A stretch of 62,781 nt of DNA, the filler included. It is 12 parts of 12 records of this genome, joined end to end, with 100 filler letters (N's around TTAATTAATTAA, not from the genome) between each part and the next. Parts side by side here need not be neighbours in the genome. Positions count along the whole stretch, not along the records: positions 14,531 to 19,595 come from SRR7504441_4754; 11 more parts are not named here. One strand, given 5' to 3'. Below the pieces are notes generated by a model. That model was not told where the DNA came from. It made no database searches and worked only from the letters and a program-made list of their open reading frames with translations. The position numbers and the translations under genes are program-made. This document shows, piece by piece, positions 1 to 62,781 of the stretch; positions within the stretch are counted from its first letter, which is position 1; each line of letters begins with the position of its first letter.

Positions 1-3000
1 AGCTGAGTGCATTCTACGAAGCTTGACCACAGTGTCGATAGCGTCACTCAGCTTGCGCTGCCCAAATGCCAACGAGCCTTCACGCCGGAGAGGGGAATTT
101 TGGACACTGCGGGGCGTAGGCTCAGCCGAAGAGCACGAGCGGCGCGATTCAGGGTCAGGATCGAACGAAGAGCCAAGCAGACAGGTCTCACCGTCCACTA
201 TGATGCTGAGCGCGTCTTGCACCCACAAGAAGGACTGCTGTGGATCAACTCCACGTTCCTCGGCCCTGAACAAATACCTAGGGCCGATCAGCTCAAGTAG
301 CCTACGAAAATGTCACTGGTTCTGAAGGTGCTCATACAGCCCAGCCGGATGAAGGTTATGATCGAGCTGGTCGAACCCCTGCACTAGGTTGATCCGGATC
401 TGGCCTAATCACACCTGACTGTCGATGGCAAACAGCTTGGCTAGCTCGACCTGTCCTAGCTGCTAGCAGTTGCTTATCGCTGGCTGGCCACCTGGGTGAC
501 CAGCTGCTCACAGCCTGCATGTGTCACTAGAAAAAGGGCCAACGCGGGTAGATCATCCCCGCCTAGCGATTTGTTCTCGCCCAACATCGAGTTGATCATA
601 GAGGCCGCTTCTAGGATCGATTCAGCCCACAGCCGCAGCTTCTGAACCGGAGTTGAGCACTGCATGAGGCTCGCGTGCTGGGCTTGAGCGTGTCACCTGG
701 CCCATGGCAAGTACCATGTCGAGAGCAGGCATCATGATCATCACAATCGACTGAAGATCCGTATACCTGCACCTAAGCACTCAAACCCGGCCGGTGCAAC
801 GCTTCACCGGCCAGGAAAGGCTTTCTGCAACGCTCCACCCCAGTGATTGCCAATCTCCTGCCTGGACACTGAAGTCAGGCCCGCTTGGCGCCGTGTGCAC
901 CTGAGGAACGGCCCAGCCGCAAACTCGCGCCACTTGGCGTCATACTGCTGTTGCATGTCGTCCGGTTGGCTGGCCTGTGCCACTGGCTGGCTGGGCAAAC
1001 AGAAGCCATCTGCCTGAATTCGCATGAGCCAGCTGAGTAGAGTGCTGTCCCAACACAGCACCCGTTCCCGTTGCTCCTGCTCCTCCAGATGTAACCGGAC
1101 CGAGCTCCGTCTTCTGTCCTCCTGTCCAGAGCTCCAACCTGCACACAGCCGGCCACACCATATTGCCGGTGCGCTCAAGCAACACCCTGTCGAGATCTTG
1201 CTTGAGGGTTGATTGCAGTTTGTGCACATGTCTGATGATTTCAACTCCCGCAGGTGTGCTCATCGGGAGGAATCCGTCCTGCCCACACACACAATTCTGT
1301 GCTACGACGGATTGATGGGTATTCCTTTAAATCTAAGGTTGCTGCCACCTGAGTGCCAACATACTGAATCCCGTCAAACCCTGTCCCCAGCGTTAGCTGA
1401 GCCCAGCTGGTCCAGCTGGTCACCGGTGAGCATCGTACCCCAGATCCGTGTCCCACCAGGCGGGCCGAACTTATCGCGCGAACGATCATCAAATCTGCGC
1501 CCGCCCTTGGCTGGACTCCACAGCCAGCAGCACCGCATTGTGTTGCGGTAGCCCACACCGTCTGCCCAGACCACATGGAATTCCTCCGCGTGAGGCAGCA
1601 GCCTGTCCACCGGGTCGACCCTCACCGAGTCAAATGGGGCACCGGCTCTGTAGGAATCCAGGGAGTGGGGATGAAAACACTGTGTCCTCAATCAGCTGCC
1701 TCAGCTGGTACAGAACTAGACAGCGGAGCACACGCCATAGCGAGTCACTAAACAACGGCTGCTCATCGCCATTCTGATCGAGAATGCTCGGCGGCTCCAG
1801 AGCCGAGAATAGAGACTGAGAAATCGAGGCACATAACCCAGTCACGGTCTTGGCTAGCGTACAGCTGAGACCCTCCAACTTCTCCTGTTGCAGCAATGTG
1901 GCCAGCTGGGTCTCTATGTACTGGAGCAGGTTGCACCCATTCTGCAACCAGTCTCAGACAGGCGGTCGGGCGGCTCACCCAGCCATGTAGCGGTCCATGC
2001 GAGAGCGGTCCGTTGAAACTCGCTATATACGCCCGTACGCTAGGACGAGCTTCTGACAGCATTCGCGCCAACGGTGAGAAAGACTCCAGCTGTGTCGTTC
2101 CAGGTTCAGACAAAGAGTCAGAGCCAGACGGACCACCTGGCCGTGCTGAAAGTAGATCTCCCGATCGAAAAATTTGCGGATATCTGCCACCTTCTGTCCG
2201 CTCAGTCGCTTGCCCACTTGCAGGCACCTGCTGAGTCTCGCGCAGTTTGTCCAGTAGCGCTGACTCGAGCAGCTGCACAGACCAGTCAATCAATCGCCGT
2301 CCCTGAGCGCACCTGGATCTGTCGATCGTCGGTGGTGCCTGCCCAGCAGAGCATTCGCATTACTGGGACCTGGCCGAGCCACTCATCTGTGCCGCAGCCT
2401 CCCATTTGCCTCGTTATGGTCCAGTGGCCGCGGAATCAGATCAACCACAGACCTGCCCGACATCACCAGCACTCGCCACTGGTTCACCGCTCGCGCTCGG
2501 GATCCCACCAGGCCTTACAGTTGGCGAACGCCGCCAGCGGAATAAACCTATCCATCTTCTCTAAACTGTACTTCCCCTCCACCGCGGTTGTCTTCCGATC
2601 AAACACGCAGAGCAGCGGATGGCGGGCGCCCTGACCGACACAATGACCGGGCACGCCCGCACCGCTCGGTACCTCCGGAGATAGGTGGGCTAGGTCTGAA
2701 CGCTGCTGACAGAGCACAACATAGCGCGGCCTCCAGCGCTTCCAGAAGCTGCAGCCGGGTGAAGCCCGGGTGGCAAAGGGGGCACCCAGTTTCTACCTCC
2801 ATATAACCGGCCCAGAGCACCTCCACGCAGCCCATGAGCGTGCCCAGTCGAATCTGGCCCAGTTGGAGCACGGGCGACGGACGACGCACCTCGCTCACTG
2901 CCCAGTCTGGGGCATGCAGCTGCGTGGCCTGTAAGAAAAAGAGCTGCTGCTGCGTGGCCTGGAAGCTGCCCCGGAAGTACAGCCCCCCCCCACCAGCTCG

Positions 3001-3030
3001 GCACCGGTCCACAAACGAAGAGGCCGCCAT
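1..3030 (-). CDS. Multi-exon VPS9-domain protein (putative Rab5-family GEF); 3' end runs off the window
   Basis: Minus-strand ORF pieces can be joined by short GT-AG introns. The piece at 474-665 reads CSTPVQKLRLW...SLGGDDLPALALFLVTHAG, matching the VPS9 pattern P.eKL...gaDDllP. The last frame stays open to position 1. The N-terminal region is unrecognised. Confidence 0.6.
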
Positions 3031-3162
3031 CCCAGGGACGTCGAATCTCTCGGCGCTTAGCTAAGCTACAGCTACCAGGTACGGTACAGGTAGCTGCAAG
3101 CGCAGAGAGCAAAATTAATATTGGAGTGTAAAACATTTCTTAAAATGAATCAACATTGTGCT

Positions 3163-3640
3163 TTATAATAGAGAGCTATCATCGACAAGCGCATGGAGTC
3201 GTTCGAGCTCCTCAACGTCAGCCAAATCCACGGGCCGACCGAGCAAGCGCTTGTACTCTACAAGACTGCTAAGGCTGGCCACCCGCAGCGGCACGCCCTC
3301 AAACTCGGCGTCCTGCGCATCCTGCAGCTGCCAACGATTCAACGGCACCCACTCACTCCCGTCCCAGAACCGACCGGAGCAGATTCCAGTCAGATCTATC
3401 CGTTGGCCCCTGTAATAAAACTCCATGCACAGGATGTTCCAGGGTGCCTCTGTGTACCGTTCAGGTCCGTCACACCCCAGTTGCTGCACCAGCTCCTGCA
3501 CCGCTGGCAATGCTGCCAGCTCGGCCAGCCCAGCCTCCGACAGGTCGATATCTATATCCCACAGCGGCCGGGTCGCCCCGTGCACCCGGGCAGCCAGCCC
3601 TCCGCTCACAGCGTACTGTATCCGGTGCTGACCCCCCCCC
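3163..3640 (-). CDS. Pol-beta-superfamily nucleotidyltransferase, bacterial-like ('MazG-related' type); 5' truncated
   Basis: YAVSGGLAARVHGATRPLWDIDIDL gives the GG and DxD motifs. The C-terminus LVEYKRLLGRPVDLADV fits the K...GR.kD..D motif of small NTases. No intron is needed. Confidence 0.7.
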
Positions 3641-3740
3641 NNNNNNNNNNNNNNNNNNNNNNNNNNNNNNNNNNNNNNNNNNNNTTAATTAATTAANNNN
3701 NNNNNNNNNNNNNNNNNNNNNNNNNNNNNNNNNNNNNNNN
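3641..3740. other. Artificial contig spacer (N44-TTAATTAATTAA-N44)
   Basis: Identical 100-nt block with stops in all six frames, repeated 11 times. Confidence 0.98.
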
Positions 3741-3914
3741 GCTTTGCGGGACTATCAGATCACAGATGGCGACACGCTGAATCTTGTATCCAAATCTCGA
3801 GGCGGTGGCATCAATGACGACACGCTGAACTTCTTGGCAAGAGATTGGGGGTTCTGCGTGCACAATTCGCTGCACGTGGTGAAGTATTTGCAAGCGATCG
3901 TCGACGCAAAATAG
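3741..3914 (+). CDS. C-terminal fragment of a ubiquitin-like domain protein with an extension after the RGG motif (absent from the ORF track)
   Basis: Manual translation gives ALRDYQITDGDTLNLVSKSRGG-GINDDTLNFLARDWGFCVHNSLHVVKYLQAIVDAK*, compared with ubiquitin [21 protein letters not shown]. Confidence 0.65.
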   Translation, partial: ALRDYQITDGDTLNLVSKSRGGGINDDTLNFLARDWGFCVHNSLHVVKYLQAIVDAK

Positions 3915-4065
3915 CGTCGCTTCACATGCACGTGATCTCACTTGAATGGACACTTTGCGATTGCTGCACTTACACTTTCACACCCTGCCTCACACGGCAC
4001 AAGTTTTATTGTACCGTAATTATCGTTGGCAACTCAAAACTGCATTGAACTGCATCTAGCTCTGT

Positions 4066-5172
4066 CTAGCTATTACATGCATGAAAAACATGGCCGTAAC
4101 ATGGCCGGTTTCGAGATCGAGATCTTGCCGCCGCCAGCGCTTTTTTCTTGTTCCACAAATCGCGCACCATCCTCACAATCTTGGGATAGCCCTTGTGCTC
4201 ACCGCTGAGGTGTGCCGCCATCAAGTATTGGGCTAGGGCGCTATCCAGCCGGCCGTGCGCCTCGAGCATCTGGCCGTGGTGCACGAACACTCCCCAACGG
4301 CCACTGGGCTCCCATCCCCGTTCGAAATACGGCGCAAGCTTGGCTTGATTGAACGCCGCCGCCGCTTGCTCGATTCGGCCCCGCTGAGCCCAGAGTCGCC
4401 CGAGCTCGTGATGCGCCGGGCCGTGTCTTGGGTCGAGATGCAGCGCCTGCTCGAGTAGCTCCTCAGCGTGAGCCTTCCCCTGGCCCATTGGGCCTGAATG
4501 CAACCAGGCCAACGCCGTCAGGCTCTCCGGGGTGGGCAGCCGCCGTGCTGAGGCCTCGTACTCAACATACGCGCGTCGCAGGTCCCCTCTGCCTGCAGCG
4601 GCGTCGCCTCTCACGATTAATCTTAGCGCTTGGTCGAGGGGCCGGTTGCCAGCCCGGTCAGCTGCCGTGTACTTGGGCTGGGTGGGCGTCTGAGTCGGCT
4701 GGACAAAGCCTTGCATGTGCTCGTCGGCCCAGGTCAGCACAGAGCCAAATGAGCGGACCACAGCCCGAGCGAAGCACTGCCATTCCGCCGAGCCGCCTTT
4801 ACCGATGGCGGCCAGCTGCCGGCACGCTGGGGCGATCGCCACCCAGCCAGCCTGCGGAGCCGCCTCAGGGAAGCAGCCGAAGCGGTTTGTCCTCTCCCCG
4901 GTGATGCCCAGGTTACAGCAGACTCTGTAGGCAGCGTCCGGCACGACTCCGCGCGGCTCCCACGGGCACTCGGCGTACCCGCTCGGCAGCGTGCCCGACT
5001 CGTACCGCCATCGGCCGCTGGCGAGCTGCTCGACGTATCCGGGCTGGCGCCGGATGAACCGGTGGATCCGGCAGTCGCGCAGCTCGGCGATCTCGAGCGC
5101 CGAAAGTAGGCGGAGGTACGGCCTGGCGTCGAGCTGCTTACACAGGCGCAGCGGCGCTCTGTAGCAGGACAT
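4066..5172 (-). CDS. TPR-repeat protein
   Basis: 368-aa ORF whose C-terminal half has TPR-like units (EQALHLDPRHGPAHHELGRLW; GRLDSALAQYLMA). Confidence 0.65.
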   Translation of the reverse strand: MSCYRAPLRLCKQLDARPYLRLLSALEIAELRDCRIHRFIRRQPGYVEQLASGRWRYESGTLPSGYAECPWEPRGVVPDAAYRVCCNLGITGERTNRFGCFPEAAPQAGWVAIAPACRQLAAIGKGGSAEWQCFARAVVRSFGSVLTWADEHMQGFVQPTQTPTQPKYTAADRAGNRPLDQALRLIVRGDAAAGRGDLRRAYVEYEASARRLPTPESLTALAWLHSGPMGQGKAHAEELLEQALHLDPRHGPAHHELGRLWAQRGRIEQAAAAFNQAKLAPYFERGWEPSGRWGVFVHHGQMLEAHGRLDSALAQYLMAAHLSGEHKGYPKIVRMVRDLWNKKKALAAARSRSRNRPCYGHVFHACNS

Positions 5173-5458
5173 CGACGAGATCCGCCAGAGGGGCTCCCAC
5201 CCTCATCTAACAGTGAACGGTCTGGATCTCACTCACAAAGGCAGCAGTAGCGCACGGATGGCCTTGCAGCTGTGATCTCATCACACATGAACCGGAGCTG
5301 TGCATGCTCTTGGCTGGGCTAATCTAGTACTAGTCTACCGGTAGCTGCCTAGCTGGTAATCGCCGAATCGAACGCTAGTCAGTACTGAAGCGCACGCTAG
5401 ACCAGCGTGCGATTAAAAAGCTTGCGCAATTCAGTTTACATGTAAGCCTATGCTTTGC

Positions 5459-6209
5459 TTATTCCGCTCCAGCCATCATTTGATCATACTGTTTATCGGC
5501 TTCCCCAGAAATGATGGCCTCATGCATTTGCGGCAGGATCTCAGCCAAGCTGACATTGATCATCGTTGCCAGCTCGTCCACACTGATCTTGCCGTCTTGG
5601 TTAGTATCCACACATTTCAGCAGAGTTTGCCACTCAGCCTCTCTGTTGCACTCACCATCCTGACGCCACACATGCGATCGGGTAAGGATTAGGGGTTGGG
5701 GAACCACCTCATTCACTCCACCGCATCCGGGGAGCATCTGAGCTTCCTTGGACGAGATGAATCCGTCCTTGTCTCGATCGAAGAAAGCGGCCACTTCGAG
5801 TGCCATGGGCCTCCGCTCAGCCGCGGCCTTTTTCGCGTCGATCATTGCCCGCACGATTGTTTCCCGCTCGTCATCAGGGAAGTTGTCGTTCACGATCTTG
5901 GCAAAGTCGGCCACAGACAACTGCCCGCCCGGCTCGCCGCCCGCCAGCGGCTGGGAGGACGCCTTCTGGCCCGGGTCGGCGCCAACCTCCTCCTGCAAAC
6001 CGGCATCATGTTCGGAGCTCGAAGGCGTGGAGGGATCACCAGAAACTTCTTGAAGTCGGTTTCCGTCGCGATTTCCCACTCCGGCAACCCTAGCTTCATT
6101 TCAATGAACGAGATGAACCCATCTCCGTCAGTATCTGGCAAGGCGGCTCAACCCCGACGGCTCCAGCAGCCTCACCAATCAGCTCGGCCAGCTCGGTGCA
6201 CGTGTCCAT
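5459..6209 (-). CDS. EF-hand calcium-binding protein, multi-exon
   Basis: EF loops DTDGDGFISFIE, DRDKDGFISSKE and DTNQDGKISVDE. The ATG at 6209 joins through short introns. Confidence 0.8.
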
Positions 6210-6313
6210 GGAAGTAGTGCGGTGCGGCCTTAAGCGGTGCGGCTGGAGATAACGTAAACGGAATCCGAAAGTACCCCCTGGCACACCGCTGCGTCGGGCG
6301 GGGTGGCAGAGGC

Positions 6314-7092
6314 ATGTCGTCGCTCGCCATGACCGCGGCGCAGCGCGAGGCGCTGAACGAGCACGGCTTCGTGGTGCTTGAGTCCTTCTTCCAAGGCGCC
6401 GAGTTGGCCAAGCTCGTGGAGGGCGTCGAGGCACTGCGCGCGCGGCTGGGCGGCTCTGGCATCCGCGGCGCGGCTGCCGTTGCGGCCGACGGCAAGCCAG
6501 CATCGACGGATGGCGTCCCTACCTCGGCGTCGGCTGACCCCATGTGCCTGGAGCTACTGGACCACCCGCGCATTCTGCCATATGTTGTTGACGCCATGGG
6601 CTGGAACATCCACGCCCGGGATTGCCTTTTCACGGCGCAGCCGCCAGGCGCCGCCGCGGCGCGCCCCGACCAGCTGGCGCTCGCATGGCACTTCGACCAG
6701 GAAGAGGAGTTTACGGGTGTGACGCAGGACGGCACGCTGCCGCTGCTGGAGCTCAAAGTGTCTTACTACCTCTCCGATCACGCACAGGACGACTCTTCGT
6801 GCACGCTCGTCGTGCCCGGCTCGCACCGCTGGAGCCCGGCGCAGCGCGCCTCGTGGGAGGCGACGCTGCAGCCGGCGGACGTCGTGCCGCTGCGCGTGCC
6901 CATCGGCTCGGTTCTGCTGTGGCGCTCGTCGCTTCTGCATGCCGTGGCGCCGCACCTGTGCGATGACTGGCGCTATCATGTCTTCATCTCCTACATCCCG
7001 CGCTGGGTCCGCCCGTCGCACCGCGGCAACTTCAGCACGGAAGCGCACCCGGACCCGGCGTGGAACACCGCGCTGCTCGAGGCGTGCTCGCC
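6314..7092 (+). CDS. Phytanoyl-CoA dioxygenase (PhyH)-family 2OG-Fe(II) oxygenase; 3' truncated
   Basis: EHGFVVL start, HxD (WHFD), VVPGSH, distal His (LHAV) and a following Arg. Confidence 0.85.
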
Positions 7093-7192
7093 NNNNNNNN
7101 NNNNNNNNNNNNNNNNNNNNNNNNNNNNNNNNNNNNTTAATTAATTAANNNNNNNNNNNNNNNNNNNNNNNNNNNNNNNNNNNNNNNNNNNN
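7093..7192. other. Artificial contig spacer
   Basis: N44-TTAATTAATTAA-N44. Confidence 0.98.
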
Positions 7193-7232
7193 ATTTAGTA
7201 TTTATTTGAATGTATTAAGTGGCATCAAATGT

Positions 7233-10200
7233 CTAGTCTTCCTCTTCATCGCTCTCCTCCTCGGCCTGCTGGAGCCAAGCCACGAATGGACCCATGGTGA
7301 CCCGAAGCTGAGCCTCCACGCTATTTGCAGAGCACTGTCTTGCGTGCCATGCCAATATGGTATCTTCGTCCACTAGACCATCATCATACAGCACCTGGGC
7401 ACCATACGCTTACGCGGCAGCTTAGCGGCAGCTTGCAAAGAGCACCTTGAGTAGCAACGGAAAACGCTTGATACCTGGCTCGGCGCTTAGCTCTGCGAAT
7501 TCGGCAAGCCCGTCAACCAACTGGTGCTGCGCCGCCTGCTCGAGCTCGCCCAGAACCTGGCTCAGCCCCCCAAGAGCCACAGCATACTGCTCATTATCAC
7601 AACTTGCAAATGATTTGAACAGCTGCTTAGTCACGGTGGGCATGCTTTGCCTCTCGGCGCGCAGCGCTATGAGCGATTGCCACAGCTTGGGTTCCGACTG
7701 AATCTTTTCGATTTGTGTCAACTCAAGTGCATCCCCGCTGGCCTGTCTCTTCTGCAGGTTTTGTATCTGTTTGATCTTCTTGTAGATCTTGGCCTCGTCC
7801 CGATGACGCTGCTGATCCGGCGTGAGTGGTGCCTTTGGCACAGCGTGGTCCGGCTCTTTTACAGGCAGTGGTACTTGAGTGGCTGGCGTTTCAGGCGGAG
7901 GCAGCTCCACCGCCGCCTGCCTGACTGCCTCGCAGCCGCGCTCTACCGAGTGAAACAGCTCGAACCCACCAATCAGCTTGCTCCAAGGTGACACCTGCCC
8001 GCCGGTTCAACTCATTCGGGCAAGCATTACCCCGCCGATACATTCGCGGCTGCCCAGTACGATCAGCTGATGACTGCCCCCCATTCACACCCAAACAAAT
8101 CCGATCAACCCACCGAGCCCGACTGAGCGCCACATTCACGCGGCGGCGATTGGTTACAAACCCGAGAGGTGAACCCTTGCCGCCCTTCTTGGTGCTCACG
8201 CGCACCAGTGAGAGGATCACAAAGTCGCTCTCACGGCCCTGCATCGCATCTACAGAGACACAGGGAGCTCGGCTGTCGACAGGTTGCTGTTCCATCATTG
8301 TCTCGATTGTCGACCTTTGTCCATTGTAAAGCGTGATTACGGTGATCGAACTATCCGGATGCAGCTCATTCAAAATAGCTACCACGGTCACTGCTGCTTG
8401 CGCCTCCGCCATGTTTAGGTAGGAGCTGCCCTGCTTGGACTCTTGGCCAGCAGCATCGATCCACACTAGGGGTAGGCCCTGCGGTCTGGCAGCTACGGTA
8501 CTGGCTGCCGTCTTGAGCTTAGAGTTGTAAAAGGCACGTGAGACAAGTGCACACATCGCTGGATGCATGCGGTACTGTTCCCGAAGCAGGAAGTGCTGGC
8601 AGCACCCTTCAGCTATCAGTCGCTCCATAAGGGAAGTATTATAGCCACTGTTCGCAGCCCCATGCCACCTGCCACCTGCTCAGCTGGATCACTGGTAAAG
8701 CGCACCGAGTGAATGGCTGCAGTTGCAATTGGTCGCCCACGGCAAGAACAGCCTGAGCCCCATGCAGCAGGCAGCCGAGTGCGTCGACCTCAAGCATTGC
8801 AGCCGCCTCGTCCAGTACAACAAACTCGAACAGCGAGCAGCCAGATTCCGACTCCAATTCAGTTGGTTGCTCACCAGCAGCACCTGCCAGCTCGATGCAA
8901 CAGAAGCTGCGGCATGTAGTACCTTCATCGTCTATGGCCCTGCCGACCCGGGTAGCCACATGGACAGCTGCCGCCGTGGTGCAAGCCACCACTCGAGCCC
9001 GCCGCCATATCTTGCTACCTGCACTCCGCCTGGCTGCGAGCCACACACGCTCAGCCGCGTCCTCCTCCTTGTACGCGCGCTGCAGTCTGGACTTTGCCTC
9101 AGCGAGCTCAGCATATGCCTGGCTGCTCTGGCAGTCCGGCGGCTTTGCTAAGTGGGCTTGTCCAGCAGTGATCAGCTCCTTGTATGTTATATCTCCCGAC
9201 GACGCCAACCCAAGCTGCCTCGCCAGTGAGCAACCGAGTAAGCAACGGCTGACCTGTTGCAGCAGCCTGCAGATGCCCGGAGTCTTCGCGGCCTTGCTAT
9301 TTGGCTTATTGGTCTGCAATTTCTCAAGCTGTCGTGAGATGAATTTTCGGTTATCCTCTAAAACAGCATTATTCTTGGCCTGTCCAGCTGCTGCCTCCTG
9401 CTGCTCCGCCATTAGCTTCTTGAGCTTCTTGCTCACCGCTTTATCTAATTCAGCCGGCTCTGGCTCGCGCTCGAGCTTCTTTAGCAGCTTTTTCCGGCAT
9501 TTGGCCGCCACCTCCTCTTGGTCAATCTGTTCCGGCTCGAATACCTGCTTCTGTTGCAGGCTGGTACTTCTGGTCTTCTTGCTCTTCTTGAAAGCTTTCT
9601 CGGCCTCATCTAGCTGGATTTGTGCCTCGTCACGCTCTGCCCCATCGCTCAGCCGCTGGCCAACCGGACGGAACTACCGTGAGTAGCCCGGTCGGCCGCT
9701 GCGCCGAGCTTCACTATCTCGCTGTCTCGCTCAAGCCGGGAGGAGAGGAGATACCGGCTGGAGGCAGGGCCGAGCCTCTCCCGACTGCCCACTGCGAGCA
9801 TCTCGCTGATACCGGCCCGCTCCAGCTTTGCCACCAAGGAGTCGATCGCCAGATTGGTGCTAGTGCAAACCAGCACCCGTGCGTGACTCGGGACCCGCCT
9901 TAGCAGCACTTGGCAAATGAACTGCGACTTGCCGGTACCGGGCGGGCCTTGCACACAGCACACAGGTCCAGCCAGTCCGTCCAGCGCCTGCTGCTGCGAC
10001 TGGTTCAACTGTACAGTTGCCTGGCTCCGTGCATGTGTGAGCCAAGGGTCCGCCTCTGACTGCTGCTTGCCATGCAGTACTGCGCTGGCGATCGGGCGAG
10101 TTAATTTATCCAGTGAGAACAAGGTGTGCGACCTGTACACGGCCGACAGCACCGAGCACAGCGCTATACAGTGGAAGCTCTCTCCTTGGGCCAGTGAGCT

Positions 10201-10779
10201 GGTCGGAGAGTAACGAGCCAAACTGTCCGCAGGCAGGCCACCTGGCGTCAGCCCGAGCGCATGATAGCCGGACGCAATCCCAGGCGCCATCCCGTAAGCC
10301 AGCCAGAGCATCGGGCGCGTGTCCCGCCCACGGCCACGCGTGACCGGCCCACGGGTCCACAGCAGTTGCCACAGCAGTCGCGGCTCCTCGCCGTCCTCGT
10401 CCGAGGAAATCACTGCACGTGGCTTGTTGGAGCGACTATCGGCACCGCCCGGTGGTGTGATGGTCACCAGGCAGCCCAGACCGTCGCTCGTAGGATCGCG
10501 GAAGGTGAGCACCCACTCGTGTGGCCGGTGCGGTGCCTGCTTGAGTGCCTCGTCGGCCTCCGCATGCAGCTCCGCGCTCACCCCTTCCAGCCACCGGCGA
10601 GCGTACGCCCCAGGACTCTGCCCAGCAGCCGACCAGTCCCGCCGCAGCAGCTGGAGGAGAAGCTGAGCGCGGTCCATCGAGTCGGCGAGCTGGCTAACGG
10701 ACTTTGTCGCCGCTGCCCACTGGCGGACTGCTCCCCCGAGAAGCCCGCTGACAGATCCAGTTCGATGTTCTCCACCCAT
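7233..10779 (-). CDS. Upf1/Sen1-like SF1 helicase fused to a PYM/eIF2A-like hairpin and a C-terminal W2 domain; start uncertain (10677 or upstream)
   Basis: Helicase motifs LNQSQQQA, QGPPGTGKS, STNLAID, LDEAA, GDQLQL, EQYRMHP, VDAMQGRE and NVALSRAR. Introns 8074-8113, 7995-8030 and 7395-7445 keep the frame into KVLYDDGLVDEDTILAW...PFVAWLQQAEEESDEEED*. Confidence 0.85.
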
Positions 10780-10824
10780 CCGCGCCTCGCCTTAGAGTAG
10801 ACCCAGCGCTGCTTGTCCAGCGGC

Positions 10825-10924
10825 NNNNNNNNNNNNNNNNNNNNNNNNNNNNNNNNNNNNNNNNNNNNTTAATTAATTAANNNNNNNNNNNNNNNNNNNN
10901 NNNNNNNNNNNNNNNNNNNNNNNN
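10825..10924. other. Artificial contig spacer
   Basis: N44-TTAATTAATTAA-N44. Confidence 0.98.
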
Positions 10925-10928
10925 CCGG

Positions 10929-11936
10929 ATGATCTGCAGCGGCAGCTGGGCGGTGCTGCTGGGCGCGCTGGGCGCGCTGGGCGCGGTGCTGCCGTTTGAG
11001 GTGGTCGACACGCATGTACACCTGGCCCGGACGACCAACGGGATCCGCTACAGCTGGGCCCGCGACCCGGGCACGCTCAACCCGCCGGAGCAGTGCCCGT
11101 GCCGGCCGCCGTGTGCCTGCAACATGAGCATCCGCGAGTACCAGCGGGCCTCCGCCCAGTGGCAGGTGAGCCACATCGTGTTCTGCGAGGTGAGCGCTGA
11201 CCCGGCCGACTGGCTAAAGGAATCTCAGTGGGCCCAGTCACTCGCCGACTTACAGCAGAGCGCCCCGAGGATCGGTGCCATCATGGCCCAGCCGCCACCG
11301 GGTTTCGGCACCTCGCCGGTCTCCAATTTCTCCCGGGAGCTCGACGAGCTCCAGGCGACGGTGCCGTTGGCCCGCGGGGTGCGCACGACGCTGGCGGAGC
11401 ACACGCCGTACAAGCTGGCCGCCCTGGAGGAGCTTGGGCGGCGAGGGCTGGTGGTAGACTTCCTGAGCGACATCGTGACGGGCGTGCCGTACAGGATTAT
11501 TCGGGACACACCAGGTGTGATGTATCAGGTCGAGCACTTTGGGTGTGGATGCGATGTCGCCGCGCTCTACGCCAATCAGTCAGCTTACACCCAGTGGCAG
11601 GCCGCAATCAAGCAACTCGCGAGCTTGCCAAACGTCCAGGCGCTGCAGGTGGGCGGGACGATGGCCGGGTTTCAGCGCAAGGCGGCCGTTAATATCTCCG
11701 ACATCAGGCCGTTTGTACAGACGGTGGTGCAGGAGTTTGGGTTTGGTCGACTCGTATTCGAAGCGAACTGGTTCTTCTGCAATTTCATGCCCGATGGCCC
11801 GAACAAGGGGATGGACGGCTACGCGGCCTGGTCGGGCATACTCGTGCCTATGCTGACTGAGCTCGGGGCGACCCCAAAGGATCTAGAGAAGCTCTTCCGG
11901 ACAAACGCTATGCATGCGTATGGCATCAGGCCGTGA
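10929..11936 (+). CDS. Amidohydrolase_2 family (sugar-lactonase-like) protein with signal peptide
   Basis: VDTHVHL metal motif, VEHFG and FGFGRLVFEANW...NAMHAYG; hydrophobic N-terminus; intronless. Confidence 0.8.
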   Translation: MICSGSWAVLLGALGALGAVLPFEVVDTHVHLARTTNGIRYSWARDPGTLNPPEQCPCRPPCACNMSIREYQRASAQWQVSHIVFCEVSADPADWLKESQWAQSLADLQQSAPRIGAIMAQPPPGFGTSPVSNFSRELDELQATVPLARGVRTTLAEHTPYKLAALEELGRRGLVVDFLSDIVTGVPYRIIRDTPGVMYQVEHFGCGCDVAALYANQSAYTQWQAAIKQLASLPNVQALQVGGTMAGFQRKAAVNISDIRPFVQTVVQEFGFGRLVFEANWFFCNFMPDGPNKGMDGYAAWSGILVPMLTELGATPKDLEKLFRTNAMHAYGIRP

Positions 11937-12111
11937 TCTCTAGACGCGAATCTGATCTATCGCGTAAAGCAGCTAGTTACTATGGACCGAGGAAACTCAG
12001 GAAAGTCCATCGGTTACTCGTATGATTGTTATACACTGCCTTTTAATTAATCGGCTTACGGTGCCCCACACACAGCACAAACCCGTCGTCAAAGCGACAA
12101 CCTGCCTCAGG

Positions 12112-12994
12112 CTACTCGGTCTTCCCACGAGCTTGCTCTCGGCGCGCTGCGTGCACAATCTTTCGAAACCAAAAGCTGTTGATCCCGAGGTGCACGAGCG
12201 CCGCGCTGGAGAGCACCGCCAGTCCAATCAGCTGGAGCCCCGGCAGCTGCCAGAGCATCCCGCGCCGCCAGCCGCACTCGAGCCAGGCAAAGCCTATATG
12301 CAGCACCGTGGCCAGACAGGCGGCGATTCGAAACACTAGAAAGGAGCAGAGCAGCAACGCTCCGTTGATCACCTGCCAGCAGCTGCTCGGCCCGGGCCCC
12401 ATCGGCGGCTCACATAGGCCGTGGAGTGGGCTCGGCCCCGGTGCTTTAGTATAAACCGCAGGTTGATGAACGGAGTGGACAGCTCGTTTACTAGCAACCC
12501 GCCGAGGTAGAGCGTGGCCCACCCAGTGGCCTACCCCCGGCCGTCCGCGCCCGCCCGCCCGGTGGGTGGCACCAGCCCGGCCGAGTATGCGGCCAGGATG
12601 GTCACATGGTGCGCCAGCACGCTCTTATCCGGGAAGACAGACCAGTGGATCAGCACCAGCCCCAGATCGTAGCTCAGATAGCCCACCTGCCCCCTAATCG
12701 CCCCCCCGGCGGCACCCCGCGCACGAATAGCGTCATCAACCAGGCCCGCGGCTCCGACTGCCCGAACACCGCCACGCAGGGGTCGGCGAGAGCCCCGCTG
12801 GCCGCCGGGTCGAGCAGCAGGATGTGCGCCGCGCTGCAGCCCGAGACCAGGCACTGGAGGTTGCTCACCACCCGCGAGCTCCAGTCTATTCGAGCCGGCC
12901 GGGCCAGCCCCCGGTCGGCCCACCAGCCCAGCACCAGCCAGAACAGCGCCGTGTAGCACCCCGCCGTGCTGAGCACCCACACCAACTGCTGCAT
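12112..12994 (-). CDS. TLC (TRAM/LAG1/CLN8) domain membrane protein, multi-exon
   Basis: GYLSYDL, AHH, NELSTPFINLR, FLVFRI and INSFWFRKI motifs across exons. Confidence 0.85.
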
Positions 12995-13087
12995 CGCGCG
13001 CTGAGTTCCGTCAGGGGCGCGCCCTGACGTTGCCTCACCCCGACCGCCCGCCGATTCACCCAAAACGGCCGCGCGGCTGCCGCGGCC

Positions 13088-14209
13088 ATGACAGCTGGGG
13101 GGGCGGTGGAGCCGGATCCGGAGGAGGCGGTGCCTGTGCTCCGCCGTGCGGAGGAGCTGCCACCGCTGCCGCGGCCCAAGTGGGAAGTCATTCGGCAGGA
13201 GACCTTCCAAGGCTGCGCGGTTGTACTCGGGATCGTGGCCGCCTGCCTGCTTGGCGTCCACGGGCTGGCGCTCAGGATCCCCGGGATGTCAGACGAGCTC
13301 CGCTGGGGGTTCGCGGTGGCGATTGACCTGGAGGCGGCCATCGCGGTCGCACTGCTGGCCCGGCTGATGCTGGGTGACCCAGGCGTGATCGAACGCACTC
13401 CTGAGAACACGGCCCCGGTGCCGCCGGCGGTTGCTGACCGTCTGGCCGACCAGATCCCGGTGTCCGACTGGGGCTACATGAGCAACATCACCGACGGCGA
13501 CCGGAGCTACTGCGTCCGTTGCATGGTCTGGCGCGGGCCGGTGGAGCAGGGCTCGTCGGCCTGCTGGACCGCGGCCCATCCGTGCGGGGGCACCATGGGC
13601 ATGCACGCGGGCAGGCCGGCTCGGGCGCACCACTGCAGCACCTGCCAGCGGTGCGTGCGCGACTTTGACCACCACTGCGGTGTGCTGGGCCGGTGCATTG
13701 CCGGTCGCGGTCTCAGTGGGAACTTCTGGGTCTTTGTTTCGCTTATCACGATGGCGCACATCGGGTGGATAACTGCGCTCAGTGCGGTGGTGACCGCGTT
13801 CGCGTATCGGTATGGCGCCCTTCTGGGGTTTGGGATCGTAGGTGGAGCTGCAGCTGTGATGGTGCTCTGCAATTGCGTGGTGTTGTGTGCGATGAGGTCG
13901 ATGCACTGGCTCAACGGCCAAAAGCGGCTTCGAATGAGGGAGGCTGCGCGGCTGAGGATGCACGGCGCTGCAACCGATAGGCGGCCGAGCTACATTGAAG
14001 TGACCGAAGGCGAGGTGGAGGCGTTCAATCTGCGAGGGGACGGCGAGGCTCAGGATGATCTGGAGATAGGAGACGGCTCGTCGGATGATGCCGAGGTAGA
14101 GGCAGCGACGGCGCACACAGAGCCCACATGGCCCGGTGCAAGTGAACTCCATGCAAATCCGGAGAGCGAGCCCATGGTCGATTTGGCCATCGCATCGGAT
14201 GCGCTCTGA
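13088..14209 (+). CDS. DHHC protein S-acyltransferase
   Basis: DPG motif and RAHHCSTCQRCVRDFDHHCGVLGRCI, with four hydrophobic segments. Confidence 0.92.
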   Translation: MTAGGAVEPDPEEAVPVLRRAEELPPLPRPKWEVIRQETFQGCAVVLGIVAACLLGVHGLALRIPGMSDELRWGFAVAIDLEAAIAVALLARLMLGDPGVIERTPENTAPVPPAVADRLADQIPVSDWGYMSNITDGDRSYCVRCMVWRGPVEQGSSACWTAAHPCGGTMGMHAGRPARAHHCSTCQRCVRDFDHHCGVLGRCIAGRGLSGNFWVFVSLITMAHIGWITALSAVVTAFAYRYGALLGFGIVGGAAAVMVLCNCVVLCAMRSMHWLNGQKRLRMREAARLRMHGAATDRRPSYIEVTEGEVEAFNLRGDGEAQDDLEIGDGSSDDAEVEAATAHTEPTWPGASELHANPESEPMVDLAIASDAL

Positions 14210-14430
14210 GTGAGGTACTCTTGTTCGCAAACTGTCTCTTTCAACCTAAACAATGTAGCTTGGTTACCCATTGGATGTTGCGCTGTTCCTCGGCCGTGGA
14301 TTTTCAATTAAATTATTTATGCAAGACGAAAGACTTAGTCTTGTAGACCTGCGTTACTATTAATCCTAGTCTAAACCTCTTGAACAGACGTTCGAACATT
14401 AATCCTAGTACAAGTCATGTACACGTACCC

Positions 14431-14530
14431 NNNNNNNNNNNNNNNNNNNNNNNNNNNNNNNNNNNNNNNNNNNNTTAATTAATTAANNNNNNNNNNNNNN
14501 NNNNNNNNNNNNNNNNNNNNNNNNNNNNNN
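14431..14530. other. Artificial contig spacer
   Basis: N44-TTAATTAATTAA-N44. Confidence 0.98.
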
Positions 14531-14632
14531 CTCTGTGCCTCCTGCTGCTGCCTCTTGTGCTTCCTGCTGAGAGAGTAGGGGTTAGGGATCACGGTTGGGG
14601 TGTTGGGCTGAGCTGTGGTTCTGTGGTTTCAG

Positions 14633-16513
14633 GATCGCATGCCGGATGTGCTCAAGGTCTGGAGGCACAATACACACGTGCTCCAACTCTGGTTGCCAAT
14701 CCGAGTATAAGTATTTCCACCCTTGGTGCGCACTCCAAGTGGGCTGTCGGCCACTGCAACCTTTGGAGGACGCAGATAAGGTCAAGCAATATTGCCCAAT
14801 TTGCTGGGCAAGTGAGAAGCAACGGCATGCCGAGCAGATGGAGCGGCTGGCGGATCAGGCAGATCAATTTCTGACAGACAGCTGTGAGCAGAACAGTTCT
14901 CAGCTCTCGATTGGCAGCCAGAAGCTCTGGGCGAGCCACTCACTTGGGGTGAATCCAAGCGATTGGGGTGAACAATTGCCGGAGTTTGTGCTCTCTGAGC
15001 CGATCAGTTTGAGTCAGATAGCGCATATCGACTTGTGCGCCGGGGGTGCTGCAGGCTTTAGCAGGGCAGCCTCACGGGTTGGCGTGGAAACCAAGTTTTT
15101 TGCGGAGGTTGACGAAGAGTGCCGCGAAGTCTTTCAAGCTAGCTTTGGCGAAGCTAGAGCCCTGGGGGAAGATGCGGCTAGCAGGACTGTGACTGGCGAT
15201 ATCTTCGATATTCACCCCGATGACGATGGGCTAACAGAAGCTCTCCGTCACTCGTTCGGCTTGCTCACATGTGGATTTCCGGTGACTGAAATTAGTTGCA
15301 CATGTCATTGATAGTTGCTTTGCAGTGTCCGGACTTCTCTACAATGGGCATAGGGCAAGGTATAAACAATGTCAAACGAGGACAAGTCGTCTTTCGAGTG
15401 ATAAAATTAATGGACCACTTGAAGGTACCTGTGGCTGTCTTGGAAAATGTTACAGGTGTGCTGGCACTAGAAATGTTGCCTAATGCTTGAGGTTGTAGGT
15501 TTGCTGTACAGAGGTTACAACAAGGAGTCGGGTGACGGTAAAGTCTTGTCCAAGATCGTCGGACGCCTCAAGTCTGCAGGATATTTCAGCGAAGTTGTTT
15601 TGTTGAATTCAATGTGGATAGGTGACTTTTGCTAATTTGCTTGCTCTCATGCGCTTTTAACTTCAGGTGTACCACAAAATCGTCCAAGGGTTTACATTGT
15701 CTGCTTCAGGAGCCAAGAGTTTTGGCAAAAGTTTCGGCAAGAGCTTCGGCCAAATGGATTAATCGGCAGTTCGATGCGCTGCAAAACTGGGCGCAGCTTG
15801 GTCCGGATTCTGGAGGCGCCAGAGGCCATTGGCAAGAGGTATTATATCTCCAAGAAGAGTATGAACGCATGGACACGAGCGGAGTCAGAAGGTACCCACG
15901 CGCCTCATTAAGTGCTTATTGCTTTCAGGCAAGTATTCGCACACTGTCCACAGCCGGGGTAGCCAGCGGCCGGCTGGCTGCCTTCTGCATAGCTATGGAA
16001 GCAGAGGGTTTCAAGGTGCATATGTTTGCGAGGCGCCACAGGAGCGCGAGGAGCGAGGGCTCTTACAGCTTGCGCAATACAGCTCTTACAGCCACCCAGC
16101 AGACGATTCAATGTCATCGGTTCGGGCGCTGATAATTCGTGAGAGCTACAGGTGCTTCCGTAATCCATAAAAGCGCCTTGTGCTCTGAAGCTGCTGCAGG
16201 CTTCAGGGTTTCCGGCCACATGAACACATGGACACACGCGGCATTCTGTGCGACAAGAACTTTGAGTACAAGGCACTCGGGAACGCAGTGACGGTGCCAG
16301 TCGCAGAGGTGACAAGCCCTAACCCTGTAAGCTGAGTGACTAACTGATTGCTAGGTGTTATTGCAAGCTGTTCTAAAGAGTTGTGGTGTGGAGCTTGATA
16401 AAAACCTCAAGACGATGACCGACCTCGAGCAGGTGAGAAATAGTTATCACACACCGATGAAAATGATCCAAAAGGTTACAAAGGGAGATGTGCGATATAC
16501 GACTTTTGGATGA
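14633..16513 (+). CDS. PHD finger plus cytosine-5 DNA methyltransferase, multi-exon; 5' end missing
   Basis: C4HC3 finger (CRMC..CSNSGC..FHPWC..CPIC). C5-MTase motifs in order: I DLCAGGAAG, II AEVD, III GDI, IV GFP|CPDFS (intron 15282-15325), VI LENVTG, VIII VPQNRPRVYIV, IX RESYRLQGF, X YKALGNAVTVPV. Confidence 0.88.
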
Positions 16514-16734
16514 ATATAATAATAGCACGACCATAAATATACTACAAGTAGTTAATTACGCTCTTACAATAGTCTACCTCGTATTGACCACCTCAACTAT
16601 CAAGTACACGTCAAGACTAGTGTTAAACTTGTGTACAAGTACATGTATTCTGCATGCGCATTATGTAAACTACACAATGCCATTACCGGTTACAATCATG
16701 TATGATTAGAATGAAGCGCGCATTTTAACAAAGC

Positions 16735-19562
16735 TCATACACTTTCCATTAGCGCACGACAACGCGCATCACAGTATTCCTGGACAACGAATTCCGCCTT
16801 ATTCTTAAAGCTGCACCGTTCTGGCTTTGGGATGCCACATCGGTCGTAAGTGACTTCCAGCAACTTGGTGAATAACTCTACTCGCTGATCTGAATCATAA
16901 CCCCCTTCACAATTGGCTTGCATTCGCGTGGTCAGCTCGGCATTTATAATTCTGTCCTGAGATAGCGCTTCATTTTCATCCAGCCTCTCTTTCAAGTCAA
17001 CAATGAGCTTTTCGAGCTCCGAAAACTGTTGAAACGCCTGATACACTATCGCTGGCGAGACCTGGCTGCCGCTATCACTGCAGCCCACTTTTGAGCATGT
17101 TAACCAAGCATCGCTAGGTCTGATGCACGACACAAGCCTCAAGTCCCCACCAATCCCGCGAGTTTCTGCTTTGCGCTGCTTCTGTAGATTCTTGTAGCCA
17201 ACGATGATCAGCGCGGTCACTACCTTCACCGCGACTCCAACCAGTACAATCGTAATGAGGAGATGAAATGCGACACCCGCTAGTCCTGCAGATTCCATGG
17301 TGGCTGCCTTCAACTTCTGGGATCTGAACCCTAAGTACCACATCCATTCGAATGCTCGATCATAAGTCCGGAAGGCCTCCACTGAGCGAGCCAGAGACAC
17401 TCTGGCAAACAAAGCGAATCCAGCCATAACAATGATCAGAATGATGAACGAATGTGCAATCTTGCCCATCACATCGACCAAGAAGGTGGTCAAGGTGCCG
17501 AGCAATGGCTGAAAGTGGAGGTGCTGCAAAAGCCGGATGGCGCCAGTGAGATATAAGATGAGCTGGGCCAGATCGATGGTGAACCTGCAGATGGCATGTC
17601 CCGAGCCAGAAAAGGTCTGCAGGTTTGGGTAGACATTGGCATCATAGAGCTGCCATGAGAAGTCAAGGTCTGCTTGAGTAATCGTGTCATCGAAGTTCCA
17701 CGCAGTGTCTAGATTGCGAAGCCAGTCTATTTGCTGGAAATTGCTCCGAATTTGCCCGTCGAGGTTGCTCGATATACACAAAACAATAAAAATAACAATA
17801 AAAGCGCAGTGAAACGCTCCAACAAAGTGCGTCAAAAGTGGGTTCTCATAGACATGTTTGAGCTTGTATGCCTCAGACTCGCGGTCATCCACCACCCCGT
17901 CATTGTTCTTGTCCATCTTCTCCATCATGATATCGTTTGCTACCTTCTTCCATACTCGCGCATGCCTGAGCAGGTAGAGTCTCATCTCAGGGCCTCCAGC
18001 AGGGCAGATCTCATCGTTTTCGAAATTGAGGACAGATGTGTTGCTGATCTTGCGTGGCTGATGCAACAAGGTCTCTGACCAGCTGAACGGAAGAGGCCTG
18101 ACACGCCAAAGGCGGCCACGCCGATAATATAACCGAATCTCCCATACCCATCTCCCAAAGTATAGAATCCACAAGGGTATCAGAAGGCAGAATACAGCAA
18201 TGACGTCACCGGTGAAGGTCAGCCCAGAAAAGAATGCTTGTATTGAGTCGGCGTGTATCCGTTTAGGGCCGCGCGAAGGCCATAAGCTCACCGTGGAAAA
18301 CCGTCCTGCGCCGTGGTCTTCGACATGCAGCGCGACATAGGCGAGATTATTTTGGGAAGGGAAGTAGAGGTAGGTGTCCATCTCGACACTCAAAGTCCTG
18401 TTGGTTACCAATCCGTTGTTTTGCAGCGTCGTAACCAACTGTGTCAAGTTGTTCCTGTAGCGAACACAGATAGGTTTAGAACGTACAATCCAGAAGCAGA
18501 ATAGGACAGAGACACACACCTGGGGAGAGCCGCGCTGAGGAAAACCGAGTAACCATGATGACGCGAGTCCCAGGGCAGTATGAGTCCGTTCTCAAGCACC
18601 ATTGGGGCTGTAGAATCCTCACGGTCTAGATTGTAGCAGGTCTGCACGTGCTCCACTCCCGGATAGTCACAGGCTGCTGGTTGCTTGTTCTGTACCGTAA
18701 TTCTAATACCTCCAATCACAACGCCCGCTGCAAAGCTGTAGCCCCGTCGGATGACGCCACCCGTCGCGTCCTCTTTGGACCATTCTAGATCCATGATCAC
18801 CCCTCTGGAATCTCGGCTGCTGAAGAAAGTGCCAGAGAATAGTTCGGACCTGCACCCAGCAATGAGCCACATTGAAGCCGCAAATACGCACCAGAACGTA
18901 TCGATGCCATAATAAGTAAACTCGACTGGGCTGCAGCATCCAACCGGTCAGCACACCCAATCTAGCACTGGGAACTGACTCGAGGTTGCTAAGTGCCCGT
19001 GTTTGGTCTGCGAGCTGATCCGGGTCCATTACAATGAAGAAAGCTGCCCCGCAGGCTAGCAGCGAGGCCAGGGCAATTGGTACCACACATGAGAGCGTAT
19101 AGTACAGCAAACACCGAGGCGGAGACCAGCCCACGCTTGATGTTGTAATAATGGCGAAGCAATTCAAGAGCGTTCCCTAGGTGGAAGCTCCTGTCTGCTC
19201 TGATGTTCTTCAGGTCTGCTTTGGAAAAGCAGCAGCTACAGCTGGTTTGCCGGTCCTCCAGAGAGCCTCCGTACATCGGATCGAGCCCCCCGTTCATTCG
19301 GCTGCCTGACGGGCCTGGCTCCGGCCTCTCGTCCTCGACCACCACCAGGTCATCGTCGCTACTGTCGGCAACTGCGCACGCACACTCAATACCCTTGACG
19401 CAAAGCCAGCACACAGTATTGCGGTGTCATATCGTCCAGCTTTTGGGCCTTGTCGGAGGAATGGACCGGGTTCAGGTTGAGCTCGAGCTCCGGGTCCAGC
19501 TGCAGGACCACGTCCCCTTTCACCATGACGATCGGCCGGAGCGCACCAGATGCTGTCAGCAT
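16735..19562 (-). CDS. Polycystin-2/TRPP-like cation channel, multi-exon
   Basis: First TM, then a large extracellular TOP-like region (VIGGIRITV; LQNNGLVTNRTLSVEM..LYFP), further TMs (RLLQHLHFQPLLGTL; IIMAGFA; pore FRTYDRAF; S6 LIIVGY) and a C-terminal coiled coil. Confidence 0.7.
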
Positions 19563-19595
19563 GGATCGATCAGTCACTGGCAGGCTGGCGGAGGC

Positions 19596-19695
19596 NNNNN
19601 NNNNNNNNNNNNNNNNNNNNNNNNNNNNNNNNNNNNNNNTTAATTAATTAANNNNNNNNNNNNNNNNNNNNNNNNNNNNNNNNNNNNNNNNNNNN
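19596..19695. other. Artificial contig spacer
   Basis: N44-TTAATTAATTAA-N44. Confidence 0.98.
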
Positions 19696-19811
19696 GAGCA
19701 CCACAATAGGGTTGCTAGTACTTATTATAGCTCAAACGCCTCGGCCTCGGCGCTTAATTAATCTGTTGTAATTTAATTCTATACAGTACGTACTACGTAG
19801 CTCGGCGGTTG

Positions 19812-21246
19812 TTACACAAAGGAAAGGATGTGGGCGTCACCAATAGCATTCTCATCCGCATCCTCGCCGCCGTAAAGCACAACATAAGGCGGCAACAAGG
19901 CTAGTGTATGGCAGTATCGGGCCTTTGGCCAGTCCCCATCATCAAGTGTCGGCTCATCAAACGGGCCCAACCTCCGCCACGATGCCACCACATTCGAATT
20001 AAACAAATACACCTCGCCGTCCGGCGTGCACCCCGTTCGGAGTCCCAGCTCCTCCAGTGCCGCGGCGTCATCTGCAGAGCTCGCATTCACCACAGCGCTC
20101 CTTCCAGGTCCGCCTGCCAGAGCCGCTTTCACATCAATGGCCCAAAGCGCGTCTGTCTTCTCGTCCCAATCTCCAACGACTCCGCCGAAAACGAGCAGCT
20201 GCGGGCCCAAGGCTACCACCTGCTGATATGCAAGCGCTTCGGGCACAGCACCGGTGCTTCTAAGCGCGCTCCACCTCCATTCGTGCAAATCCAGGACTTC
20301 CAAGCACACTGGCGAGTAACACGTCGAACCAAACATGCCCTCGAATTGGTCCAACTCACCATCGGCGTACAAATAGCCGCCTAGAACGATCATTTGGTTC
20401 CCGGCTAGCGTAGCCGAGTGCGCGTGCCGAGGCATCGGGGTGATGCCTGTACAGTCTGGCCGCGCTGCGACCATCTCCTTGACATCCAAAACTGTCACGC
20501 GCGCATCCCACGGCTCGTCGGCCGCAGGTTTGCCCCCGAAGTAGACAACCCACCGGTCTCGGTACGCCACCGCAGTCTGCTCGTATCTGCCTGGCAGAAG
20601 GCACCCAGAGACTTCTGGGACTTCCCACTGAGAGGCTTCAGGGTCAAAGGAGACAAGAGGCTCCCCGTTGCACCCCCCGCTGAACCAGATCCGACCCGCA
20701 GCAGCCACCGCGGTCCCGCCCCAGTGGCCGATCTGTGCCCGCATCTCCTCCGGCACCGCCGCGACCGGCCGCGAGCTAGCGGCGCCCTCCAGGGCTGGCA
20801 GCGGTGTCAGATCGAATAGCCGGCCCATCTCGAGCGCTGCCGGCTCATACTGCACGCGCAGGCTCAGTACAGCTAGACCAGCCGCCCACCTCGGTGTACG
20901 AGTCGCCATGTATGGTGCCGCCCACCCCGCACCCAGCCCACACCCGGCCAGCCCAGTTGAAAGCGACGTGCCCCGACCGCGCCGGTGCATACACCGCCAT
21001 CCGCGTCCAACTCAGCTTGTCCAGCCGGCCCAGCCGCCGCAGCAGCAGCTTCCACCCGCACCGATGCACCCGCTCGGCCGCCCCAGCAAGCCCGCCGAGC
21101 AGCGCCTTGCACCGGCGCTCCCACTCGGCCGTGAGCGGATACAGCCGGGCGCAGCTCCGCTCCAGCCGGGCCAGCGACGCCAACGGCAGCTCGAAAGCGA
21201 TCGGCAGCGCGAATTCCTCCAAGGCGAGCGCCTCCGCGAGCGCCAT
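19812..21246 (-). CDS. Kelch-repeat protein with a possible N-terminal F-box
   Basis: Kelch units PARSGH, PGRYEQ..YFGG, PRHAHS..LGG, VFGG and KARYCH..YGG. The N-terminus LPIAFELPLASLARLERSC..W is F-box-like. One short intron. Confidence 0.75.
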
Positions 21247-21326
21247 GTGCTCGCTCCGAGACCGATTGACCGAGCTGCCTCTCGAATCCGTTACTCCGGC
21301 CGGGCAGTGCACACCAAAAGAGTACA

Positions 21327-23906
21327 ATGCAGCTGCTCGCTGTGCTCGCCCTCGCCGCGCTGGCCGCCGGCCGCAGCAGCATCGCACCCACTGGCCAGTC
21401 GTTTGCGATCGCCAACGACTCGTTTGTGCTGGACGGGCGTCAGATGCAGCTGATGAGCTGCTCCTATCACTACTCCCGGAGCACCGCCGACACCTGGGAC
21501 GATCGGCTCGGGCGGCTGGCGGCCATGGGCTGCAACACGATCCAGACCTATGTCCCATGGAACTGGCACGAGCCTGAGCCCGGCGCCTGGGACTTCCAGA
21601 CCGGCGCCCGCAACATCGGTGGCTTCCTGAGGCTCTGCAAGGCGCACGGGCTGCTGGTTATTGTCCGGGCCGGGCCTTACATGTGCGGCGAGTGGGAGTT
21701 TGGCGGATTGCCGTCCTGGCTCATCCAGCAGGATCCGAGTATGAAAGTGCGCACATGGGACAGCGGCTACATTGAGCGGGTGGACAAGTACTTCGGCCAG
21801 CTCATGCCGCAGCTCACACCGCACCTGTACAACACCAATCCGAGTAACGGCAGCGTGATCATGGTGCAGGTCGAGAATGAGTACGGCTCATACGGCGACG
21901 TCTCGACCAACCCGGCAGATAAAAAGTATCTAGAGCACCTGGTCGAGATCGCCTCATCGCTGCTCGGAAACAGCGCTGTGGGCAGATTCGAGGCGGTACA
22001 GCTCTACACGGACGACGGTGGGAACAGCGGGTTCATGACGCGTGGCTCGCTCAAAGGTCCGAGCGTGTACACTGTCGGGGACGGCGGTCCTGGCCCCGAT
22101 GGAGCTCTCTGTGCGGCAATGGCTGAGTTCAATCCGGCGGGGCTCAATCCGTGCCTCGACGACGAGTACTATGCGGGCTGGATCACGCACTGGGGATCGG
22201 CGGTGGCTAACACCTCGACCAAGACTGTTGTCAAGTACCTGGACGACCTGTTGAGCGAGGGGCACTCGGTCTCCATATACATGGGCCACGGGGGCTCAAA
22301 CTTCGGTCCGTTCTCCGGGGCCAACGGTGGTGGCAAGAGCTACCAGTCCACGATCCAATCGTACGATTACAACTCACCGGTTGCTGAAGGCGGTGAGCAC
22401 GGGTACGGCCCCGATGGCGACAAGTATGAAGGCATTCGAGCCGTTTTCAGCAAGTACACCAAGAGGGGCAGTCTCCCCCAGGAGCCTCCATTGGGCCCGC
22501 GATACGCGTATGCTCCTATCAGGCTCAACCAAGCGGCGCCAATGTTAGACCCGGCCAATCTCAGGCTTCTGGGCGGAACGGCGACTATGGCGGATAGGCC
22601 GACGAATATGGAGGCATACGGGCAGCGATACGGGTTTATTCTGTACACGGCGACTATGCCTCCAATGCCCGCACTGGCGGCCGGCGGAGCTGAACAGCGC
22701 ATGCTTGAGATACTAGACTACCCGAGGGACAGGGCACAGGTGTTCGTTGACGGACACGAAGCGTGCCCGGCTATATTCCGACCAACTGCCGCCCCAGTCA
22801 ACCTAAGCCTTGCGCGGAATCGCCGGTTCAACGGGGGTGAGGACGATACGAAGAGACTTTGGAGGCCCGAGGGCGGCGAGCGGCTGGAGCTTCTGGTCGA
22901 GAATATGGGGCGCATGACCTTTGGCAGCGGACTGTGGGATCCGAAGGGCATTACGGAGGCTGTCCAGGTTGACGGCACTACGAATATCACCGGTACTGAT
23001 GCCTGGATGGTGCACAACCTCGACCTTGCCAACTTTACAAAGGGCGTCGCCAACCTGCCTTTCGGGCCTTTGCCGTCGTCCGCTCATCGGGACAACGGCA
23101 GTGCGGGTGGGCCGTACTTTCTGCGAGGCACGTTGCCAATCGCTGCCGGCCGGGTCGGTGATACGTACCTCCTGCTCACGGGCCCCACGTATCGTCGGGG
23201 GTTTGTATGGATCAACGGCTTTTTTCTGGGCCGTTACTGGCCGGATGAGGGCCCTCAGAAGACCATGTATGTGCCGGCTTCGCTGCTCAAACGAGGCGGC
23301 AATGACGTCGTGCTGCTTGAGCTGCATCCCTCGCAGGCGCTTGCACATGCAAGTACTGGTGGCGTGCCGCTGAGGTTTGTGGACGCCCAGGACTTCACCG
23401 GCCTCCCGATGATCTGCGACCCGGACAGCGCAGTTGTTGCTGGCGAGGCGCTTGCTGTGTACAGTTGCGGGGCGGGTGGGGCCCACCAGAGTTGGAAGCT
23501 TGTCAATAGCACGGCGGTCAGCCCTCCAGGAGGGGCGGGGAGGACAGTGGCGACCACTTCAACCAGCTTTCACTTGCAGCTGAAAGATACGTCCTCTCTT
23601 TGTCTTGCCGCCCAGGGAGAGCCGGGTGGAGCGACTGCTTCGCCTGCTGCTATCGTAGTGCCGTGCGATGGCTCGGCGGCGCAAACCTTTTCTTGGGACG
23701 CGGAGTCGAAGCTTTTGACCTTGAGTAACGGCGAAGCTTTGCAACTCACCGCACCGCATGGTCCGAGTGCAGTTTTTGGTGCTGCTCCTGCGGACCCAAA
23801 GAGCGCCCCGGGTGCGCAGTGGTCGCTACTCGATACGCCGTCCCACTTTTACAACCTACAAGTGGAGGACGGCGGGTTGTGTTTGTCAGCATGCGATAAG
23901 CGATGA
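21327..23906 (+). CDS. GH35 beta-galactosidase with signal peptide and C-terminal ricin-B-like lectin
   Basis: TYVPWNWHE, RAGPYMCGEWEFGGLP, VQVENEYG, EYYAGW, SYDYNSP and LGRYWP; C-terminal QxW repeats; intronless. Confidence 0.95.
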   Translation: MQLLAVLALAALAAGRSSIAPTGQSFAIANDSFVLDGRQMQLMSCSYHYSRSTADTWDDRLGRLAAMGCNTIQTYVPWNWHEPEPGAWDFQTGARNIGGFLRLCKAHGLLVIVRAGPYMCGEWEFGGLPSWLIQQDPSMKVRTWDSGYIERVDKYFGQLMPQLTPHLYNTNPSNGSVIMVQVENEYGSYGDVSTNPADKKYLEHLVEIASSLLGNSAVGRFEAVQLYTDDGGNSGFMTRGSLKGPSVYTVGDGGPGPDGALCAAMAEFNPAGLNPCLDDEYYAGWITHWGSAVANTSTKTVVKYLDDLLSEGHSVSIYMGHGGSNFGPFSGANGGGKSYQSTIQSYDYNSPVAEGGEHGYGPDGDKYEGIRAVFSKYTKRGSLPQEPPLGPRYAYAPIRLNQAAPMLDPANLRLLGGTATMADRPTNMEAYGQRYGFILYTATMPPMPALAAGGAEQRMLEILDYPRDRAQVFVDGHEACPAIFRPTAAPVNLSLARNRRFNGGEDDTKRLWRPEGGERLELLVENMGRMTFGSGLWDPKGITEAVQVDGTTNITGTDAWMVHNLDLANFTKGVANLPFGPLPSSAHRDNGSAGGPYFLRGTLPIAAGRVGDTYLLLTGPTYRRGFVWINGFFLGRYWPDEGPQKTMYVPASLLKRGGNDVVLLELHPSQALAHASTGGVPLRFVDAQDFTGLPMICDPDSAVVAGEALAVYSCGAGGAHQSWKLVNSTAVSPPGGAGRTVATTSTSFHLQLKDTSSLCLAAQGEPGGATASPAAIVVPCDGSAAQTFSWDAESKLLTLSNGEALQLTAPHGPSAVFGAAPADPKSAPGAQWSLLDTPSHFYNLQVEDGGLCLSACDKR

Positions 23907-23931
23907 ATACAATTAATATAAAAACGAACAG

Positions 23932-24031
23932 NNNNNNNNNNNNNNNNNNNNNNNNNNNNNNNNNNNNNNNNNNNNTTAATTAATTAANNNNNNNNNNNNN
24001 NNNNNNNNNNNNNNNNNNNNNNNNNNNNNNN
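23932..24031. other. Artificial contig spacer
   Basis: N44-TTAATTAATTAA-N44. Confidence 0.98.
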
Positions 24032-24071
24032 TGCAAACAGATTAAATATCAATTGCGGTGTCCAACATTGA

Positions 24072-27000
24072 TCACATAACTCTACAGCTGCCCATGCCGT
24101 CATTCGCATTCTTTCCGCGGGCGGCCTCTGGTCTTTCCCATTTCGAGCGTTTCACCTGCTTTGTATCCACTGGCGGTGCATTTGTGGGCGGCAACAAACT
24201 ATTAGTAAAGTCGACGCCTCGTCGCTGATAAAATAGAATGTATGCGTGTCTGCTAACCACGCTCGACTCTGAGGTTGCAGTCACTTGGTCGTCATTGAAG
24301 CAGAGCCACATCCCATTAGACTTGACAAATGCGTAGTAGTGTCCACCGCCAAGCACCCCCTGGTGATTCACAACACCGTATAAGTCGTACACGACGTCAT
24401 CCCTCGAGAGGTAGCACGGTACCTGGCCTACAACACCAAACAAACGTCAGCTTCGGCTTTCGGCCTGCTTGTACGCACCCCCTTCCATCCCAGAGGGCAT
24501 CCTTGTTATTCTAGTGTTGACAGCACGCATGGTCGGTGAGTCTGGGATAATATTGTCATCAGCCATGAACTCGGATAGATCAAGACCATTCACTGGGAAC
24601 TCCTGCGAGCAAAGGCATCAAAATTGCGCTCCCTAGGCGGGGGATTGACCACAAGCTGAGTCAGCTTTTGTCGCGAGTGGCCTTGGGTTTTGAATCGCTT
24701 CAGCTGGATCAGGAGGATCGGGGGAACAGCAAATGGTGACAGCTGCTTCTCTTGTGAAGTCTCGGTGTATTCACCCTTGTTCTTCTTTGTACAGTCAGGG
24801 CAATAGGCAGTGACCTTCTCCGAAGCAGTGAATGTTGTCATGCATTCAGCCAGCTGGATGGGCATTAACTCCTTCTCTTTCCGTGCCTCGACGCTGTCAT
24901 GTACCTGCACAAATGGAAATGAGTCACATTGGCACCAACACAGCAGATGCCAGCACCTCGAATCGGCCTGTGGTGCGGTCATTGTAGTGATCATTGAACA
25001 CTGTCATATCCCAGTCTACTGCGATCGTTTCCACATCAGATTCAAACCCCTTGAGCGGCTCCTGATTTGGTGCAATCGGCAGCCCAGTGCATCCTTCCAG
25101 CCAGTTGCCCCACGCGACCCCAGACCGATTCACTCGCACCAGTACAAATGGCCAGGGGGCATCTACATCCACCGGATCGTATTCAGGCACCATATGAATA
25201 CTCTGTTTCCAAACCAGCCAATACAGTGCTTGACCAGTCAGCGCACTTGGCTGCACGCGAAGCACCACAGGCACCCCGAAGAGCACAGGACAACAGGGCT
25301 CCAGCCAATATCTTTGCAGCACCTTCTGCTTCCGATGCACAACAGTAAAAATCAGTGTGGCGTCTTCTGACTCGTCCTCTTCACCTGCAGCAGGATCCAG
25401 CTCTGGATCCGCTGGCTGTGCTTCAAAGCCAGCGAGCAGCTGACATTGGCTCTGCTCATCAGGCAGCAGCTCCGCCACCTGATAAAGATAGAGCGTTGGC
25501 TGTGGTAATCTGGCTACAGGTGTGTGCAGGTCCAAGATGCTCCAAACAGAATTGCGAGTGACATCTGCCGCTACTAGCTCCTCACCACGGAGGGTTGGCG
25601 AATCGGCCAGGGTGGCGTGGGTTGGTATTGACAATTCGTGTATCGCTGCTAGCACATGCCACAAGGTACCATCCTTGGGCACCTCGGCTGAGGCCTGCAG
25701 GGGTACCTCTGAGCGGTCAGCAAAGACAATTATAACATCTAGAAAGGTGGTTGTCGGCGACGGCAGCTCGACTTGCAGCGACGAGAATAAGTCAAACCTG
25801 GCTGACTCAAACTGGCAGTCGGTACATCGCAACGTTGACTTGAACTGGCCCGCAAAGAGCAAAGTCACAACGGACAGTTCTCTTCGCATCCCCAATGCCC
25901 ACCATTCAGCAGCCACCACTGCATCTGGCCTGCCCTTGCTGTCTGGATATTCAACATACGGTTTGACTTTGACCCGGTTCAAATCATCTGAGAGCCCCAT
26001 CATGAAGATGGAGAGCAGCTCCTGTGCGTCCTGCTGCTGCGTTCCCTCAAACATGGCGTTGAATTGGCCTATCGTATCCTTGAAAACCCTTGGGGCGAGG
26101 ACCTTCCCTCGCATTGTCCATAGCTCATTCACCAGCTCCGCAAATGCTACAGCCAGGTGCCCCGCCATCCCAAATTTGGAGGTTGTATTGATGTCATACG
26201 CAAAGTCACCAGAGAGGAAATACTCCCGCAATGGTGGCGTGTGCGACAAGCACTGTAACGCTGAGTTCATGTAGCACGTGTTCCCTGACGCACAGCATGC
26301 TCAGCGTCTATAAGCGGCTGGCCAGTTTACCTAGATTCTGCAGACCAACCACCCCGGCACTCTGACTCCTCTCTGGACTTTTACTGCCAGAAGGACTGCT
26401 ATCTGCTTTCTGTGCTCGCCAGTTGTCGCTTGGCCAGTCTCCCGATAGCAGCTGGACTTCCAGCAACAGTTGATGCCCATCCACTAATCCAAGCTCCTGC
26501 ACTGAGGCATTCTCGTCCTCCTCAAGGCTCAGCATCTGCCACGCACCCTCGTCCTCCGCATCAGCTCCGGAGCGGGCCCACATCTGCACTGTGCCGGTTT
26601 CCAGATCCGACCCAAGGTGTATTAGATTGCATGCCTTGGTTCTAAGCTCGCCAAACTCGAGCATCTTACTCACAAACATGGACACACCCCGTCCAACTAC
26701 CAGTCCCATGGCGGAAGCTCGGAAAACAGACACCACCAGGGGATAAAGCTCCAACTCAGGACGCTGGCCGCCTGTCCTCGAAATGACCTGCAGAACGCCA
26801 ACTGTCAACAGCAGCCTGCTATCAAGCACCTCTCGCCGGATCTCTGGCCCACCACCATACCACCAGTGCAGAGCATTCCAGGCTTGCGAAGTGACCACCT
26901 TGTAATCTTCGCCGTGAGTCAGATTGAGCAGCAGCCGTCCATCGCCCCGTTGTGCCAGCAGCTGTGAGTTGTCTATTTTGGGAGGTGGCTGTGGGTTGGA

Positions 27001-28894
27001 AGAGTTGCGGCTGAGAGCACGAGGCCTGCTTCGCCCAGGCACTGTAGGCGTCTCAGGCTTGGCCGGCTGGCTCGTGTATAGCTCCCACGCCGCCCACCTG
27101 TGCATCTGAGCTTAGGCCGGTTCAACTAGGCGCATTCGGACCATTTTCCTGAAATCAGGTACAGATCCGTTCCAGGGGCGAAGGTGATTGCCTCAGGGTT
27201 GAAATCGGGGCTTGCCCGCTTAATGGTGGCAGCTTCATTCTGTGGATTGCGCGGTTGCACTCTCAACTCTGTGCAGGTAATTTCCCACACCTAAAGCATT
27301 ATCAGGAACCCAAACCAGCGGAAGCAACTGACTGTGTCTAGGAAGGCTACAGCCAGTGGGTGCTCCCGGGCCCAGTCTTTGTACTGTAGCTCATCCAACC
27401 CGTGGCTCTGCGAATCCACCTCCCTGAACGCTTCTTCTAACAGCGCCTCTATCTCGGGAGCCAGAGCCGCCTGCCAGCCCCATGCATCCGGCCCGCGGAT
27501 TGCGTATTGTACCTCAGTTGTGGGACGGCGCTGTCGGGCCTCTTCGGCGCTCCATACACATTGCAACAACTGCGGAGCAACACGTAACAGGGCGACTGAC
27601 ACCAAGCGCTACCTGTTTGAACTCGGCTTTTGACAGGCAACCATCGCCGTCTGTATCAAACACTTGAAAAGCAAAAGCGAGCTTCTCGTCGAAGGAGCTC
27701 TGGCAGCAGATGGCCACCTGGTGCGCCGCTGAGCCCCACGGGGAAGCAGGGCCGGCACCCCCGTCACAAACTCTTCCATGTTGAGTGTCTTTGAGCCGGT
27801 CCGGTCCAGAGCCCCGAACAGCTGACCGGCCTGTCTGCAGCAATCGCCCGCTGGACCACCTGGGTGACCAGCTGCATAGGGAGCCCGTTTCCATTGCTCT
27901 CCGGCCCAAACACCTGGGCGAACGTGGCCAGGTCCAGCACCTTCATCCCTGCCGCCCTGTAAGCCGGCCTGCAGCCGCCCCTCGTACGTGAGCGCTGCTT
28001 GAGTTGTTCGAACACTAGGCACAGGTCCCCCACAGTGTCGGTCGAGAGCTGAGTGGCCTGTCCCTGCCCTGAGCCAGCGCCGTGCTGCAGCCACCTCAGC
28101 CATCCGCTCCTTGGAGAGCGACTGCCGGCTCAGCCTCTTGGTGCTCGCCGATGCCTGGAGCCTGGGCTGGCCGGCGCCGAGCCGGATGCAGCACCTGGGC
28201 CGGCAGGCCAAGGATTGTAGACTCTACCTCAAAGATCCAGTGCACTAGCGGGGCCTGGCCCCTGGCTCGGCCTGCGGCCGCGGGCGGGCGCACTGTGGTG
28301 TGGCATGCTGCCCAACGCATGAACTCCTCGATCGCCAGCGTGTCCCCCTTGACCGAATCCTCAAACGCGACGATCAGGCTCTCGGCATCGGTCCGACCGC
28401 GGGCGTCGGTGCTGTTCCCGAGCTCCTTGAGGAAAGGGGACAGCTCGGATTTGGAAAGCTTGTGGTCCCGCTCGGTGTCGTAGACGTAGAACCTGCGGCT
28501 GAGCTCAACTGGACCGCTGGCCGGGGCCGAGTCACAGCATCCGCAACCGCTGCTCCGGGGTGCCGCACTTGAGCACGCAAAGCCCGCACCTGCACCCGGA
28601 GCAGTGGGCTGGGGCTCGGCGGCCGGGTTACACAAACTCCTCCCAGCCGATGGTCTGGTCGTCGGTGGTGTCAAACGCTTGGAAGATGCCCTCTTGCAGA
28701 AGCGCCGGCATGTTGGGGATGCTGGTCCCGAGGAAGCCTTCACGGAACGACCGGCGGTTCAGGCGGGCCGCCTGCACCGGCCTGCCGTGGCAGAGCCGGC
28801 TGAACCCGGCCTTGAACCGGGCCAGCTCGGCGCGCCCCAGCTTCTGGACGGCGGTTTCATAGTCAAGGATCACCCGCGAAGCGCCCCCACCCAT
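24072..28894 (-). CDS. USP32: USP32-like deubiquitinase (EF-hands, DUSP, USP catalytic domain), multi-exon
   Basis: MGGGASRVILDYE start, EF loops, WWYGGGP, spliced Cys box GLQNLGNTCYMNSALQCL, QQDAQE, His box NHQGVLGGGHY and a C-terminal CaaX (CRVM). Confidence 0.85.
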
Positions 28895-29005
28895 ATGCGG
28901 GCGGTTCTCAGGAGCGCATTGCTCTCAGGGGAGCTTCTGGCTGGTCTCAGCTGCGCTTGCGCTTGCCCCCCGAGGCGCCGCCGCTGTCCCCTGTTGTTGT
29001 TGTTG

Positions 29006-29105
29006 NNNNNNNNNNNNNNNNNNNNNNNNNNNNNNNNNNNNNNNNNNNNTTAATTAATTAANNNNNNNNNNNNNNNNNNNNNNNNNNNNNNNNNNNNNNN
29101 NNNNN
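29006..29105. other. Artificial contig spacer
   Basis: N44-TTAATTAATTAA-N44. Confidence 0.98.
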
Positions 29106-29112
29106 AAGTCTG

Positions 29113-29154
29113 TGTTCCAAAATCCGGAACATTTGTTCCAAAATCCGGAACATT
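29113..29154. repeat. Perfect 2 x 21-nt tandem repeat with an internal inverted repeat
   Basis: TGTTCCAAAATCCGGAACATT twice; TGTTCC/GGAACA arms. Confidence 0.9.
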
Positions 29155-29179
29155 TTGCAACGGCTTTTGGAACATATTC

Positions 29180-30145
29180 ATGGCAACCAGCTTCGGACCA
29201 CTGCTCGCGCTCTTGCTGTGCGGGCTGTGCTCGTGTGCGGCGGCCAACCTGGGGAACGAGTCGAGCCCCTCGAGCAAGATGGACTTCGCCTGGCTGGCGG
29301 AGCTCGCGGCACCCCAGAGTGCTGCGCTCGCCGAGGCGGCCAAGCTCAGCAGCAGGGCCGACGCGCTTGCCGGCGGCCTGTCCGCCCAGTTGGGCCCGGT
29401 TGACGTGGTGGTGAGCGGCGGGGGCAACTTCGACGCGTACTACATGGGGGCGGCTATGGTGCTCAGCCGGCTGCAAGCCCGCGGCCTGCTCAGCCAGCAG
29501 CGGTGGGCCGGAGTGTCGGCCGGTGGAATGATGCCGTTCGAACTGGCGCTCAAGGGCGAGAACAGCACCCTGGCCCAGCACCTGGACTACGGGCTGCTCC
29601 AGCAGCAAAATCCGCTCAGGTTTGACCCCGGCGGGCTGCGATCGGGCGAGCGGCAGGACCACCAGTGGCGGCTGATGGCCGACTGGCAGGCCAGGGCGTA
29701 CCCGCAGCTCTCCCGGCTGGACGGCCGGGTGTTTCTGGGCACCTCGTGCCTCAAGCCGCTGCCCACACTCGTACTCATCTCCAACTACACCTCGCCGGCC
29801 CAGGCTGCCTCTGCATTCATGAGCACCGGAACTGTGTATGAGTGGTACCAAGGCATGGCCTGCTCGGACGGCGGGGCGACCAGCGGCAAGCGGATGACCC
29901 CGCTGTTTCAGGACCGGCTGAGACCGCAGCTGGTGGTCTCAATTCTGCCGTCGGATCACACCGACCAGCCGTCGCACCTGCTGTTCAAGTACAATATGAC
30001 CGAGTGGTCTCAGCTGGTCGAGCAGGGCCAGGACGACGCCGCCAAGTTTTTCAGCTGCGGCCCGACCAAGCCGGAGTGCTCGAGCAAGAGGATAAGCTTT
30101 TGTCCCACAGGCAAGGCTACCAAGGACAATATCTGCCAGCCTTAG
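29180..30145 (+). CDS. Patatin-like phospholipase with signal peptide
   Basis: SGGG, GVSAG and DGG motifs; intronless. Confidence 0.85.
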   Translation: MATSFGPLLALLLCGLCSCAAANLGNESSPSSKMDFAWLAELAAPQSAALAEAAKLSSRADALAGGLSAQLGPVDVVVSGGGNFDAYYMGAAMVLSRLQARGLLSQQRWAGVSAGGMMPFELALKGENSTLAQHLDYGLLQQQNPLRFDPGGLRSGERQDHQWRLMADWQARAYPQLSRLDGRVFLGTSCLKPLPTLVLISNYTSPAQAASAFMSTGTVYEWYQGMACSDGGATSGKRMTPLFQDRLRPQLVVSILPSDHTDQPSHLLFKYNMTEWSQLVEQGQDDAAKFFSCGPTKPECSSKRISFCPTGKATKDNICQP

Positions 30146-30400
30146 AGGGCAACCTTCGCACGAGTGCGAATACGTAGGCACCGCTTAGGCACCGCTCAAT
30201 GCAATGTTCATGCTTAATTATTGAGCATCCGCAAACTGCTTCGTGTGTGCGTGCTCAAAAACTGACATTATCCAGTTGTTCATTAAATGTACTTAACATG
30301 TACTTTAGAATACGCAGCATTTACCTCAACTGATGATCATGATGATGATCATGATGTGTACTCGTACACGACTCGTAATAATTAGCAGTCGACGGGCCTG

Positions 30401-31198
30401 TCATCTACCAGGCGGCGCCAGCGCGTACATCCGGACCTCGTACAGCTCCTCCGGGAAGTGCTGTTGGATCTCGTCCAGCACCAGCCGCCAGCCGGCCTTG
30501 CTGAACAGCTCGCGGTACATCTTATCCGACCGGCAGATGCTGTTGTCATCCGCATCCAGCTGGAAAGTGCTGCAACCGGAGCAGTTATCCTTAAAGTACA
30601 CCAAACCAGTCGGGCTGAGCGCCTGAGCACACCGGTGCAGAAACTCCACAAAGTGCTCGTCGGTCAGGTAGAGCGACACCCACTGCACCCAGATCACCTC
30701 GTAGGGCGGCTCGCCGGGCTGGGGCGCCCAGTCCTGCAGCCCGGCGCAGATGAATCGTCCGTTGGTTTTCCCGGCCAGATTCTGCTCGGCCACTCGCACG
30801 TACTCCTTGTTCTGCTCCAGCAGGTCCACCGCGTCGCAGATCCGGACCAGCAGCCCCTCGGTGATTCTGCCGATCCCGGCACCGCAGTCGAGCGCTCGGG
30901 ACGGGTTGTTTGGGTCCTTAAGAGACTTCTTGCCGGTGGCCTTGGCGATGAATTTCCACGAGCTGGCCAGGTCGACCCCGGTGATCTTGCCGTACCCGCC
31001 GAGCATCCCATCCACGGTGGCGGCCTGCGTGTCCCAGTACTTGTCGGCCCCGGCGTACCAGGCCGCGGCCGACGGATCGTCCTGCGCCAGCACCGACTGC
31101 CAGAACAGCTCCATGTTCGACCACTCCTGCCCGCTCTGGCTGTCCTGACCCACCATCGCCCCTTCGGCTGCCGCGCCGGACGCGCCCGGCTGGCTCAT
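30401..31198 (-). CDS. NTM1: Alpha-N-terminal protein methyltransferase
   Basis: YW...ATVDGMLGGY, ALDCGAGIGRIT, IWVQW..YLTD, KDN, DNSICRS and FPEELYEVRMYAL. Confidence 0.93.
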   Translation of the reverse strand: MSQPGASGAAAEGAMVGQDSQSGQEWSNMELFWQSVLAQDDPSAAAWYAGADKYWDTQAATVDGMLGGYGKITGVDLASSWKFIAKATGKKSLKDPNNPSRALDCGAGIGRITEGLLVRICDAVDLLEQNKEYVRVAEQNLAGKTNGRFICAGLQDWAPQPGEPPYEVIWVQWVSLYLTDEHFVEFLHRCAQALSPTGLVYFKDNCSGCSTFQLDADDNSICRSDKMYRELFSKAGWRLVLDEIQQHFPEELYEVRMYALAPPGR

Positions 31199-31297
31199 GA
31201 ATAAAATAACGGATCTGCAGCTCAGAGCTGCAGCTGCCCACCGGGCAAGGTCCGCCGTGCTGAGGGAGCCCGCCTGCGGGTGCCCAGCGGAGGGAGT

Positions 31298-32017
31298 ATG
31301 CACTCGAGGCGGAGGCGGGGACTGGCCCGGGCAGCGGCGGTGTCCGACCAGCTTTCAGGGGGCCAGCGCCAGCTGCTGCCGCTTTTTGTCGTAGGTGTGG
31401 CCTTCCCAACCTGCAGCTTCGACCTCTCGGTGTTTGAGCCGCGTTACCGGCTGATGATCAAACGCTGCCTCGAGCGCAGTCCGCCCGTGTTCGGGGTAGT
31501 GCCCCCCAGCAGTTCAGAGAGCCAGCTGGGCACGCTGGTCAAGATCGTACAGTCGGACCGGGCGGCAATGGACCGCGGCAATGCGTTCCAGATCTCCACG
31601 GAGGGCGTGTCAGTCTTCCGGGTGCTGCGGCGGTGGCGCGACCCGGCTGGGTACTGGATGGGCACGGTCGTGACGGTCCCGGAGCCGCCAGTCCCGATCG
31701 GGTCCGGAGCGGCGGCGCGGGAGCTTGTGAAGGAGGTCGAGGCTGTTTGCGAGAGCTTGGCTGAGGCCGCAGACAGCCGGGGGCTGGAGCAGCTGCTCGG
31801 GTGGATCAGGCAGGGCAGCGGCGGGGTGCCGGAGGAGGCGCTTGAGGCGAGCTGGTGGCTTGGGGATGTGTTGCTAGGATCGGTGCGAGACAGGATTCAG
31901 TTGCTGGCGGCCGGTGGGGTGATGGCCAGGCTGGAGATGCTGCGAGGGGCGATCGGCCGACTCGCCAGGCGCATCGAGTTGGCTGCTGTCCCTGAGGCCC
32001 AAGACGACATCAACTGA
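31298..32017 (+). CDS. LON substrate-binding (PUA-like) domain protein
   Basis: LPLFVVGVAFP..LSVFEPRYRLMIKRCL..FG. Confidence 0.85.
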   Translation: MHSRRRRGLARAAAVSDQLSGGQRQLLPLFVVGVAFPTCSFDLSVFEPRYRLMIKRCLERSPPVFGVVPPSSSESQLGTLVKIVQSDRAAMDRGNAFQISTEGVSVFRVLRRWRDPAGYWMGTVVTVPEPPVPIGSGAAARELVKEVEAVCESLAEAADSRGLEQLLGWIRQGSGGVPEEALEASWWLGDVLLGSVRDRIQLLAAGGVMARLEMLRGAIGRLARRIELAAVPEAQDDIN

Positions 32018-32299
32018 GCATTGCAAGCGACTTTAGTTACATGACAATCAGTGTCTTGTTACTCGTACTATGTACGTATCCTGATTAATTATTACTAAGA
32101 CATGCGAGTACAGTAATTGCATCTCATAGGATTTGCAACTTGCGTTTATTCCGCATGCGATTATATTGCGTTACAATTGACCACTTGACATTGTGGTTCC
32201 GGTGGCTACGTCCAGATGGGTCACACTCACCAATCGCCACGATCAAACAACATCACGTGCCACCAAAAAAGGGCAAAGCTGCAGCTGCCCTTCGGACAA

Positions 32300-33526
32300 T
32301 TACCACGGATCATCCGATTCCTCGCTATCAACGCCCCCTCGCGCAGCTCGCCGTCGGTTGGCGCTGCAAGTATCCGACACAAACCGCGCAGAAACTTGGC
32401 TCACGCTATGATTCAGCCTGATGTCACACCACAAAAGCGTCTTGTTCCGGCCCATGCCCTTGGCCAGCGCCTTACCGCCGTTCGCCCCGATCTTGCAGTC
32501 GATCATCCTGCGTCCCGACCTTTAGCCGGCACTGGCCGCGCCCGCACCAGATTGACTGCAACGAGGTGGCCTTGGCGAGGGCAGGCCCTATCGTGCACAC
32601 CCCCTGATCTGCCAGCCCGTTCCGGCAGAGCGCCAACATCCGGAGTGACGGGCTCCCCGCAAGCAGCTCGGCAATGGGCTCCGCGGCGGCCCCTGTGATT
32701 GCTGCACATGTGCTGTCAAAGGCGGCCAGTCGACCCGACGCTCACCGTTCTCGCGAAGATCAAGCGCCCGAAGCGTCGGGTGTGCCGCTAGAGCACCACA
32801 CACCGCCGTCGCACCCTGCCACCCAGTCTGAGCCAGCACGCTGCCGGCGAGGCGCACCAGCACAGAGAGGGTGTTCTGCCTTAGATTGAGAGAGACCAGG
32901 TTGGGCAACTGCCTGCCACGACAATAAGCGACCAACCGCACCGCCGGCCGCACCCGGCCTTGAGGTGGGCCGCCAGCGCCTCGCCCCCCGCCCCCGTGAG
33001 CTCGCAGTCCCGCAGCGAGAGGTGGGTTAACGCAAGCGATCCGGCCTCGCTGCAGAACTGGGCCACCCCGGCGTCTCTGAGCATGTTCCACCCGACCTGC
33101 CCCGGCGCTCGGCCAACCGCCAGGCGGCGCGGCCACGTCCAGCCGCTGGAGCTTGGGCAGTCCGCTGCACAGCGTGCCCAGCCCGGCGCCTCGCAGCTCG
33201 TTCTCTGCCAGCACTACCTCTTGCACCCGCTGGTTGCCCTTCACAGCCTGGGCCAGCTCCCCGATCCACGGCCCGTCCTCCAGCCCGTTGCCCTCCAGTT
33301 GCAGGATCACCGTGGACCCCGGACCCGGCCGGCGGCCTGCTGCATCCTTGCAAGCCGCGAGCCGGTCGGACAGCGGCATGGTCCGCTCTCCGCGGAGCAT
33401 GGCCACCGCCACCGTGTGCTGGGCCTCCTCGAGCTCGGCGTACCAAGTCACCTTCTCGAACTGGCCGTCCGGGTGCCACCGGCTCTCCCGCCACTCGGCG
33501 AACGGGACTTCTGCTACCGCCGGCAT
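32300..33526 (-). CDS. RNI-like leucine-rich-repeat protein, multi-exon
   Basis: LQLEGNGL, VVLAENEL, LSLRDCEL, LNLRQNTL, LDLREN and CKIGANGGKALAKG. Confidence 0.8.
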
Positions 33527-33598
33527 CCGAAGACAGACCCCCGGCTACACCGCCCGCGCGGCCGCGCCCGAATATTTTATTCGACGCGATTTGCCCGC

Positions 33599-35443
33599 AT
33601 GGGGCGGCTGAAGAGCACCGCTGTCTTTGGCACGCTGCTGGCGCTGTGCGCGGGGGCAGCTGCAGCTGGTGAATCGCTGGGCCCGGGAACTGGGGCGTGG
33701 CGCTCGGCCGATCCGAGCTCTGTGGGGCTCTCCGCGGCCAAGCTGGAGCGGGCTGCGGCCCAGATCAGGGCTCGGGTGCCGGAGCGGTACTGCCTGCTGG
33801 TGGCCAAGCACGGCCGGCTGGTGCACGAGAGCTACTTTGCTAACAGCAGCCAGACTGTCTACGAGAGCGACAGCGCGGGCAAGACGTTCACGGCGGCGCT
33901 AATCGGGGTGCTGGTGCACAAGGGGCTGGTGGACATTGACAGGCCTATCCGGGAGTACGGGGTGCGCCCGCGCAGCGTGAGCTACCCGTTCAGCTCGGGG
34001 CGGCTGTGGAACAAGACTGGGGGCGATTACTTTGAGCGAGTGACGGCCCGGCACATTTTGAGCCAGAGCAGCGGGTTTGGGCTGGTGGAGCCCGGCAGCT
34101 GGTTTACGTACGACTCGAATGATTACATCCAGCACCTGTCGTACCTAATCTCGGCGGTCACCGGGCAGGATGCGGTCGGTTGGGCACAGGACAACTTTGC
34201 GACTCCGCTCGGGATTCCTAACCTTTATGATTACGACAATGACGGCATCCCAGGGTCAGGCACTGACGCGCCAAAAGGCGACATGAGCGCCGGAGGGGGG
34301 CAAATGGTCACCTGTCGCGATCTGGTCCGCCTAGGTCAGTTGCTGCTCAACCGTGGCACGTGGCTTGATGCTGACGGTGAGCCCTACAGACTGATTCCTG
34401 CCTGGTACGCTGATGCGATGATGAGGCCGTCCTTTAGTGCCACACCCACCTATGGGCTGCTGATGTGGCTCAATAATCCAGTCAATGCGAGCATGCCCAA
34501 GTGCTGTGCGCCACGATGGGGCGGCGAGAGACTGCATTGCAACAGCGACAAGACAAGCTGCACCACATGCTGCACGACCAACTGCGATATCGGACCCGGG
34601 TACCCATGTGACCTCGACATTAAAGCTATGCATGAGAAATGCTCAGCTGCACCCAACCTGACCTCCTGCCTGCGCGAGGGGGCGAATGCTCTCAACAAGC
34701 AGATTGTGGGCGACTCAGGCTTGACTGCTGGTCCCGACGATCTTGCCATTGCCATGGGCAACTTTGCCAAGTACATGCTGGTGGTCCCGTCACTCGGCAT
34801 TACAGTCTCGTCCCTCGGGCACACTTGGGGTGCCAGCCAGCTGTGTGACGACTCCTATGACGATGCCTGGACCCTGGGCTTAATATGGAACTTTCTGGCA
34901 CCAGCCGTCCATTCAGATTCCAATTCGAGCCATCCCGTAGTAACAAGCTCAGGCGCAGCTCAGCCACCACCAGTCCAACCTCAGATGTCAGCACAGACGC
35001 AGGTTACGCGCCGGCAGGTCCCCAGCGCAGAACAGAGCTCGGAGTGGGCTGGCAGCTGCTCATGCCTGTGCCCCCCGGGCCAGGGCTTTGGACGGTGCTT
35101 CAATGTCAAGCAGCGCGACTTGGCTCAGACTCCGACGAGTAATAACTGCAGCCATGTTGAAGGATGGTACACTAGTCCGAACTCGCCGCTCTTTTCTGCT
35201 GGAAACTTTTGCCCGAACCTCGGAGTGGCACAGCAGTGTGACCCCACTAATGCCACCTCGGAGCTATGCAAGTTCAGCTTTGGAGGAATGCACAACTGCA
35301 CAATGACGCAACCTTGCGAGTCTGTGCCATCAAGCACGGGGGCAGCAATCGGGTCCACCGCATGCACGTGTCAGGCTAGGGAATTTGAGCGCTGCCATTG
35401 GTCCTCCGATATGTGCGACTTTTCACCATACTTTCCTCCATAG
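33599..35443 (+). CDS. Secreted serine beta-lactamase-superfamily hydrolase with Cys-rich regions
   Basis: Signal peptide from the ATG at 33599, LLVAKHGRLVHE, SxxK (SAGK), ARHILSQSSG, FTYDSN and RDLVRLGQLLLNRG. Confidence 0.8.
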   Translation: MGRLKSTAVFGTLLALCAGAAAAGESLGPGTGAWRSADPSSVGLSAAKLERAAAQIRARVPERYCLLVAKHGRLVHESYFANSSQTVYESDSAGKTFTAALIGVLVHKGLVDIDRPIREYGVRPRSVSYPFSSGRLWNKTGGDYFERVTARHILSQSSGFGLVEPGSWFTYDSNDYIQHLSYLISAVTGQDAVGWAQDNFATPLGIPNLYDYDNDGIPGSGTDAPKGDMSAGGGQMVTCRDLVRLGQLLLNRGTWLDADGEPYRLIPAWYADAMMRPSFSATPTYGLLMWLNNPVNASMPKCCAPRWGGERLHCNSDKTSCTTCCTTNCDIGPGYPCDLDIKAMHEKCSAAPNLTSCLREGANALNKQIVGDSGLTAGPDDLAIAMGNFAKYMLVVPSLGITVSSLGHTWGASQLCDDSYDDAWTLGLIWNFLAPAVHSDSNSSHPVVTSSGAAQPPPVQPQMSAQTQVTRRQVPSAEQSSEWAGSCSCLCPPGQGFGRCFNVKQRDLAQTPTSNNCSHVEGWYTSPNSPLFSAGNFCPNLGVAQQCDPTNATSELCKFSFGGMHNCTMTQPCESVPSSTGAAIGSTACTCQAREFERCHWSSDMCDFSPYFPP

Positions 35444-35634
35444 TGAACACAGCTTCATGGCATCAGAGCTCTTCAATGGCATAATCACGTGCTTGCTACG
35501 TGCTCGCGATAGGCCACCGTAAGGCCACCGCTCCCTAACCGCTCCCCCTACGCTCCCCCACCGCCACCACCCCGTGTTGATTATTAAAGACCACGCACCT
35601 TTTACTTCAGTGTATTTGCGAGTTACTTACTTTA

Positions 35635-38600
35635 TTACCTCTCTAATGCAAGGTGGTTTTGCTTAGAATACTCCCAAATCATCAGCGCCGCCGAAACATG
35701 CACATTGAGCGAGCGCAAAACTCCTAATTGCGGGATCTCGACACACCTATCCACCAGTTTGATCAGCTCGATCGGGACTCCACGCTGTTCCTCGCCAAGA
35801 ACCATGATGCACTTGTCCGGGAAAACAAAATCTGTCATCTGAACTGAGTTGGCTGTCTGCTCTAAGGCGACTACGCTCCAGCCAAGCTCCTTCTGAGCAA
35901 TCAGCCAGGCCTCAAGGTGCTGCTCGGGCACCTCCTCGATTGGGATCCACTTCTCTGCAGTGACTGAGCACTGTTGAAACAGCTTATCTTGAGCCACCTT
36001 GCGTGAGTGCAGCACCAGCTTGGCTACATTGAAGATTTCTGACGTACGGGCTATCCCAGCAAGATTGGGAACCTTGTCAATGCACGACGCGACAACTACT
36101 AGCTGCTGCCTGGGCTTGGCTTGTAGCTGTTCCTCGCGTGTGATGAATCCATCTTCCCAAGGGGTGATCTTTGTTTGGAAATCATCTGCATCGACAGTGG
36201 GCATCACTTGAGGTATTGCAGCTTCAACCTCCGCTGCCCGCGAGCCGAGCAGTGAGCTCGCCCCCTTGAGTGCTGCTGTGACGCTCTCGAACAGAACCTT
36301 GGGAATACCCTCCCCAGCAAGCTCTCGGTTGCCTCCAGGAACCGTGTCGAACACTGCATAGAATGAGCACAGCCCTTGTGGTGAGGGTTTGGAAGGCATG
36401 TCCAAGATCTGAGGATGACCAGACAGCTGGTTGCGCAGCTTGACGCAATCCTTGTTAGTTTCAACATATGCCTGCAAGGGCGTAAGCATATGGATCTGAT
36501 TGGGTGTCAGCAGACTAAGCTCTGGCTGTTCAGTGGCACGGACCATGGCAGCGTGGAGTGTCAGTACAGCAAGAGCACGCACCGAATGATTTGCGCACGC
36601 AGTGAAGGCCAGTACCCCGCGGAGCACCGCCACAAAGTCCTCATGCTTCGCTATGTGCTCCAGAACATGCCGTGCCACCATCACCGCTGACACTGCAGTT
36701 TGATTTCTTGCATTGCAGTCGCTGAAGAGCGCCGCCACCCGTTCGACGCAGCTAGTGCTGGGTCCGTCGCCAGCTGGACCGCTCAGCACATGGCGAGCCA
36801 AGAAGGATTCAAGATAGACCCGCACAGATGGCAAGTGGTCGGCTTCGGCCGCACTCCAGGCCTTTTCGACCACACTGGCAGGCAGAGGCTCAGCTTCAGC
36901 CAACACGCAGAGTGTTTGCCAGATTCTGATCTGTCTGCGATGCTGGTCGTGCCCCAGCTTACAGCAGTTTGAGTCAGAGGATATTTCAGAATCTCTTGCT
37001 AGCAGTGCGTGTGCGAGCTTTTGGATCAGATCCCGAGATTCTGAGCATTCTTGTCCCACAGGTTGTCGTTGCAGACCGGACAGCATTCGGTTGACTGTGG
37101 CGCGACACCAAGCGTGCTCCGGCCGGAATGTCGGATTCTCTGGATTGTCATGCTCTCCGGGAGGGCCAACTTCGCACAGCGCAGCAAGTTCTTCGACATA
37201 CAGCAAAGCTGTAGTAGGGTGGCGAGAAAAGGCTGCGCAGCATTGCAGCACAACGGCACACACCAGACTGGCAAACTGATCCCGACGGCTGACCAGTTTG
37301 ATTAGCAGGTCCGCCAGCATTGGATGCAATTCAGCCCGCCGCAACCAGCTTTCACGGAACACTCCAGCGGCGATAGCATTGGCCAGCTTGGGCCCTCGCA
37401 CCTCGCGCTTGCGGCTGGAGTCACGTACGAGGTCCCACACTGCCCAGCTAAGTTGCTCTACACACCACACATCACAGCTGGACGCGCTGATGGCGGATAT
37501 TGCCTCGAAAACAGGTACTGCAACGCTGCCGTGAACCTCTGCTGCAGTTTCGATGGCATCTTTCCAGATGGTCTGATGGTAGGCCGACTGCTCGCCACGA
37601 GCAAGCAAGGCCGCGCACTCATATCTTGCTTGCAAATGCAAAGCCCTCAGTTGGGTGGCAGGCATCAGCACGCTGGCCATTTGACCCAGATTTAGCTGGC
37701 AAGACTCAGCTATTGCCTGCAGTCCAGCCACCCGGTATCGCTCCATAGACGCCTGCAGCTGGAGCTTTTCTGATCCAGTTCCAGGGGTGGCTAGCATCTC
37801 TGTGAGGCCCAGCACCGCCTGCCAAAGTACGAACAGGCCGATTGTTGGCCGCACAGGCCCATGAGAGTCATGAGCTGCCACAGCGGTACTACCGGCGGAC
37901 ACCAGCCGACCAGCAGCCTCCTGGTAGGCCCAACAGGGCGCCACAGCAGCACACTGGCGCAGTGTGTGCAGCTCTACTTTTGTTGATTCAAACAGCTCAA
38001 TCGACTCACAGCTCGCCAGCATCTGGTCGACACTTTTCTCGACCAACCCAGCCAGGTCAGCAGCAACAGACGCCATGCCGTGCACCATCTTCGGCTCCGG
38101 GTGATCTGACTGCTCAGCAAGCTCACCCAGGACTGCCACAGCCCGAGACAACTTGGCTCGGTCCGCATATGCCCGCGTGCCTGCCCCTTCCAACGCCTCA
38201 GCGGCTTGACCGACAGCCTCGGTTTCAACACCTGCCCCCGACCCATCAGGCCGCAGGGCAGCGAGCCCACACCTGCCAGCATCGCGGCACGAGCCACCAG
38301 GCGAGCAGAGCTCGCAGCTGGCGCTCCCTGAATGAAGTCCTTGACCAGTTGCTGGGCTCGTTCAGCCTCCGCCCCGTGCCACTGCGCTAGAGCGGCTTGC
38401 GCAGCTGGGGAGCGCCACACATCCAGTGGTACGAGCTCGATTAATTTTAAACCAGCCTGGAGCTGATCAGGCTGCGAGCCGAGCATGCAGAGCAGCGCTA
38501 TGTAGCAGTCAGGGCGCAGTGTCGGGGCGCTCTCGGCTATATGCACCCTGATGATCTTACTCAGCGCCTGAATCGCGGCGTCTGGCAAGTGACAGAACCC

Positions 38601-39872
38601 TGCGCCGGTGGCATCGGCCAGGGCTGATAAGTGAAACAAAAGCACATCGTGTCGAGCTGAGCTCTGGCCAATCGCCTCTATCAGCCCTGGGAACCCGGCC
38701 TGCGGTTCACGGGCAATAAACTCTCCAAAGAACTGCCGAGCCGTCTCCTACCCCCCGGTCAGCCCTGCCGCCAGCAGGGGCTTACCCGAGCCTGGTCAGC
38801 CTCTGGAGTGCTCGCCACCCTGTGTGCCAGCGGCTGGTGCAGGATATGCACGCTGTTCACCGCCTTGAAGAGCGGACCTAGCACCACTTCCAACGGCAGC
38901 CGCGGCCACAACTCCCGCTCGCTGATCAGCTGGAGGCACACGTATTTCCGCACGTGCACATTAGGGTTGGCTAGCGCGTGCCCGAGCAGCAGCGATGCCC
39001 AGCTCGGCTCGAGCTCAGCAACCAGCTGGACCACCTGCGGCCAGACCGACTTGGTCAGATGAAGCACCCCCTCGTCCAGCGTGCCCCACAGCTTGAGGAA
39101 GCTCTGCCACCTCCTGGCTTGCTCACCCGCGCACCCGGCCACGCCTCGAAGAGCAAACAGAGCGTGCTTCCGGAGCATTGGGTCCTCCCAGGCCAGCATC
39201 TGGGCCAGCATCCCGAGCAGCACTCCGGGCTCGGAGGTCGCCGGCCCGTCGAGCAGCGGCTGGAGCGCTCCGCTGAGCAGCACAGCGGCGAGCATAGCTC
39301 GACCCTCCGCCCACAGCCGCTGCACCGCTCGCCAGCACAGCCCGGCCTGCTCCGGCGCGCTGCCGAGCACCGCCGGAATCACCCACTCGAGCAGATACTC
39401 GGCCGCCGGCTCGGAGTCCACTGCCAGCCCCGCCTGGAGGATGTCCTCGAGCTGTTCCGAAGGCAAGTCGCCCGCGGCCGCACCGAGCAGCACCGCGGCC
39501 CCAGCCGGGCCCAACTCGCCCCCCGCCAGTCCGGCGAGCGCCGCCCGGCGCAGCTCAGCCCGCGGCCACTCGAACCGGCGTGCCAGCCTTGCCACCGCAC
39601 GAGCAGCGGCCCGGTGTAGCTGGTCTGCCTGCTTGGGCTCGAGCAGGGTGGCCAGGATCGGTAGACACACACTGCGGACGCACCGCTCCGCCTGGACCGG
39701 GTCGGCCACTATCGCCTCGCACCCGAGCAGCAGCACCGCCGCCTCTCGGCCGGTGCACCGCTGCTGCTCCGACCAGCACCCGCCTGGGCCGGCCAGCTCG
39801 CCCAGCAGCGCCTCGGCCACCGCCGGCTGGTCTGAGGCGGCGTCGAGCACCGCGAGGACGGCCCGGTCCCGC
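35635..39872 (-). CDS. TRM3: tRNA G18 2'-O-methyltransferase (TARBP1/Trm3); 5' truncated
   Basis: Long helical N-terminus, FQTKITPW, and a SpoU domain (IDKVPNLAGIARTSEIF; LGEEQRGVP; EIPQLGVLRSLNVHVS). Confidence 0.92.
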
Positions 39873-39972
39873 NNNNNNNNNNNNNNNNNNNNNNNNNNNN
39901 NNNNNNNNNNNNNNNNTTAATTAATTAANNNNNNNNNNNNNNNNNNNNNNNNNNNNNNNNNNNNNNNNNNNN
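39873..39972. other. Artificial contig spacer
   Basis: N44-TTAATTAATTAA-N44. Confidence 0.98.
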
Positions 39973-40128
39973 CCATCCGGCGTGGCTGTGGACGGGCAGG
40001 GCAACTTGCTGGTGACCGACAAAGACAACCACCAAGTTCAAGTGTTTCGTCTCGAGGAGGAGAGCCGCCTATGGATCCGATCCATTTGCAATGGCTCTCC
40101 GGCTCCGATTGATCTTTGCGTCTACTGA
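39973..40128 (+). CDS. NHL-repeat protein, C-terminal fragment (absent from the ORF track)
   Basis: PSGVAVDGQGNLLVTDKDNHQVQVF...PIDLCVY*. Confidence 0.8.
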   Translation, partial: PSGVAVDGQGNLLVTDKDNHQVQVFRLEEESRLWIRSICNGSPAPIDLCVY

Positions 40129-40210
40129 CTGCGTACTTACTGTAGACATACTTACTGAGTCAGTACATGTACTAATTACAGTACTGATAGCCGACAGTCT
40201 ATTGAATACA

Positions 40211-40251
40211 CTACAAATAACTTACAAATAACTATAAAATAACTATATAAT
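40211..40251. repeat. Degenerate AT-rich tandem repeat (unit about 11 nt)
   Basis: CTACAAATAA CTTACAAATAA CTATAAAATAA CTATATAAT. Confidence 0.75.
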
Positions 40252-40365
40252 GTTGGCTATGATTGTACTGGCTACGAGTACATGTATGTATGATTCATAT
40301 CAATGAGTAATCATACAACGTCGTACGTACTGTTCAGAGTAATGCTAGCTGACGCTAGCTAAGCT

Positions 40366-42319
40366 TTAAAGAACGTAGTCCTTCACTAACTCCCACCACT
40401 GCTTGCGCAATAAGCGCTCATTTGGGGGCTCCATCGCACTCCACGACGCCAGATCAACCGGCTCAAAATGAGGTGGCTTCGTCAGTTTGAGCACGCGTCT
40501 GGCCTCTCGTATACCTGATTCGTACGCCCCGTCCACATAGCCATGCCTCAGCGCGCTTGTCGCCTCTCCAGCCCATAGCAAAAGCCCACCAGCAGTCGGC
40601 TCAGCCAGCCATGAAGGGTTCAATGGGTTGGCTCCTACAGCAGGTGTGCTGTAGCTCCCTCTCGCCCATTGATCTAACCGCCACTTGGTGCGCCAAAGCT
40701 GACGGACCGGAGGGATTTTAGTGTCGGGGAAGATGCTTTGGAGCTCATCTAGCATTGTGCTGATCAATTGGCTGTCCGATTGGAGCTCCAACTCCTGCGC
40801 CCACACGCCTGCCGGGGTCGCAAGCAACACGGGCGCTGGGTGCGTCTGGTTGAGCTGAGCTAGGTTGTAAAATTCTGTGGCAGTTGACCGGTCAAATTGT
40901 TCGTCCTGCTTGACACGCCAGAAAGCGTCGTAACTCGGCCACCACACTCTCTCAAATTCTAGGTATACTTTTTCCAGGGTGCCCATCATAGTTGTGTCAA
41001 TCGCGCGTTGTTTCCAGGCCGGAAGCTGAGGAGCAAACTCGACTACACCTGGGCAACGCAATTTGCTCCCGCTTATCACTAGTTACTGATTAAAAGTTTA
41101 CCTCGTTGCAGCACAGCTGGCGGTACAGTAATGATCACCACACTGCCATTGTACAACTTCCCATCTGCAGTGGCCACTTGAATCCCCTGCCACACAACCG
41201 TCCGACACACGAGGGGCAGCACTCACGGCAGAGCTGTAGCTGATCTTGGTAACGGCCGTATTGAGCTTCACCTGTGCCCAGCTTGCTGCACGGCTGTGTC
41301 AATCGACTTACCTGGATCCCATCTGCTAGTAACTCAGCCAGCGCTCCATAGCCTGTGGGCGACGCGACCATCCACTCCTTGTCGTCCTTGTACTGCCGCC
41401 ACACGTCATCGGCCATCCCAACTGCAGATTCGTCGGCTGCCTTGTCGAGCGTGTCGTAGCACTTCTGCAGCCCCGGTCGCTGGCCGGCTGAGCGGAGGCC
41501 GCTGCCTGGAATAAGAGGAACGAATCAAGCTCAGTGCCGGTCAGGTTGCGAGTCCGAGCGAAGTCCTGAAGAAAGTAGCCTCCAGCACTCACCGTCAGCA
41601 CCGTTCAGGCAGCCGGGTCACCTGAAGGCACGTCGGGGTAGAGCCGGCTCCCGTTGGCCACACTCTCGGCCCAGTGCTTGAAGTGCTCGTGCTTCCAGAG
41701 ATACTGCCCCCACACCCACACTTAGACCTGGCTGTCGCGGAGGCACCTGGCTGTAAGCATCTCTGAGCTCCGCACCCGGCACGTAGCTCTCTGCACGCCC
41801 CTTCGGCCAGTGCCCCCGCGGTTGGTCACCGTTGCCCACCCAAGTGCGCACTTCTCCATTCCTCGCCCGCATGAGGTAGCTCTGCGGCAGCCACTGCACT
41901 CGCGTGAAACCATGCTCCTCGTTCAGTTTCCAGATCGGGTTAGCTATTACCCCCCAAGCTCCCCACTGGGCAGGCAGCCAGCGCACCGCCGGCCCCGTGA
42001 ATCCAGTTGGCCCCGTGGTTGAACGCCCATCCTCCCGGCTGCTCCTCGCTGTACACTCGCCCGCCCAGATGGGCCCGGGCCTCGAGCACTAACGGTGCGC
42101 ACCCGCCTGGCCGCACTGAGTCGCCACCGGCCGCCACAGCCGACCGTGAGAGAGCGCCCGCGCTGCAGCGAGGCCGCTGACGCCGGCCCCGATGACGATG
42201 GGTGGGAGAACATCGCTGCCGGCGCACCATGGAGCGCCAAACGCGTCGCCGCCCGCCGCCAGCACCGCGCCCAGCACCGGCATGAGCAGCGTGGAACTAA
42301 TCACTGCCATCACTGCCAT
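40366..42319 (-). CDS. Flavin-containing amine oxidase (polyamine oxidase-like) with signal peptide, multi-exon
   Basis: IVIGAGVSGLAAA, LEARAHLGGRV, GANWIHG, WARGSYS and WAGEAT..GYVDGAYESGIREA. Confidence 0.9.
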
Positions 42320-42401
42320 TCTCGAGCTTTTGCCGTTTACGTTGCTAGAGATCTAGAACGCCGTGTGCGAGAGCTTCTCTCACCCTGGCAGGCTCGTGCA
42401 A

Positions 42402-43306
42402 ATGGTAGGGCGCCTCGAGCGTGCTGCCGCCTTGAGCGTGCTGCTGCTGCTTGGATGTACCGCGCTGGTGGTCCTCTTATCCTCTGCTCGTTCGACCGTA
42501 GATGAGAGCCCCCGAGAGCAGAGGCCCCCACCATAATAGACTGAACTGCCCAGTTGGGCTGGCCAACTGCGGAGTCCAGACCGGTGCTGTTGAGAGCTAT
42601 GCAACCCTGCTCAATGCCCAGGCAACGCTCTGGCTGGCAGCCCAGGCTCAGCCGTGCTGGCTAGGTTGAGGGCTACCAAGAGGTATTGAAAGAGCTCCAT
42701 CTGGCCTGCTACGTCCATTGGCAATTCCCCCAACACACGCTGGTGAGACTTTCGCGCGAAGATCCTACAGGTAGCGGCGAGTTGCACCTCTATGACTGGG
42801 CCGATGACTCCGGCTTGCGATTATGTCGAGGGGCTTACGCTCCTTCCATAGAAGGTGACGATTTTAGAGCCGCTCTTCAGGCACAGCGGGATGCGGAGAC
42901 TGCACTTTTGGCTGCTCGAAAGACGGGCAATGCAACAGTAGTCGCAAAGGCACTCAAGGCATACGAGGTGGCGAGAGCGGCATACCAGAAGGCGATACAG
43001 CAAAATAGCGACAAATCTGAATCCAAGCAGATTGCCCTGCCGTACATGTACAGCTTTAGTGATCCTCGCGATTGGCGAGAATACTGGAGGACTGTCGCGG
43101 GAATGAAGCTTGTTTATGGACGGCAGAGGCAACTCAAGCATGGAGAATATGACATGACCAAGTGTGACATCAAGCGGGGCTGCAAGCACCCTGTCTACAC
43201 CACACCTGCCCAATACGCGCAAATGCGAGCCAGGGATTGTGGTTGTGACGCTGGCAAGTCGTGTATATTCGATTTCAGGAATGGCCAGCGTTATCGATGC
43301 AAATAG
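42402..43306 (+). CDS. Hypothetical secreted Cys-containing protein (two short introns)
   Basis: Hydrophobic MVGRLERAAALSVLLLLGCTAL joins through a 34-nt GT-AG intron and a 43-nt GC-AG intron (42622-42664) to the 42686-43306 ORF. No family recognised. Confidence 0.5.
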
Positions 43307-43654
43307 AGTGGTAATAGAGAGTGATTCCATAAGTGATCCCAGGTAATTGGCTCAATTAAATGACAAATGTTGCATATATCTGATGATTGGTCAACAAACT
43401 AGATGATTTTAACAGGATTTTAAAGAAGCTTAAATTACTAAAATAAAGTACGCGCAAAGCTAATTGAAGCCTTTGGAAGCCTACCGGTAAAGATGCACTG
43501 TCTCATAATTATCACGGCCGTAGTACCACCGTACTTGCACATAGTTCACACGTGTGACCTAGATCGTGTTCTTGATATCGTCATAGTCCGATAGCTCTGC
43601 CATAACCAACCTAAAATCTGCCTCGCTGCCTTCACTTGTGAGTGATCTGAATGA

Positions 43655-45955
<2,301 letters not shown>

Positions 45956-46163
45956 CGCTGCCAAGTCGGCACCCGCGTGCGCGGATCGGCGGCTGTGACC
46001 CGACGCGCCCTCTGTCTCTGGTGTGTCAGGGGCGGCGCCTGTTGGACCCCGAGTCTCCCCACGCCGCCGCACTATGGGCCAGCCGCTGCTCTCTCTGGCT
46101 GCGATGCCGTTGATATTCAACGGCACTGCGGTCGAGTCGACCCGGAGGAGGACACGGAACGCG

Positions 46164-47305
46164 ATGGACCAGCTAGGTGGCCAGCCGGGCGCGCCGCCTG
46201 CGCTGATCCTGGCGGGCCGCCAGAGATGTCCCTCGACGCCATCACGGATGCGAACAAGGCCCAATACCGCTCCAGCAAGGGCAAGGGCGGCAAAGGCCGC
46301 GGCCGCGGCCGAGGCAAGGGCAAGGGCGGCCGAGGCCGCGGCCGCGGCTCGTTCGGCGGCGGCGGCCCAGCCCGCCAACAGCGCGGCTACCAGGCTCGCC
46401 GGCAGGCGCCATACCAGGTGGCAGGGCACGGGGCTGCGGGGCGAGCAGTCTGCGACAGATCACACGGACAATCGTGAACGACGACTTTGAGGACGAGGAC
46501 GAGTATTACGAGGAGGAGGAAGAGGAAGAGGAGTACGAGCAGCCACGGTGCCGCCGCCCGCACTCTGGGGGAGTGCTGAGCCCGGGCAGGGGGCTGATCA
46601 GCAAGGGAGCCCGGGCGGCCTCTGGGCTGTCGACAGGTACCACAGTGCAGGTGTGCCGGGCCGGCCGGGCCTGCCGAGGCATGTCCAGGTCTCGAACCTG
46701 CACGCGGACGTGACCGAGGACGATATGAAGGAGCTCTTTAGTACCGGCATAGCCGGCGATGGTGAGGTTTCTCTCAAATCATGCTGCGTCAACTACGACA
46801 AAAAGTGACCGGCCGGCTCGCCCGGCTCAGCGCGGGCGGCAGTGGCAAGTGCAACGGGACCTGCGTGATCGTGTTCACCAGGAGGGCGGACGCGATGGCG
46901 GCCATCAAAGAATACCAGCAGGTCCCCCTGGATGGGCAGCCGATGCAGCTGTCTGTGATCGGGGGGACCGTCGCTGCTGCGCCAGCCGTCAGGAGACAGC
47001 CGAGAGTGCCCGGCTGCCGCGGCCTGGGGCCAGTGGCTGGCAGGCTGAGACTGTTATGTACGAGCCCGCTCGTGAGAGCTACTCGCGAGGCCGTGGGTAT
47101 CGAGCTGGCTGGCCTAGGGTTGACCGCTCGTGCAGACGGGGCCGCGGGAAGGGTCGCGGCAAGGGCCGCGGGCGTGGCAGCAAGGGCGGCGGTTTCAACA
47201 AAGCCGAGTCGACGCCTGTCACAGAGGACGACCTAGATGCGGTGTGCCTGCGGAGTGTTGAGCCGCTGAGTCGAGGTGCAGGGTCTGGCCGACTATTTCA
47301 ATTGA
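46164..47305 (+). CDS. ALYREF: ALY/REF mRNA export adaptor, multi-exon
   Basis: Spliced N-box MDQLEMSLDAI, RG-rich tracts, RRM VSNLHADVTEDDMKELF..YDKNGK..LDGQPM, and C-box TEDDLDAGLADYFN*. Confidence 0.88.
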
Positions 47306-47695
47306 TTCGCGAGCCCGGTCGTGCATCCCAGTGGGCAAGGGCTGGTGGTCCGTATCCTGCGTGCACACCGTTCGTGCCCGTTCTTGCTCTTTTGCAGAGC
47401 TTGAAGCGTGACGAGTGTACGAGTATGTAATCCGCTTCGATGTTATCCCGTTACTTATCCCTTTGAGACCCAAGTGCTTAATATCTGAATATTTTTATTA
47501 TTAAAACACATGTTTTACATAAATGCAATGAGTACCTTCATCATTTTGTGATACGAAAGTCATGCTCGAGCGCTGTAGAACTCTTGCCACGCGCTCTAGC
47601 TTAATTATTTGTTTCATCGTGATCCCATTGAAGAGAGTCATCGATGGGCACCAGACAGTTATGACCAGGGTACATACCACTGGCCGCGATCCAGG

Positions 47696-49195
47696 CTACG
47701 GCGCCACTCCCAGCCGCAGCTTGAGCAGCTCAAGCTCCTCGGTCTGCTCTGCGATCTCCTGGGCCAGGCTTGCGTTGCTCTCGGTTAGCTGGCCTGCCTC
47801 GCTCTGCGTTGTCACGATCTTATGATCGAGTGAGAGTAACTGCTGCCGGATGTGGTCACACTCGGAGAGCACCGCCGCCCGGTCCCCGGCCAGGCTCGAG
47901 TCCATCACTTGCTCGAGCGATGCCATGTCCTCGAAGAAATGCTCGAAATGTTCCTCCAGCTCTAACCAAGTTCTCTCAACAGCTCTACTCAGCTCGCCAT
48001 CCATCTGAGACTCAGCCTCGACCAGCTGCCCGGCCCGCTCCATGATTGCATCGTCTGCCGAGCCGATCCCGGCCTGCAGCTGCGCCATTGCCACGATCGG
48101 CGCCAGCTGCTGCTCAGCCACCACTACTGGATCTTCCGGGACCGCTGGTCGCTTCTGCTGCACCATCAGAGCACTCACTACCGCTGGCCAGAGAACAGTC
48201 TCCTCGTAAGCCTCGAGGCGCGAGACTAGCTCGTCCAGCTGGCAACCCAGCTGGTCCAAGGCGTCCAGCCCGCGCCGCCCGATCTGTGCGGTGATCTCCT
48301 TCTCGTCAACCAGCCTCGCCTGCAGCACCTGGCACAGAGCTCAGCTCAGCCAGCACGTCGCTCTCACCTCTGCCTCGCGCTGGGCAGCCTCCCGGCGCTG
48401 GGCCAGCTCGTCCGATTTGAGCGCCGCTACCGCCCGCATCCTGTGCGCTTCGTCGATTAGACCCTCGAGGGCAGCGACCCAGCCCTGCTTCTGCTCGTGA
48501 GATGGAGCTATCAGCGGCAAGCTCGTGCTGCCATCAGTTACAATGAAAGCGTTCCCCTGGCCGATCGCACGGGTCTGCACCCCGGTGCTCGCCACCCGGG
48601 CTTCGGTCTGCAGGGCTGCTTGGTGCAAGTCAAGCCGGTGCTTCAACTCAAACCCAACCGACGACCCTCGCGCGAACCCCATCAACGAGCCTCTGGTGAG
48701 CACAAAGTACCAGGAACTGCCGTCCTCCGCCGCGGGCGAGTGCAACAGTCCGTGCTGCAGCAGCGGGCCGGCCGGCAGGCTCCGGCCGAGGCAGTCTTGT
48801 ACCAGCCTGTGCCGGGCCTGCTGCTGACAAGAGCGCCTGCCTTCTCTAATCGTACGGACAGCACCCTGGATCGCAACCACCGACTGGGCCAGTCCGAAAT
48901 ACTCCTCCTCGCCGGGGTCTAGCCCGCACACTAGCAGCAGCTGCTGGAGCATCCGACTGTACCACTCCAGTCTGTTTAGTGGACTTGCCAACAGGTCAAA
49001 AATACTCGGCCAGCACACACCCGCCACGCCCTCCAGCCGCCGCACGCGCGCACGCAGCTCCGGGTTGGTTTCGAGCAGCCGATCCAGCCGGGCGGTCGAT
49101 CCTGGGTGCTGCGCGGCGTACTCTGTGTAGAGCCCGAGCCTAGGGGCAAGCTGATGAGAGAATAAATCGTCCACTCGCATCTGCAGCCAGCGAGT
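47696..49195 (-). CDS. DH-PH RhoGEF-like protein with a coiled-coil tail; 5' truncated
   Basis: LYTEYAAQH..LLASPLNRLEWYSRMLQQLL (DH) and WYFVL..APSHEQKQGWVAAL (PH). Confidence 0.8.
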
Positions 49196-49295
49196 NNNNN
49201 NNNNNNNNNNNNNNNNNNNNNNNNNNNNNNNNNNNNNNNTTAATTAATTAANNNNNNNNNNNNNNNNNNNNNNNNNNNNNNNNNNNNNNNNNNNN
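49196..49295. other. Artificial contig spacer
   Basis: N44-TTAATTAATTAA-N44. Confidence 0.98.
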
Positions 49296-49520
49296 AGGGT
49301 GGATTCCACGTCTTGAGTCCAGGTTGTACGTTTTTCTTTGGGGTGGACTCCAGGGTGCCGCGGACGGCAAGGGTGGACTCGGCTGAGGTGGGCGCGTTCG
49401 GCCGCACAGGCGGCCGGGGACGGCGCGGGGCGAGGGTCCGGGCAGGTATGAGCAAGCGCGCACGAAGACCTCCGGCGAAATTCGCCCAGGAAGACCCAAA
49501 GGGTGGATCCCCTCCACCCT
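49296..49520. repeat. GGGTGGA-motif cluster with inverted ends (possible transposon end or MITE)
   Basis: GGGTGGA at 49297, 49341, 49371 and 49501, and an inverted TCCACCCT at 49513-49520. Confidence 0.5.
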
Positions 49521-50140
49521 ATCGGAACGGGACAGATCATCTGTTCAGTGCACGAGTATGCGTCGTCACCAATCAGGAAGTACCGGAAAGGCATCTCTCC
49601 CTCCTTGATCCGCCTGGCACAAAATCAGCTCAGCAATACAATACACAAAGCACACACTTGTAGAGCTCCGTGATGCACCAGGATCGCGCAGATGGTGCAG
49701 TGGACCGCTCTCCAGAAGGACGACTCCGACACGCCGTGGCAAAGCATGATGTCCAGATAGTTGCCACCTGTCCGCACGGTCAGCCGATTCCGGAGCCGGC
49801 CGGGCGGGGGTTTGGAAAGCGGCCTGCTCCATCGGCCCGGTCGAGAGCACACTGCCGCTCGTGCCACAGGCCCGGGCAGCACCACCGGCTCCGGCCATAG
49901 CCGCTACGGGGTGCGGGCAGGCAGCTACCGGCCAGCCAACGCAAGGTGCAGGCGAACTCGAGCTCGCTGCTCACCGCCTCCTCCGCTCCGTTATCCGGCT
50001 GCAGCTTCGCCATGTGCGGCTTGATCCGGCGCAGCGGTCAAGAAGCTCCCTTCGGCCAAAGCCAGCATCACCAGGTCGTCCTCATCGTCTACATCGCCTC
50101 GATCACGGCCGACTCCAGGGCGCTCAGCAGTCCACACCAT
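49521..50140 (-). mobile_element. Internally deleted PIF/Harbinger (DDE_Tnp_4-like) transposase remnant with introns
   Basis: SELEFACTLRWLAG|GNYLDIMLCHGVSESSFWRAV (HTH region) and TELYK|RIKEGEMPFRYFLIGDDAYSCTEQMICP. The first catalytic Asp region and the C-terminus are absent. Confidence 0.75.
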
Positions 50141-50272
50141 GGAGACGAATTCGATTTGATGAACTCTGGAGTCCAGGGTTCTCCAACGTGGACCGTGGAG
50201 GCAACTCTCATAGACACAATTTTGCGTGCAGCCGTTTAGTAACGGAAAAATTGGCTGGAGCCTGGAGAGGGC

Positions 50273-51688
50273 ATGTCTGAGGAAGCAGTTGTCCGGCCCG
50301 GTGTGCATGACGAGCCGCCGCGGCCGGCCGTTGGGCGGCTGCGGCTGTACGGCACTGCGGCTGGCTATGGCCTGCTGCTGCTGCTGCTGATCGCGGGCTG
50401 CAACGCCGGGCTGGCCCTCCCGCTGGCCGGGCTCACCCTGCTGCTGCTCGCCGGCGCGCTGGTCGGGCTGCTCTGCCGGCCAGCCGAGCCCAGCCGCCAG
50501 TTGGAGTCACTGCCGCAGACCGACGTCCAGCCGGCGGTCCGTGAGGCCTGGCTCGACAACCTCAAGGCCGGGCTGACGCTGCTGGTGATTGTGCACCACT
50601 CCACCTGCGCGGTGGTGGGCACAGGCTGGTACGTCACACTGGGCAACTACCGGTGGCCGTTCCAGCCGGTCGGCAGGTGGTTCCTAACAGTTAACCAGAG
50701 CTATTTCATGGCTTTATTCTTCTTCCTCTCTGGGCTAGTCACGCCGGGGTCGTTCGACCGCAAGGGCGCTCGCAGGTTCCTGCGGGACAAATATAAGCGA
50801 CTGGCGGTCCCAATGTTATGCTACACGCTCATACTCGGGCCGGGGATCCAGCTCTTTATCAGCGCTGCACTCACTGGGACAGAATTCCGTTACTTGCCAG
50901 ACGCAGGGCCCACATGGTATCTGATATGGCTGCTCATCTTCAGCACAGCGTACGCACTCTTCCCCGGCGAGCCGCTGGCCAACCAGACACTGCCTGGATG
51001 GCCTGCCCTGGCCGCCATGGGTAGCTTGCTCGGGCTGGCACAGTTCACGCAGATCGCGTTCGCCCCGGCGTTTATTTTCATGCCGATTACAGTAGGCTCA
51101 CTGCCATTTGACTCGGCCTTTTTTGTGGCTGGAGTGCTCACATACCGGCACGGCTGGCTCGACTCGGTGAGCTGTCCGCCCGGCGCGGGGGCGGCAGTGG
51201 CCGGCACTGTATCGGGGCTGCTGTGCTTTTACGTTGGGTTGTACTTGCTTGATGGGCCTAGCATGTCTGTCCAGCCCAGCAACGAGTGCGGGGAGCCGCC
51301 CGAGGAGCGGCCGGGCGGATCGGTCGAGGCGGTCGGCTGGCTGTTGCTTGTGACCTGGCTGGGCGTATTCGCGGTGAGCGCGAGCCTGGCGTTGCTCGAT
51401 TGTTTCAAGACGCACTGCAACCGGCATGCATGGGAGCCCTTCGTCAGCAACGCGTTTGCAGCCTATTTGGTGCATCCGCTCCCCGTTGTGCTGGCCACGT
51501 GGCTGTTCGTGCGGCTCGCTGGCCTCGAGGTGGAGTTTAATCCTGAATTTGGGCCAAATTCGGTGAGTTGCATCAAGGGCTGGGTGCTGGTGGCCGGCTG
51601 GCTGGTGGTGTGTGCTGGGGGCATCCTGGGCGCCTTTGCGATATCGGCCGGGCTGAGGAGGATCCCCGGTGTTCGGCAGTTCCTGTGA
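50273..51688 (+). CDS. Acyltransferase-3 (OpgC-like) membrane O-acyltransferase
   Basis: REAWLDNLK..LVIVHH, YFMALFFFLSG, RFLRDKYKRLAVP, GPTWYL and AFAAYLVH; intronless. Confidence 0.88.
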   Translation: MSEEAVVRPGVHDEPPRPAVGRLRLYGTAAGYGLLLLLLIAGCNAGLALPLAGLTLLLLAGALVGLLCRPAEPSRQLESLPQTDVQPAVREAWLDNLKAGLTLLVIVHHSTCAVVGTGWYVTLGNYRWPFQPVGRWFLTVNQSYFMALFFFLSGLVTPGSFDRKGARRFLRDKYKRLAVPMLCYTLILGPGIQLFISAALTGTEFRYLPDAGPTWYLIWLLIFSTAYALFPGEPLANQTLPGWPALAAMGSLLGLAQFTQIAFAPAFIFMPITVGSLPFDSAFFVAGVLTYRHGWLDSVSCPPGAGAAVAGTVSGLLCFYVGLYLLDGPSMSVQPSNECGEPPEERPGGSVEAVGWLLLVTWLGVFAVSASLALLDCFKTHCNRHAWEPFVSNAFAAYLVHPLPVVLATWLFVRLAGLEVEFNPEFGPNSVSCIKGWVLVAGWLVVCAGGILGAFAISAGLRRIPGVRQFL

Positions 51689-52243
51689 TGCAATCATTCA
51701 TCTCCTGTTGGGACCGGTTTACAAGTACTAATTAATGTTGCGAGTATAGTGGGACTCTGCGGGAGCCTATCTAGCGGAGCCTAGCTATATTTCGCAGACG
51801 GCTAGACGATGACAGCTCGACACGCTTCGACAATCGACACGCCTTTAATTACTAGGACTTCAACACTTCTGGATAGTTGGAAATGCATTAAAAGTGTCGG
51901 CATGCGTACTTTAAATGAGTAAATCGATGATATTTTACACTTCGCGAGCCTGCTGAGTGCCTCTAAGCACTTGGGCCTCGAGGGTTCGCTAGAGGGTTCG
52001 CCATTGAGCCTAGAGTCTACTTAATTACTATGTAACATTACAATGAGCCTGTCAGCACGGTCAACCATCGTTTGGTTCGCCTCGTGTCAGACCGAGTGGA
52101 CATCTCAACCCAGACGAGAAGGTTGATGGCCAACTGTTGGGATTGTCTAGTTTCCTGATTCATACTGTACGTTAATTAACCGTACGTTAACCGTACGTAG
52201 TGCGCCCCACGTGTTTGTCAGCCGTGGGCTTGCGCCGGCGGGC

Positions 52244-52819
52244 CTAGGCGTGTCGGTCGGCCACAAAGCTGGCCCAGCTGTCCGGTTTTAGCCGGGCCTC
52301 ATACCCCATCCCGGTTATGTATCCTCTCAACATGGGAGACGCCCCGTAGCTCGCGCTGGCCGGGTTGGTGGCCGAGTCGCAGTGCACGGCTATCCCAGAG
52401 GCCTCCGCCGGTCCGAGCTCGAGCTCGTGCCTGAGCAGCTCGGCGATTTCGACCGACAAACACACCTCGTGCAGCAGCCGAGTCTGGAGCACTGCATACT
52501 GCCGCTTGTTTTCGGTGCACCGGCGGTACCAGTACAGCGCTCCCCGGCCGGGCCGGTAGAGCGCCACCACCGACGAAAAGCTGACTCTCTCCCCGCGCGA
52601 CTGCGAGTCTGAGCCCACGTGGATCTCGTAATTGTGCTGCGGATTCGCCCGCCGAATCTCCTGGAGCCGTTGAACGAGCCGGTCGGTGGTGAGCAACTCC
52701 GTGCTGGGCGAGCACCACAGCGGACCGGATGCCCCGCTCGCCGCAGGCTCCCGCCGCAACCACCGCCGGCCCAGCGACCCCAGCGGCTGCCGGCACGCAG
52801 CGGCCCGTCTGGCCAACAT
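52244..52819 (-). CDS. RNase H-like YkuK/DUF458 family protein with a putative mitochondrial presequence
   Basis: IHVGSDSQ, YRPGRGA, RLLHEVCLS, VHCD, GYITGMGY and KPDSWASFVADRH; Arg-rich, acid-free N-terminus. Confidence 0.82.
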   Translation of the reverse strand: MLARRAAACRQPLGSLGRRWLRREPAASGASGPLWCSPSTELLTTDRLVQRLQEIRRANPQHNYEIHVGSDSQSRGERVSFSSVVALYRPGRGALYWYRRCTENKRQYAVLQTRLLHEVCLSVEIAELLRHELELGPAEASGIAVHCDSATNPASASYGASPMLRGYITGMGYEARLKPDSWASFVADRHA

Positions 52820-52821
52820 CC

Positions 52822-52921
52822 NNNNNNNNNNNNNNNNNNNNNNNNNNNNNNNNNNNNNNNNNNNNTTAATTAATTAANNNNNNNNNNNNNNNNNNNNNNN
52901 NNNNNNNNNNNNNNNNNNNNN
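52822..52921. other. Artificial contig spacer
   Basis: N44-TTAATTAATTAA-N44. Confidence 0.98.
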
Positions 52922-53010
52922 GTAACCATGCCCGGCTTGAATTATGGATGCTATTCTAAAGAACCCGATTTTACTCACGTACGTGTTGCAATTGACGCAC
53001 GTCGACGTGA

Positions 53011-56000
53011 TTAGACTTCTTCCTCTAGCAGGACAATCCCGACATCAGCAGTTTCAGAAGACTCCACTTCCTCATCAGCAGCTGCAGCCGCATCAACCTC
53101 CTCGCTAACCTCAACAGCCGCTGCAGCTATCTCAACCTCCTCGCTGCACTCCTCAGCCGCCACCGCTTCGACAGGATTGCTGCCCTCAGCAGCTGATCCC
53201 ACTTCCTCTATTGGAATTGCATCGCTGCCTTCAAATGCTGCCCAGTCTGTGTCCGCATCCCAATTTGTTTGGTTCCCGACTCGATAGATCTCGTCCAGCT
53301 TCTTATTGAAGGCCTCTGGGTCATCTTGGCTCTGCAATTCTTTATACACGAGATACAAGTGCAACGCTGCCTTGGAATCTTCGATACTGTCGTGCGTGTC
53401 CACCTGCAAGCAACCCCAGCACCCTCAGCACACAATTTATACTAGCGACGCTTACTTGGAAATCTTTGAACTGTTCGCCCCTCAGCAAGTATGAGATCAT
53501 GAACCGGAGCCCGATCCGGCGCTGGCCGCGCTTCCAGAATAGGTCGAGTGTGTCGATCACTTGGCTTGGTGGCACTAGGATGTTGATGATCCGGAAATCA
53601 TTCTTCAGCCCGTGCCCAATGAAGATCACGCCCTTGCTCACCATGTACGCCAGCTTCTTGTAAACCGACTTGAGAGGCAGCAAGTGGTGCCGCGACAGCC
53701 CAGGGTCAAGATCACCAGGCTTCAAGCCAGAGAAACGCGTCAGATAATCTTCTACATGCTCTCGCGTAGCGATGTAGTCATCGATCAACGGTACCCCAAG
53801 CATCGGGCCCTCAGCCCGCACCACCGAGACCCGCCCGAGTGCATACGAAGCTTGGCGGCTCACTTGCTGCGACCCGTCGGTCCGGATCTCTACCTCGGCG
53901 CTCTTGATTTGGACAAACTCTGCATCCAACGCCACCAGCGAGCCCGCCTCAAGGACTTCCCCACTCTGAAGAGGAACAAACCGCACAGGGAGTGGGTTGG
54001 CATTGGCGATGCTTCGTGATACACCAGCTGCAAGGATATTCTTCAGTTGTGGCTGTGTGGGCACTGTATCTGTGTTGGCTATCTCAGGCCTCGCGTACAC
54101 CAGGATGCAGGGAGTTTTCCAACTGGCGGTGAAGTCGAGCGCTTCCTGCTCTGAAGTCACAGTCACCCGGAAGTCGTTGAACACATACCATTGCACTGAG
54201 CTCTCCGAGCTAGCCTCTCCAGGCGCTGCCTGCTGTTCCAGATACCCTGGGGAAACACGAACAATCGCCACAAAATGGTCCTTCCGAGCGCCCTTCTTCC
54301 GCTGATCAGTGATGCGTGCAATCACAGCCGTCAGCACATACCGTTCGTGCTCCTCCGGGTTTTCGGGATCTTCTGAGACTTTGACCGTCTGCTCGTCTTT
54401 GTCCACTTGCAGCGAGAACTCCCTCCGAAGCCAGGTGGGCGACGACCGCCACATCTGGAGCTTGGCGTCCTGATCAGACCCGGACAGGTCGCACTTGAAC
54501 ACCAGCGCCGGTGGGATGAGCGTGAGCACAGAGGACGAATGGAACAGGTTGGACCGCTTGCACGCGGAGCACTTCATCCGGAATTTCCGGGCCTTGCACA
54601 GCGTCTGGGTCATGATCTCACAGAATGAGCTGTCCGCAGTGGCGTCCTCATACTTCATGCAAAATGAAGTCTCGTTCGAAGCCTGCTCCTTGGTGGACAG
54701 GCAGCCCTCGCACCGCATGTAAGATACCATCTTGGAGGTGAAAAGGTCGGACACAGTTGACTTGGCCCCGGTCTTCTCGTGACTGTCCAGGCTTTCTTTC
54801 TGCAGCTGTGAGAGGAAGAAGTCACAGAATCGTTCTACACGCTGGAAGTAGGGCACATTGGTCGAGACCTTCTGCCCACTGACCGTATCAAGCAGGCACA
54901 ATTGCTCGGCTGTGGGGTTGTGCCGAAGAGCACGCAGGAAGTTGCTAGCGTGGCAGGTCAGCCCTTTTGATGTGTCAAGCATCCTGAACAAGAACCCCAG
55001 CTCTGAGGTGAGCGAATGCTGCTTGTCGTCATCATGCGCCATAATGGACAGCCGCACAGGCGCCAGGAAGTACAGTGTCTGGATCCACGGATTGGCATAG
55101 TCGTTCGGGAGCCCGTTCTCGAGCCCACCAAAGCATGTGCTGTTGTAAGCCTGGAAGTCAAACTCGCCCGCATAGCCCTTGGCCCCGGGCGCCATCTTGG
55201 GCAGCTTGACTTGCACCCGCCTGTACAATGAATCGACCGGGTTTTTATCGTCCTGAGGCGACATCTCCGGCATCCGCGCACCCTTGCCCTTGCGGTGCAT
55301 CGGGCTGTCAGCTTTCATCGGTGTTCTGAGTACCTTGGCCATGGTTTGAGTATTCGGCTTGAGTTTGATAAAGTTGCTCATGTGCCATACCGCGCCCCTG
55401 TTCTGCATGGCGTGTTTCCACTCGGGCCGCACCCTGAACGGGCCATGCCTGAAGAACTTTCGGGCCAGCTTGGACGAGCCCACCCAGGAGGACGCAAGCT
55501 TATCCGGCCCAGCCATTGAAGGCAGCACCGTCCCGGCGGCGGCCAGCGGCGAATCCTCTCCGAATCGAAACCCTGGCGGCTCTGGGTACCTGGGCACTCT
55601 GTGGAACTGGGTTGGGCTGCGATGGACGGTGTACTCGGGCTTATCGGCCCACAAGTGCACGCAGCTGGCAGTATCCCCAAAGCAGATGACCTCTCCCGAG
55701 GGCGAGACCTGGAGGGAGGTGAGCAGCTCGCCACAGGTGTCCACTTGGAACCAGGCGGCCGACGAGAAGTCGCCGAGCACTTCCATAATTGAGAACTGCC
55801 CGTTGGCGGCTGCGACCACCAGAGAGCCGGTGTATGTCGGGTGGAACTGGACCAGCTGGGGCCCGGCCACGAACGGCACCTTGGCCACCGGGGCCATGCT
55901 CCGCCGCAAGTCAAAGATGTTGACCATCGTGTCCGGGTTGTATCGGCCATGCCGGAGCGACGCGCCGCAGGTGGCAACAAGCCCATCCTTGCAGTCTAGA

Positions 56001-57400
56001 GAGGTCACCCCGCCGGTGTGGGTCGCCTGGACGGTGGTCTGCACCGCGAGCGAGCGGGTGTCCCTGATGCACACTTGGCCCGTATCACTCCCGCACACGA
56101 GCGCCCGGCCCTCCATGCTCAGGCAGCTCACCCCGTTCTCGCACTCCATGGACGAAACTGGCGAGCCGCGCCGAATGTCGAAGTTCACAATGCTGCTCTG
56201 CTGCCCGAGCGCCAGATGGCTCGCCCCGTGGCCCGAGTGCGGATTGTTGAGCACAGTCGCGCACCGGACGTGGTTTATGCACTCGTGCGCCACAGCACTC
56301 TGGTAGAGCCCATTTCTGGCCATCACATGCAGTCCAGTGGGGCACACCAGCACCACCTTGTCGGTCTGGTGGACCACTTGCACGATCGCCCCGGGCGGCT
56401 CGCCATGCTCGTCGTAAGGCAGCCCGCGGGATACGTACCGATCCATGTCATCGGCAGTGAAGCATGTTGCGCGCGCCTGGCCTGTGCCGGCCCAGACCAT
56501 TTCCGTGCTCAGGTCGAAACTGAGTGCCGAGACTGGGTCGTTACGCGGCTGGTCCTCGCGCTTCCAGCACGACTGACTGTGCATCCCGGACCAGCCTTGC
56601 ATCCCCATCTCTTGGTAGCCCTCCTGCCCGTACGCTTGCTGGTCGTAGTAAGCCTCCCCAGCCATCGTCTCTTCACCCTGATAGTGGCCCGCCCCATCAG
56701 CCTGGCCATCATAGTACCCGCCCTCCTCGTACTCCTCTTGAAATCCGGCCTCCGGCACAAACTCTTCAGCGTCCTGCCCGTCCGGTAGTGTCGCGTCCTG
56801 CCCGTCGCCGCCATGAGGCACAAAAACTGCCGCGTCCGCGTTGGGCAGAGCGGACATCTCCACGTGCTCCACCAGCTCCACGGCTTGCGGCACGAACGCC
56901 GGCGCCCCGGCGTCGGGCAGCCCGGCGGACTCTGCGGGCTGCTCGGGCGGCGCGGTCGCCCCCTGAGGGACGAACGCCGGCGCTGCCGCGTTCGGTAGAC
57001 CGCCGGGCTCGGCCTGGACTGCGCTCTGCGGGACAAACGCCGGCGCCGCCGCGTTGGGCAGCGCGCTCGTCTCGGCCGCTACCGGGCCGCCTGCGGTCTG
57101 CGGCACGAAAACCGGGGCAGAGGCGTTGGGCAGGGCGGACATCTCGACGTGCTCGACCAGATCGCCGGGTTGGGCCTGCGGGACAAACGCCGGCGCCCCG
57201 GCGTTGGGCAGGGCGGACATTTCCACGTGCTCGACCAGCTCGACGGCCTGCGGCACGAACGGCGGCGCCCCGGCGTCGGGCAGCCCCGCCGGGACGAAGC
57301 TGGGCGCCGCAGCATTGGGGAGGCTACCGCCCTCCGGCACACTCGCCTGGGCGGCTTGCGGCACAAACGCCGGGGCCGCCGCGTTGGGTGGCGTTGACAT
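53011..57400 (-). CDS. PAN2: PAN2 deadenylase catalytic subunit
   Basis: WD40 region, pseudo-UCH (FDFQAYNSTCFGGLEN; WYVFNDF; WKTPCILVY) and DEDDh nuclease (ALDAEFV, DYLTRFSG, GHGLKNDF, HDSIED after intron 53404-53455). Confidence 0.95.
56750..57400 (-). repeat. Coding repeat array: ten PAM2-like motifs in the PAN2 N-terminus
   Basis: (L)P[ND]AxAPxFVP nine times plus LPDGQDAEEFVP; linker LVEHVEMSA three times. Confidence 0.85.
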
Positions 57401-57468
57401 GGCTCCTTGCACTCCTTGTGGTCAGCCCGACATCCCTCGGGCCTCGGCTCTCAAAAATTTCCGTTAAA

Positions 57469-57568
57469 NNNNNNNNNNNNNNNNNNNNNNNNNNNNNNNN
57501 NNNNNNNNNNNNTTAATTAATTAANNNNNNNNNNNNNNNNNNNNNNNNNNNNNNNNNNNNNNNNNNNN
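57469..57568. other. Artificial contig spacer
   Basis: N44-TTAATTAATTAA-N44. Confidence 0.98.
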
Positions 57569-60500
57569 TCACGCTCAGGATGGTCTCCGGCCGCCAGCTT
57601 ACAGTGAGCACCCGGTGGATCGATTGCATGGCGGATGAGAAAGCGTGGAAGGCGGCTGAGAAGGATGCAGCCAAGGCCAGGCCGGTCAAGCTCCGCTGGC
57701 ATGGTTACAAACAAGTGGCCAGCCAGCTCTCTGTGGACGAGCCTGTGCCACAGATCAGCGTGCAGGCGACGCTGGCAGGGTGCAGGGCTGAGCTCTAGGT
57801 GTGTTAGGTGCTCAATTCAAACAACGAAGCAATCGCAGTCGAGAACACAGTAGGGGTGCGTCTTTGCATCTACTCCAAAGCCGACCCAGCAGAGCCCGAG
57901 GAACCAGAGCAGGAGCCGCCGAGCAAGAAGCAGAAGAGGAGCAAGCAAGCCGGCGAGAGCTCCAATTCACAGCCTAAGGCCGGCCCCGACCGGAGGGAGA
58001 AGGTGCTCAGTATGGATAGCTTCAGCAGGTGACTGTGCCCATCTTGCTTGGAGCTGGAATGGCCGGCAGGGACGACAAGAGCCACACGTTCAGCTTCTCG
58101 CAGGTCAAGCTGAGCCAGAGCGGCCAGCTGACGTTTGAGGTGCGAGCTGCCAGCGTAGCATAGTATCTTGGGCAATACTTGATCCATTCGGCTGCAGGTA
58201 TCGCTGGTGCCCAAGAGCGGGAAATTGCCGGCTGATTACTCGGCGGTGCCGAGGAGGCCTTATTCAGTGGAGGTGAAAGGTGGCGCGGCTGTCAAGATGA
58301 CTGCCGAGTGGGACAACCTGTCTGGGGCGCCACCAACTATCCGATTGGGGCAGCTCGCCCCTCTGATCAGAGTGCGGCTGCTGGACCGAGCAGGCAACAC
58401 TGTCAAGTTCCCCGAGGATGGAAGCTTCGAGATCAGCTGTCAGGGCCGAGCAAAGCAGTACTGCCGGCTCAACAATGATGCTACCTCATATAACAGTGAT
58501 GGTACAGCAAACATCCCAGGATTTAGCTTTCTGGGGTTCAAGTTTGCTGAGGAGGAGGATGCGATAGTCCCAAGCTTAACAATCCAGCCCGAGGTCATTT
58601 GGTCGCCTCCTGGCAAGCTGTTAGCTTACGAGACCAAAGAAAAGGCTAACAGTCCAGAGGGCCGGACCTACATAGTGCACAAGCACAAGTTTAGAACGCT
58701 CGAAGAGCTCCAGACATATGCCAAGAACCTCGAGACTCCGCTCCAGGTGAAGCTGCTTTCCGCTCCACTGCAGCTCAAGCTCATCTCCGCGGGTGTGGAT
58801 GAAGTCGAGTGTGATAAACAAGACCTGGGCGAATTGCGCCGCGGTGTCATTGCCCAGGAAATATGTCTGAGAGCGTTAGACGAGTATGGCAATCGGTGGA
58901 CGCCCATGCTGGGCGATGAGCCGTCAGAGGTGCTTGTGGAGCCTAGCTGGTGCTGATTGGTTCTTGCAGGGGTTAATCGAGATCTCCAAAAAGGAATGCA
59001 AGGGTGTGACTACCAATTTGGAACGCAGGGTAGCGCTTCCTAGCTCAGCTTGCTCATCCTGGGTACAGGTGAAAATGAATGACGAAGGTGAACTCGATTT
59101 GGCTGGACGGCTGCAGGTCGGAAGCTTGAGCGTAGCCTGCTGATTGTTGTCGCTCAGGTGACTGGAAAATGGGGCACTGAAGGAGTGCTGGTGCTGTATC
59201 TCAATGGACAAAAGGACTGGACGTTAGAGTGCAAATTTAAAGTAATGGCAAGACGTGCAAGGCTGATCATGCCAAAGAAAACTGATAATGGCAGCACGCA
59301 ATGCCAATTCACGCAGACGGATGGTCACACATGCTTGTTTGCTGCCTGCAACGACAGCATCGGGCCAATCTCCCTTGAGATAGTCGACACGGATGGAAAG
59401 GTCGACGAGGATTTTGAGGGAGATTTGTCGATTTCGTGGGCTGGGGTAGGGTTTGGCGACGAGTTCAAGCTGGAAAAAGGCCGCGCCACCCTCCCACACA
59501 TCAAAGTAGTGAGTTCAATGGGGAATAGGAAGCAGACAGTCAAAGTGGACGGCCTGACAGCTGAGGTGCTTGTCACTATCCTGGCTGGTGATCCACACAA
59601 GCTCAGCCTGGTTGGCAACCAACCGATTCAGGTTGCTGGCCCATCTGGCCTAGACACCGACCCTGAACTTGGGCAGGCGCACATCGGAAATCCCAAGCAG
59701 TGCGCACTGGTCTTTTCGATCGCTGACGAGCACGGAAAGGACGTACTTGGCGATGCTAAACCCGAACAAAAGCTCAAAAACTGTAGGTTTGTCCTGTCGC
59801 TGAAGGAGAGGTGAGCCCATTGGCTTATTCTGTTTGATTACGTGATGCAGCCCCGAGACATGCAATCTCTGGCTTGCCAAGACCAACCAAACTCAAGACT
59901 CGAATCTGCGCAGCAACAGCTTGCAATTCGGACCAGAAGAGCTGAAAAACCAGGCATCAGGCTGTAAGCTCGAAGGTTGGACGATCCGAGGAACCCTTCC
60001 AGTGCCAGCATACATTGCGAACGGCGAACTGGAGCTGACCATGGAGGGAGTAGCGCTCAAAGGGGGCGCCACTGCTACCAGGCAGCTCTCTGTATCTCCA
60101 GGTGTCTCTCTGCTCTGGCCGCAGAGAGTTGAGCTGGTCTCGGCCAGGCAAACCAGTTCGTTTCGAGGCACCCCGAAGCTTCTCATGCCCCAATCGCTCC
60201 GCCCTGCCACCGTTCGATGTTTATGTCGTGGATGAGGACGGCAACCGAGCCAAGTGCCCGGGCGGGGGCGTCGAGCTGGCTGGCTGCCAGCAGCTCGAGC
60301 TGGAAGGCAAGACAGTGGTCTCAATCAAGGACAGGCTTGCTGCATTCCAGGCAGTGGTGGTCCGGCGCCACTCGGAGCAGCAGAGCTTTCAGCTCACTGT
60401 TTCGGGTACCAAGAAGGCAAGTGAGCTCCAGCCTTCGGCCATCGCGCTCACAGTCACACAGTCCGAAGCAGCAGCCTCTCTCAAGGTGACCGCTGGCTCT

Positions 60501-62728
60501 GCTTCTGGTGTCACTGAGTGCTGAATTCCAGGTTTCCCTTGGTGAAGTCGAGGACATATCCGGCCAGACAGTGAACCTTCACAAATCCGAGGTGCCACTG
60601 TTGGTGTGAGTTTATGGACGATTGAACCGTTTGGCCAGGCGGAGCTTCCTTGCTTGCTGGTGCAGCTACTCCGCGAGGACGGCCAGCAGTGCACAGCAAG
60701 CATAGTTGAGCCTGGGGCGGTTGTGCTAACCATTGCCGATGCGCGGAGCCTGAGCGCCGTGTTTGAGAGCAGCCTGTCACAGCCTGGTGTATTTGGGTTT
60801 GAACACATCGATCTATCTGCCGGCGATGCTGGATTTGTCAAATCAGCCGGTGTGTACAATGCTGAGGTGCCAGCGCCCGATTAGGCCCAGGGCCGACCAG
60901 TGTTGCAGGTGCGAGTTGCCGGGCATGAGCACCTGGAGCCGATCAGGTTCACGATCGAGAGGCATCCAGGGCCAGTGGCCACGATTGCTGTCGAGCCCGA
61001 AATGCTCAACTGTCTGTCAGAAGGACTGCCTATGACAAACTTGACACTCACGGCTAAAGACGCATTTCTGAATCCGGTGCCTGACATGTTGTCGGCTTCG
61101 ATGACAATTTGGCCGCCGGAGTTCCAGTTTGAGCTGACAGCCGGCAGTAAGAAGCTCCAGGCCGAGCGCGAGCAGAGCATCGCGTTCAAGCTGGAAGGCT
61201 ACACCATCCTGGCGCTCCAGCTGTCCAAAGAGCTGGACGCGGTGCATCAGCGCCGGTGACTTGCTGGCTGGCCAGACCAGCTCAGTGCCGGGGGCAGCTA
61301 TGCGATTCGGATCAGCTGCGGCGAGGCCCGGGCCGAGTGCAACTTCGTTTATTTTAGCAGCAAGCACTCACAGGAAGAAGCCGCCCAGCTGAAAGCACTG
61401 CTCGAGCACAACAACCAACTTGCGAAGGAGATCAAGCAGCGGGCCAAGCAGCTTTTGACAACCCAAGCACGATGTACAAGTCTGAGCAAGAAATGCGAGG
61501 GCAGGAGGTCTGCAGTCAAGGCACAGCAGCAGAAGCAGCATGCGGCAGCAGCCTCAACGCATCGAATGGACGAGCTCAAGCAAATCATGGATCAGGAGCG
61601 TGCCAAGGTACCGAATTCTAATATAGATCCTCACAGGCTTGCTGCAGGGCTCACAGCATTGCTCGCTCTACCTTGGACGGGGCGCCACGACAGAGATGCT
61701 CAAGAAGATCATGCAGGCGCGCGACGGCCGAGCAGGCAGCTCCGCTAAGTCGATCGTTGGGTTTGGCTGCGAGCTGGGCTGTGTGGAGGACAAGAGGGTC
61801 GGCGAAGCAATAGCTCGAAGGCTGTCAAGCCACACCCAGTTAGCTATAGTTGAGTCGCAAGACGAGGCGACCAGGTTCAAGGCTGAGTTCGCAGGAGCCT
61901 CGGTGTACGCGCTCGAGCCGATGAAGCACAGGTTTGCCAAGGACGAGCACGTGCAGTGGGATCACCCGCAGCACACGATTGACATGTCCAAGCGGCTGCA
62001 GCAGAACGAAATCGACGGGCTGCCCGAGCAGGCACAGTTCGCGGTCAACTGCCTTGTGCTGGACGAGCGGCAGTTGGAGCTCAAGCTGCGGCAGCGGCTG
62101 TGGTGGCCCTTGTTGAGCAGCACCATTCTGTTCGAAACACACGATCAGATGAATCGATACATCAAACGGTTTGGGCTCAGGCATACCATGGTGGCTCTGG
62201 ACACTTTCGAGATTGCACACAGCACCGGGATCCAGCGAGGGGGCCCAGCGGCTGCACCGTCCTCCGAGTTTCAAATGAGTGGCTACTTGGAGAGGGCGGT
62301 GTACCAGTCGGCTGCCAAGGAGCTCGAGAGGCTCCGATTGGCTCTCGAGCAGCAGCAAGCAATCACAAGCCCTAGGAGCTCGGCTACCGAGCTGAAGCAG
62401 GTGCGCCACACGCGCCGCATCCAAACTGAGTTGATTTGGGCAGCTCGAGACTGAGCTGGGCTTAGCTCGTGAGGAGGCAGAGTCATTAGAGCAGCAGGTG
62501 GCTGACTTGGGTCAGATAGCCGGCTCATCCGTGTCTCAGGCTGAGGCTGCGGACGCCACGGCAAGGCAAACGATTGATTCCAATAATAAGCAGATACAAG
62601 AGCTGGAGCGGAATCAACCGGCTTCCGGCAAGTCGAACAACTCGAGACCGCGTAACAGAGTTGAGCAAAACGACCGAGAGGATTGCTCACCGTTGTTGCC
62701 CCAACCTAAACGGAGCCGGAGATCGTGA
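57569..62728 (+). CDS. SMCHD1/GMI1-like protein (beta-rich repeats, coiled coil, SMC-hinge-like domain), multi-exon; 5' truncated
   Basis: Repeats with LLDRAGN, ALDEYGN, VDEDGN and AKDAFLNP, then a coiled coil, a hinge-like region (IVGFGCELGCVEDKRVGEAIARRL..FAVN..LRQRLWWPLLSSTILFET..VALD..STG..GG), a second coiled coil and a basic tail PKRSRRS. Confidence 0.7.
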
Positions 62729-62781
62729 CTCGCATGACGGCTTTTAATTTTTTTAGACAGCACTAGTGACCTGAACTGAAT

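Follow-up and report, generated by a model that had tools for sequence, protein, structure and literature searches.

The window, a stretch of 62,781 nt, consists of 12 short contigs with N spacers between them and is not continuous genome. One contig of 3632 nt (7193–10824, no strand assigned, GC content 0.593), which has N...TTAATTAATTAA...N spacers on both sides, carries one spliced gene from a marine eukaryote that fills nearly all of the contig on the minus strand and encodes a Upf1-like (SF1B) helicase of 1113 amino acids. Other contigs of the window encode ordinary eukaryotic proteins. Translation starts with an ATG at 10779, preceded by an in-frame stop codon at 10794–10792, and terminates at a stop codon at 7235–7233. 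The gene comprises six exons and five GT..AG introns of 36–51 nt each, all on the minus strand. Exon 1 (9678–10779) encodes residues 1–367 plus one base, with helicase motifs I and Ia preceded by a predicted N-terminal region of helices and a beta-barrel, and is followed by intron 1 (9637–9677, 41 nt), the junction of which agrees with orthologous proteins. Exon 2 (8706–9636, residues 368–678) contains an insert in the first RecA domain (RecA1) and motifs II and III; removal of intron 2 (8669–8705, 37 nt), which is spliced out in RNA, gives the same motif III spacing as in orthologues. RecA2 with motifs IV, V and the start of motif VI is encoded by exon 3 (8114–8668), which is separated by the orthologue-consistent intron 3 (8074–8113, 40 nt) from a micro-exon of 43 nt (exon 4, 8031–8073) that supplies the end of motif VI and the next strand and aligns residue for residue with the orthologues. 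After intron 4 (7995–8030, 36 nt), exon 5 (7446–7994) forms an open frame of 183 codons for the helicase C-terminal tail, a Pro-rich linker, a candidate helical hairpin and the putative N-terminal half of a W2 domain. Intron 5 (7395–7445, 51 nt) is in frame and contains two TAA codons, and exon 6 (7233–7394) adds the C-terminal half of W2, which includes the two acidic/aromatic boxes, the two Trp residues and an acidic tail, and ends with the stop codon. Introns 3, 4 and 5, which were part of the original prediction, each begin with GT and finish with AG, and their removal restores the frame; introns 1 and 2 lie upstream of them as two additional introns.

The helicase core was recognized by Pfam with AAA_11 in exon 1 (residues 257–352, E-value 5.7e-13, 49.7 bits), a second piece of AAA_11 in exon 2 (profile positions 212–253, 1.8e-6, 28.4 bits) and AAA_12 in exon 3 (1.3e-41, 142.7 bits), the cut-off being 27 bits for either family. 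Motifs I, Ia, II, III, IV, V and VI were all located in this order, so that the complete SF1B motif set recognized initially is indeed present. Among solved structures in the PDB, UPF1 was the best match of exon 3 (1.3e-20), and Nam7, IGHMBP2 and Sen1 were the other nearest helicases. The N-terminal region (10015–10779, minus strand, approximately residues 1–255) was modeled by AF2 as two helices, the first of them long, on either side of six beta strands, which we read as the probable stalk and 1B barrel known from Upf1-like helicases. In a Foldseek search with the AF2 model of exon 1, which was based on a 12-row alignment and had a mean pLDDT of 59, Upf1 was the best match (1.2e-6), followed by IGHMBP2, SETX, ZNFX1 and Sen1, with 310–367 aligned columns and TM-scores of only 0.25–0.34. 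An Atlas search with the N-terminal region pointed to 1B-domain clusters, which we treat as a lead only. The Cys/His-rich zinc domain of the UPF1 N-terminus (PF09416) did not match exon 1 at E ≤ 0.1 in Pfam. Similarity to UPF1/Nam7 comprises the closest solved core, the SF1B motifs, the stalk/barrel model with its low TM-score and an accessory insert in RecA1, whereas the protein of the window lacks the CH zinc-knuckle domain, belongs to a separate branch and carries a W2 domain and a hairpin. Both DNA and RNA serve as substrates of SF1B helicases, and the 5'-to-3' polarity and RNA substrate of the present enzyme are assumed from its family.

The AAA_11 match is split by an insert of 282 amino acids (residues 353–634, 8837–9723 including intron 1), in agreement with the Lys-rich insert that had been noted in the first RecA domain. 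Its Lys/Glu-rich part (9329–9613, minus strand, residues 376–470) contains 19% Lys, including runs of K, compared to 4.9% in the entire protein. In orthologues, this place of RecA1 is Lys-rich as well, but over a shorter stretch. The position of the insert is presumably that at which Upf1-like helicases have their 1C subdomain.

The last exon encodes 53 amino acids and by itself gave a W2 match in Pfam (PF02020, profile positions 29–79 of 79) with an E-value of 1.5e-14 and 54.2 bits, well above the cut-off of 30 bits. Both acidic/aromatic boxes quoted in the original prediction were found again, at residues 1062–1076 and 1097–1108, with a conserved Trp in each range. In the PDB, the C-terminal domains of eIF5 were the best matches of exon 6 (5e-6), with eIF2B-epsilon next. 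For residues 105–183 of exon 5, the putative N-terminal half of W2, neither a Pfam match at E ≤ 10 nor a PDB match was obtained. This part was predicted to be helical in a single-sequence fold of exon 5 with a pLDDT of 45, which is informative for secondary structure only. The W2 assignment rests on the C-terminal half, and the complete HEAT-type fold of approximately 150 residues is putative in this protein. An Atlas search with exon 5 reached a best score of 0.78 and gave no lead. Descriptions of W2 domains are confined to initiation factors and their regulators, namely eIF4G, DAP5, eIF5, eIF2B-epsilon and BZW, and a W2-like domain is known from NCBP1 (PMC9177959). The W2 domains of eIF5 and eIF2B-epsilon bind the Lys-rich K-boxes of eIF2-beta via their acidic boxes (PMC12439599), and the W2 protein 5MP competes with eIF5 and eIF2B for binding to the same K-boxes (PMC12439599; PMC3201852). 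With the W2 domains of eIF5, eIF2B-epsilon and 5MP/BZW, the protein shares the Pfam W2 match, both Trp residues, both boxes and an acidic, Ser-containing tail. In contrast to eIF5, it has no N-terminal GAP domain (eIF-5_eIF-2B family, no Pfam match in any exon), and in contrast to eIF2B-epsilon, it lacks the catalytic parts; MIF4G and MA3 domains are absent from the Pfam results as well. It further differs from all three in that its W2 domain is attached to an ATP-driven motor and has an N-terminal half that is unrecognizable by sequence.

Between the Pro-rich linker and the W2 domain, residues 944–981 (7683–7796, minus strand) form a candidate helical hairpin of the eIF2A/PYM type. Human eIF2A (8dys_A, residues 510–597) was the best match of exon 5 in the PDB, although with a weak E-value of 0.0097. 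A HMMER search with exon 5 in 1.84 billion representative sequences yielded seven matches at E ≤ 1e-3, five of which correspond to the hairpin stretch in small PYM-like proteins, one of them with a weak Mago-bind match. No fused orthologue was among the matches to these representatives, and none of them was below 1e-10. The two remaining matches, P0078 and P0083, are repeat or coiled-coil proteins that match other parts of exon 5 and were discarded. The single-sequence fold of exon 5 showed a helix-turn-helix at the position of the hairpin with low confidence (pLDDT 45). The PYM/eIF2A-like hairpin of the original prediction is thus supported by the weak PDB match to eIF2A and five of the seven HMMER matches. 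A helix-turn-helix of approximately 38 residues with a pattern of basic residues, Gln/Leu and Gly is common to the hairpin, the eIF2A-like C-terminal region of PYM and the C-terminus of eIF2A. Unlike these proteins, the window protein has neither a Mago-binding N-terminus nor an eIF2A beta-propeller (no Pfam match), and its hairpin, for which the similarity is weak, is internal and followed by W2. The eIF2A-like C-terminus of PYM is described as associating with the 40S subunit or 48S complex in HeLa cells (PMC4072592). Drosophila PYM, however, showed no such 40S association, and the role of the hairpin in 40S binding is disputed (PMC4072592).

The combination of these domains in one protein raises the question whether a helicase and a small W2 gene were misjoined by predicted splicing, or whether the short contig, from a fragmented assembly, is chimeric near 7900–8100. 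RNA was examined in the four runs X1, X2, X11 and X18, out of 20 runs that hold 5–11% of the words; word shares of the remaining runs were not taken as evidence for a habitat. In X11, an oligo-dT RNA run (poly(A) metatranscriptome), a contig of 151 nt skips the 37 nt of intron 2 without any other differing letter, and a contig from X18 covers 8262–8490 in exon 3. In these four runs, no RNA contig spans introns 1, 3, 4 or 5, which is uninformative either way but leaves room for an artefact at introns 3, 4 and 5. RNA therefore supports one of the five introns, and the evidence for the three joints between helicase and W2 is homology. In a full-length alignment, all five splice joints are consistent with the orthologues. 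Retention of intron 4 would stop the helicase frame after seven codons, whereas its removal places the conserved Trp past motif VI at the same distance as in the orthologues, and the joint at intron 5 agrees with the related protein P0069 across the W2 domain. Exon 5 combines the conserved helicase tail (Trp 14 residues past the VLG of motif VI, with orthologue spacing) and the start of W2 in one frame and contains no ATG upstream of the hairpin, both of which argue against two genes. Additionally, one protein combines helicase and W2 in the alga Prymnesium parvum (KAL1507225.1), and the same is true of an MMETSP transcript and a second environmental cluster. Since exon 5 is uninterrupted, the joints fit the orthologues, intron 2 is spliced in RNA and the layout recurs in other organisms, the fusion of helicase, hairpin and W2 is real and represents one gene rather than two, and the continuation of the helicase in frame through the introns into hairpin and W2 holds as originally described. 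An artefact of two genes or a chimera is largely refuted, and we consider it very improbable.

A search with exon 1 returned 17 matches, two of which contain PF02020 together with PF13086/PF13087, and a Pfam scan of family members confirmed the helicase-W2 layout in two out of nine. The two layout-bearing clusters contain P. parvum KAL1507225.1, the MMETSP transcript, which belongs to the same 90% cluster, and members from JGI, ENA and Logan; AAA_12 and W2 were detected in all five members scanned. The layout of AAA_11, AAA_12 and W2 is thereby common to KAL1507225.1, the MMETSP transcript and the second environmental cluster. The P. parvum protein is listed in UniRef as A0AB34ITY6_PRYPA ("hypothetical protein AB1Y20_008074") with the automatic name "W2 domain-containing protein" and is uncharacterized. 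Contrary to what the original prediction had implied, the architecture is therefore not unique, since it is already deposited under KAL1507225.1/A0AB34ITY6. In our literature searches, we found no paper on the helicase-W2 layout. Like the window protein, KAL1507225.1 belongs to the same clade and has an N-terminal region, a split AAA_11 with a Lys-rich insert, AAA_12, a long linker and a C-terminal W2, and P0064, the representative of the P. parvum cluster, is 49% identical over 424 core columns. It differs by its size of 1241 amino acids, its long acidic linker and the lack of an eIF2A/PYM hairpin evident by eye. With 24.5 bits, its W2 was closer to eIF2B-epsilon than to eIF5 (15.8 bits), whereas the reverse was observed for the W2 of the window, and the two matched each other only weakly (13 bits). 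The W2 of P0069 scored best with eIF5, like that of the window. Further searches with exon 5 added no relatives: of 2216 candidates that a word index of longer proteins provided, none reached E ≤ 0.01, and of 597 pattern matches in JGI metagenome contigs, none was confirmed. Among 80 loci returned by generic patterns of the family alignment from metagenome contigs, none had the N-terminal region, W2, hairpin or tail (tblastn, 1e-3).

In a FastTree phylogeny of 71 helicase cores, the window protein groups with P0001, P0002, P0005–P0007 and P0064–P0069 in a clade of 12 rows with a support of 99; this is local support only, the cores were cut by HMM envelopes, and long branches were flagged elsewhere in the tree. 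Exon 1 matches the proteins of this clade with E-values of 1e-25 to 1e-37, and the full-length alignment is collinear across the N-terminal region, the Lys-rich insert and the core. By this comparison of sequences, the helicase belongs to a distinct, uncharacterized SF1B clade that is centered on haptophytes. P0008 and P0022, which contain PF09416, fall outside the branch of 31 rows that holds the family, and the nearest outgroups are a chytrid and an oomycete protein, both uncharacterized. The family is separate from the UPF1-, IGHMBP2-, SEN1- and DNA2-type rows, and the layout is absent from UPF1, SETX, IGHMBP2 and ZNFX1, as had been stated. Association with ribosomes or translation factors is known for the helicases IGHMBP2 and DHX29, the latter of which binds the 40S subunit in scanning. 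However, IGHMBP2 has R3H and zinc-finger domains, belongs to another branch and lacks W2, and DHX29 is an SF2 DExH protein, likewise without W2. W2 is absent from nine of the 12 rows of the clade, indicating that the core job of the helicase does not need W2. The W2-less orthologues end in a conserved acidic Trp tail with faint resemblance to the acidic motif of eIF3j. The layout occurs in at least three deep branches of the helicase family, and the presence of W2 requires at least two changes on the tree. The W2 halves of the helicases match each other (13–19 bits) less well than they match solved eIF5 or eIF2B-epsilon. In view of these low mutual scores and the two or more changes, W2 may have been gained in the family either once or several times.

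The domain order of the protein, from a putative stalk/1B-type barrel via RecA1 with its long Lys-rich helical insert, RecA2 and the Pro-rich linker to the eIF2A/PYM-type hairpin and the eIF5-like W2, suggests that the C-terminal module may be an adaptor. By homology to W2 of eIF5, eIF2B-epsilon and 5MP, the partners of this domain would be the Lys-rich K-boxes of eIF2-beta and perhaps eIF3c or eIF1, and the hairpin might add a contact to the 40S subunit. Together, the two could bring the motor, as a 5'-to-3' translocase on RNA, to the 43S/48S stage of the pre-initiation complex. Since the direction of the motor would be that of scanning, it might unwind or strip mRNA leaders or dismantle stalled complexes. 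The link to eIF2 is suggested by the W2 domains of the window protein and P0069, which are most similar to eIF5, and that of P. parvum, which is most similar to eIF2B-epsilon, because both known types bind the K-boxes of eIF2-beta. Docking on eIF2 or the 43S complex can reasonably be inferred, and for a helicase that is placed on pre-initiation complexes by a hairpin/W2 adaptor we see about an even chance. A function in translation surveillance is conjecture, and so is an antiviral function, to which nothing in the analysis points.

Alternatively, the acidic boxes of W2 could bind the K-box-like Lys-rich insert in RecA1 of the same protein and keep the motor off until a Lys-rich competitor, eIF2-beta or another, arrives. 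We regard such self-regulation as rather unlikely, but it would be compatible with docking on eIF2. It would accord with the high Lys content and runs of K in the insert, with the Lys-rich stretch kept at the same place in orthologues and with the binding of Lys-rich K-boxes by W2 acidic boxes (PMC12439599). However, W2-less orthologues also keep the Lys-rich stretch, indicating that it has a role without W2. By analogy, the UPF1 core, which is autoinhibited through its flanking domains, speaks for such a restraint.

The W2 domain might also act as a mimic of eIF5 that competes with eIF5 and eIF2B for eIF2 in the manner of 5MP/BZW, thereby tuning start-codon choice or the supply of ternary complex, with the helicase serving another purpose or localizing W2. 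The combination of an eIF5-like W2 with the lack of an eIF5 N-terminal domain would fit this function, for which 5MP is a precedent by its competition at the eIF2-beta K-boxes (PMC12439599; PMC3201852). For a decoy, however, a motor of 110 kDa in which every catalytic motif is intact would be a costly carrier, and cooperation of motor and W2 is indicated by the recurrence of the layout, which occurs in at least three deep branches of this one helicase family. We therefore judge the mimic to be improbable.

A role outside of translation, in DNA or nuclear RNA metabolism, with W2 and hairpin re-used for another basic partner, appears similarly doubtful. The SF1B relatives DNA2, Sen1/SETX and IGHMBP2 act on DNA or nuclear RNA, and the uncharacterized state of the nearest outgroups, from a chytrid and an oomycete, likewise leaves room for such a role. 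The W2-like domain of the nuclear cap-binding protein NCBP1 would also be in line with it, but all well-studied W2 domains belong to initiation factors or their regulators (PMC9177959). With the hairpin common to eIF2A and PYM and the faintly eIF3j-like tail of the W2-less orthologues, there are three separate pointers to initiation.

To our knowledge, the helicases with an established function at initiation complexes belong to SF2. The attachment of W2 to a Upf1-like motor suggests that eIF2 or the 43S complex is directly connected with a translocase moving in the direction of scanning. From the recurrence of the layout and the acidic Trp tail at the same place in other members, it seems that a tether between motor and initiation machinery was selected repeatedly. 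In a broader version of the adaptor hypothesis, a processive 5'-to-3' SF1B motor would be a regular passenger of the scanning complex in haptophyte-related protists, recruited in different members by different adaptors: an eIF5-like or eIF2B-epsilon-like W2, possibly acquired repeatedly and here joined by an eIF2A/PYM hairpin, or, in W2-less proteins, an acidic Trp tail like the eIF3b-binding motif of eIF3j. We consider this generalization to be a long shot, but if the motor were such a passenger, it would constitute a new class of scanning or initiation-surveillance helicases outside of the known DEAD/DExH proteins. If the role of W2 is instead to hold the motor back or to contact some other partner, the known roles of W2 domains would still be widened. 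The idea is testable, since P. parvum, which has the same layout, can be cultured and E. huxleyi provides a W2-less relative for comparison.

The predicted helicase gene is composed of six exons on the minus strand (10779-9678, 9636-8706, 8668-8114, 8073-8031, 7994-7446 and 7394-7233, all read from the sequence), which after splicing yield a coding sequence of 3342 nt for 1113 residues; its only stop codon is the terminal one. The five introns, located between 9677 and 7395, are in order 41, 37, 40, 36 and 51 nt long and share a 5' GT and a 3' GCAG or CCAG; the three downstream ones coincide exactly with the introns of the original prediction. An element resembling CTGAG, CTAAG or TTGAA is found 10-25 nt upstream of the 3' end in these introns, and such uniformly tiny introns (36-51 nt) in a marine eukaryote with 59% GC may be a clue to its lineage. 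For intron 2, the acceptor at 8669 was preferred to an alternative 21 nt further on because motif III is then followed by the usual 14-residue spacing; the resulting joint aligns nearly residue for residue with the orthologues. A 151-nt contig from the oligo-dT library run X11 lacks intron 2, with an exact skip of 37 nt and zero mismatches, and the exon 3 stretch 8262-8490 is covered by a contig of a second metatranscriptome, X18, indicating that the gene is transcribed and spliced. None of the RNA contigs from the four runs compared extends across intron 1, 3, 4 or 5. The 5' end of the gene (10740-10822) was additionally matched, with seven differences, by a contig of run X2 with unlike sequence on both sides; the X2 sample holds a related strain or a paralogue with different flanks.

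That an SF1B helicase, a hairpin and a W2 domain are united in one protein, as originally predicted, is nearly certain because four lines of evidence agree. Exon 5 is a single open frame of 183 codons that leads from the conserved helicase tail via a Pro-rich linker and the hairpin into the W2 domain, and contains no ATG upstream of the hairpin. Removal of intron 4 places the conserved Trp after motif VI at the distance seen in orthologues, and its retention would end the frame after 7 codons. The exon 5/6 joint matches the sequence of P0069, a database protein with its own W2 domain, through the middle of that domain. Finally, the same layout occurs elsewhere: PF02020 was present together with PF13086/PF13087 in two of the 17 proteins matched by exon 1, and our own Pfam scan confirmed W2, at 48.1 bits, in two of nine family members, P0064 (1241 aa) and P0069 (915 aa). 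The P0064 cluster includes an MMETSP transcript and Prymnesium parvum KAL1507225.1, annotated as 'hypothetical protein' (UniRef A0AB34ITY6, 'W2 domain-containing protein'), members of the P0069 cluster stem from JGI, ENA and Logan, and AAA_12 and W2 were found in all five scanned members of the two clusters. A search with exon 3 returned the layout in none of its 63 matches. An assembly or annotation artefact is unlikely. Public protein databases thus already contain the layout, under an automatically assigned name, and full-text literature searches found no paper on a helicase with a W2 domain; the gene adds another deep branch to an uncharacterised family.

With the last exon alone, Pfam identified W2 at 1.5e-14 (54.2 bits, the cut-off being 30, over profile positions 29-79 of 79), and both conserved Trp residues and both acidic/aromatic boxes are present. 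Among solved W2 sequences, the C-terminal domains of eIF5 are nearest (5e-6), followed by eIF2B-epsilon and eIF4G. W2 domains of eIF5, eIF2B-epsilon and 5MP are described as binding the Lys-rich K-boxes of eIF2-beta (PMC12439599). A 5MP-like role as eIF5 mimic is one rival explanation. One listing of W2 proteins contains only eIF4G, DAP5, eIF5, eIF2B-epsilon and BZW, with a W2-like domain in NCBP1 (PMC9177959). For exon 5, Pfam gave no match; in the PDB it matched the human eIF2A C-terminus best (8dys_A residues 510-597, E 0.0097), in an alignment centred on the very stretch for which an eIF2A/PYM-like hairpin had been proposed. A HMMER scan of 1.84 billion representatives with exon 5 yielded only seven matches at E<=1e-3, five of which (P0079-P0082 and P0084; 3.6e-5 to 6.2e-4) are small proteins matching the hairpin stretch. 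P0079 contains the hairpin twice and also matches Mago-bind weakly, and is therefore PYM-like. In HeLa cells, the eIF2A-like C-terminus of PYM was reported to associate with the 40S subunit and with components of the 48S complex, and the same paper describes finding no such association in Drosophila (PMC4072592). The hairpin is a genuine motif that eIF2A and PYM also carry, with a disputed role in 40S binding.

The helicase core contains the full set of motifs I, Ia, II, III, IV, V and VI. Pfam detected AAA_11 in two pieces, in exon 1 (residues 257-352, profile positions 1-113, 5.7e-13) and in exon 2 (profile positions 212-253, 1.8e-6), and AAA_12 in exon 3 (1.3e-41); the nearest solved helicases are UPF1 (1.3e-20), yeast Nam7, IGHMBP2, Sen1/SETX, ZNFX1 and Aquarius. 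The AAA_11 pieces are 282 residues apart, and residues 376-470 contain 19% Lys compared to 4.9% protein-wide; in orthologues the Lys-rich stretch at this position is shorter. Self-inhibition through this Lys-rich insert is a further rival explanation. For the N-terminal 255 residues, a model of modest confidence (pLDDT 59) built from a 12-row family alignment comprises six strands between a long leading helix and a second helix. Foldseek placed it closest to Upf1, IGHMBP2, SETX, ZNFX1 and Sen1, over 310-367 columns at low TM-scores of 0.25-0.34, and the Atlas lead was to 1B-domain clusters. The modelled region is interpreted, with moderate support, as the usual stalk and 1B barrel rather than a new domain.

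Family relationships were analysed in a FastTree built from 71 helicase cores. Its 75 input rows consisted of the spliced model and the 74 proteins of at least 500 aa among P0001-P0077, shorter proteins being excluded, and P0026, P0063, P0075 and P0077 were dropped for poor envelopes. The window protein grouped with P0001, P0002, P0005-P0007 (P0006 being from Emiliania huxleyi) and P0064-P0069 in one 12-row branch with support 99, which is local support only. UPF1-, IGHMBP2-, SEN1- and DNA2-type rows fell outside, and one chytrid and one oomycete protein were the closest outgroups. Because support is local and a long-branch warning applies elsewhere in the tree, we rely on the family branch only. 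The three W2-bearing rows are scattered in the tree, requiring at least two changes, and similarity among their W2 halves is weak (17-19 and 13 bits). The W2 domains of the window protein (29.8 bits) and of P0069 (28 bits) scored best with eIF5, whereas that of P. parvum scored best with eIF2B-epsilon (24.5 bits versus 15.8 for eIF5). Either several independent acquisitions or one early acquisition with later losses could underlie this distribution. In contrast to the window protein, the other two W2-bearing lineages have no hairpin visible by eye in the alignment, and they are absent from the exon 5 HMMER matches.

The W2-less orthologues (P0002-P0007 and P0065-P0068) carry a conserved acidic C-terminal tail around a single Trp (..QRDS.V.DDWDASSDEDE..), present in 10 of the 13 C-termini compared; P0001 has a variant positioned further upstream. 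The tail is similar to the acidic motif at the N-terminus of eIF3j/Hcr1, in which the Trp is described as occupying a pocket of the eIF3b RRM (PMC2824034). One of two tails tested matched Pfam eIF3_subunit (PF08597), though only at E 0.094 and 13 bits, and the tail is a weak second pointer to the initiation machinery.

The predicted polypeptide thus combines an intact SF1B motor, an eIF2A/PYM hairpin and an eIF5-like W2 domain with acidic boxes. SF1B helicases translocate 5' to 3', which is the direction of scanning. The hairpin and W2 module might tether the motor to eIF2 or to the 43S/48S complex, where it would clear structure or proteins off leaders or take apart stalled complexes; we give such docking about an even chance, with a role outside translation as another rival. 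A helicase-W2 gene is of real interest to students of initiation, in a case made purely from domain logic.

Twelve contigs (3.3-10.8 kb, GC 0.51-0.64) make up the window, linked by N spacers that carry TTAATTAATTAA at their centre, so that adjacency in the window does not imply adjacency in the genome. The helicase-W2 gene nearly fills its contig (7193-10824; 3632 nt, GC 0.59), leaving 45 nt 5' of the ATG and 40 nt 3' of the stop codon. Other contigs code for ordinary eukaryotic proteins, including ubiquitin hydrolases, indicating a fragmented eukaryotic assembly as source. Domain matches identified long open frames for a DHHC palmitoyltransferase (13028-14206, plus strand) and a family-35 beta-galactosidase (GH35; 21270-23903, plus strand), an 852-codon frame for a beta-lactamase-fold protein (32885-35440, plus strand) and a 908-codon frame that ends in a SpoU methylase (35638-38361, minus strand). 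A PAN2-type deadenylase frame of 1359 codons (53345-57421, minus strand; PAN2_N 1.9e-30, UCH_1 3.9e-65, RNase_T 2.4e-10) has an N-terminal Pro/Ala-rich repeat of unusual length.

Follow-up and report, generated by a model that had tools for sequence, protein, structure and literature searches.

The gene at positions 14633-16513 (+ strand) of the window, that is, of the whole 62,781-nucleotide stretch of DNA analysed here, made of 12 contigs separated by N/TTAATTAATTAA linkers, raises the question of whether a cytosine-5 (C5) methyltransferase of bacterial appearance, preceded by a zinc finger, belongs to a known family of eukaryotic DNA methyltransferases (DNMTs). The analysis points to a 5'-truncated nuclear gene of an uncultured marine eukaryote, which probably encodes a chromatin-linked C5 DNA methyltransferase from an orphan lineage that is small and had not been annotated before. 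Its product would consist of an N-terminal PHD/ePHD module, the last finger of which is on the contig, a linker of ~75 residues and an M.HhaI-type domain of ~405 residues.

Gene structure and catalytic domain

The gene lies on a 5,065-bp contig (14531-19595 of the window) on which seven exons are present (Table 1); its 5' part is missing at the contig edge, as indicated by the phase-2 acceptor with which exon 1 opens. It is interrupted by six introns, all GT..AG and 37-48 nt long, and read-through of any of them leads to an in-frame stop. The host-type introns announced by the sequence-only reading, made from the letters alone, are therefore there as six introns of spliceosomal type, four of which interrupt conserved motifs, and the splitting of the catalytic Pro-Cys was found as claimed, intron 1 lying exactly between CCG (Pro, 15279-81) and TGT (Cys, 15326-28). 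The frameshift that the same reading had named as a possible objection is not seen: the coordinate-spliced coding sequence (1617 nt) is in frame over 538 codons, and its sole stop is terminal.

The spliced protein is collinear over aa 109-534 with P0006, an intronless environmental protein of 504 aa (29% identity, E 6e-54, tail included), and when P0006 was searched against the window by tblastn, without any gene model, it matched the exons in order. The donor of intron 6 at 16309 was preferred over 16327 because the P0006 alignment is then gap-free. The frame stops 54 residues past motif X, followed by AT-rich sequence and then by a convergent gene; the C-terminus is complete, its tail aligning to the end of P0006.

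Table 1. Features of the methyltransferase locus, with positions along the window
Feature	Position	Strand	Evidence
3' end of upstream intron / contig start	14531..14632	+	linker ends 14530; pyrimidine-rich tract, then tttcag 14627-14632; acceptor inferred
Exon 1: finger, ~75-aa linker, methyltransferase motifs I-III and GFP half of motif IV	14633..15281	+	ORF 14586-15311; PF13771; PF00145 profile 3-70; dcm 2-69
C4HC3 PHD-like zinc finger (ePHD type)	14640..14804	+	PF13771 E 8.6e-5, under gathering score; Cys/His columns match L001 finger 3
Motif I DLCAGGAAGF, atypical	15030..15059	+	same form in P0006, P0003, P0005, L001
Intron 1, 44 nt, gtgact..ttgcag	15282..15325	+	between Pro and Cys of motif IV; read-through stop in frame; profile match contiguous
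Exon 2: catalytic Cys to motif VI (ENV)	15326..15455	+	PF00145 profile 71-111; P0006 alignment
Intron 2, 43 nt, gtgtgc..tgtag	15456..15498	+	GT..AG; P0006 alignment
Exon 3: between motifs VI and VIII	15499..15621	+	collinear with P0006; alone no Pfam match
Intron 3, 45 nt, gtgact..cttcag	15622..15666	+	GT..AG; P0006 alignment
Exon 4: motif VIII (GVPQNRPRVYIV) and start of variable target-recognition region	15667..15891	+	PF00145 profile 149-209; dcm 148-211
Intron 4, 37 nt, gtaccc..tttcag	15892..15928	+	GT..AG; P0006 alignment
Exon 5: remaining variable region and start of motif IX	15929..16151	+	P0006 alignment, motif location
Intron 5, 48 nt, gtgctt..ctgcag	16152..16199	+	GT..AG; 5 of the differences listed for the X1 relative inside
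Exon 6: motif IX (RLQGF) and motif X (LGNAVTVPV)	16200..16308	+	dcm 293-323; P0006 alignment
Intron 6, 46 nt, gtgaca..gctag	16309..16354	+	gap-free P0006 alignment; X2 contig indels inside
Exon 7: C-terminal tail shared with P0006 (KGDV.Y), stop TGA 16511-16513	16355..16513	+	ORF; P0006 alignment

Hallmarks of C5 methyltransferases are the Pro-Cys of motif IV, ENV in motif VI, QxRxR in motif VIII and the order of motifs I-X. Motifs I, II, III, IV, VI, VIII, IX and X were located in the spliced protein; DLCAGGAAGF, GFPC, ENV (LENV), PQNRPRVYIV, RLQGF and LGNAV are all present in non-permuted order, and the PC of motif IV is restored once intron 1 is removed, so that the ordered motifs with an intact catalytic PC proposed from the letters are borne out. 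The variable region between motifs VIII and IX comprises 133 aa. Profile scans were run on the separate exon pieces, each of which alone scored below the curated cut-off: PF00145 matches three of the seven (profile 3-70, 71-111 and 149-209, with 16.7, 19.2 and 18.4 bits for a cut-off of 22) and NCBIfam dcm (TIGR00675) matches four (2-69, 70-110, 148-211 and 293-323). These matches are contiguous over intron 1 (dcm 69/70; PF00145 70/71), and P0006 matches PF00145 end to end (101.8 bits, E 6.6e-29).

Motif I, for S-adenosylmethionine binding, is canonically FxGxG. Here, a Cys replaces the usual Phe and the Gly-rich loop has one more residue, in keeping with the description of this motif (DLCAGGAAG) as atypical. 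P0006, P0003, P0005 and a metagenome contig, L001, have the same variant, so it characterises the family and does not reflect damage. Binding of S-adenosylmethionine by this form of the motif is putative.

Zinc fingers, relatives and genomic context

A C4HC3 finger had been claimed to precede the methyltransferase, and its pattern is present at 14640-14804, in the same exon as motifs I-IV; finger and motifs, up to the GFP of motif IV, form one open frame. The ligand spacing is C-x2-C-x9-C-x4-C-x7-H-x2-C-x21-C-x2-C, in which the distance from Cys4 to His (7) exceeds that of classic PHD. The best Pfam match is PF13771, zf-HC5HC2H (profile 39-89 of 91, E 8.6e-5, 23.1 bits for a gathering score of 29.1), PF13832 follows with E 0.025, and PF00628 (PHD) gives no match to this finger at E<=1. 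PHD-like/ePHD (zf-HC5HC2H) fits this finger better than classic PHD; of the earlier designation as a PHD reader, the Cys4-His-Cys3 finger stands, its type has to be modified, and the reading function is putative. A module of several fingers probably ends with this one. No CXXC, BAH, PWWP, ADD or SNF2 domain was matched by Pfam in the exon pieces of the window, as had been read from the available fragment, or in the 454-aa ORF of L001.

L001 is a metagenome contig of 1630 nt with one ORF of 454 aa, which carries (i) a PHD finger (PF00628, E 2e-4, 21.8 bits for a cut-off of 24), (ii) further Cys/His clusters and (iii) a motif I region sharing 51% identity over 47 aa with that of the window (E 2e-11). 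The methyltransferase-proximal fingers of the window and of L001 align column for column, and the ligand columns are conserved. Since L001, an independent locus, combines fingers with this motif I in a single ORF, the fusion recurs; it is not universal in the family, because P0006, the only full-length relative, shows no finger among its first 95 residues. PHD/ePHD fingers are present in two of the three members with enough visible upstream sequence. Language-model neighbours of L001 aa 100-330 are the zf-HC5HC2H_2, zf-HC5HC2H, PHD_NSD and PHD_2 clusters (0.84-0.89), which is a lead only, and the AF2 model of the L001 ORF, made from a single sequence, is unusable (mean pLDDT 38.1). When the N-terminal region of L001 was compared with the window by tblastn, no missing upstream exons were detected on other contigs, the best match being the known finger (E 0.085).

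The family is so far found in environmental DNA only and is extremely rare. A search of 1.84 billion representatives with exon 1 gave five credible family matches; it returned environmental fragments only and no named DNMT family protein. No longer homologous protein was found with exon 1, no protein with the L001 ORF, and with P0006 only itself and one remote protein, P0007 (E 4.9e-5). The 195 pattern matches of exon 1 in metagenome contigs and the five of P0006 in viral contigs include no relative. A DNA pattern for motif I was matched at four metagenome loci (L001-L004), among them the family member L001, and had no match in 2.9 million viral contigs or in genome contigs. No description of a PHD-fused HhaI-like DNMT was found in the part of the literature covered by the searches.

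Some candidates were set aside. L002 (26% identity, E 3e-9) is only remotely related, being a C5 methyltransferase of prokaryotic style and not a family member, L003 and L004 are chance matches, and P0004, from the search of representatives, is a spurious match of six short stretches to a repeat protein.

The sequencing runs that share the stretch are of marine, seawater or aquatic metagenome DNA only (at most 0.18 of words); no RNA run was among them, which speaks neither for nor against expression. Reads mapped to the locus gave no joints and no loose ends, hence neither an extension at the 5' side nor an intron-less form of the DNA. Of the 12 exon-1 differences listed for a ~95%-alike variant, which comes from a further marine metagenome, 10 are at third codon positions and eight are synonymous (binomial P 5e-4), which are signs of coding constraint on exon 1 in wild populations. 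Between 16095 and 16356, introns 5 and 6 hold seven of the 11 differences listed, and a metagenome contig, X2, has a 1-nt deletion and an 11-nt insertion within intron 6. In exons 5-6, the differences listed are mostly non-synonymous (X1, 3/4; X4, 3/3; X2, 1/1), and one of the non-synonymous ones changes the Arg of 'RE' in motif IX.

On its 3' side the gene is followed by a host-like ORF of polycystin-channel type, and no LTR, TIR, repeats, reverse transcriptase or integrase were found on the 5,065-bp contig, the 5' side of which is cut at the contig end. Its G+C content (51.2%) is the lowest of the 12 contigs in the window (56.7-63.8% in the others), and GC3 is also lower; it is uncertain that the contig comes from the same organism as the others. 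By inspection, short introns seem to occur on a high-GC contig too, for which reason an origin from a low-GC outlier chromosome of a mamiellophyte alga was discarded. A gathering scan of the window with Rfam gave 0 families.

Affinity of the catalytic domain and alternative readings

In phmmer searches of the PDB, P0006 matched M.HhaI (6e-13) and M.HaeIII (2e-5), with M.MpeI and DNMT2 only at E 0.25-1.1 (DNMT2 chains, 0.76-1.1), and no DNMT1, DNMT3, DNMT5, DRM or CMT chain at E<=10. Exon 1 and exon 2 gave no PDB match, and exon 4 matched HhaI only non-significantly (E 1.9). Among the annotated collections searched, Firmicute plasmid and phage enzymes come closest, and no record there covers at least 80% of the query; phage, plasmid and viral relatives share at best 22-35% identity over the N-terminal half (motifs I-VIII) only, the best viral one sharing 30% over aa 95-283. 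A match of Crov588 to exon 4 (E 0.0046) is likely spurious, with no stretch passing. Foldseek placed HhaI and HaeIII first (23-30% identity), then DNMT1, MET1, DIM2 and DNMT2 (15-21%), with no DNMT3 chain among the matches listed; the ranking is weak support, as it comes from an AF2 model of a proxy protein, P0006, built on an 8-row alignment (mean pLDDT 50.3, variable region unmodelled). By sequence, the catalytic domain looks nearest to M.HhaI-type bacterial/phage enzymes. The resemblance to HhaI/Dcm-type enzymes noticed earlier is thus upheld by the best PDB match of P0006 and by the dcm matches to exon pieces, and of the proposed prokaryotic or viral derivation the prokaryote/phage-like look of the domain stands, the derivation itself being putative.

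A highly divergent member of a defined eukaryotic DNMT family (e.g. DNMT3, ChloroDNMT or DNMT6), the finger of which would be a degenerate ADD/PHD-like module, is an unlikely reading of these data. It could draw on the PHD-like finger contained in the ADD of DNMT3 and on the Foldseek E-values of eukaryotic DNMTs, which are just 1-2 orders of magnitude worse than that of HhaI. Furthermore, all C5 methyltransferases have a common core, and their deep branches are described as poorly resolved by Sarre et al. 2025 (PMC12344493). The PDB search with P0006, in which HhaI stands at 6e-13 and the DNMT1/3/5, DRM and CMT chains are lacking at E<=10, the exon-1 search without a named DNMT family protein and the absence of ADD, PWWP, BAH, CXXC and SNF2 from the window pieces and L001 all speak against it. 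Family by family, (i) for DNMT1/MET1/DIM-2, no RFTS, CXXC or BAH is found in the L001 ORF or among the 132 residues that the truncated gene of the window retains ahead of motif I, although its missing N-terminus may have carried such domains, and no DNMT1 chain was matched by P0006 at E<=10; (ii) for DNMT3/DRM, sequence searches gave no PWWP/ADD and no DNMT3 or DRM chain at E<=10; (iii) for DNMT5, the frame ends after motif X, with no C-terminal SNF2-type ATPase; and (iv) for DNMT2/DNMT6, the finger is fused in the same exon and the DNMT2 affinity is far below that for HhaI. As sequence searches, these are consistent with an orphan eukaryotic DNMT in the sense of Sarre et al. 2025, a term for enzymes that group with no defined family in a phylogeny. 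That the enzyme acts on RNA (tRNA or other) in a DNMT2/DNMT6-like manner, instead of on DNA, is very improbable: DNMT2 and DNMT6 have a DNA-methyltransferase-like fold acting on RNA and DNMT2 chains are among the Foldseek matches, but by sequence DNMT2 reaches only E 0.76-1.1 against 6e-13 for HhaI. Sarre et al. 2025 (PMC12344493) present the substrate of orphan DNMTs as hard to predict, but also RNA-acting DNMTs as consistently without companion domains, and PHD-type fingers are present here in two loci.

A selfish or decaying gene, whether a methyltransferase of a transposon or endogenised virus or a recent, silent or inactive foreign insertion, is likewise unlikely. Many orphan DNMTs belong to inserted LINEs or giant viruses, and expression is absent for some of them, according to PMC12344493; the G+C and GC3 below those of the neighbouring contigs, the atypical motif I, the mostly non-synonymous differences listed in exons 5-6 and a 5' flank beyond the contig edge would fit such an element. 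They are set against six spliceosomal-type introns in an intact frame of 538 codons, exon-1 variation skewed to third codon positions, a 5-kb contig without repeats, LTR, TIR, reverse transcriptase or integrase, and the channel-like host gene at the 3' side. Moreover, the motif-I DNA signature has 0 matches in the 2.9 million viral contigs, and the best viral relative, with just 30% identity, covers aa 95-283 only.

Comparison with known systems and proposed role

As in M.HhaI-type bacterial/phage C5 methyltransferases, the domain is a non-permuted ten-motif one with PC, ENV and QxRxR; unlike them, the gene has introns and encodes N-terminal PHD-type fingers, a variable region of 133 aa, a conserved C-terminal tail and a motif I in which Cys replaces Phe and the loop is longer, and it is without a restriction-enzyme partner. 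Sarre et al. 2025 (Mol Biol Evol, PMC12344493) describe lineage-specific orphan eukaryotic DNMTs of foreign origin; according to them, DNA/chromatin-acting DNMTs tend to acquire companion domains, RNA-acting ones do not, and ChloroDNMT carries a PWWP. The family resembles these orphans in being lineage-restricted, foreign-looking and unlike DNMT1, 2, 3, 5 and 6; compared by that description, they are generally without companion domains and some are transposon- or virus-borne or unexpressed, whereas the family has PHD/ePHD fingers and host-type introns. Since such orphans of foreign origin are already in print (PMC12344493), the claim of novelty is narrowed to a candidate new orphan lineage with an unusual companion domain; of the new eukaryotic DNMT lineage first suggested, the distinctness from DNMT1, 3 and 5 by sequence is retained, and the general category is not new. 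Prokaryote-derived eukaryotic N6-adenine DNA methyltransferases fused to PHD, PHD-X or PWWP are described by Iyer et al. 2016 (BioEssays, PMC4738411); there too an enzyme of restriction-modification (RM) type was captured by a eukaryote and joined to readers including PHD, but those enzymes are of other folds or clades and the present one is a cytosine-5 enzyme.

A putative histone-reading module N-terminal to a C5-methyltransferase domain, which would direct methylation according to chromatin state, is shared with DNMT3 (ADD) and ChloroDNMT (PWWP), as a functional analogy and not as shown membership; unlike in these, ADD and PWWP are absent from the window pieces and L001, and no DNMT3 chain was matched. 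The ADD of DNMT3 reads unmodified H3K4. The fingers recall the PHD-ePHD (PZP-like) modules of BRPF, JADE, AF10, NSD and PHF7-type proteins, the window finger being of zf-HC5HC2H type and L001 having a canonical PHD and then Cys/His clusters, with window and L001 finger scores under the curated thresholds.

PHD/ePHD modules elsewhere dock on nucleosomes, on the histone H3 tail or on DNA. By analogy, the fingers of this protein could dock on one of these and would in this way recruit the catalytic domain to specific chromatin, where the Cys of motif IV would attack C6 of a flipped-out cytosine and S-adenosylmethionine would give the methyl group, yielding 5mC. Catalytic activity, DNA and not RNA as substrate, the ligand of the fingers and the foreign (bacterial/phage) origin of the catalytic domain are inferred. 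A more tentative proposal, held with somewhat less than even confidence, is that uncultured marine protists independently captured an RM-type HhaI-like methyltransferase, which then acquired introns and a PHD-ePHD (PZP-like) reader; it would form a new DNMT family with its own targeting logic, possibly a 5mC writer where the classical enzymes are absent.

In eukaryotes, DNA methylation is believed to have arisen repeatedly through the joining of bacterial methyltransferases to chromatin readers. The well-studied cases are mostly ancient (DNMT1, 3 and 5), and recent orphan DNMTs are mostly without readers. The present family would capture an intermediate stage, with a bacterial-looking domain that already has introns and PHD-type fingers, and may write chromatin-guided DNA methylation. 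If active, it would be a compact, naturally reader-guided cytosine methyltransferase, and it would also flag 5mC in those marine protists that have not been cultured and that culture-based DNMT surveys would overlook.

Gene structure and catalytic domain

The gene model, built from the sequence at 14000-17500 together with all stop-to-stop frames, comprises seven exons separated by six introns of 44, 43, 45, 37, 48 and 46 nt (introns 1 to 6, respectively), all six bounded by GT..AG and each giving an in-frame stop when read through. The G+C content is 45.6% in the introns vs 51.9% in the CDS. Joining the exons at these coordinates yields an in-frame CDS of 1617 nt whose sole stop is the terminal TGA, and the spliced frame is thus intact, not frameshifted. 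The sequence-only reading had placed an intron within the Pro-Cys pair of motif IV, and intron 1 does sit precisely at the boundary of the CCG (Pro) and TGT (Cys) codons; motifs VI, VIII and IX are also interrupted, by introns 2, 3 and 5. The acceptor at which exon 1 opens is in codon phase 2 and lies 102 nt from the contig start, so the gene is cut at its 5' end, and further fingers may lie upstream of the contig edge.

Coordinates of the exons, other ORFs and linkers (positions along the window, except for locus L002)
Feature	Position	Strand	Description
Exon 1	14633-15281	+	
Exon 2	15326-15455	+	
Exon 3	15499-15621	+	
Exon 4	15667-15891	+	
Exon 5	15929-16151	+	
Exon 6	16200-16308	+	
Exon 7	16355-16513	+	
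ORF convergent with the methyltransferase gene, 3' of it	16735-18591	-	618 aa; weak Pfam matches: polycystin cation channel (E 0.11), EF-hand (E 1.3)
PAN2 ORF	53345-57421	-	1359 aa; UCH_1, PAN2_N and RNase_T domains
GH35 beta-galactosidase ORF	21270-23903	+	878 aa
DHHC palmitoyltransferase ORF	13028-14209	+	
Linkers	3641-3740, 7093-7192, 10825-10924, 14431-14530, 19596-19695 and six more		
Locus L002 (on its own contig)	2259-2311	-	309-aa stop-to-stop ORF; 26-kb contig, 38% G+C

C5-methyltransferase profiles match the exon pieces in sequential order, the matches on either side of intron 1 adjoin without a gap, and each piece scores under the curated cut-off. Pfam PF00145 matches pieces 1, 2 and 4 (profile positions 3-70, 71-111 and 149-209) and none of the remaining four on its own, and NCBIfam dcm matches pieces 1, 2, 4 and 6 (positions 2-69, 70-110, 148-211 and 293-323). 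When 1.84 billion representative proteins were searched with exon 1 by HMMER (E<=0.001), only six matched; these are unnamed, belong to singleton or two-member clusters and come from environmental assemblies on contigs of at most 2 kb. Four of the six are fragments (58-143 aa), and P0004 was set aside as a repeat protein. The 504-aa P0006, an intronless environmental relative, matches PF00145 end to end (E 6.6e-29) and aligns with the spliced window protein (residues 109-534, 29% identity, E 6e-54) with zero gaps at the junctions and with the conserved C-terminal tail included; the intron 6 donor is therefore placed at 16309 and the last exon reaches the stop. Searched by tblastn against the raw window, with no model assumed, P0006 matched 15018-15281, 15531-15899, 15937-16311 and 16355-16498, in order. 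In three other matches (P0001, P0002 and P0005), unrelated sequence follows straight after the motif II region (FAEI...), which looks like gene calls running into introns where the window gene has none. P0001 and P0002 also differ in motif I, where both the Asp and the first of the Gly residues are replaced by Cys.

PHD-type fingers and recurrence of the fusion

A C4HC3 finger had been proposed ahead of the methyltransferase, and a Cys4-His-Cys3 pattern does begin two codons into exon 1 (14640-14804). Its best Pfam match is the PHD-like zf-HC5HC2H, in the C-terminal half only (39-89 of 91; E 8.6e-5) and below the gathering score (23.1 vs 29.1 bits); no classic PHD profile of Pfam matched the window finger. 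A degenerate DNA pattern, back-translated from the unusual motif I (Cys for the usual Phe, loop one residue longer), matched once in the window and never in 100 shuffles. Among metagenome contigs it matched four loci, with no match in viral contigs and none in prokaryotic genomes. One of the four, L001, is a member of the family, and L003 and L004 are chance matches. L002 encodes a remote prokaryote-style C5 methyltransferase (26% identity to the window protein, E 3e-9) whose motif I, DLCSG..AGF, has the Cys and the one-residue-longer loop in common with the gene, and which may hint at the donor group.

Locus L001 (1630 nt, 59% G+C) is occupied by a single uninterrupted 454-aa ORF running off the 3' end of the contig. 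This ORF encodes a canonical PHD finger (PF00628, E 2e-4, 21.8 bits for a cut-off of 24; PHD_2, E 8e-4) and further Cys/His clusters. One L001 finger aligns with the window finger in the ligand columns and flanking residues, the linker between finger and methyltransferase is of similar length in both, and the motif I-II regions share 51% identity over 47 residues (E 2e-11). Since L001 is an independent second locus with fingers and the same motif I, the fusion is real. Furthermore, the language-model neighbours of L001 residues 100-330, taken as a lead only, are zf-HC5HC2H_2, zf-HC5HC2H, PHD_NSD and PHD_2 clusters (0.84-0.89), which fits a PHD-ePHD (PZP-like) module. No finger is seen in the N-terminal 95 residues of P0006, and the fragments include too little sequence ahead of motif I to show whether they have one.

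No RNA sequencing run was found to contain the stretch, a result with no bearing on whether the gene is expressed. Variant contigs from marine or aquatic metagenome runs bear on coding constraint. In the X1 contig (roughly 95% alike), which spans motif I and the linker, third codon positions account for 10 of the 12 listed differences (binomial P 5e-4 for 10 or more of 12), and in exon 1 of the X1 contig 8 of 12 listed differences are synonymous. Between 16095 and 16356, introns 5 and 6, which represent 36% of the span, hold 7 of the 11 listed differences, and the X2 contig has two indels, a deletion of 1 nt and an insertion of 11 nt, both within intron 6. This variation fits coding exons set apart from unconstrained introns. 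Counting against constraint, the listed differences in exons 5 and 6 are, in a small sample, mainly non-synonymous (3/4 in X1, 3/3 in X4 and 1/1 in X2); one of them alters the Arg in the 'RE' of motif IX, a residue also absent from P0006.

Genomic setting

Rather than a single molecule, the window is a set of 12 contigs of 3.4-10.8 kb each, joined artificially end to end, and the order of the contigs therefore has no biological meaning. The 11 identical linkers (N44-TTAATTAATTAA-N44) carry stops in all six frames. The methyltransferase gene sits on the contig at 14531-19595 (5,065 bp), whose G+C content of 51.2% is the lowest of the 12 (others 56.7-63.8%). GC3 is 0.56 for the gene and ranges over 0.56-0.58 for the contig's two genes, vs 0.59-0.78 for four other ORFs in the window (0.72-0.78 for DHHC, PAN2 and GH35); because the contig's G+C and the gene's GC3 are the lowest in the window, this may be a region of outlying composition or a contig placed in the wrong bin. 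On the remaining contigs lie long eukaryotic ORFs, most of them uninterrupted (PAN2, GH35 beta-galactosidase, UCH, DHHC, Kelch and a SpoU-type methylase), and short pieces of the gene's contig were found at 90-100% likeness in four metagenome runs (marine, seawater or aquatic), each from a different study. Together, these ORFs and runs point to an uncultured aquatic eukaryote as the source, most likely represented by a metagenome-assembled bin.

A repeat search detected no LTR or TIR on the gene's contig. Its sole repeat is a 33-nt direct pair (79% identity), probably due to chance, with copies at 15029-15061 (motif I) and 16174-16206 (end of intron 5 and start of exon 6). Upstream of the convergent 618-aa ORF, more minus-strand ORFs in shifted frames extend to about 19426, suggesting more short introns. 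On a high-GC contig, three consecutive minus-strand ORFs (7891-10791) lie in different frames and overlap one another by about 25-40 nt; an AAA_11 helicase domain is encoded by the most 5' of them. GT..AG stretches of about 30-41 nt, recognized by inspection only, occur at both junctions of this helicase-like gene, which suggests that introns this short occur throughout the genome of the bin.

Affinities and proposed function

P0006 served as proxy query for the structure, phage and plasmid comparisons; the window's own exons, too short for the purpose, gave no significant match in the PDB. By phmmer against the PDB, P0006 matched M.HhaI (6e-13) and M.HaeIII (2e-5), with M.MpeI, a carboxymethyltransferase and DNMT2 only at E 0.25-1.1, and no DNMT1, DNMT3, DNMT5, DRM, CMT or DIM-2 chain at E<=10. 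An AF2 model of P0006 (8-row alignment) was poor (mean pLDDT 50.3, core 60-85, variable region unmodelled), and the Foldseek ranking obtained with it, HhaI and HaeIII first (23-30% identity), then MET1, DNMT2, DIM2 and DNMT1 (15-21%, E-values somewhat worse), lends weak, concordant support to an HhaI-type affinity. The 511 phage and 159 plasmid records retrieved by tblastn were all below 60% identity, and none covered 80% of the query; the best reached 33-35% identity over motifs I-VIII (about 1e-12 to 2e-13). In IMG/VR, the best of six confirmed loci was 30% identical over residues 95-283, and the ESM-Atlas neighbours were M.SsoII-like and phage PF00145 clusters. Taken together, these comparisons characterize the catalytic domain as bacterial- or phage-like in sequence, with no identifiable close donor. 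The sequence-only reading had proposed a prokaryote- or virus-derived enzyme: the likeness stands, to M.HhaI above all, but no close donor was found.

The analysis shows how the gene is built, which domains it encodes, that the fusion recurs, that the family is rare and that its coding sequence bears signs of constraint, and the best reading is a putative C5 DNA methyltransferase that is linked to chromatin and belongs to an orphan eukaryotic lineage. The PHD/ePHD fingers would act as a chromatin tether for the HhaI-like catalytic domain, which would then produce 5mC there through the usual attack by Cys with S-adenosylmethionine as methyl donor; we infer the activity, DNA as substrate, the ligand of the fingers and the foreign origin. 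According to Sarre et al. (2025, PMC12344493), a gain of companion domains is a tendency of DNA- and chromatin-acting DNMTs and not of RNA-acting ones, and by that rule the presence of fingers favours a role at chromatin. The same paper describes lineage-specific 'orphan' DNMTs across eukaryotes, generally without companion domains, whereas the gene described here has PHD-type fingers and introns. The same route is documented by Iyer et al. (2016, PMC4738411) for methyltransferases of adenine, in fusions with PHD, PHD-X or PWWP, and PHD is among the domain labels of a figure in Hoguin et al. (2023, PMC9998398), whose accessible text does not state the carrier DNMT. The literature searched yielded no description of a PHD-fused HhaI-like DNMT; supplementary tables of two DNMT surveys could list a relative. 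A new eukaryotic DNMT lineage with a reader and introns had been put forward: the fusion and the introns are observed, but orphan DNMTs as a kind were already known. The gene is thus best classed, from its predicted protein, as an orphan eukaryotic DNMT of a known kind, in which the PHD-type fingers and introns are the new part. Within the limits set by the 5' truncation, the host and a function read from sequence alone, the finding matters to specialists in the evolution of DNA methylation.

Follow-up and report, generated by a model that had tools for sequence, protein, structure and literature searches.

The window, which is the whole stretch of DNA analysed here (62,781 nucleotides), consists of short contigs chained by linkers (44 N + TTAATTAATTAA + 44 N; 22 N-runs), and the genes on adjoining contigs are therefore not physically linked to the gene described below. 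This gene lies on the minus strand of contig 52922..57468 (4547 nt; record SRR7504441_4768), which belongs to a metagenome bin and carries a single gene only. The source is a GC-rich eukaryote occurring in marine metagenomes, as seen from public runs, 18 of which contain a small share of the words sampled from the stretch and none at least half of them. The gene encodes PAN2, the enzyme that trims the poly(A) tails of mRNAs, with WD40, UCH-like and exonuclease domains. The spliced form (57400..53011, minus strand, one intron) is complete, with 1445 amino acids, and comprises exon 1 (53456..57400; 1315 codons, ATG at 57400..57398), a phase 0 intron of 52 nt bounded by GT..AG (53404..53455) and exon 2 (53011..53403; 130 codons and the stop codon TAA). 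Taken alone, the exon-1 reading frame appears to stop early; exon 2 adds the H-x4-D exonuclease motif, and removal of the 52-nt intron restores the DEDDh ExoIII motif VDTHDSIEDS, which reads the same in the transcript-derived relative P0002, with which exon 2 aligns.

Three domains are recognised by Pfam in the encoded protein, in agreement with the preliminary description, where the gene had been named PAN2. The PAN2_N WD40 domain (residues 289–585; 55646..56536; PF20770, 1.8e-30) is followed by a UCH-like, pseudo-protease domain (residues 759–1079; 54164..55126; PF13423 UCH_1, 3.8e-65) and by an RNase_T/DEDDh exonuclease domain (residues 1156–1298; 53507..53935; PF00929, 2.4e-10), which extends into exon 2, all on the minus strand. 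The start of the UCH_1 domain reads GLENGLPNDYANPW and contains no cysteine, at what is presumably the site of the catalytic cysteine in active USPs. The sequences DAEF and H-x4-D (THDSIED) are readable in the exonuclease domain after splicing, and we take them to be the acidic and histidine motifs of a DEDDh exonuclease. The product is a complete and probably active poly(A) nuclease, as judged from its domains and motifs. The same order of WD40 domain, linker, inactive UCH domain and DEDDh exonuclease is known from canonical PAN2 (yeast Pan2, human PAN2/USP52), which, as described in the available part of the source, starts at the WD40 domain and has no PAM2, whereas the present protein has about 285 extra residues before the WD40 domain (PMC4158885).

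These extra residues are made up of two regions. The first is an array of ten PAM2-like motifs (residues 3–217; 56750..57394, minus strand), and the second is an acidic linker rich in Tyr, Glu, Gly and Gln, which leads from the array to the WD40 domain (residues 218–285; 56546..56749, minus strand) and is also present in the relatives P0002 and P0003. The ten copies, all on the minus strand, are motif 1 (PPNAAAPAFVPQ; 57353..57391), motif 2 (LPNAAAPSFVPA; 57284..57322), motif 3 (LPDAGAPPFVPQ; 57245..57283), motif 4 (LPNAGAPAFVPQ; 57173..57211), motif 5 (LPNASAPVFVPQ; 57095..57133), motifs 6 and 7, which share the sequence LPNAAAPAFVPQ (57023..57061 and 56960..56998), motif 8 (LPDAGAPAFVPQ; 56882..56920), motif 9 (LPNADAAVFVPH; 56810..56848) and the divergent motif 10 (LPDGQDAEEFVPE; residues 205–217; 56750..56788). 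Motifs 4, 5 and 9 are each directly preceded by LVEHVEMSA. Nine copies fit the strict pattern [LP]P[ND]A.A[AP].FVP, with starts at residues 4, 27, 40, 64, 90, 114, 135, 161 and 185, while motif 10 retains A7, E9, F10, V11 and P12 and is changed at positions 3–5 (numbering of the PAM2 register given below). The distance from one motif start to the next is 13–26 residues. The ten PNAxAPxFVP-type copies that had been reported within the first 215 or so amino acids can therefore be given exact coordinates, nine being strict and one divergent.

The array is not explained by chance. Not one of 20,000 shuffles that kept the composition of the first 229 residues contained the strict pattern, and the looser skeleton [NSD]..A..F.P, observed nine times, had a shuffle mean of 0.043 and a maximum of 2. 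At the DNA level the array contains a 78-nt period (2.6 copies, 76% matches; Tandem Repeats Finder), a 48–57-nt unit in eight copies found by repeat search, and a 113-nt block repeated with 86% identity (56814–56926 vs 57177–57289), which bears out the earlier suggestion that it was built by duplication. The first 229 residues are acidic, contain no Lys, Arg, Ile, Trp or Cys, and include 51 Ala and 37 Pro (38% Ala + Pro), a biased composition that is compatible with disorder. An AlphaFold2 model of residues 1–620, computed from a three-row alignment and of poor quality over its whole length (mean pLDDT 34.4), places no secondary structure in residues 1–259 and the first strands from residue 290. 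The N-terminal array may be intrinsically disordered.

The array is known from two sequences only, the present PAN2 and P0003, which is the only true relative of residues 1–229 among 1,835,955,588 representative proteins (two matches). P0003 is a metagenomic protein of 229 residues, 47% identical to the corresponding N-terminal part of this PAN2, which opens with M-LPNASAAAFVP and contains five units, the last of them divergent and the other four canonical, followed by an acidic linker rich in Tyr, Asp and Glu and then by the first strands of a PAN2 WD40 domain. The copy number is thus ten here vs four to five in P0003. When the units of the two species are taken together (15), F10 and P12 occur in every one, A5, A7 and V11 in 14, P3 in 13 and N4 in 12, and the element VEHVEM(S/G)A precedes three of the ten copies here and two of the five in P0003. 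The second of the two matches, P0004 (E 1.9e-8), was rejected as a non-homologous repeat protein of 1580 residues that has only an EVEHAEMGSL-like stretch in common.

The sole full-length relative is P0002, from a EukProt transcriptome, with 56% identity. The first 15 or so residues of P0002 look, in our judgement, adaptor-derived; it is therefore regarded as 5′-truncated and cannot show whether an array is present. In the word-indexed searches, the whole protein gave one match among 8000 candidates scored and residues 285–800 one match among 6975 candidates, in both cases P0002, while a 44-residue stretch with two motifs, searched against longer proteins at E ≤ 10, gave one match among 1328, which is P0003. 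Scans of metagenome contigs with two alignments returned 198 and 581 pattern matches, none of which encodes a relative, and the ESM Atlas gave no usable match to the PAN2 N-terminus.

When the invariant Phe is set at PAM2 position 10, the repeated unit can be read without gaps as x-L2-P3-N4-A5-x-A7-P8-x-F10-V11-P12. Among the ten copies, L2 is present in eight, P3 and A5 in nine each, and A7, F10, V11 and P12 in all; position 4 is Asn in seven, Asp in two and Gly in one, position 5 is Gln in the one copy that lacks Ala, and Glu at position 9 is found only in copy 10. In a PAM2, position 3 is hydrophobic (Leu, or occasionally Pro or Phe). Position 4 is Asn, or less commonly Ser; this residue makes the turn more stable and touches the Glu in the MLLE signature. 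Position 5 is Pro, Val or Thr, Ala 7 is invariant, position 12 is usually Pro, and Phe 10 is both invariant and the most important single residue (PMC2854688). The array copies agree with this definition at five of the six positions, namely 3, 4 (seven copies), 7, 10 and 12, and depart from it at position 5, where the preference for Pro, Val or Thr is replaced by Ala. The motif had been described as PAM2-like, and it does possess the PAM2 skeleton.

The proline preceding Asn had been seen as a weakness of this comparison, as Leu is the usual residue and the affinity per motif might be low. The first part of this concern is largely answered, as Pro at position 3 occurs also in the PAM2 of PAN3 itself and in PAM2-C of eRF3 (PMC2854688). 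The crystal structure of the latter shows that a PAM2 with Pro 3 instead of Leu, and with Asn 4, binds MLLE canonically (PMC2854688), and the skeleton P3-N4-x-x-A7-x-x-F10-V/x-P12 of the array resembles that of eRF3/GSPT1 PAM2-C on the PABPC1 MLLE domain (PDB 3KUJ). The two differ in that eRF3 fills the leucine pocket with Phe 1 together with Pro 3, whereas the array has a small residue (Ala, Gly or Ser) at position 1 and Leu at position 2; in the array copies the Leu of pocket A is thus replaced by Pro and the compensating Phe 1 is absent. Leu 2 might substitute for the missing Leu 3 in the predicted docking to MLLE. The two PAM2 sites of eRF3 also overlap and serve one MLLE domain, in contrast to the separate sites of the array, which lie 13–26 residues apart.

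The second part of the concern, low affinity of each single motif, stands and is in keeping with what is known of PAN3. In Paip2, the substitution P5A lowers the affinity 5-fold, while loss of Leu 3 costs three orders of magnitude; the single sites of eRF3 have Kd values of 3–4 µM, and PAN3 and Tob bind as much as 30 times less tightly than the overlapping eRF3 site (PMC2854688). For PAN3 PAM2 and PABP, a Kd of about 40–150 µM is given in the accessible part of PMC4158885, where avidity is invoked for the two motifs present per complex. A close known counterpart of the array is the PAM2 in the disordered N-terminal region of PAN3 (human PAN3, yeast Pan3), which belongs to the same enzyme complex and has the same presumed partner, the MLLE domain of PABP. 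Both have Pro 3, a rare residue at this position, and lack Phe 1 (PMC2854688), and for both weak single sites acting by avidity would be expected (PMC4158885, consulted in part). Unlike the motif of PAN3, the array is located on the catalytic subunit PAN2, has ten motifs per polypeptide rather than one per PAN3 (two per complex), and contains Ala 5. From the residues at these positions, the array copies are best read as predicted members of the PAN3 subtype of PAM2.

Formal sequence models have a different outcome, and the array may instead be a genuine selected one whose partner is not the MLLE domain of PABP but an MLLE domain of another type, for instance HYD/UBR5-like or Rrm4-like, or an unrelated domain. 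The Pfam PAM2 model (PF07145), run without a positive control, gave no match at E ≤ 10 to the 217-residue N-terminus or to the ten single-motif peptides, and no PDB chain was found at E ≤ 10 by phmmer with the N-terminus or with a profile built from the ten units; the array is thus recognised by none of these sequence models, which counts as a weak negative. Positions 5 and 9 deviate from the PAM2 preferences, the VEHVEM(S/G)A element corresponds to nothing in the definition of PAM2, and MLLE domains with other ligands do exist, as documented for PAM2L and Rrm4 in the portions available of PMC9249222 and 10.1101/2024.03.22.586338. Against such a partner, the near-invariant residues P3, N4, A7, F10 and P12 are the MLLE-contacting positions of the Pro-3 PAM2 of eRF3, and PAN2, the host protein, is the only enzyme with a complex known to employ a Pro-3 PAM2 (PMC2854688). 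A partner other than PABP is, in our estimation, unlikely, though it deserves to be kept in mind. An informal ELM-style regular expression for PAM2 matches seven of the ten copies and is given no weight. To our knowledge, the skeleton P3-N4-x-x-A7-x-x-F10-x-P12 is shared by no other class of motif. A more canonical-looking peptide elsewhere in the window, FNPEAITFAP, also gave no match to the Pfam PAM2 model.

The array shows purifying selection and conservation. Comparison of the nine canonical copies gives a pS of 0.529 and a pN of 0.025 for the seven core codons, and a pS of 0.52 and a pN of 0.135 for all 12 codons; the Phe codon is TTT in four copies and TTC in five, and the Val codon GTG in five and GTC in four. 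As the copies have diverged to a pS of about 0.5 with a core pN of only 0.025, they are considered to be old and their peptide to have been maintained. Differences within the population were counted from public contigs of four runs, six pieces of which lie on the gene, and the counts apply only where these give coverage. Eight variants fall in the array, six of which are synonymous, including four inside motifs (L135, A139, L185 and F193), while the two replacements are V107G in a spacer and A38T at the variable position 13 after motif 2; one further difference is located at position 53038 in exon 2. By arithmetic, the six synonymous variants would be second-codon-position changes in the long antisense ORF 56524..57516.

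These patterns bear on whether the array could be a tolerated low-complexity expansion within a disordered tail, one that has no specific partner and resembles PAM2 fortuitously. The abundance of Ala (51) and Pro (37) in 229 residues, the visible duplication of the DNA and the variation in copy number between the two species are what such an expansion would produce. A neutral recent repeat, however, would not combine an inter-copy pS of about 0.5 with a core pN of 0.025, nor would the core be expected to be retained in P0003 despite an N-terminal identity of 47%, and the population variants spare the motif residues. We consider an expansion of this kind very unlikely. The array is a real, conserved and selected feature of PAN2, and is best read as a tenfold PAM2 of the predicted PAN3 type.

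Selection at the peptide level presupposes translation, which very probably takes place along the whole array. The reading frame is closed by a TGA 24 nt before the ATG at 57400, and no in-frame ATG further upstream is usable; together with the synonymous nature of six of the eight variants, the core pN of 0.025 vs pS of 0.53 and the Met-first layout of P0003, this places the 5′ region within the coding sequence of PAN2 rather than in a leader, and translation from ATG 57400 is inferred with strong support. An oligo-dT RNA-seq run contains two contigs of 151 nt on the array (56751–56901 and 56907–57057), and metatranscriptome contigs cover 56422–56671 and also the 3′ end (52968–53163; run X5); the RNA contigs lend modest support to transcription of the array, DNA being a possible contaminant of RNA libraries. 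A start downstream of the array, which the preliminary description had named as fatal to its proposal, is thus unlikely. That the array lies outside the mature protein, through a start at Met 62, 88, 183, 245, 265 or 267 or a mis-assembled 5′ end, is less probable again than a neutral expansion: the contig is short (4547 nt), comes from a metagenome bin and reaches only 68 nt beyond the ATG on its upstream side, and the truncated P0002 cannot show an array, but the differences among the copies and those within the population are both distributed over codon positions as this frame predicts, third codon positions have a GC fraction of 0.84, P0003 has an equal layout with Met before motif 1, P0002 has no Met between its adaptor-like residues and the WD40 domain and must therefore start upstream of the acidic linker, and an independent DNA contig (run X4; 57212–57418) crosses the ATG with one difference.

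On balance we lean towards the reading that the ten PAM2-type motifs of this complete, probably active PAN2 serve for multivalent docking to PABP. Placed before the WD40 domain as weak predicted MLLE ligands, the ten motifs would let the nuclease hold several PABPs simultaneously, and each further PABP on the tail would then sharply increase the affinity of PAN2 through avidity, favouring long tails. Known features of the system are compatible with such tethering, which is suggested by the anatomy of the protein. As stated in the sections available, PAN2–PAN3 is recruited and stimulated by PABP via the PAM2 on PAN3 (PMC4158885), the long-tail preference requires the WD40 domain of Pan2, which contacts the Pab1–poly(A) RNP, and the MLLE domains of bound Pab1 are flexible and free (PMC6547884). 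That this PAN2 reads tail length, or depends less on PAN3, as had been proposed, is speculation at present. A further-reaching version, in which PABP docking has moved from PAN3 to PAN2 and been multiplied tenfold, so that avidity serves as a tail-length ruler and PAN3 might lack PAM2 or be absent, appears distinctly unlikely.

The long-tail preference of PAN2–PAN3 is an active question, for which the models, in so far as the available text of PMC6547884 and PMC4158885 presents them, combine a weak PAM2–MLLE interaction via PAN3 with a Pan2 WD40 domain that recognises the Pab1 oligomer. If the motifs bind, a natural PAN2 with ten PAN3-type PAM2 motifs beside its WD40 domain would provide a ready test of the avidity idea, and, if true, docking through PAN2 would represent a short linear motif changing subunit inside a conserved complex. 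If they do not bind MLLE, the array would still be a selected, lineage-specific array of linear motifs on a core enzyme of mRNA decay. Several PAM2 motifs on one polypeptide are also found in Upa2 of Ustilago maydis, which joins Pab1-bound mRNPs; unlike the array, its four motifs are spread over a 232-kDa scaffold that is not a nuclease, and are dispensable (10.1101/455378, in the part available). In reviews and primary papers PAM2 is placed on PAN3, and PAN2 is described as WD40–UCH–exonuclease (PMC4158885, PMC6547884; available portions). The 'N-terminal extension' mentioned in PMC4158885, as far as its available text goes, refers to zinc fingers and not to a PAM2 of PAN2, and no report placing PAM2 in PAN2 was found among about 8.4 million full texts of the literature outside subscription-only titles, part of which was available only as excerpts.

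PAN3 may still be a partner of this PAN2. The linker of known Pan2 (PID) binds Pan3, according to the accessible portion of PMC4158885, and the linker of the present protein is highly conserved vs P0002, a conservation that mildly suggests a retained interaction. No PAN3, PABP or MLLE domain was found by Pfam among 50 ORFs of the window, which comprise 43 ORFs of at least 200 amino acids (out of 115 stop-to-stop ORFs of at least 150 amino acids; E ≤ 1e-5) and seven of the USP contig (E ≤ 10), and regular expressions for the MLLE signature gave no match in the six-frame translation of the other contigs of the window. A separate scan of viral contigs with a degenerate form of the KITGMLLE signature yielded 14 loci, including ten Pfam MLLE domains at 49.5–76.9 bits.

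The array of PAM2-like motifs at the N-terminus of PAN2 contains a second conserved element, (E/D)[LF]VEHVEM[SG]A, which lies directly before three of the ten motifs in the window (minus strand; 56849–56875, 57134–57160 and 57212–57238) and before two of the five in P0003, a metagenomic orthologue fragment (residues 43–51 and 71–79), and the definition of PAM2, the linear motif that poly(A)-binding protein (PABP) binds through its MLLE domain, has no counterpart to it. P0004, a long protein of 1580 aa from the representatives library containing LPDGSIKTSFKPK-type repeats, matched the array (E 1.9e-8) through the stretch EVEHAEMGSL, which is similar to the array spacer VEHVEMSAL. Nothing beyond this stretch is shared, and P0004 was set aside as probably not homologous. 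The full-length PAN2 relative P0002, from a EukProt transcriptome, begins with MLRSLVGSEMCIRDR (residues 1–15), which resembles a translated sequencing adaptor; its N-terminus is an assembly artefact, with the true 5′ end absent.

Twelve short contigs, placed end to end, make up the window. Between them stand linkers of 44 N, TTAATTAATTAA and 44 N (listed as N-runs) that introduce stops in all frames, and gene order across a linker has no meaning as a neighbourhood. The contig adjoining that of PAN2 carries an ORF on the minus strand (52244–52819) identified by Pfam as RNaseH_like (PF04308, 7.2e-27), which bears no relation to the array.

Outside PAN2, the six-frame translation of the window contains a single match to the loose PAM2 skeleton, where a rough estimate puts the chance expectation at about one. 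This candidate peptide, SPDFNPEAITFAPG (27171–27209, minus strand; contig 24032–29005), possesses F3, N4, P5, A7, F10 and P12, and is more canonical than the array copies; the Pfam PAM2 model gave it no score. It lies directly upstream of a USP-type ubiquitin-protease gene with DUSP (6.1e-14) and UCH (8.6e-32) domains, and an ORF farther upstream has weak EF-hand matches (best E 0.0013) that fall below Pfam's cut-offs.

Giant viruses encode PABP-type MLLE domains of their own: a degenerate KITGMLLE pattern matched viral contigs at 14 loci, and 10 of these contain bona fide Pfam MLLE domains (49.5–76.9 bits; cut-off 27). These 10 loci (L001, L002, L004, L005 and L009–L014) are located on IMG/VR giant-virus MAG contigs.
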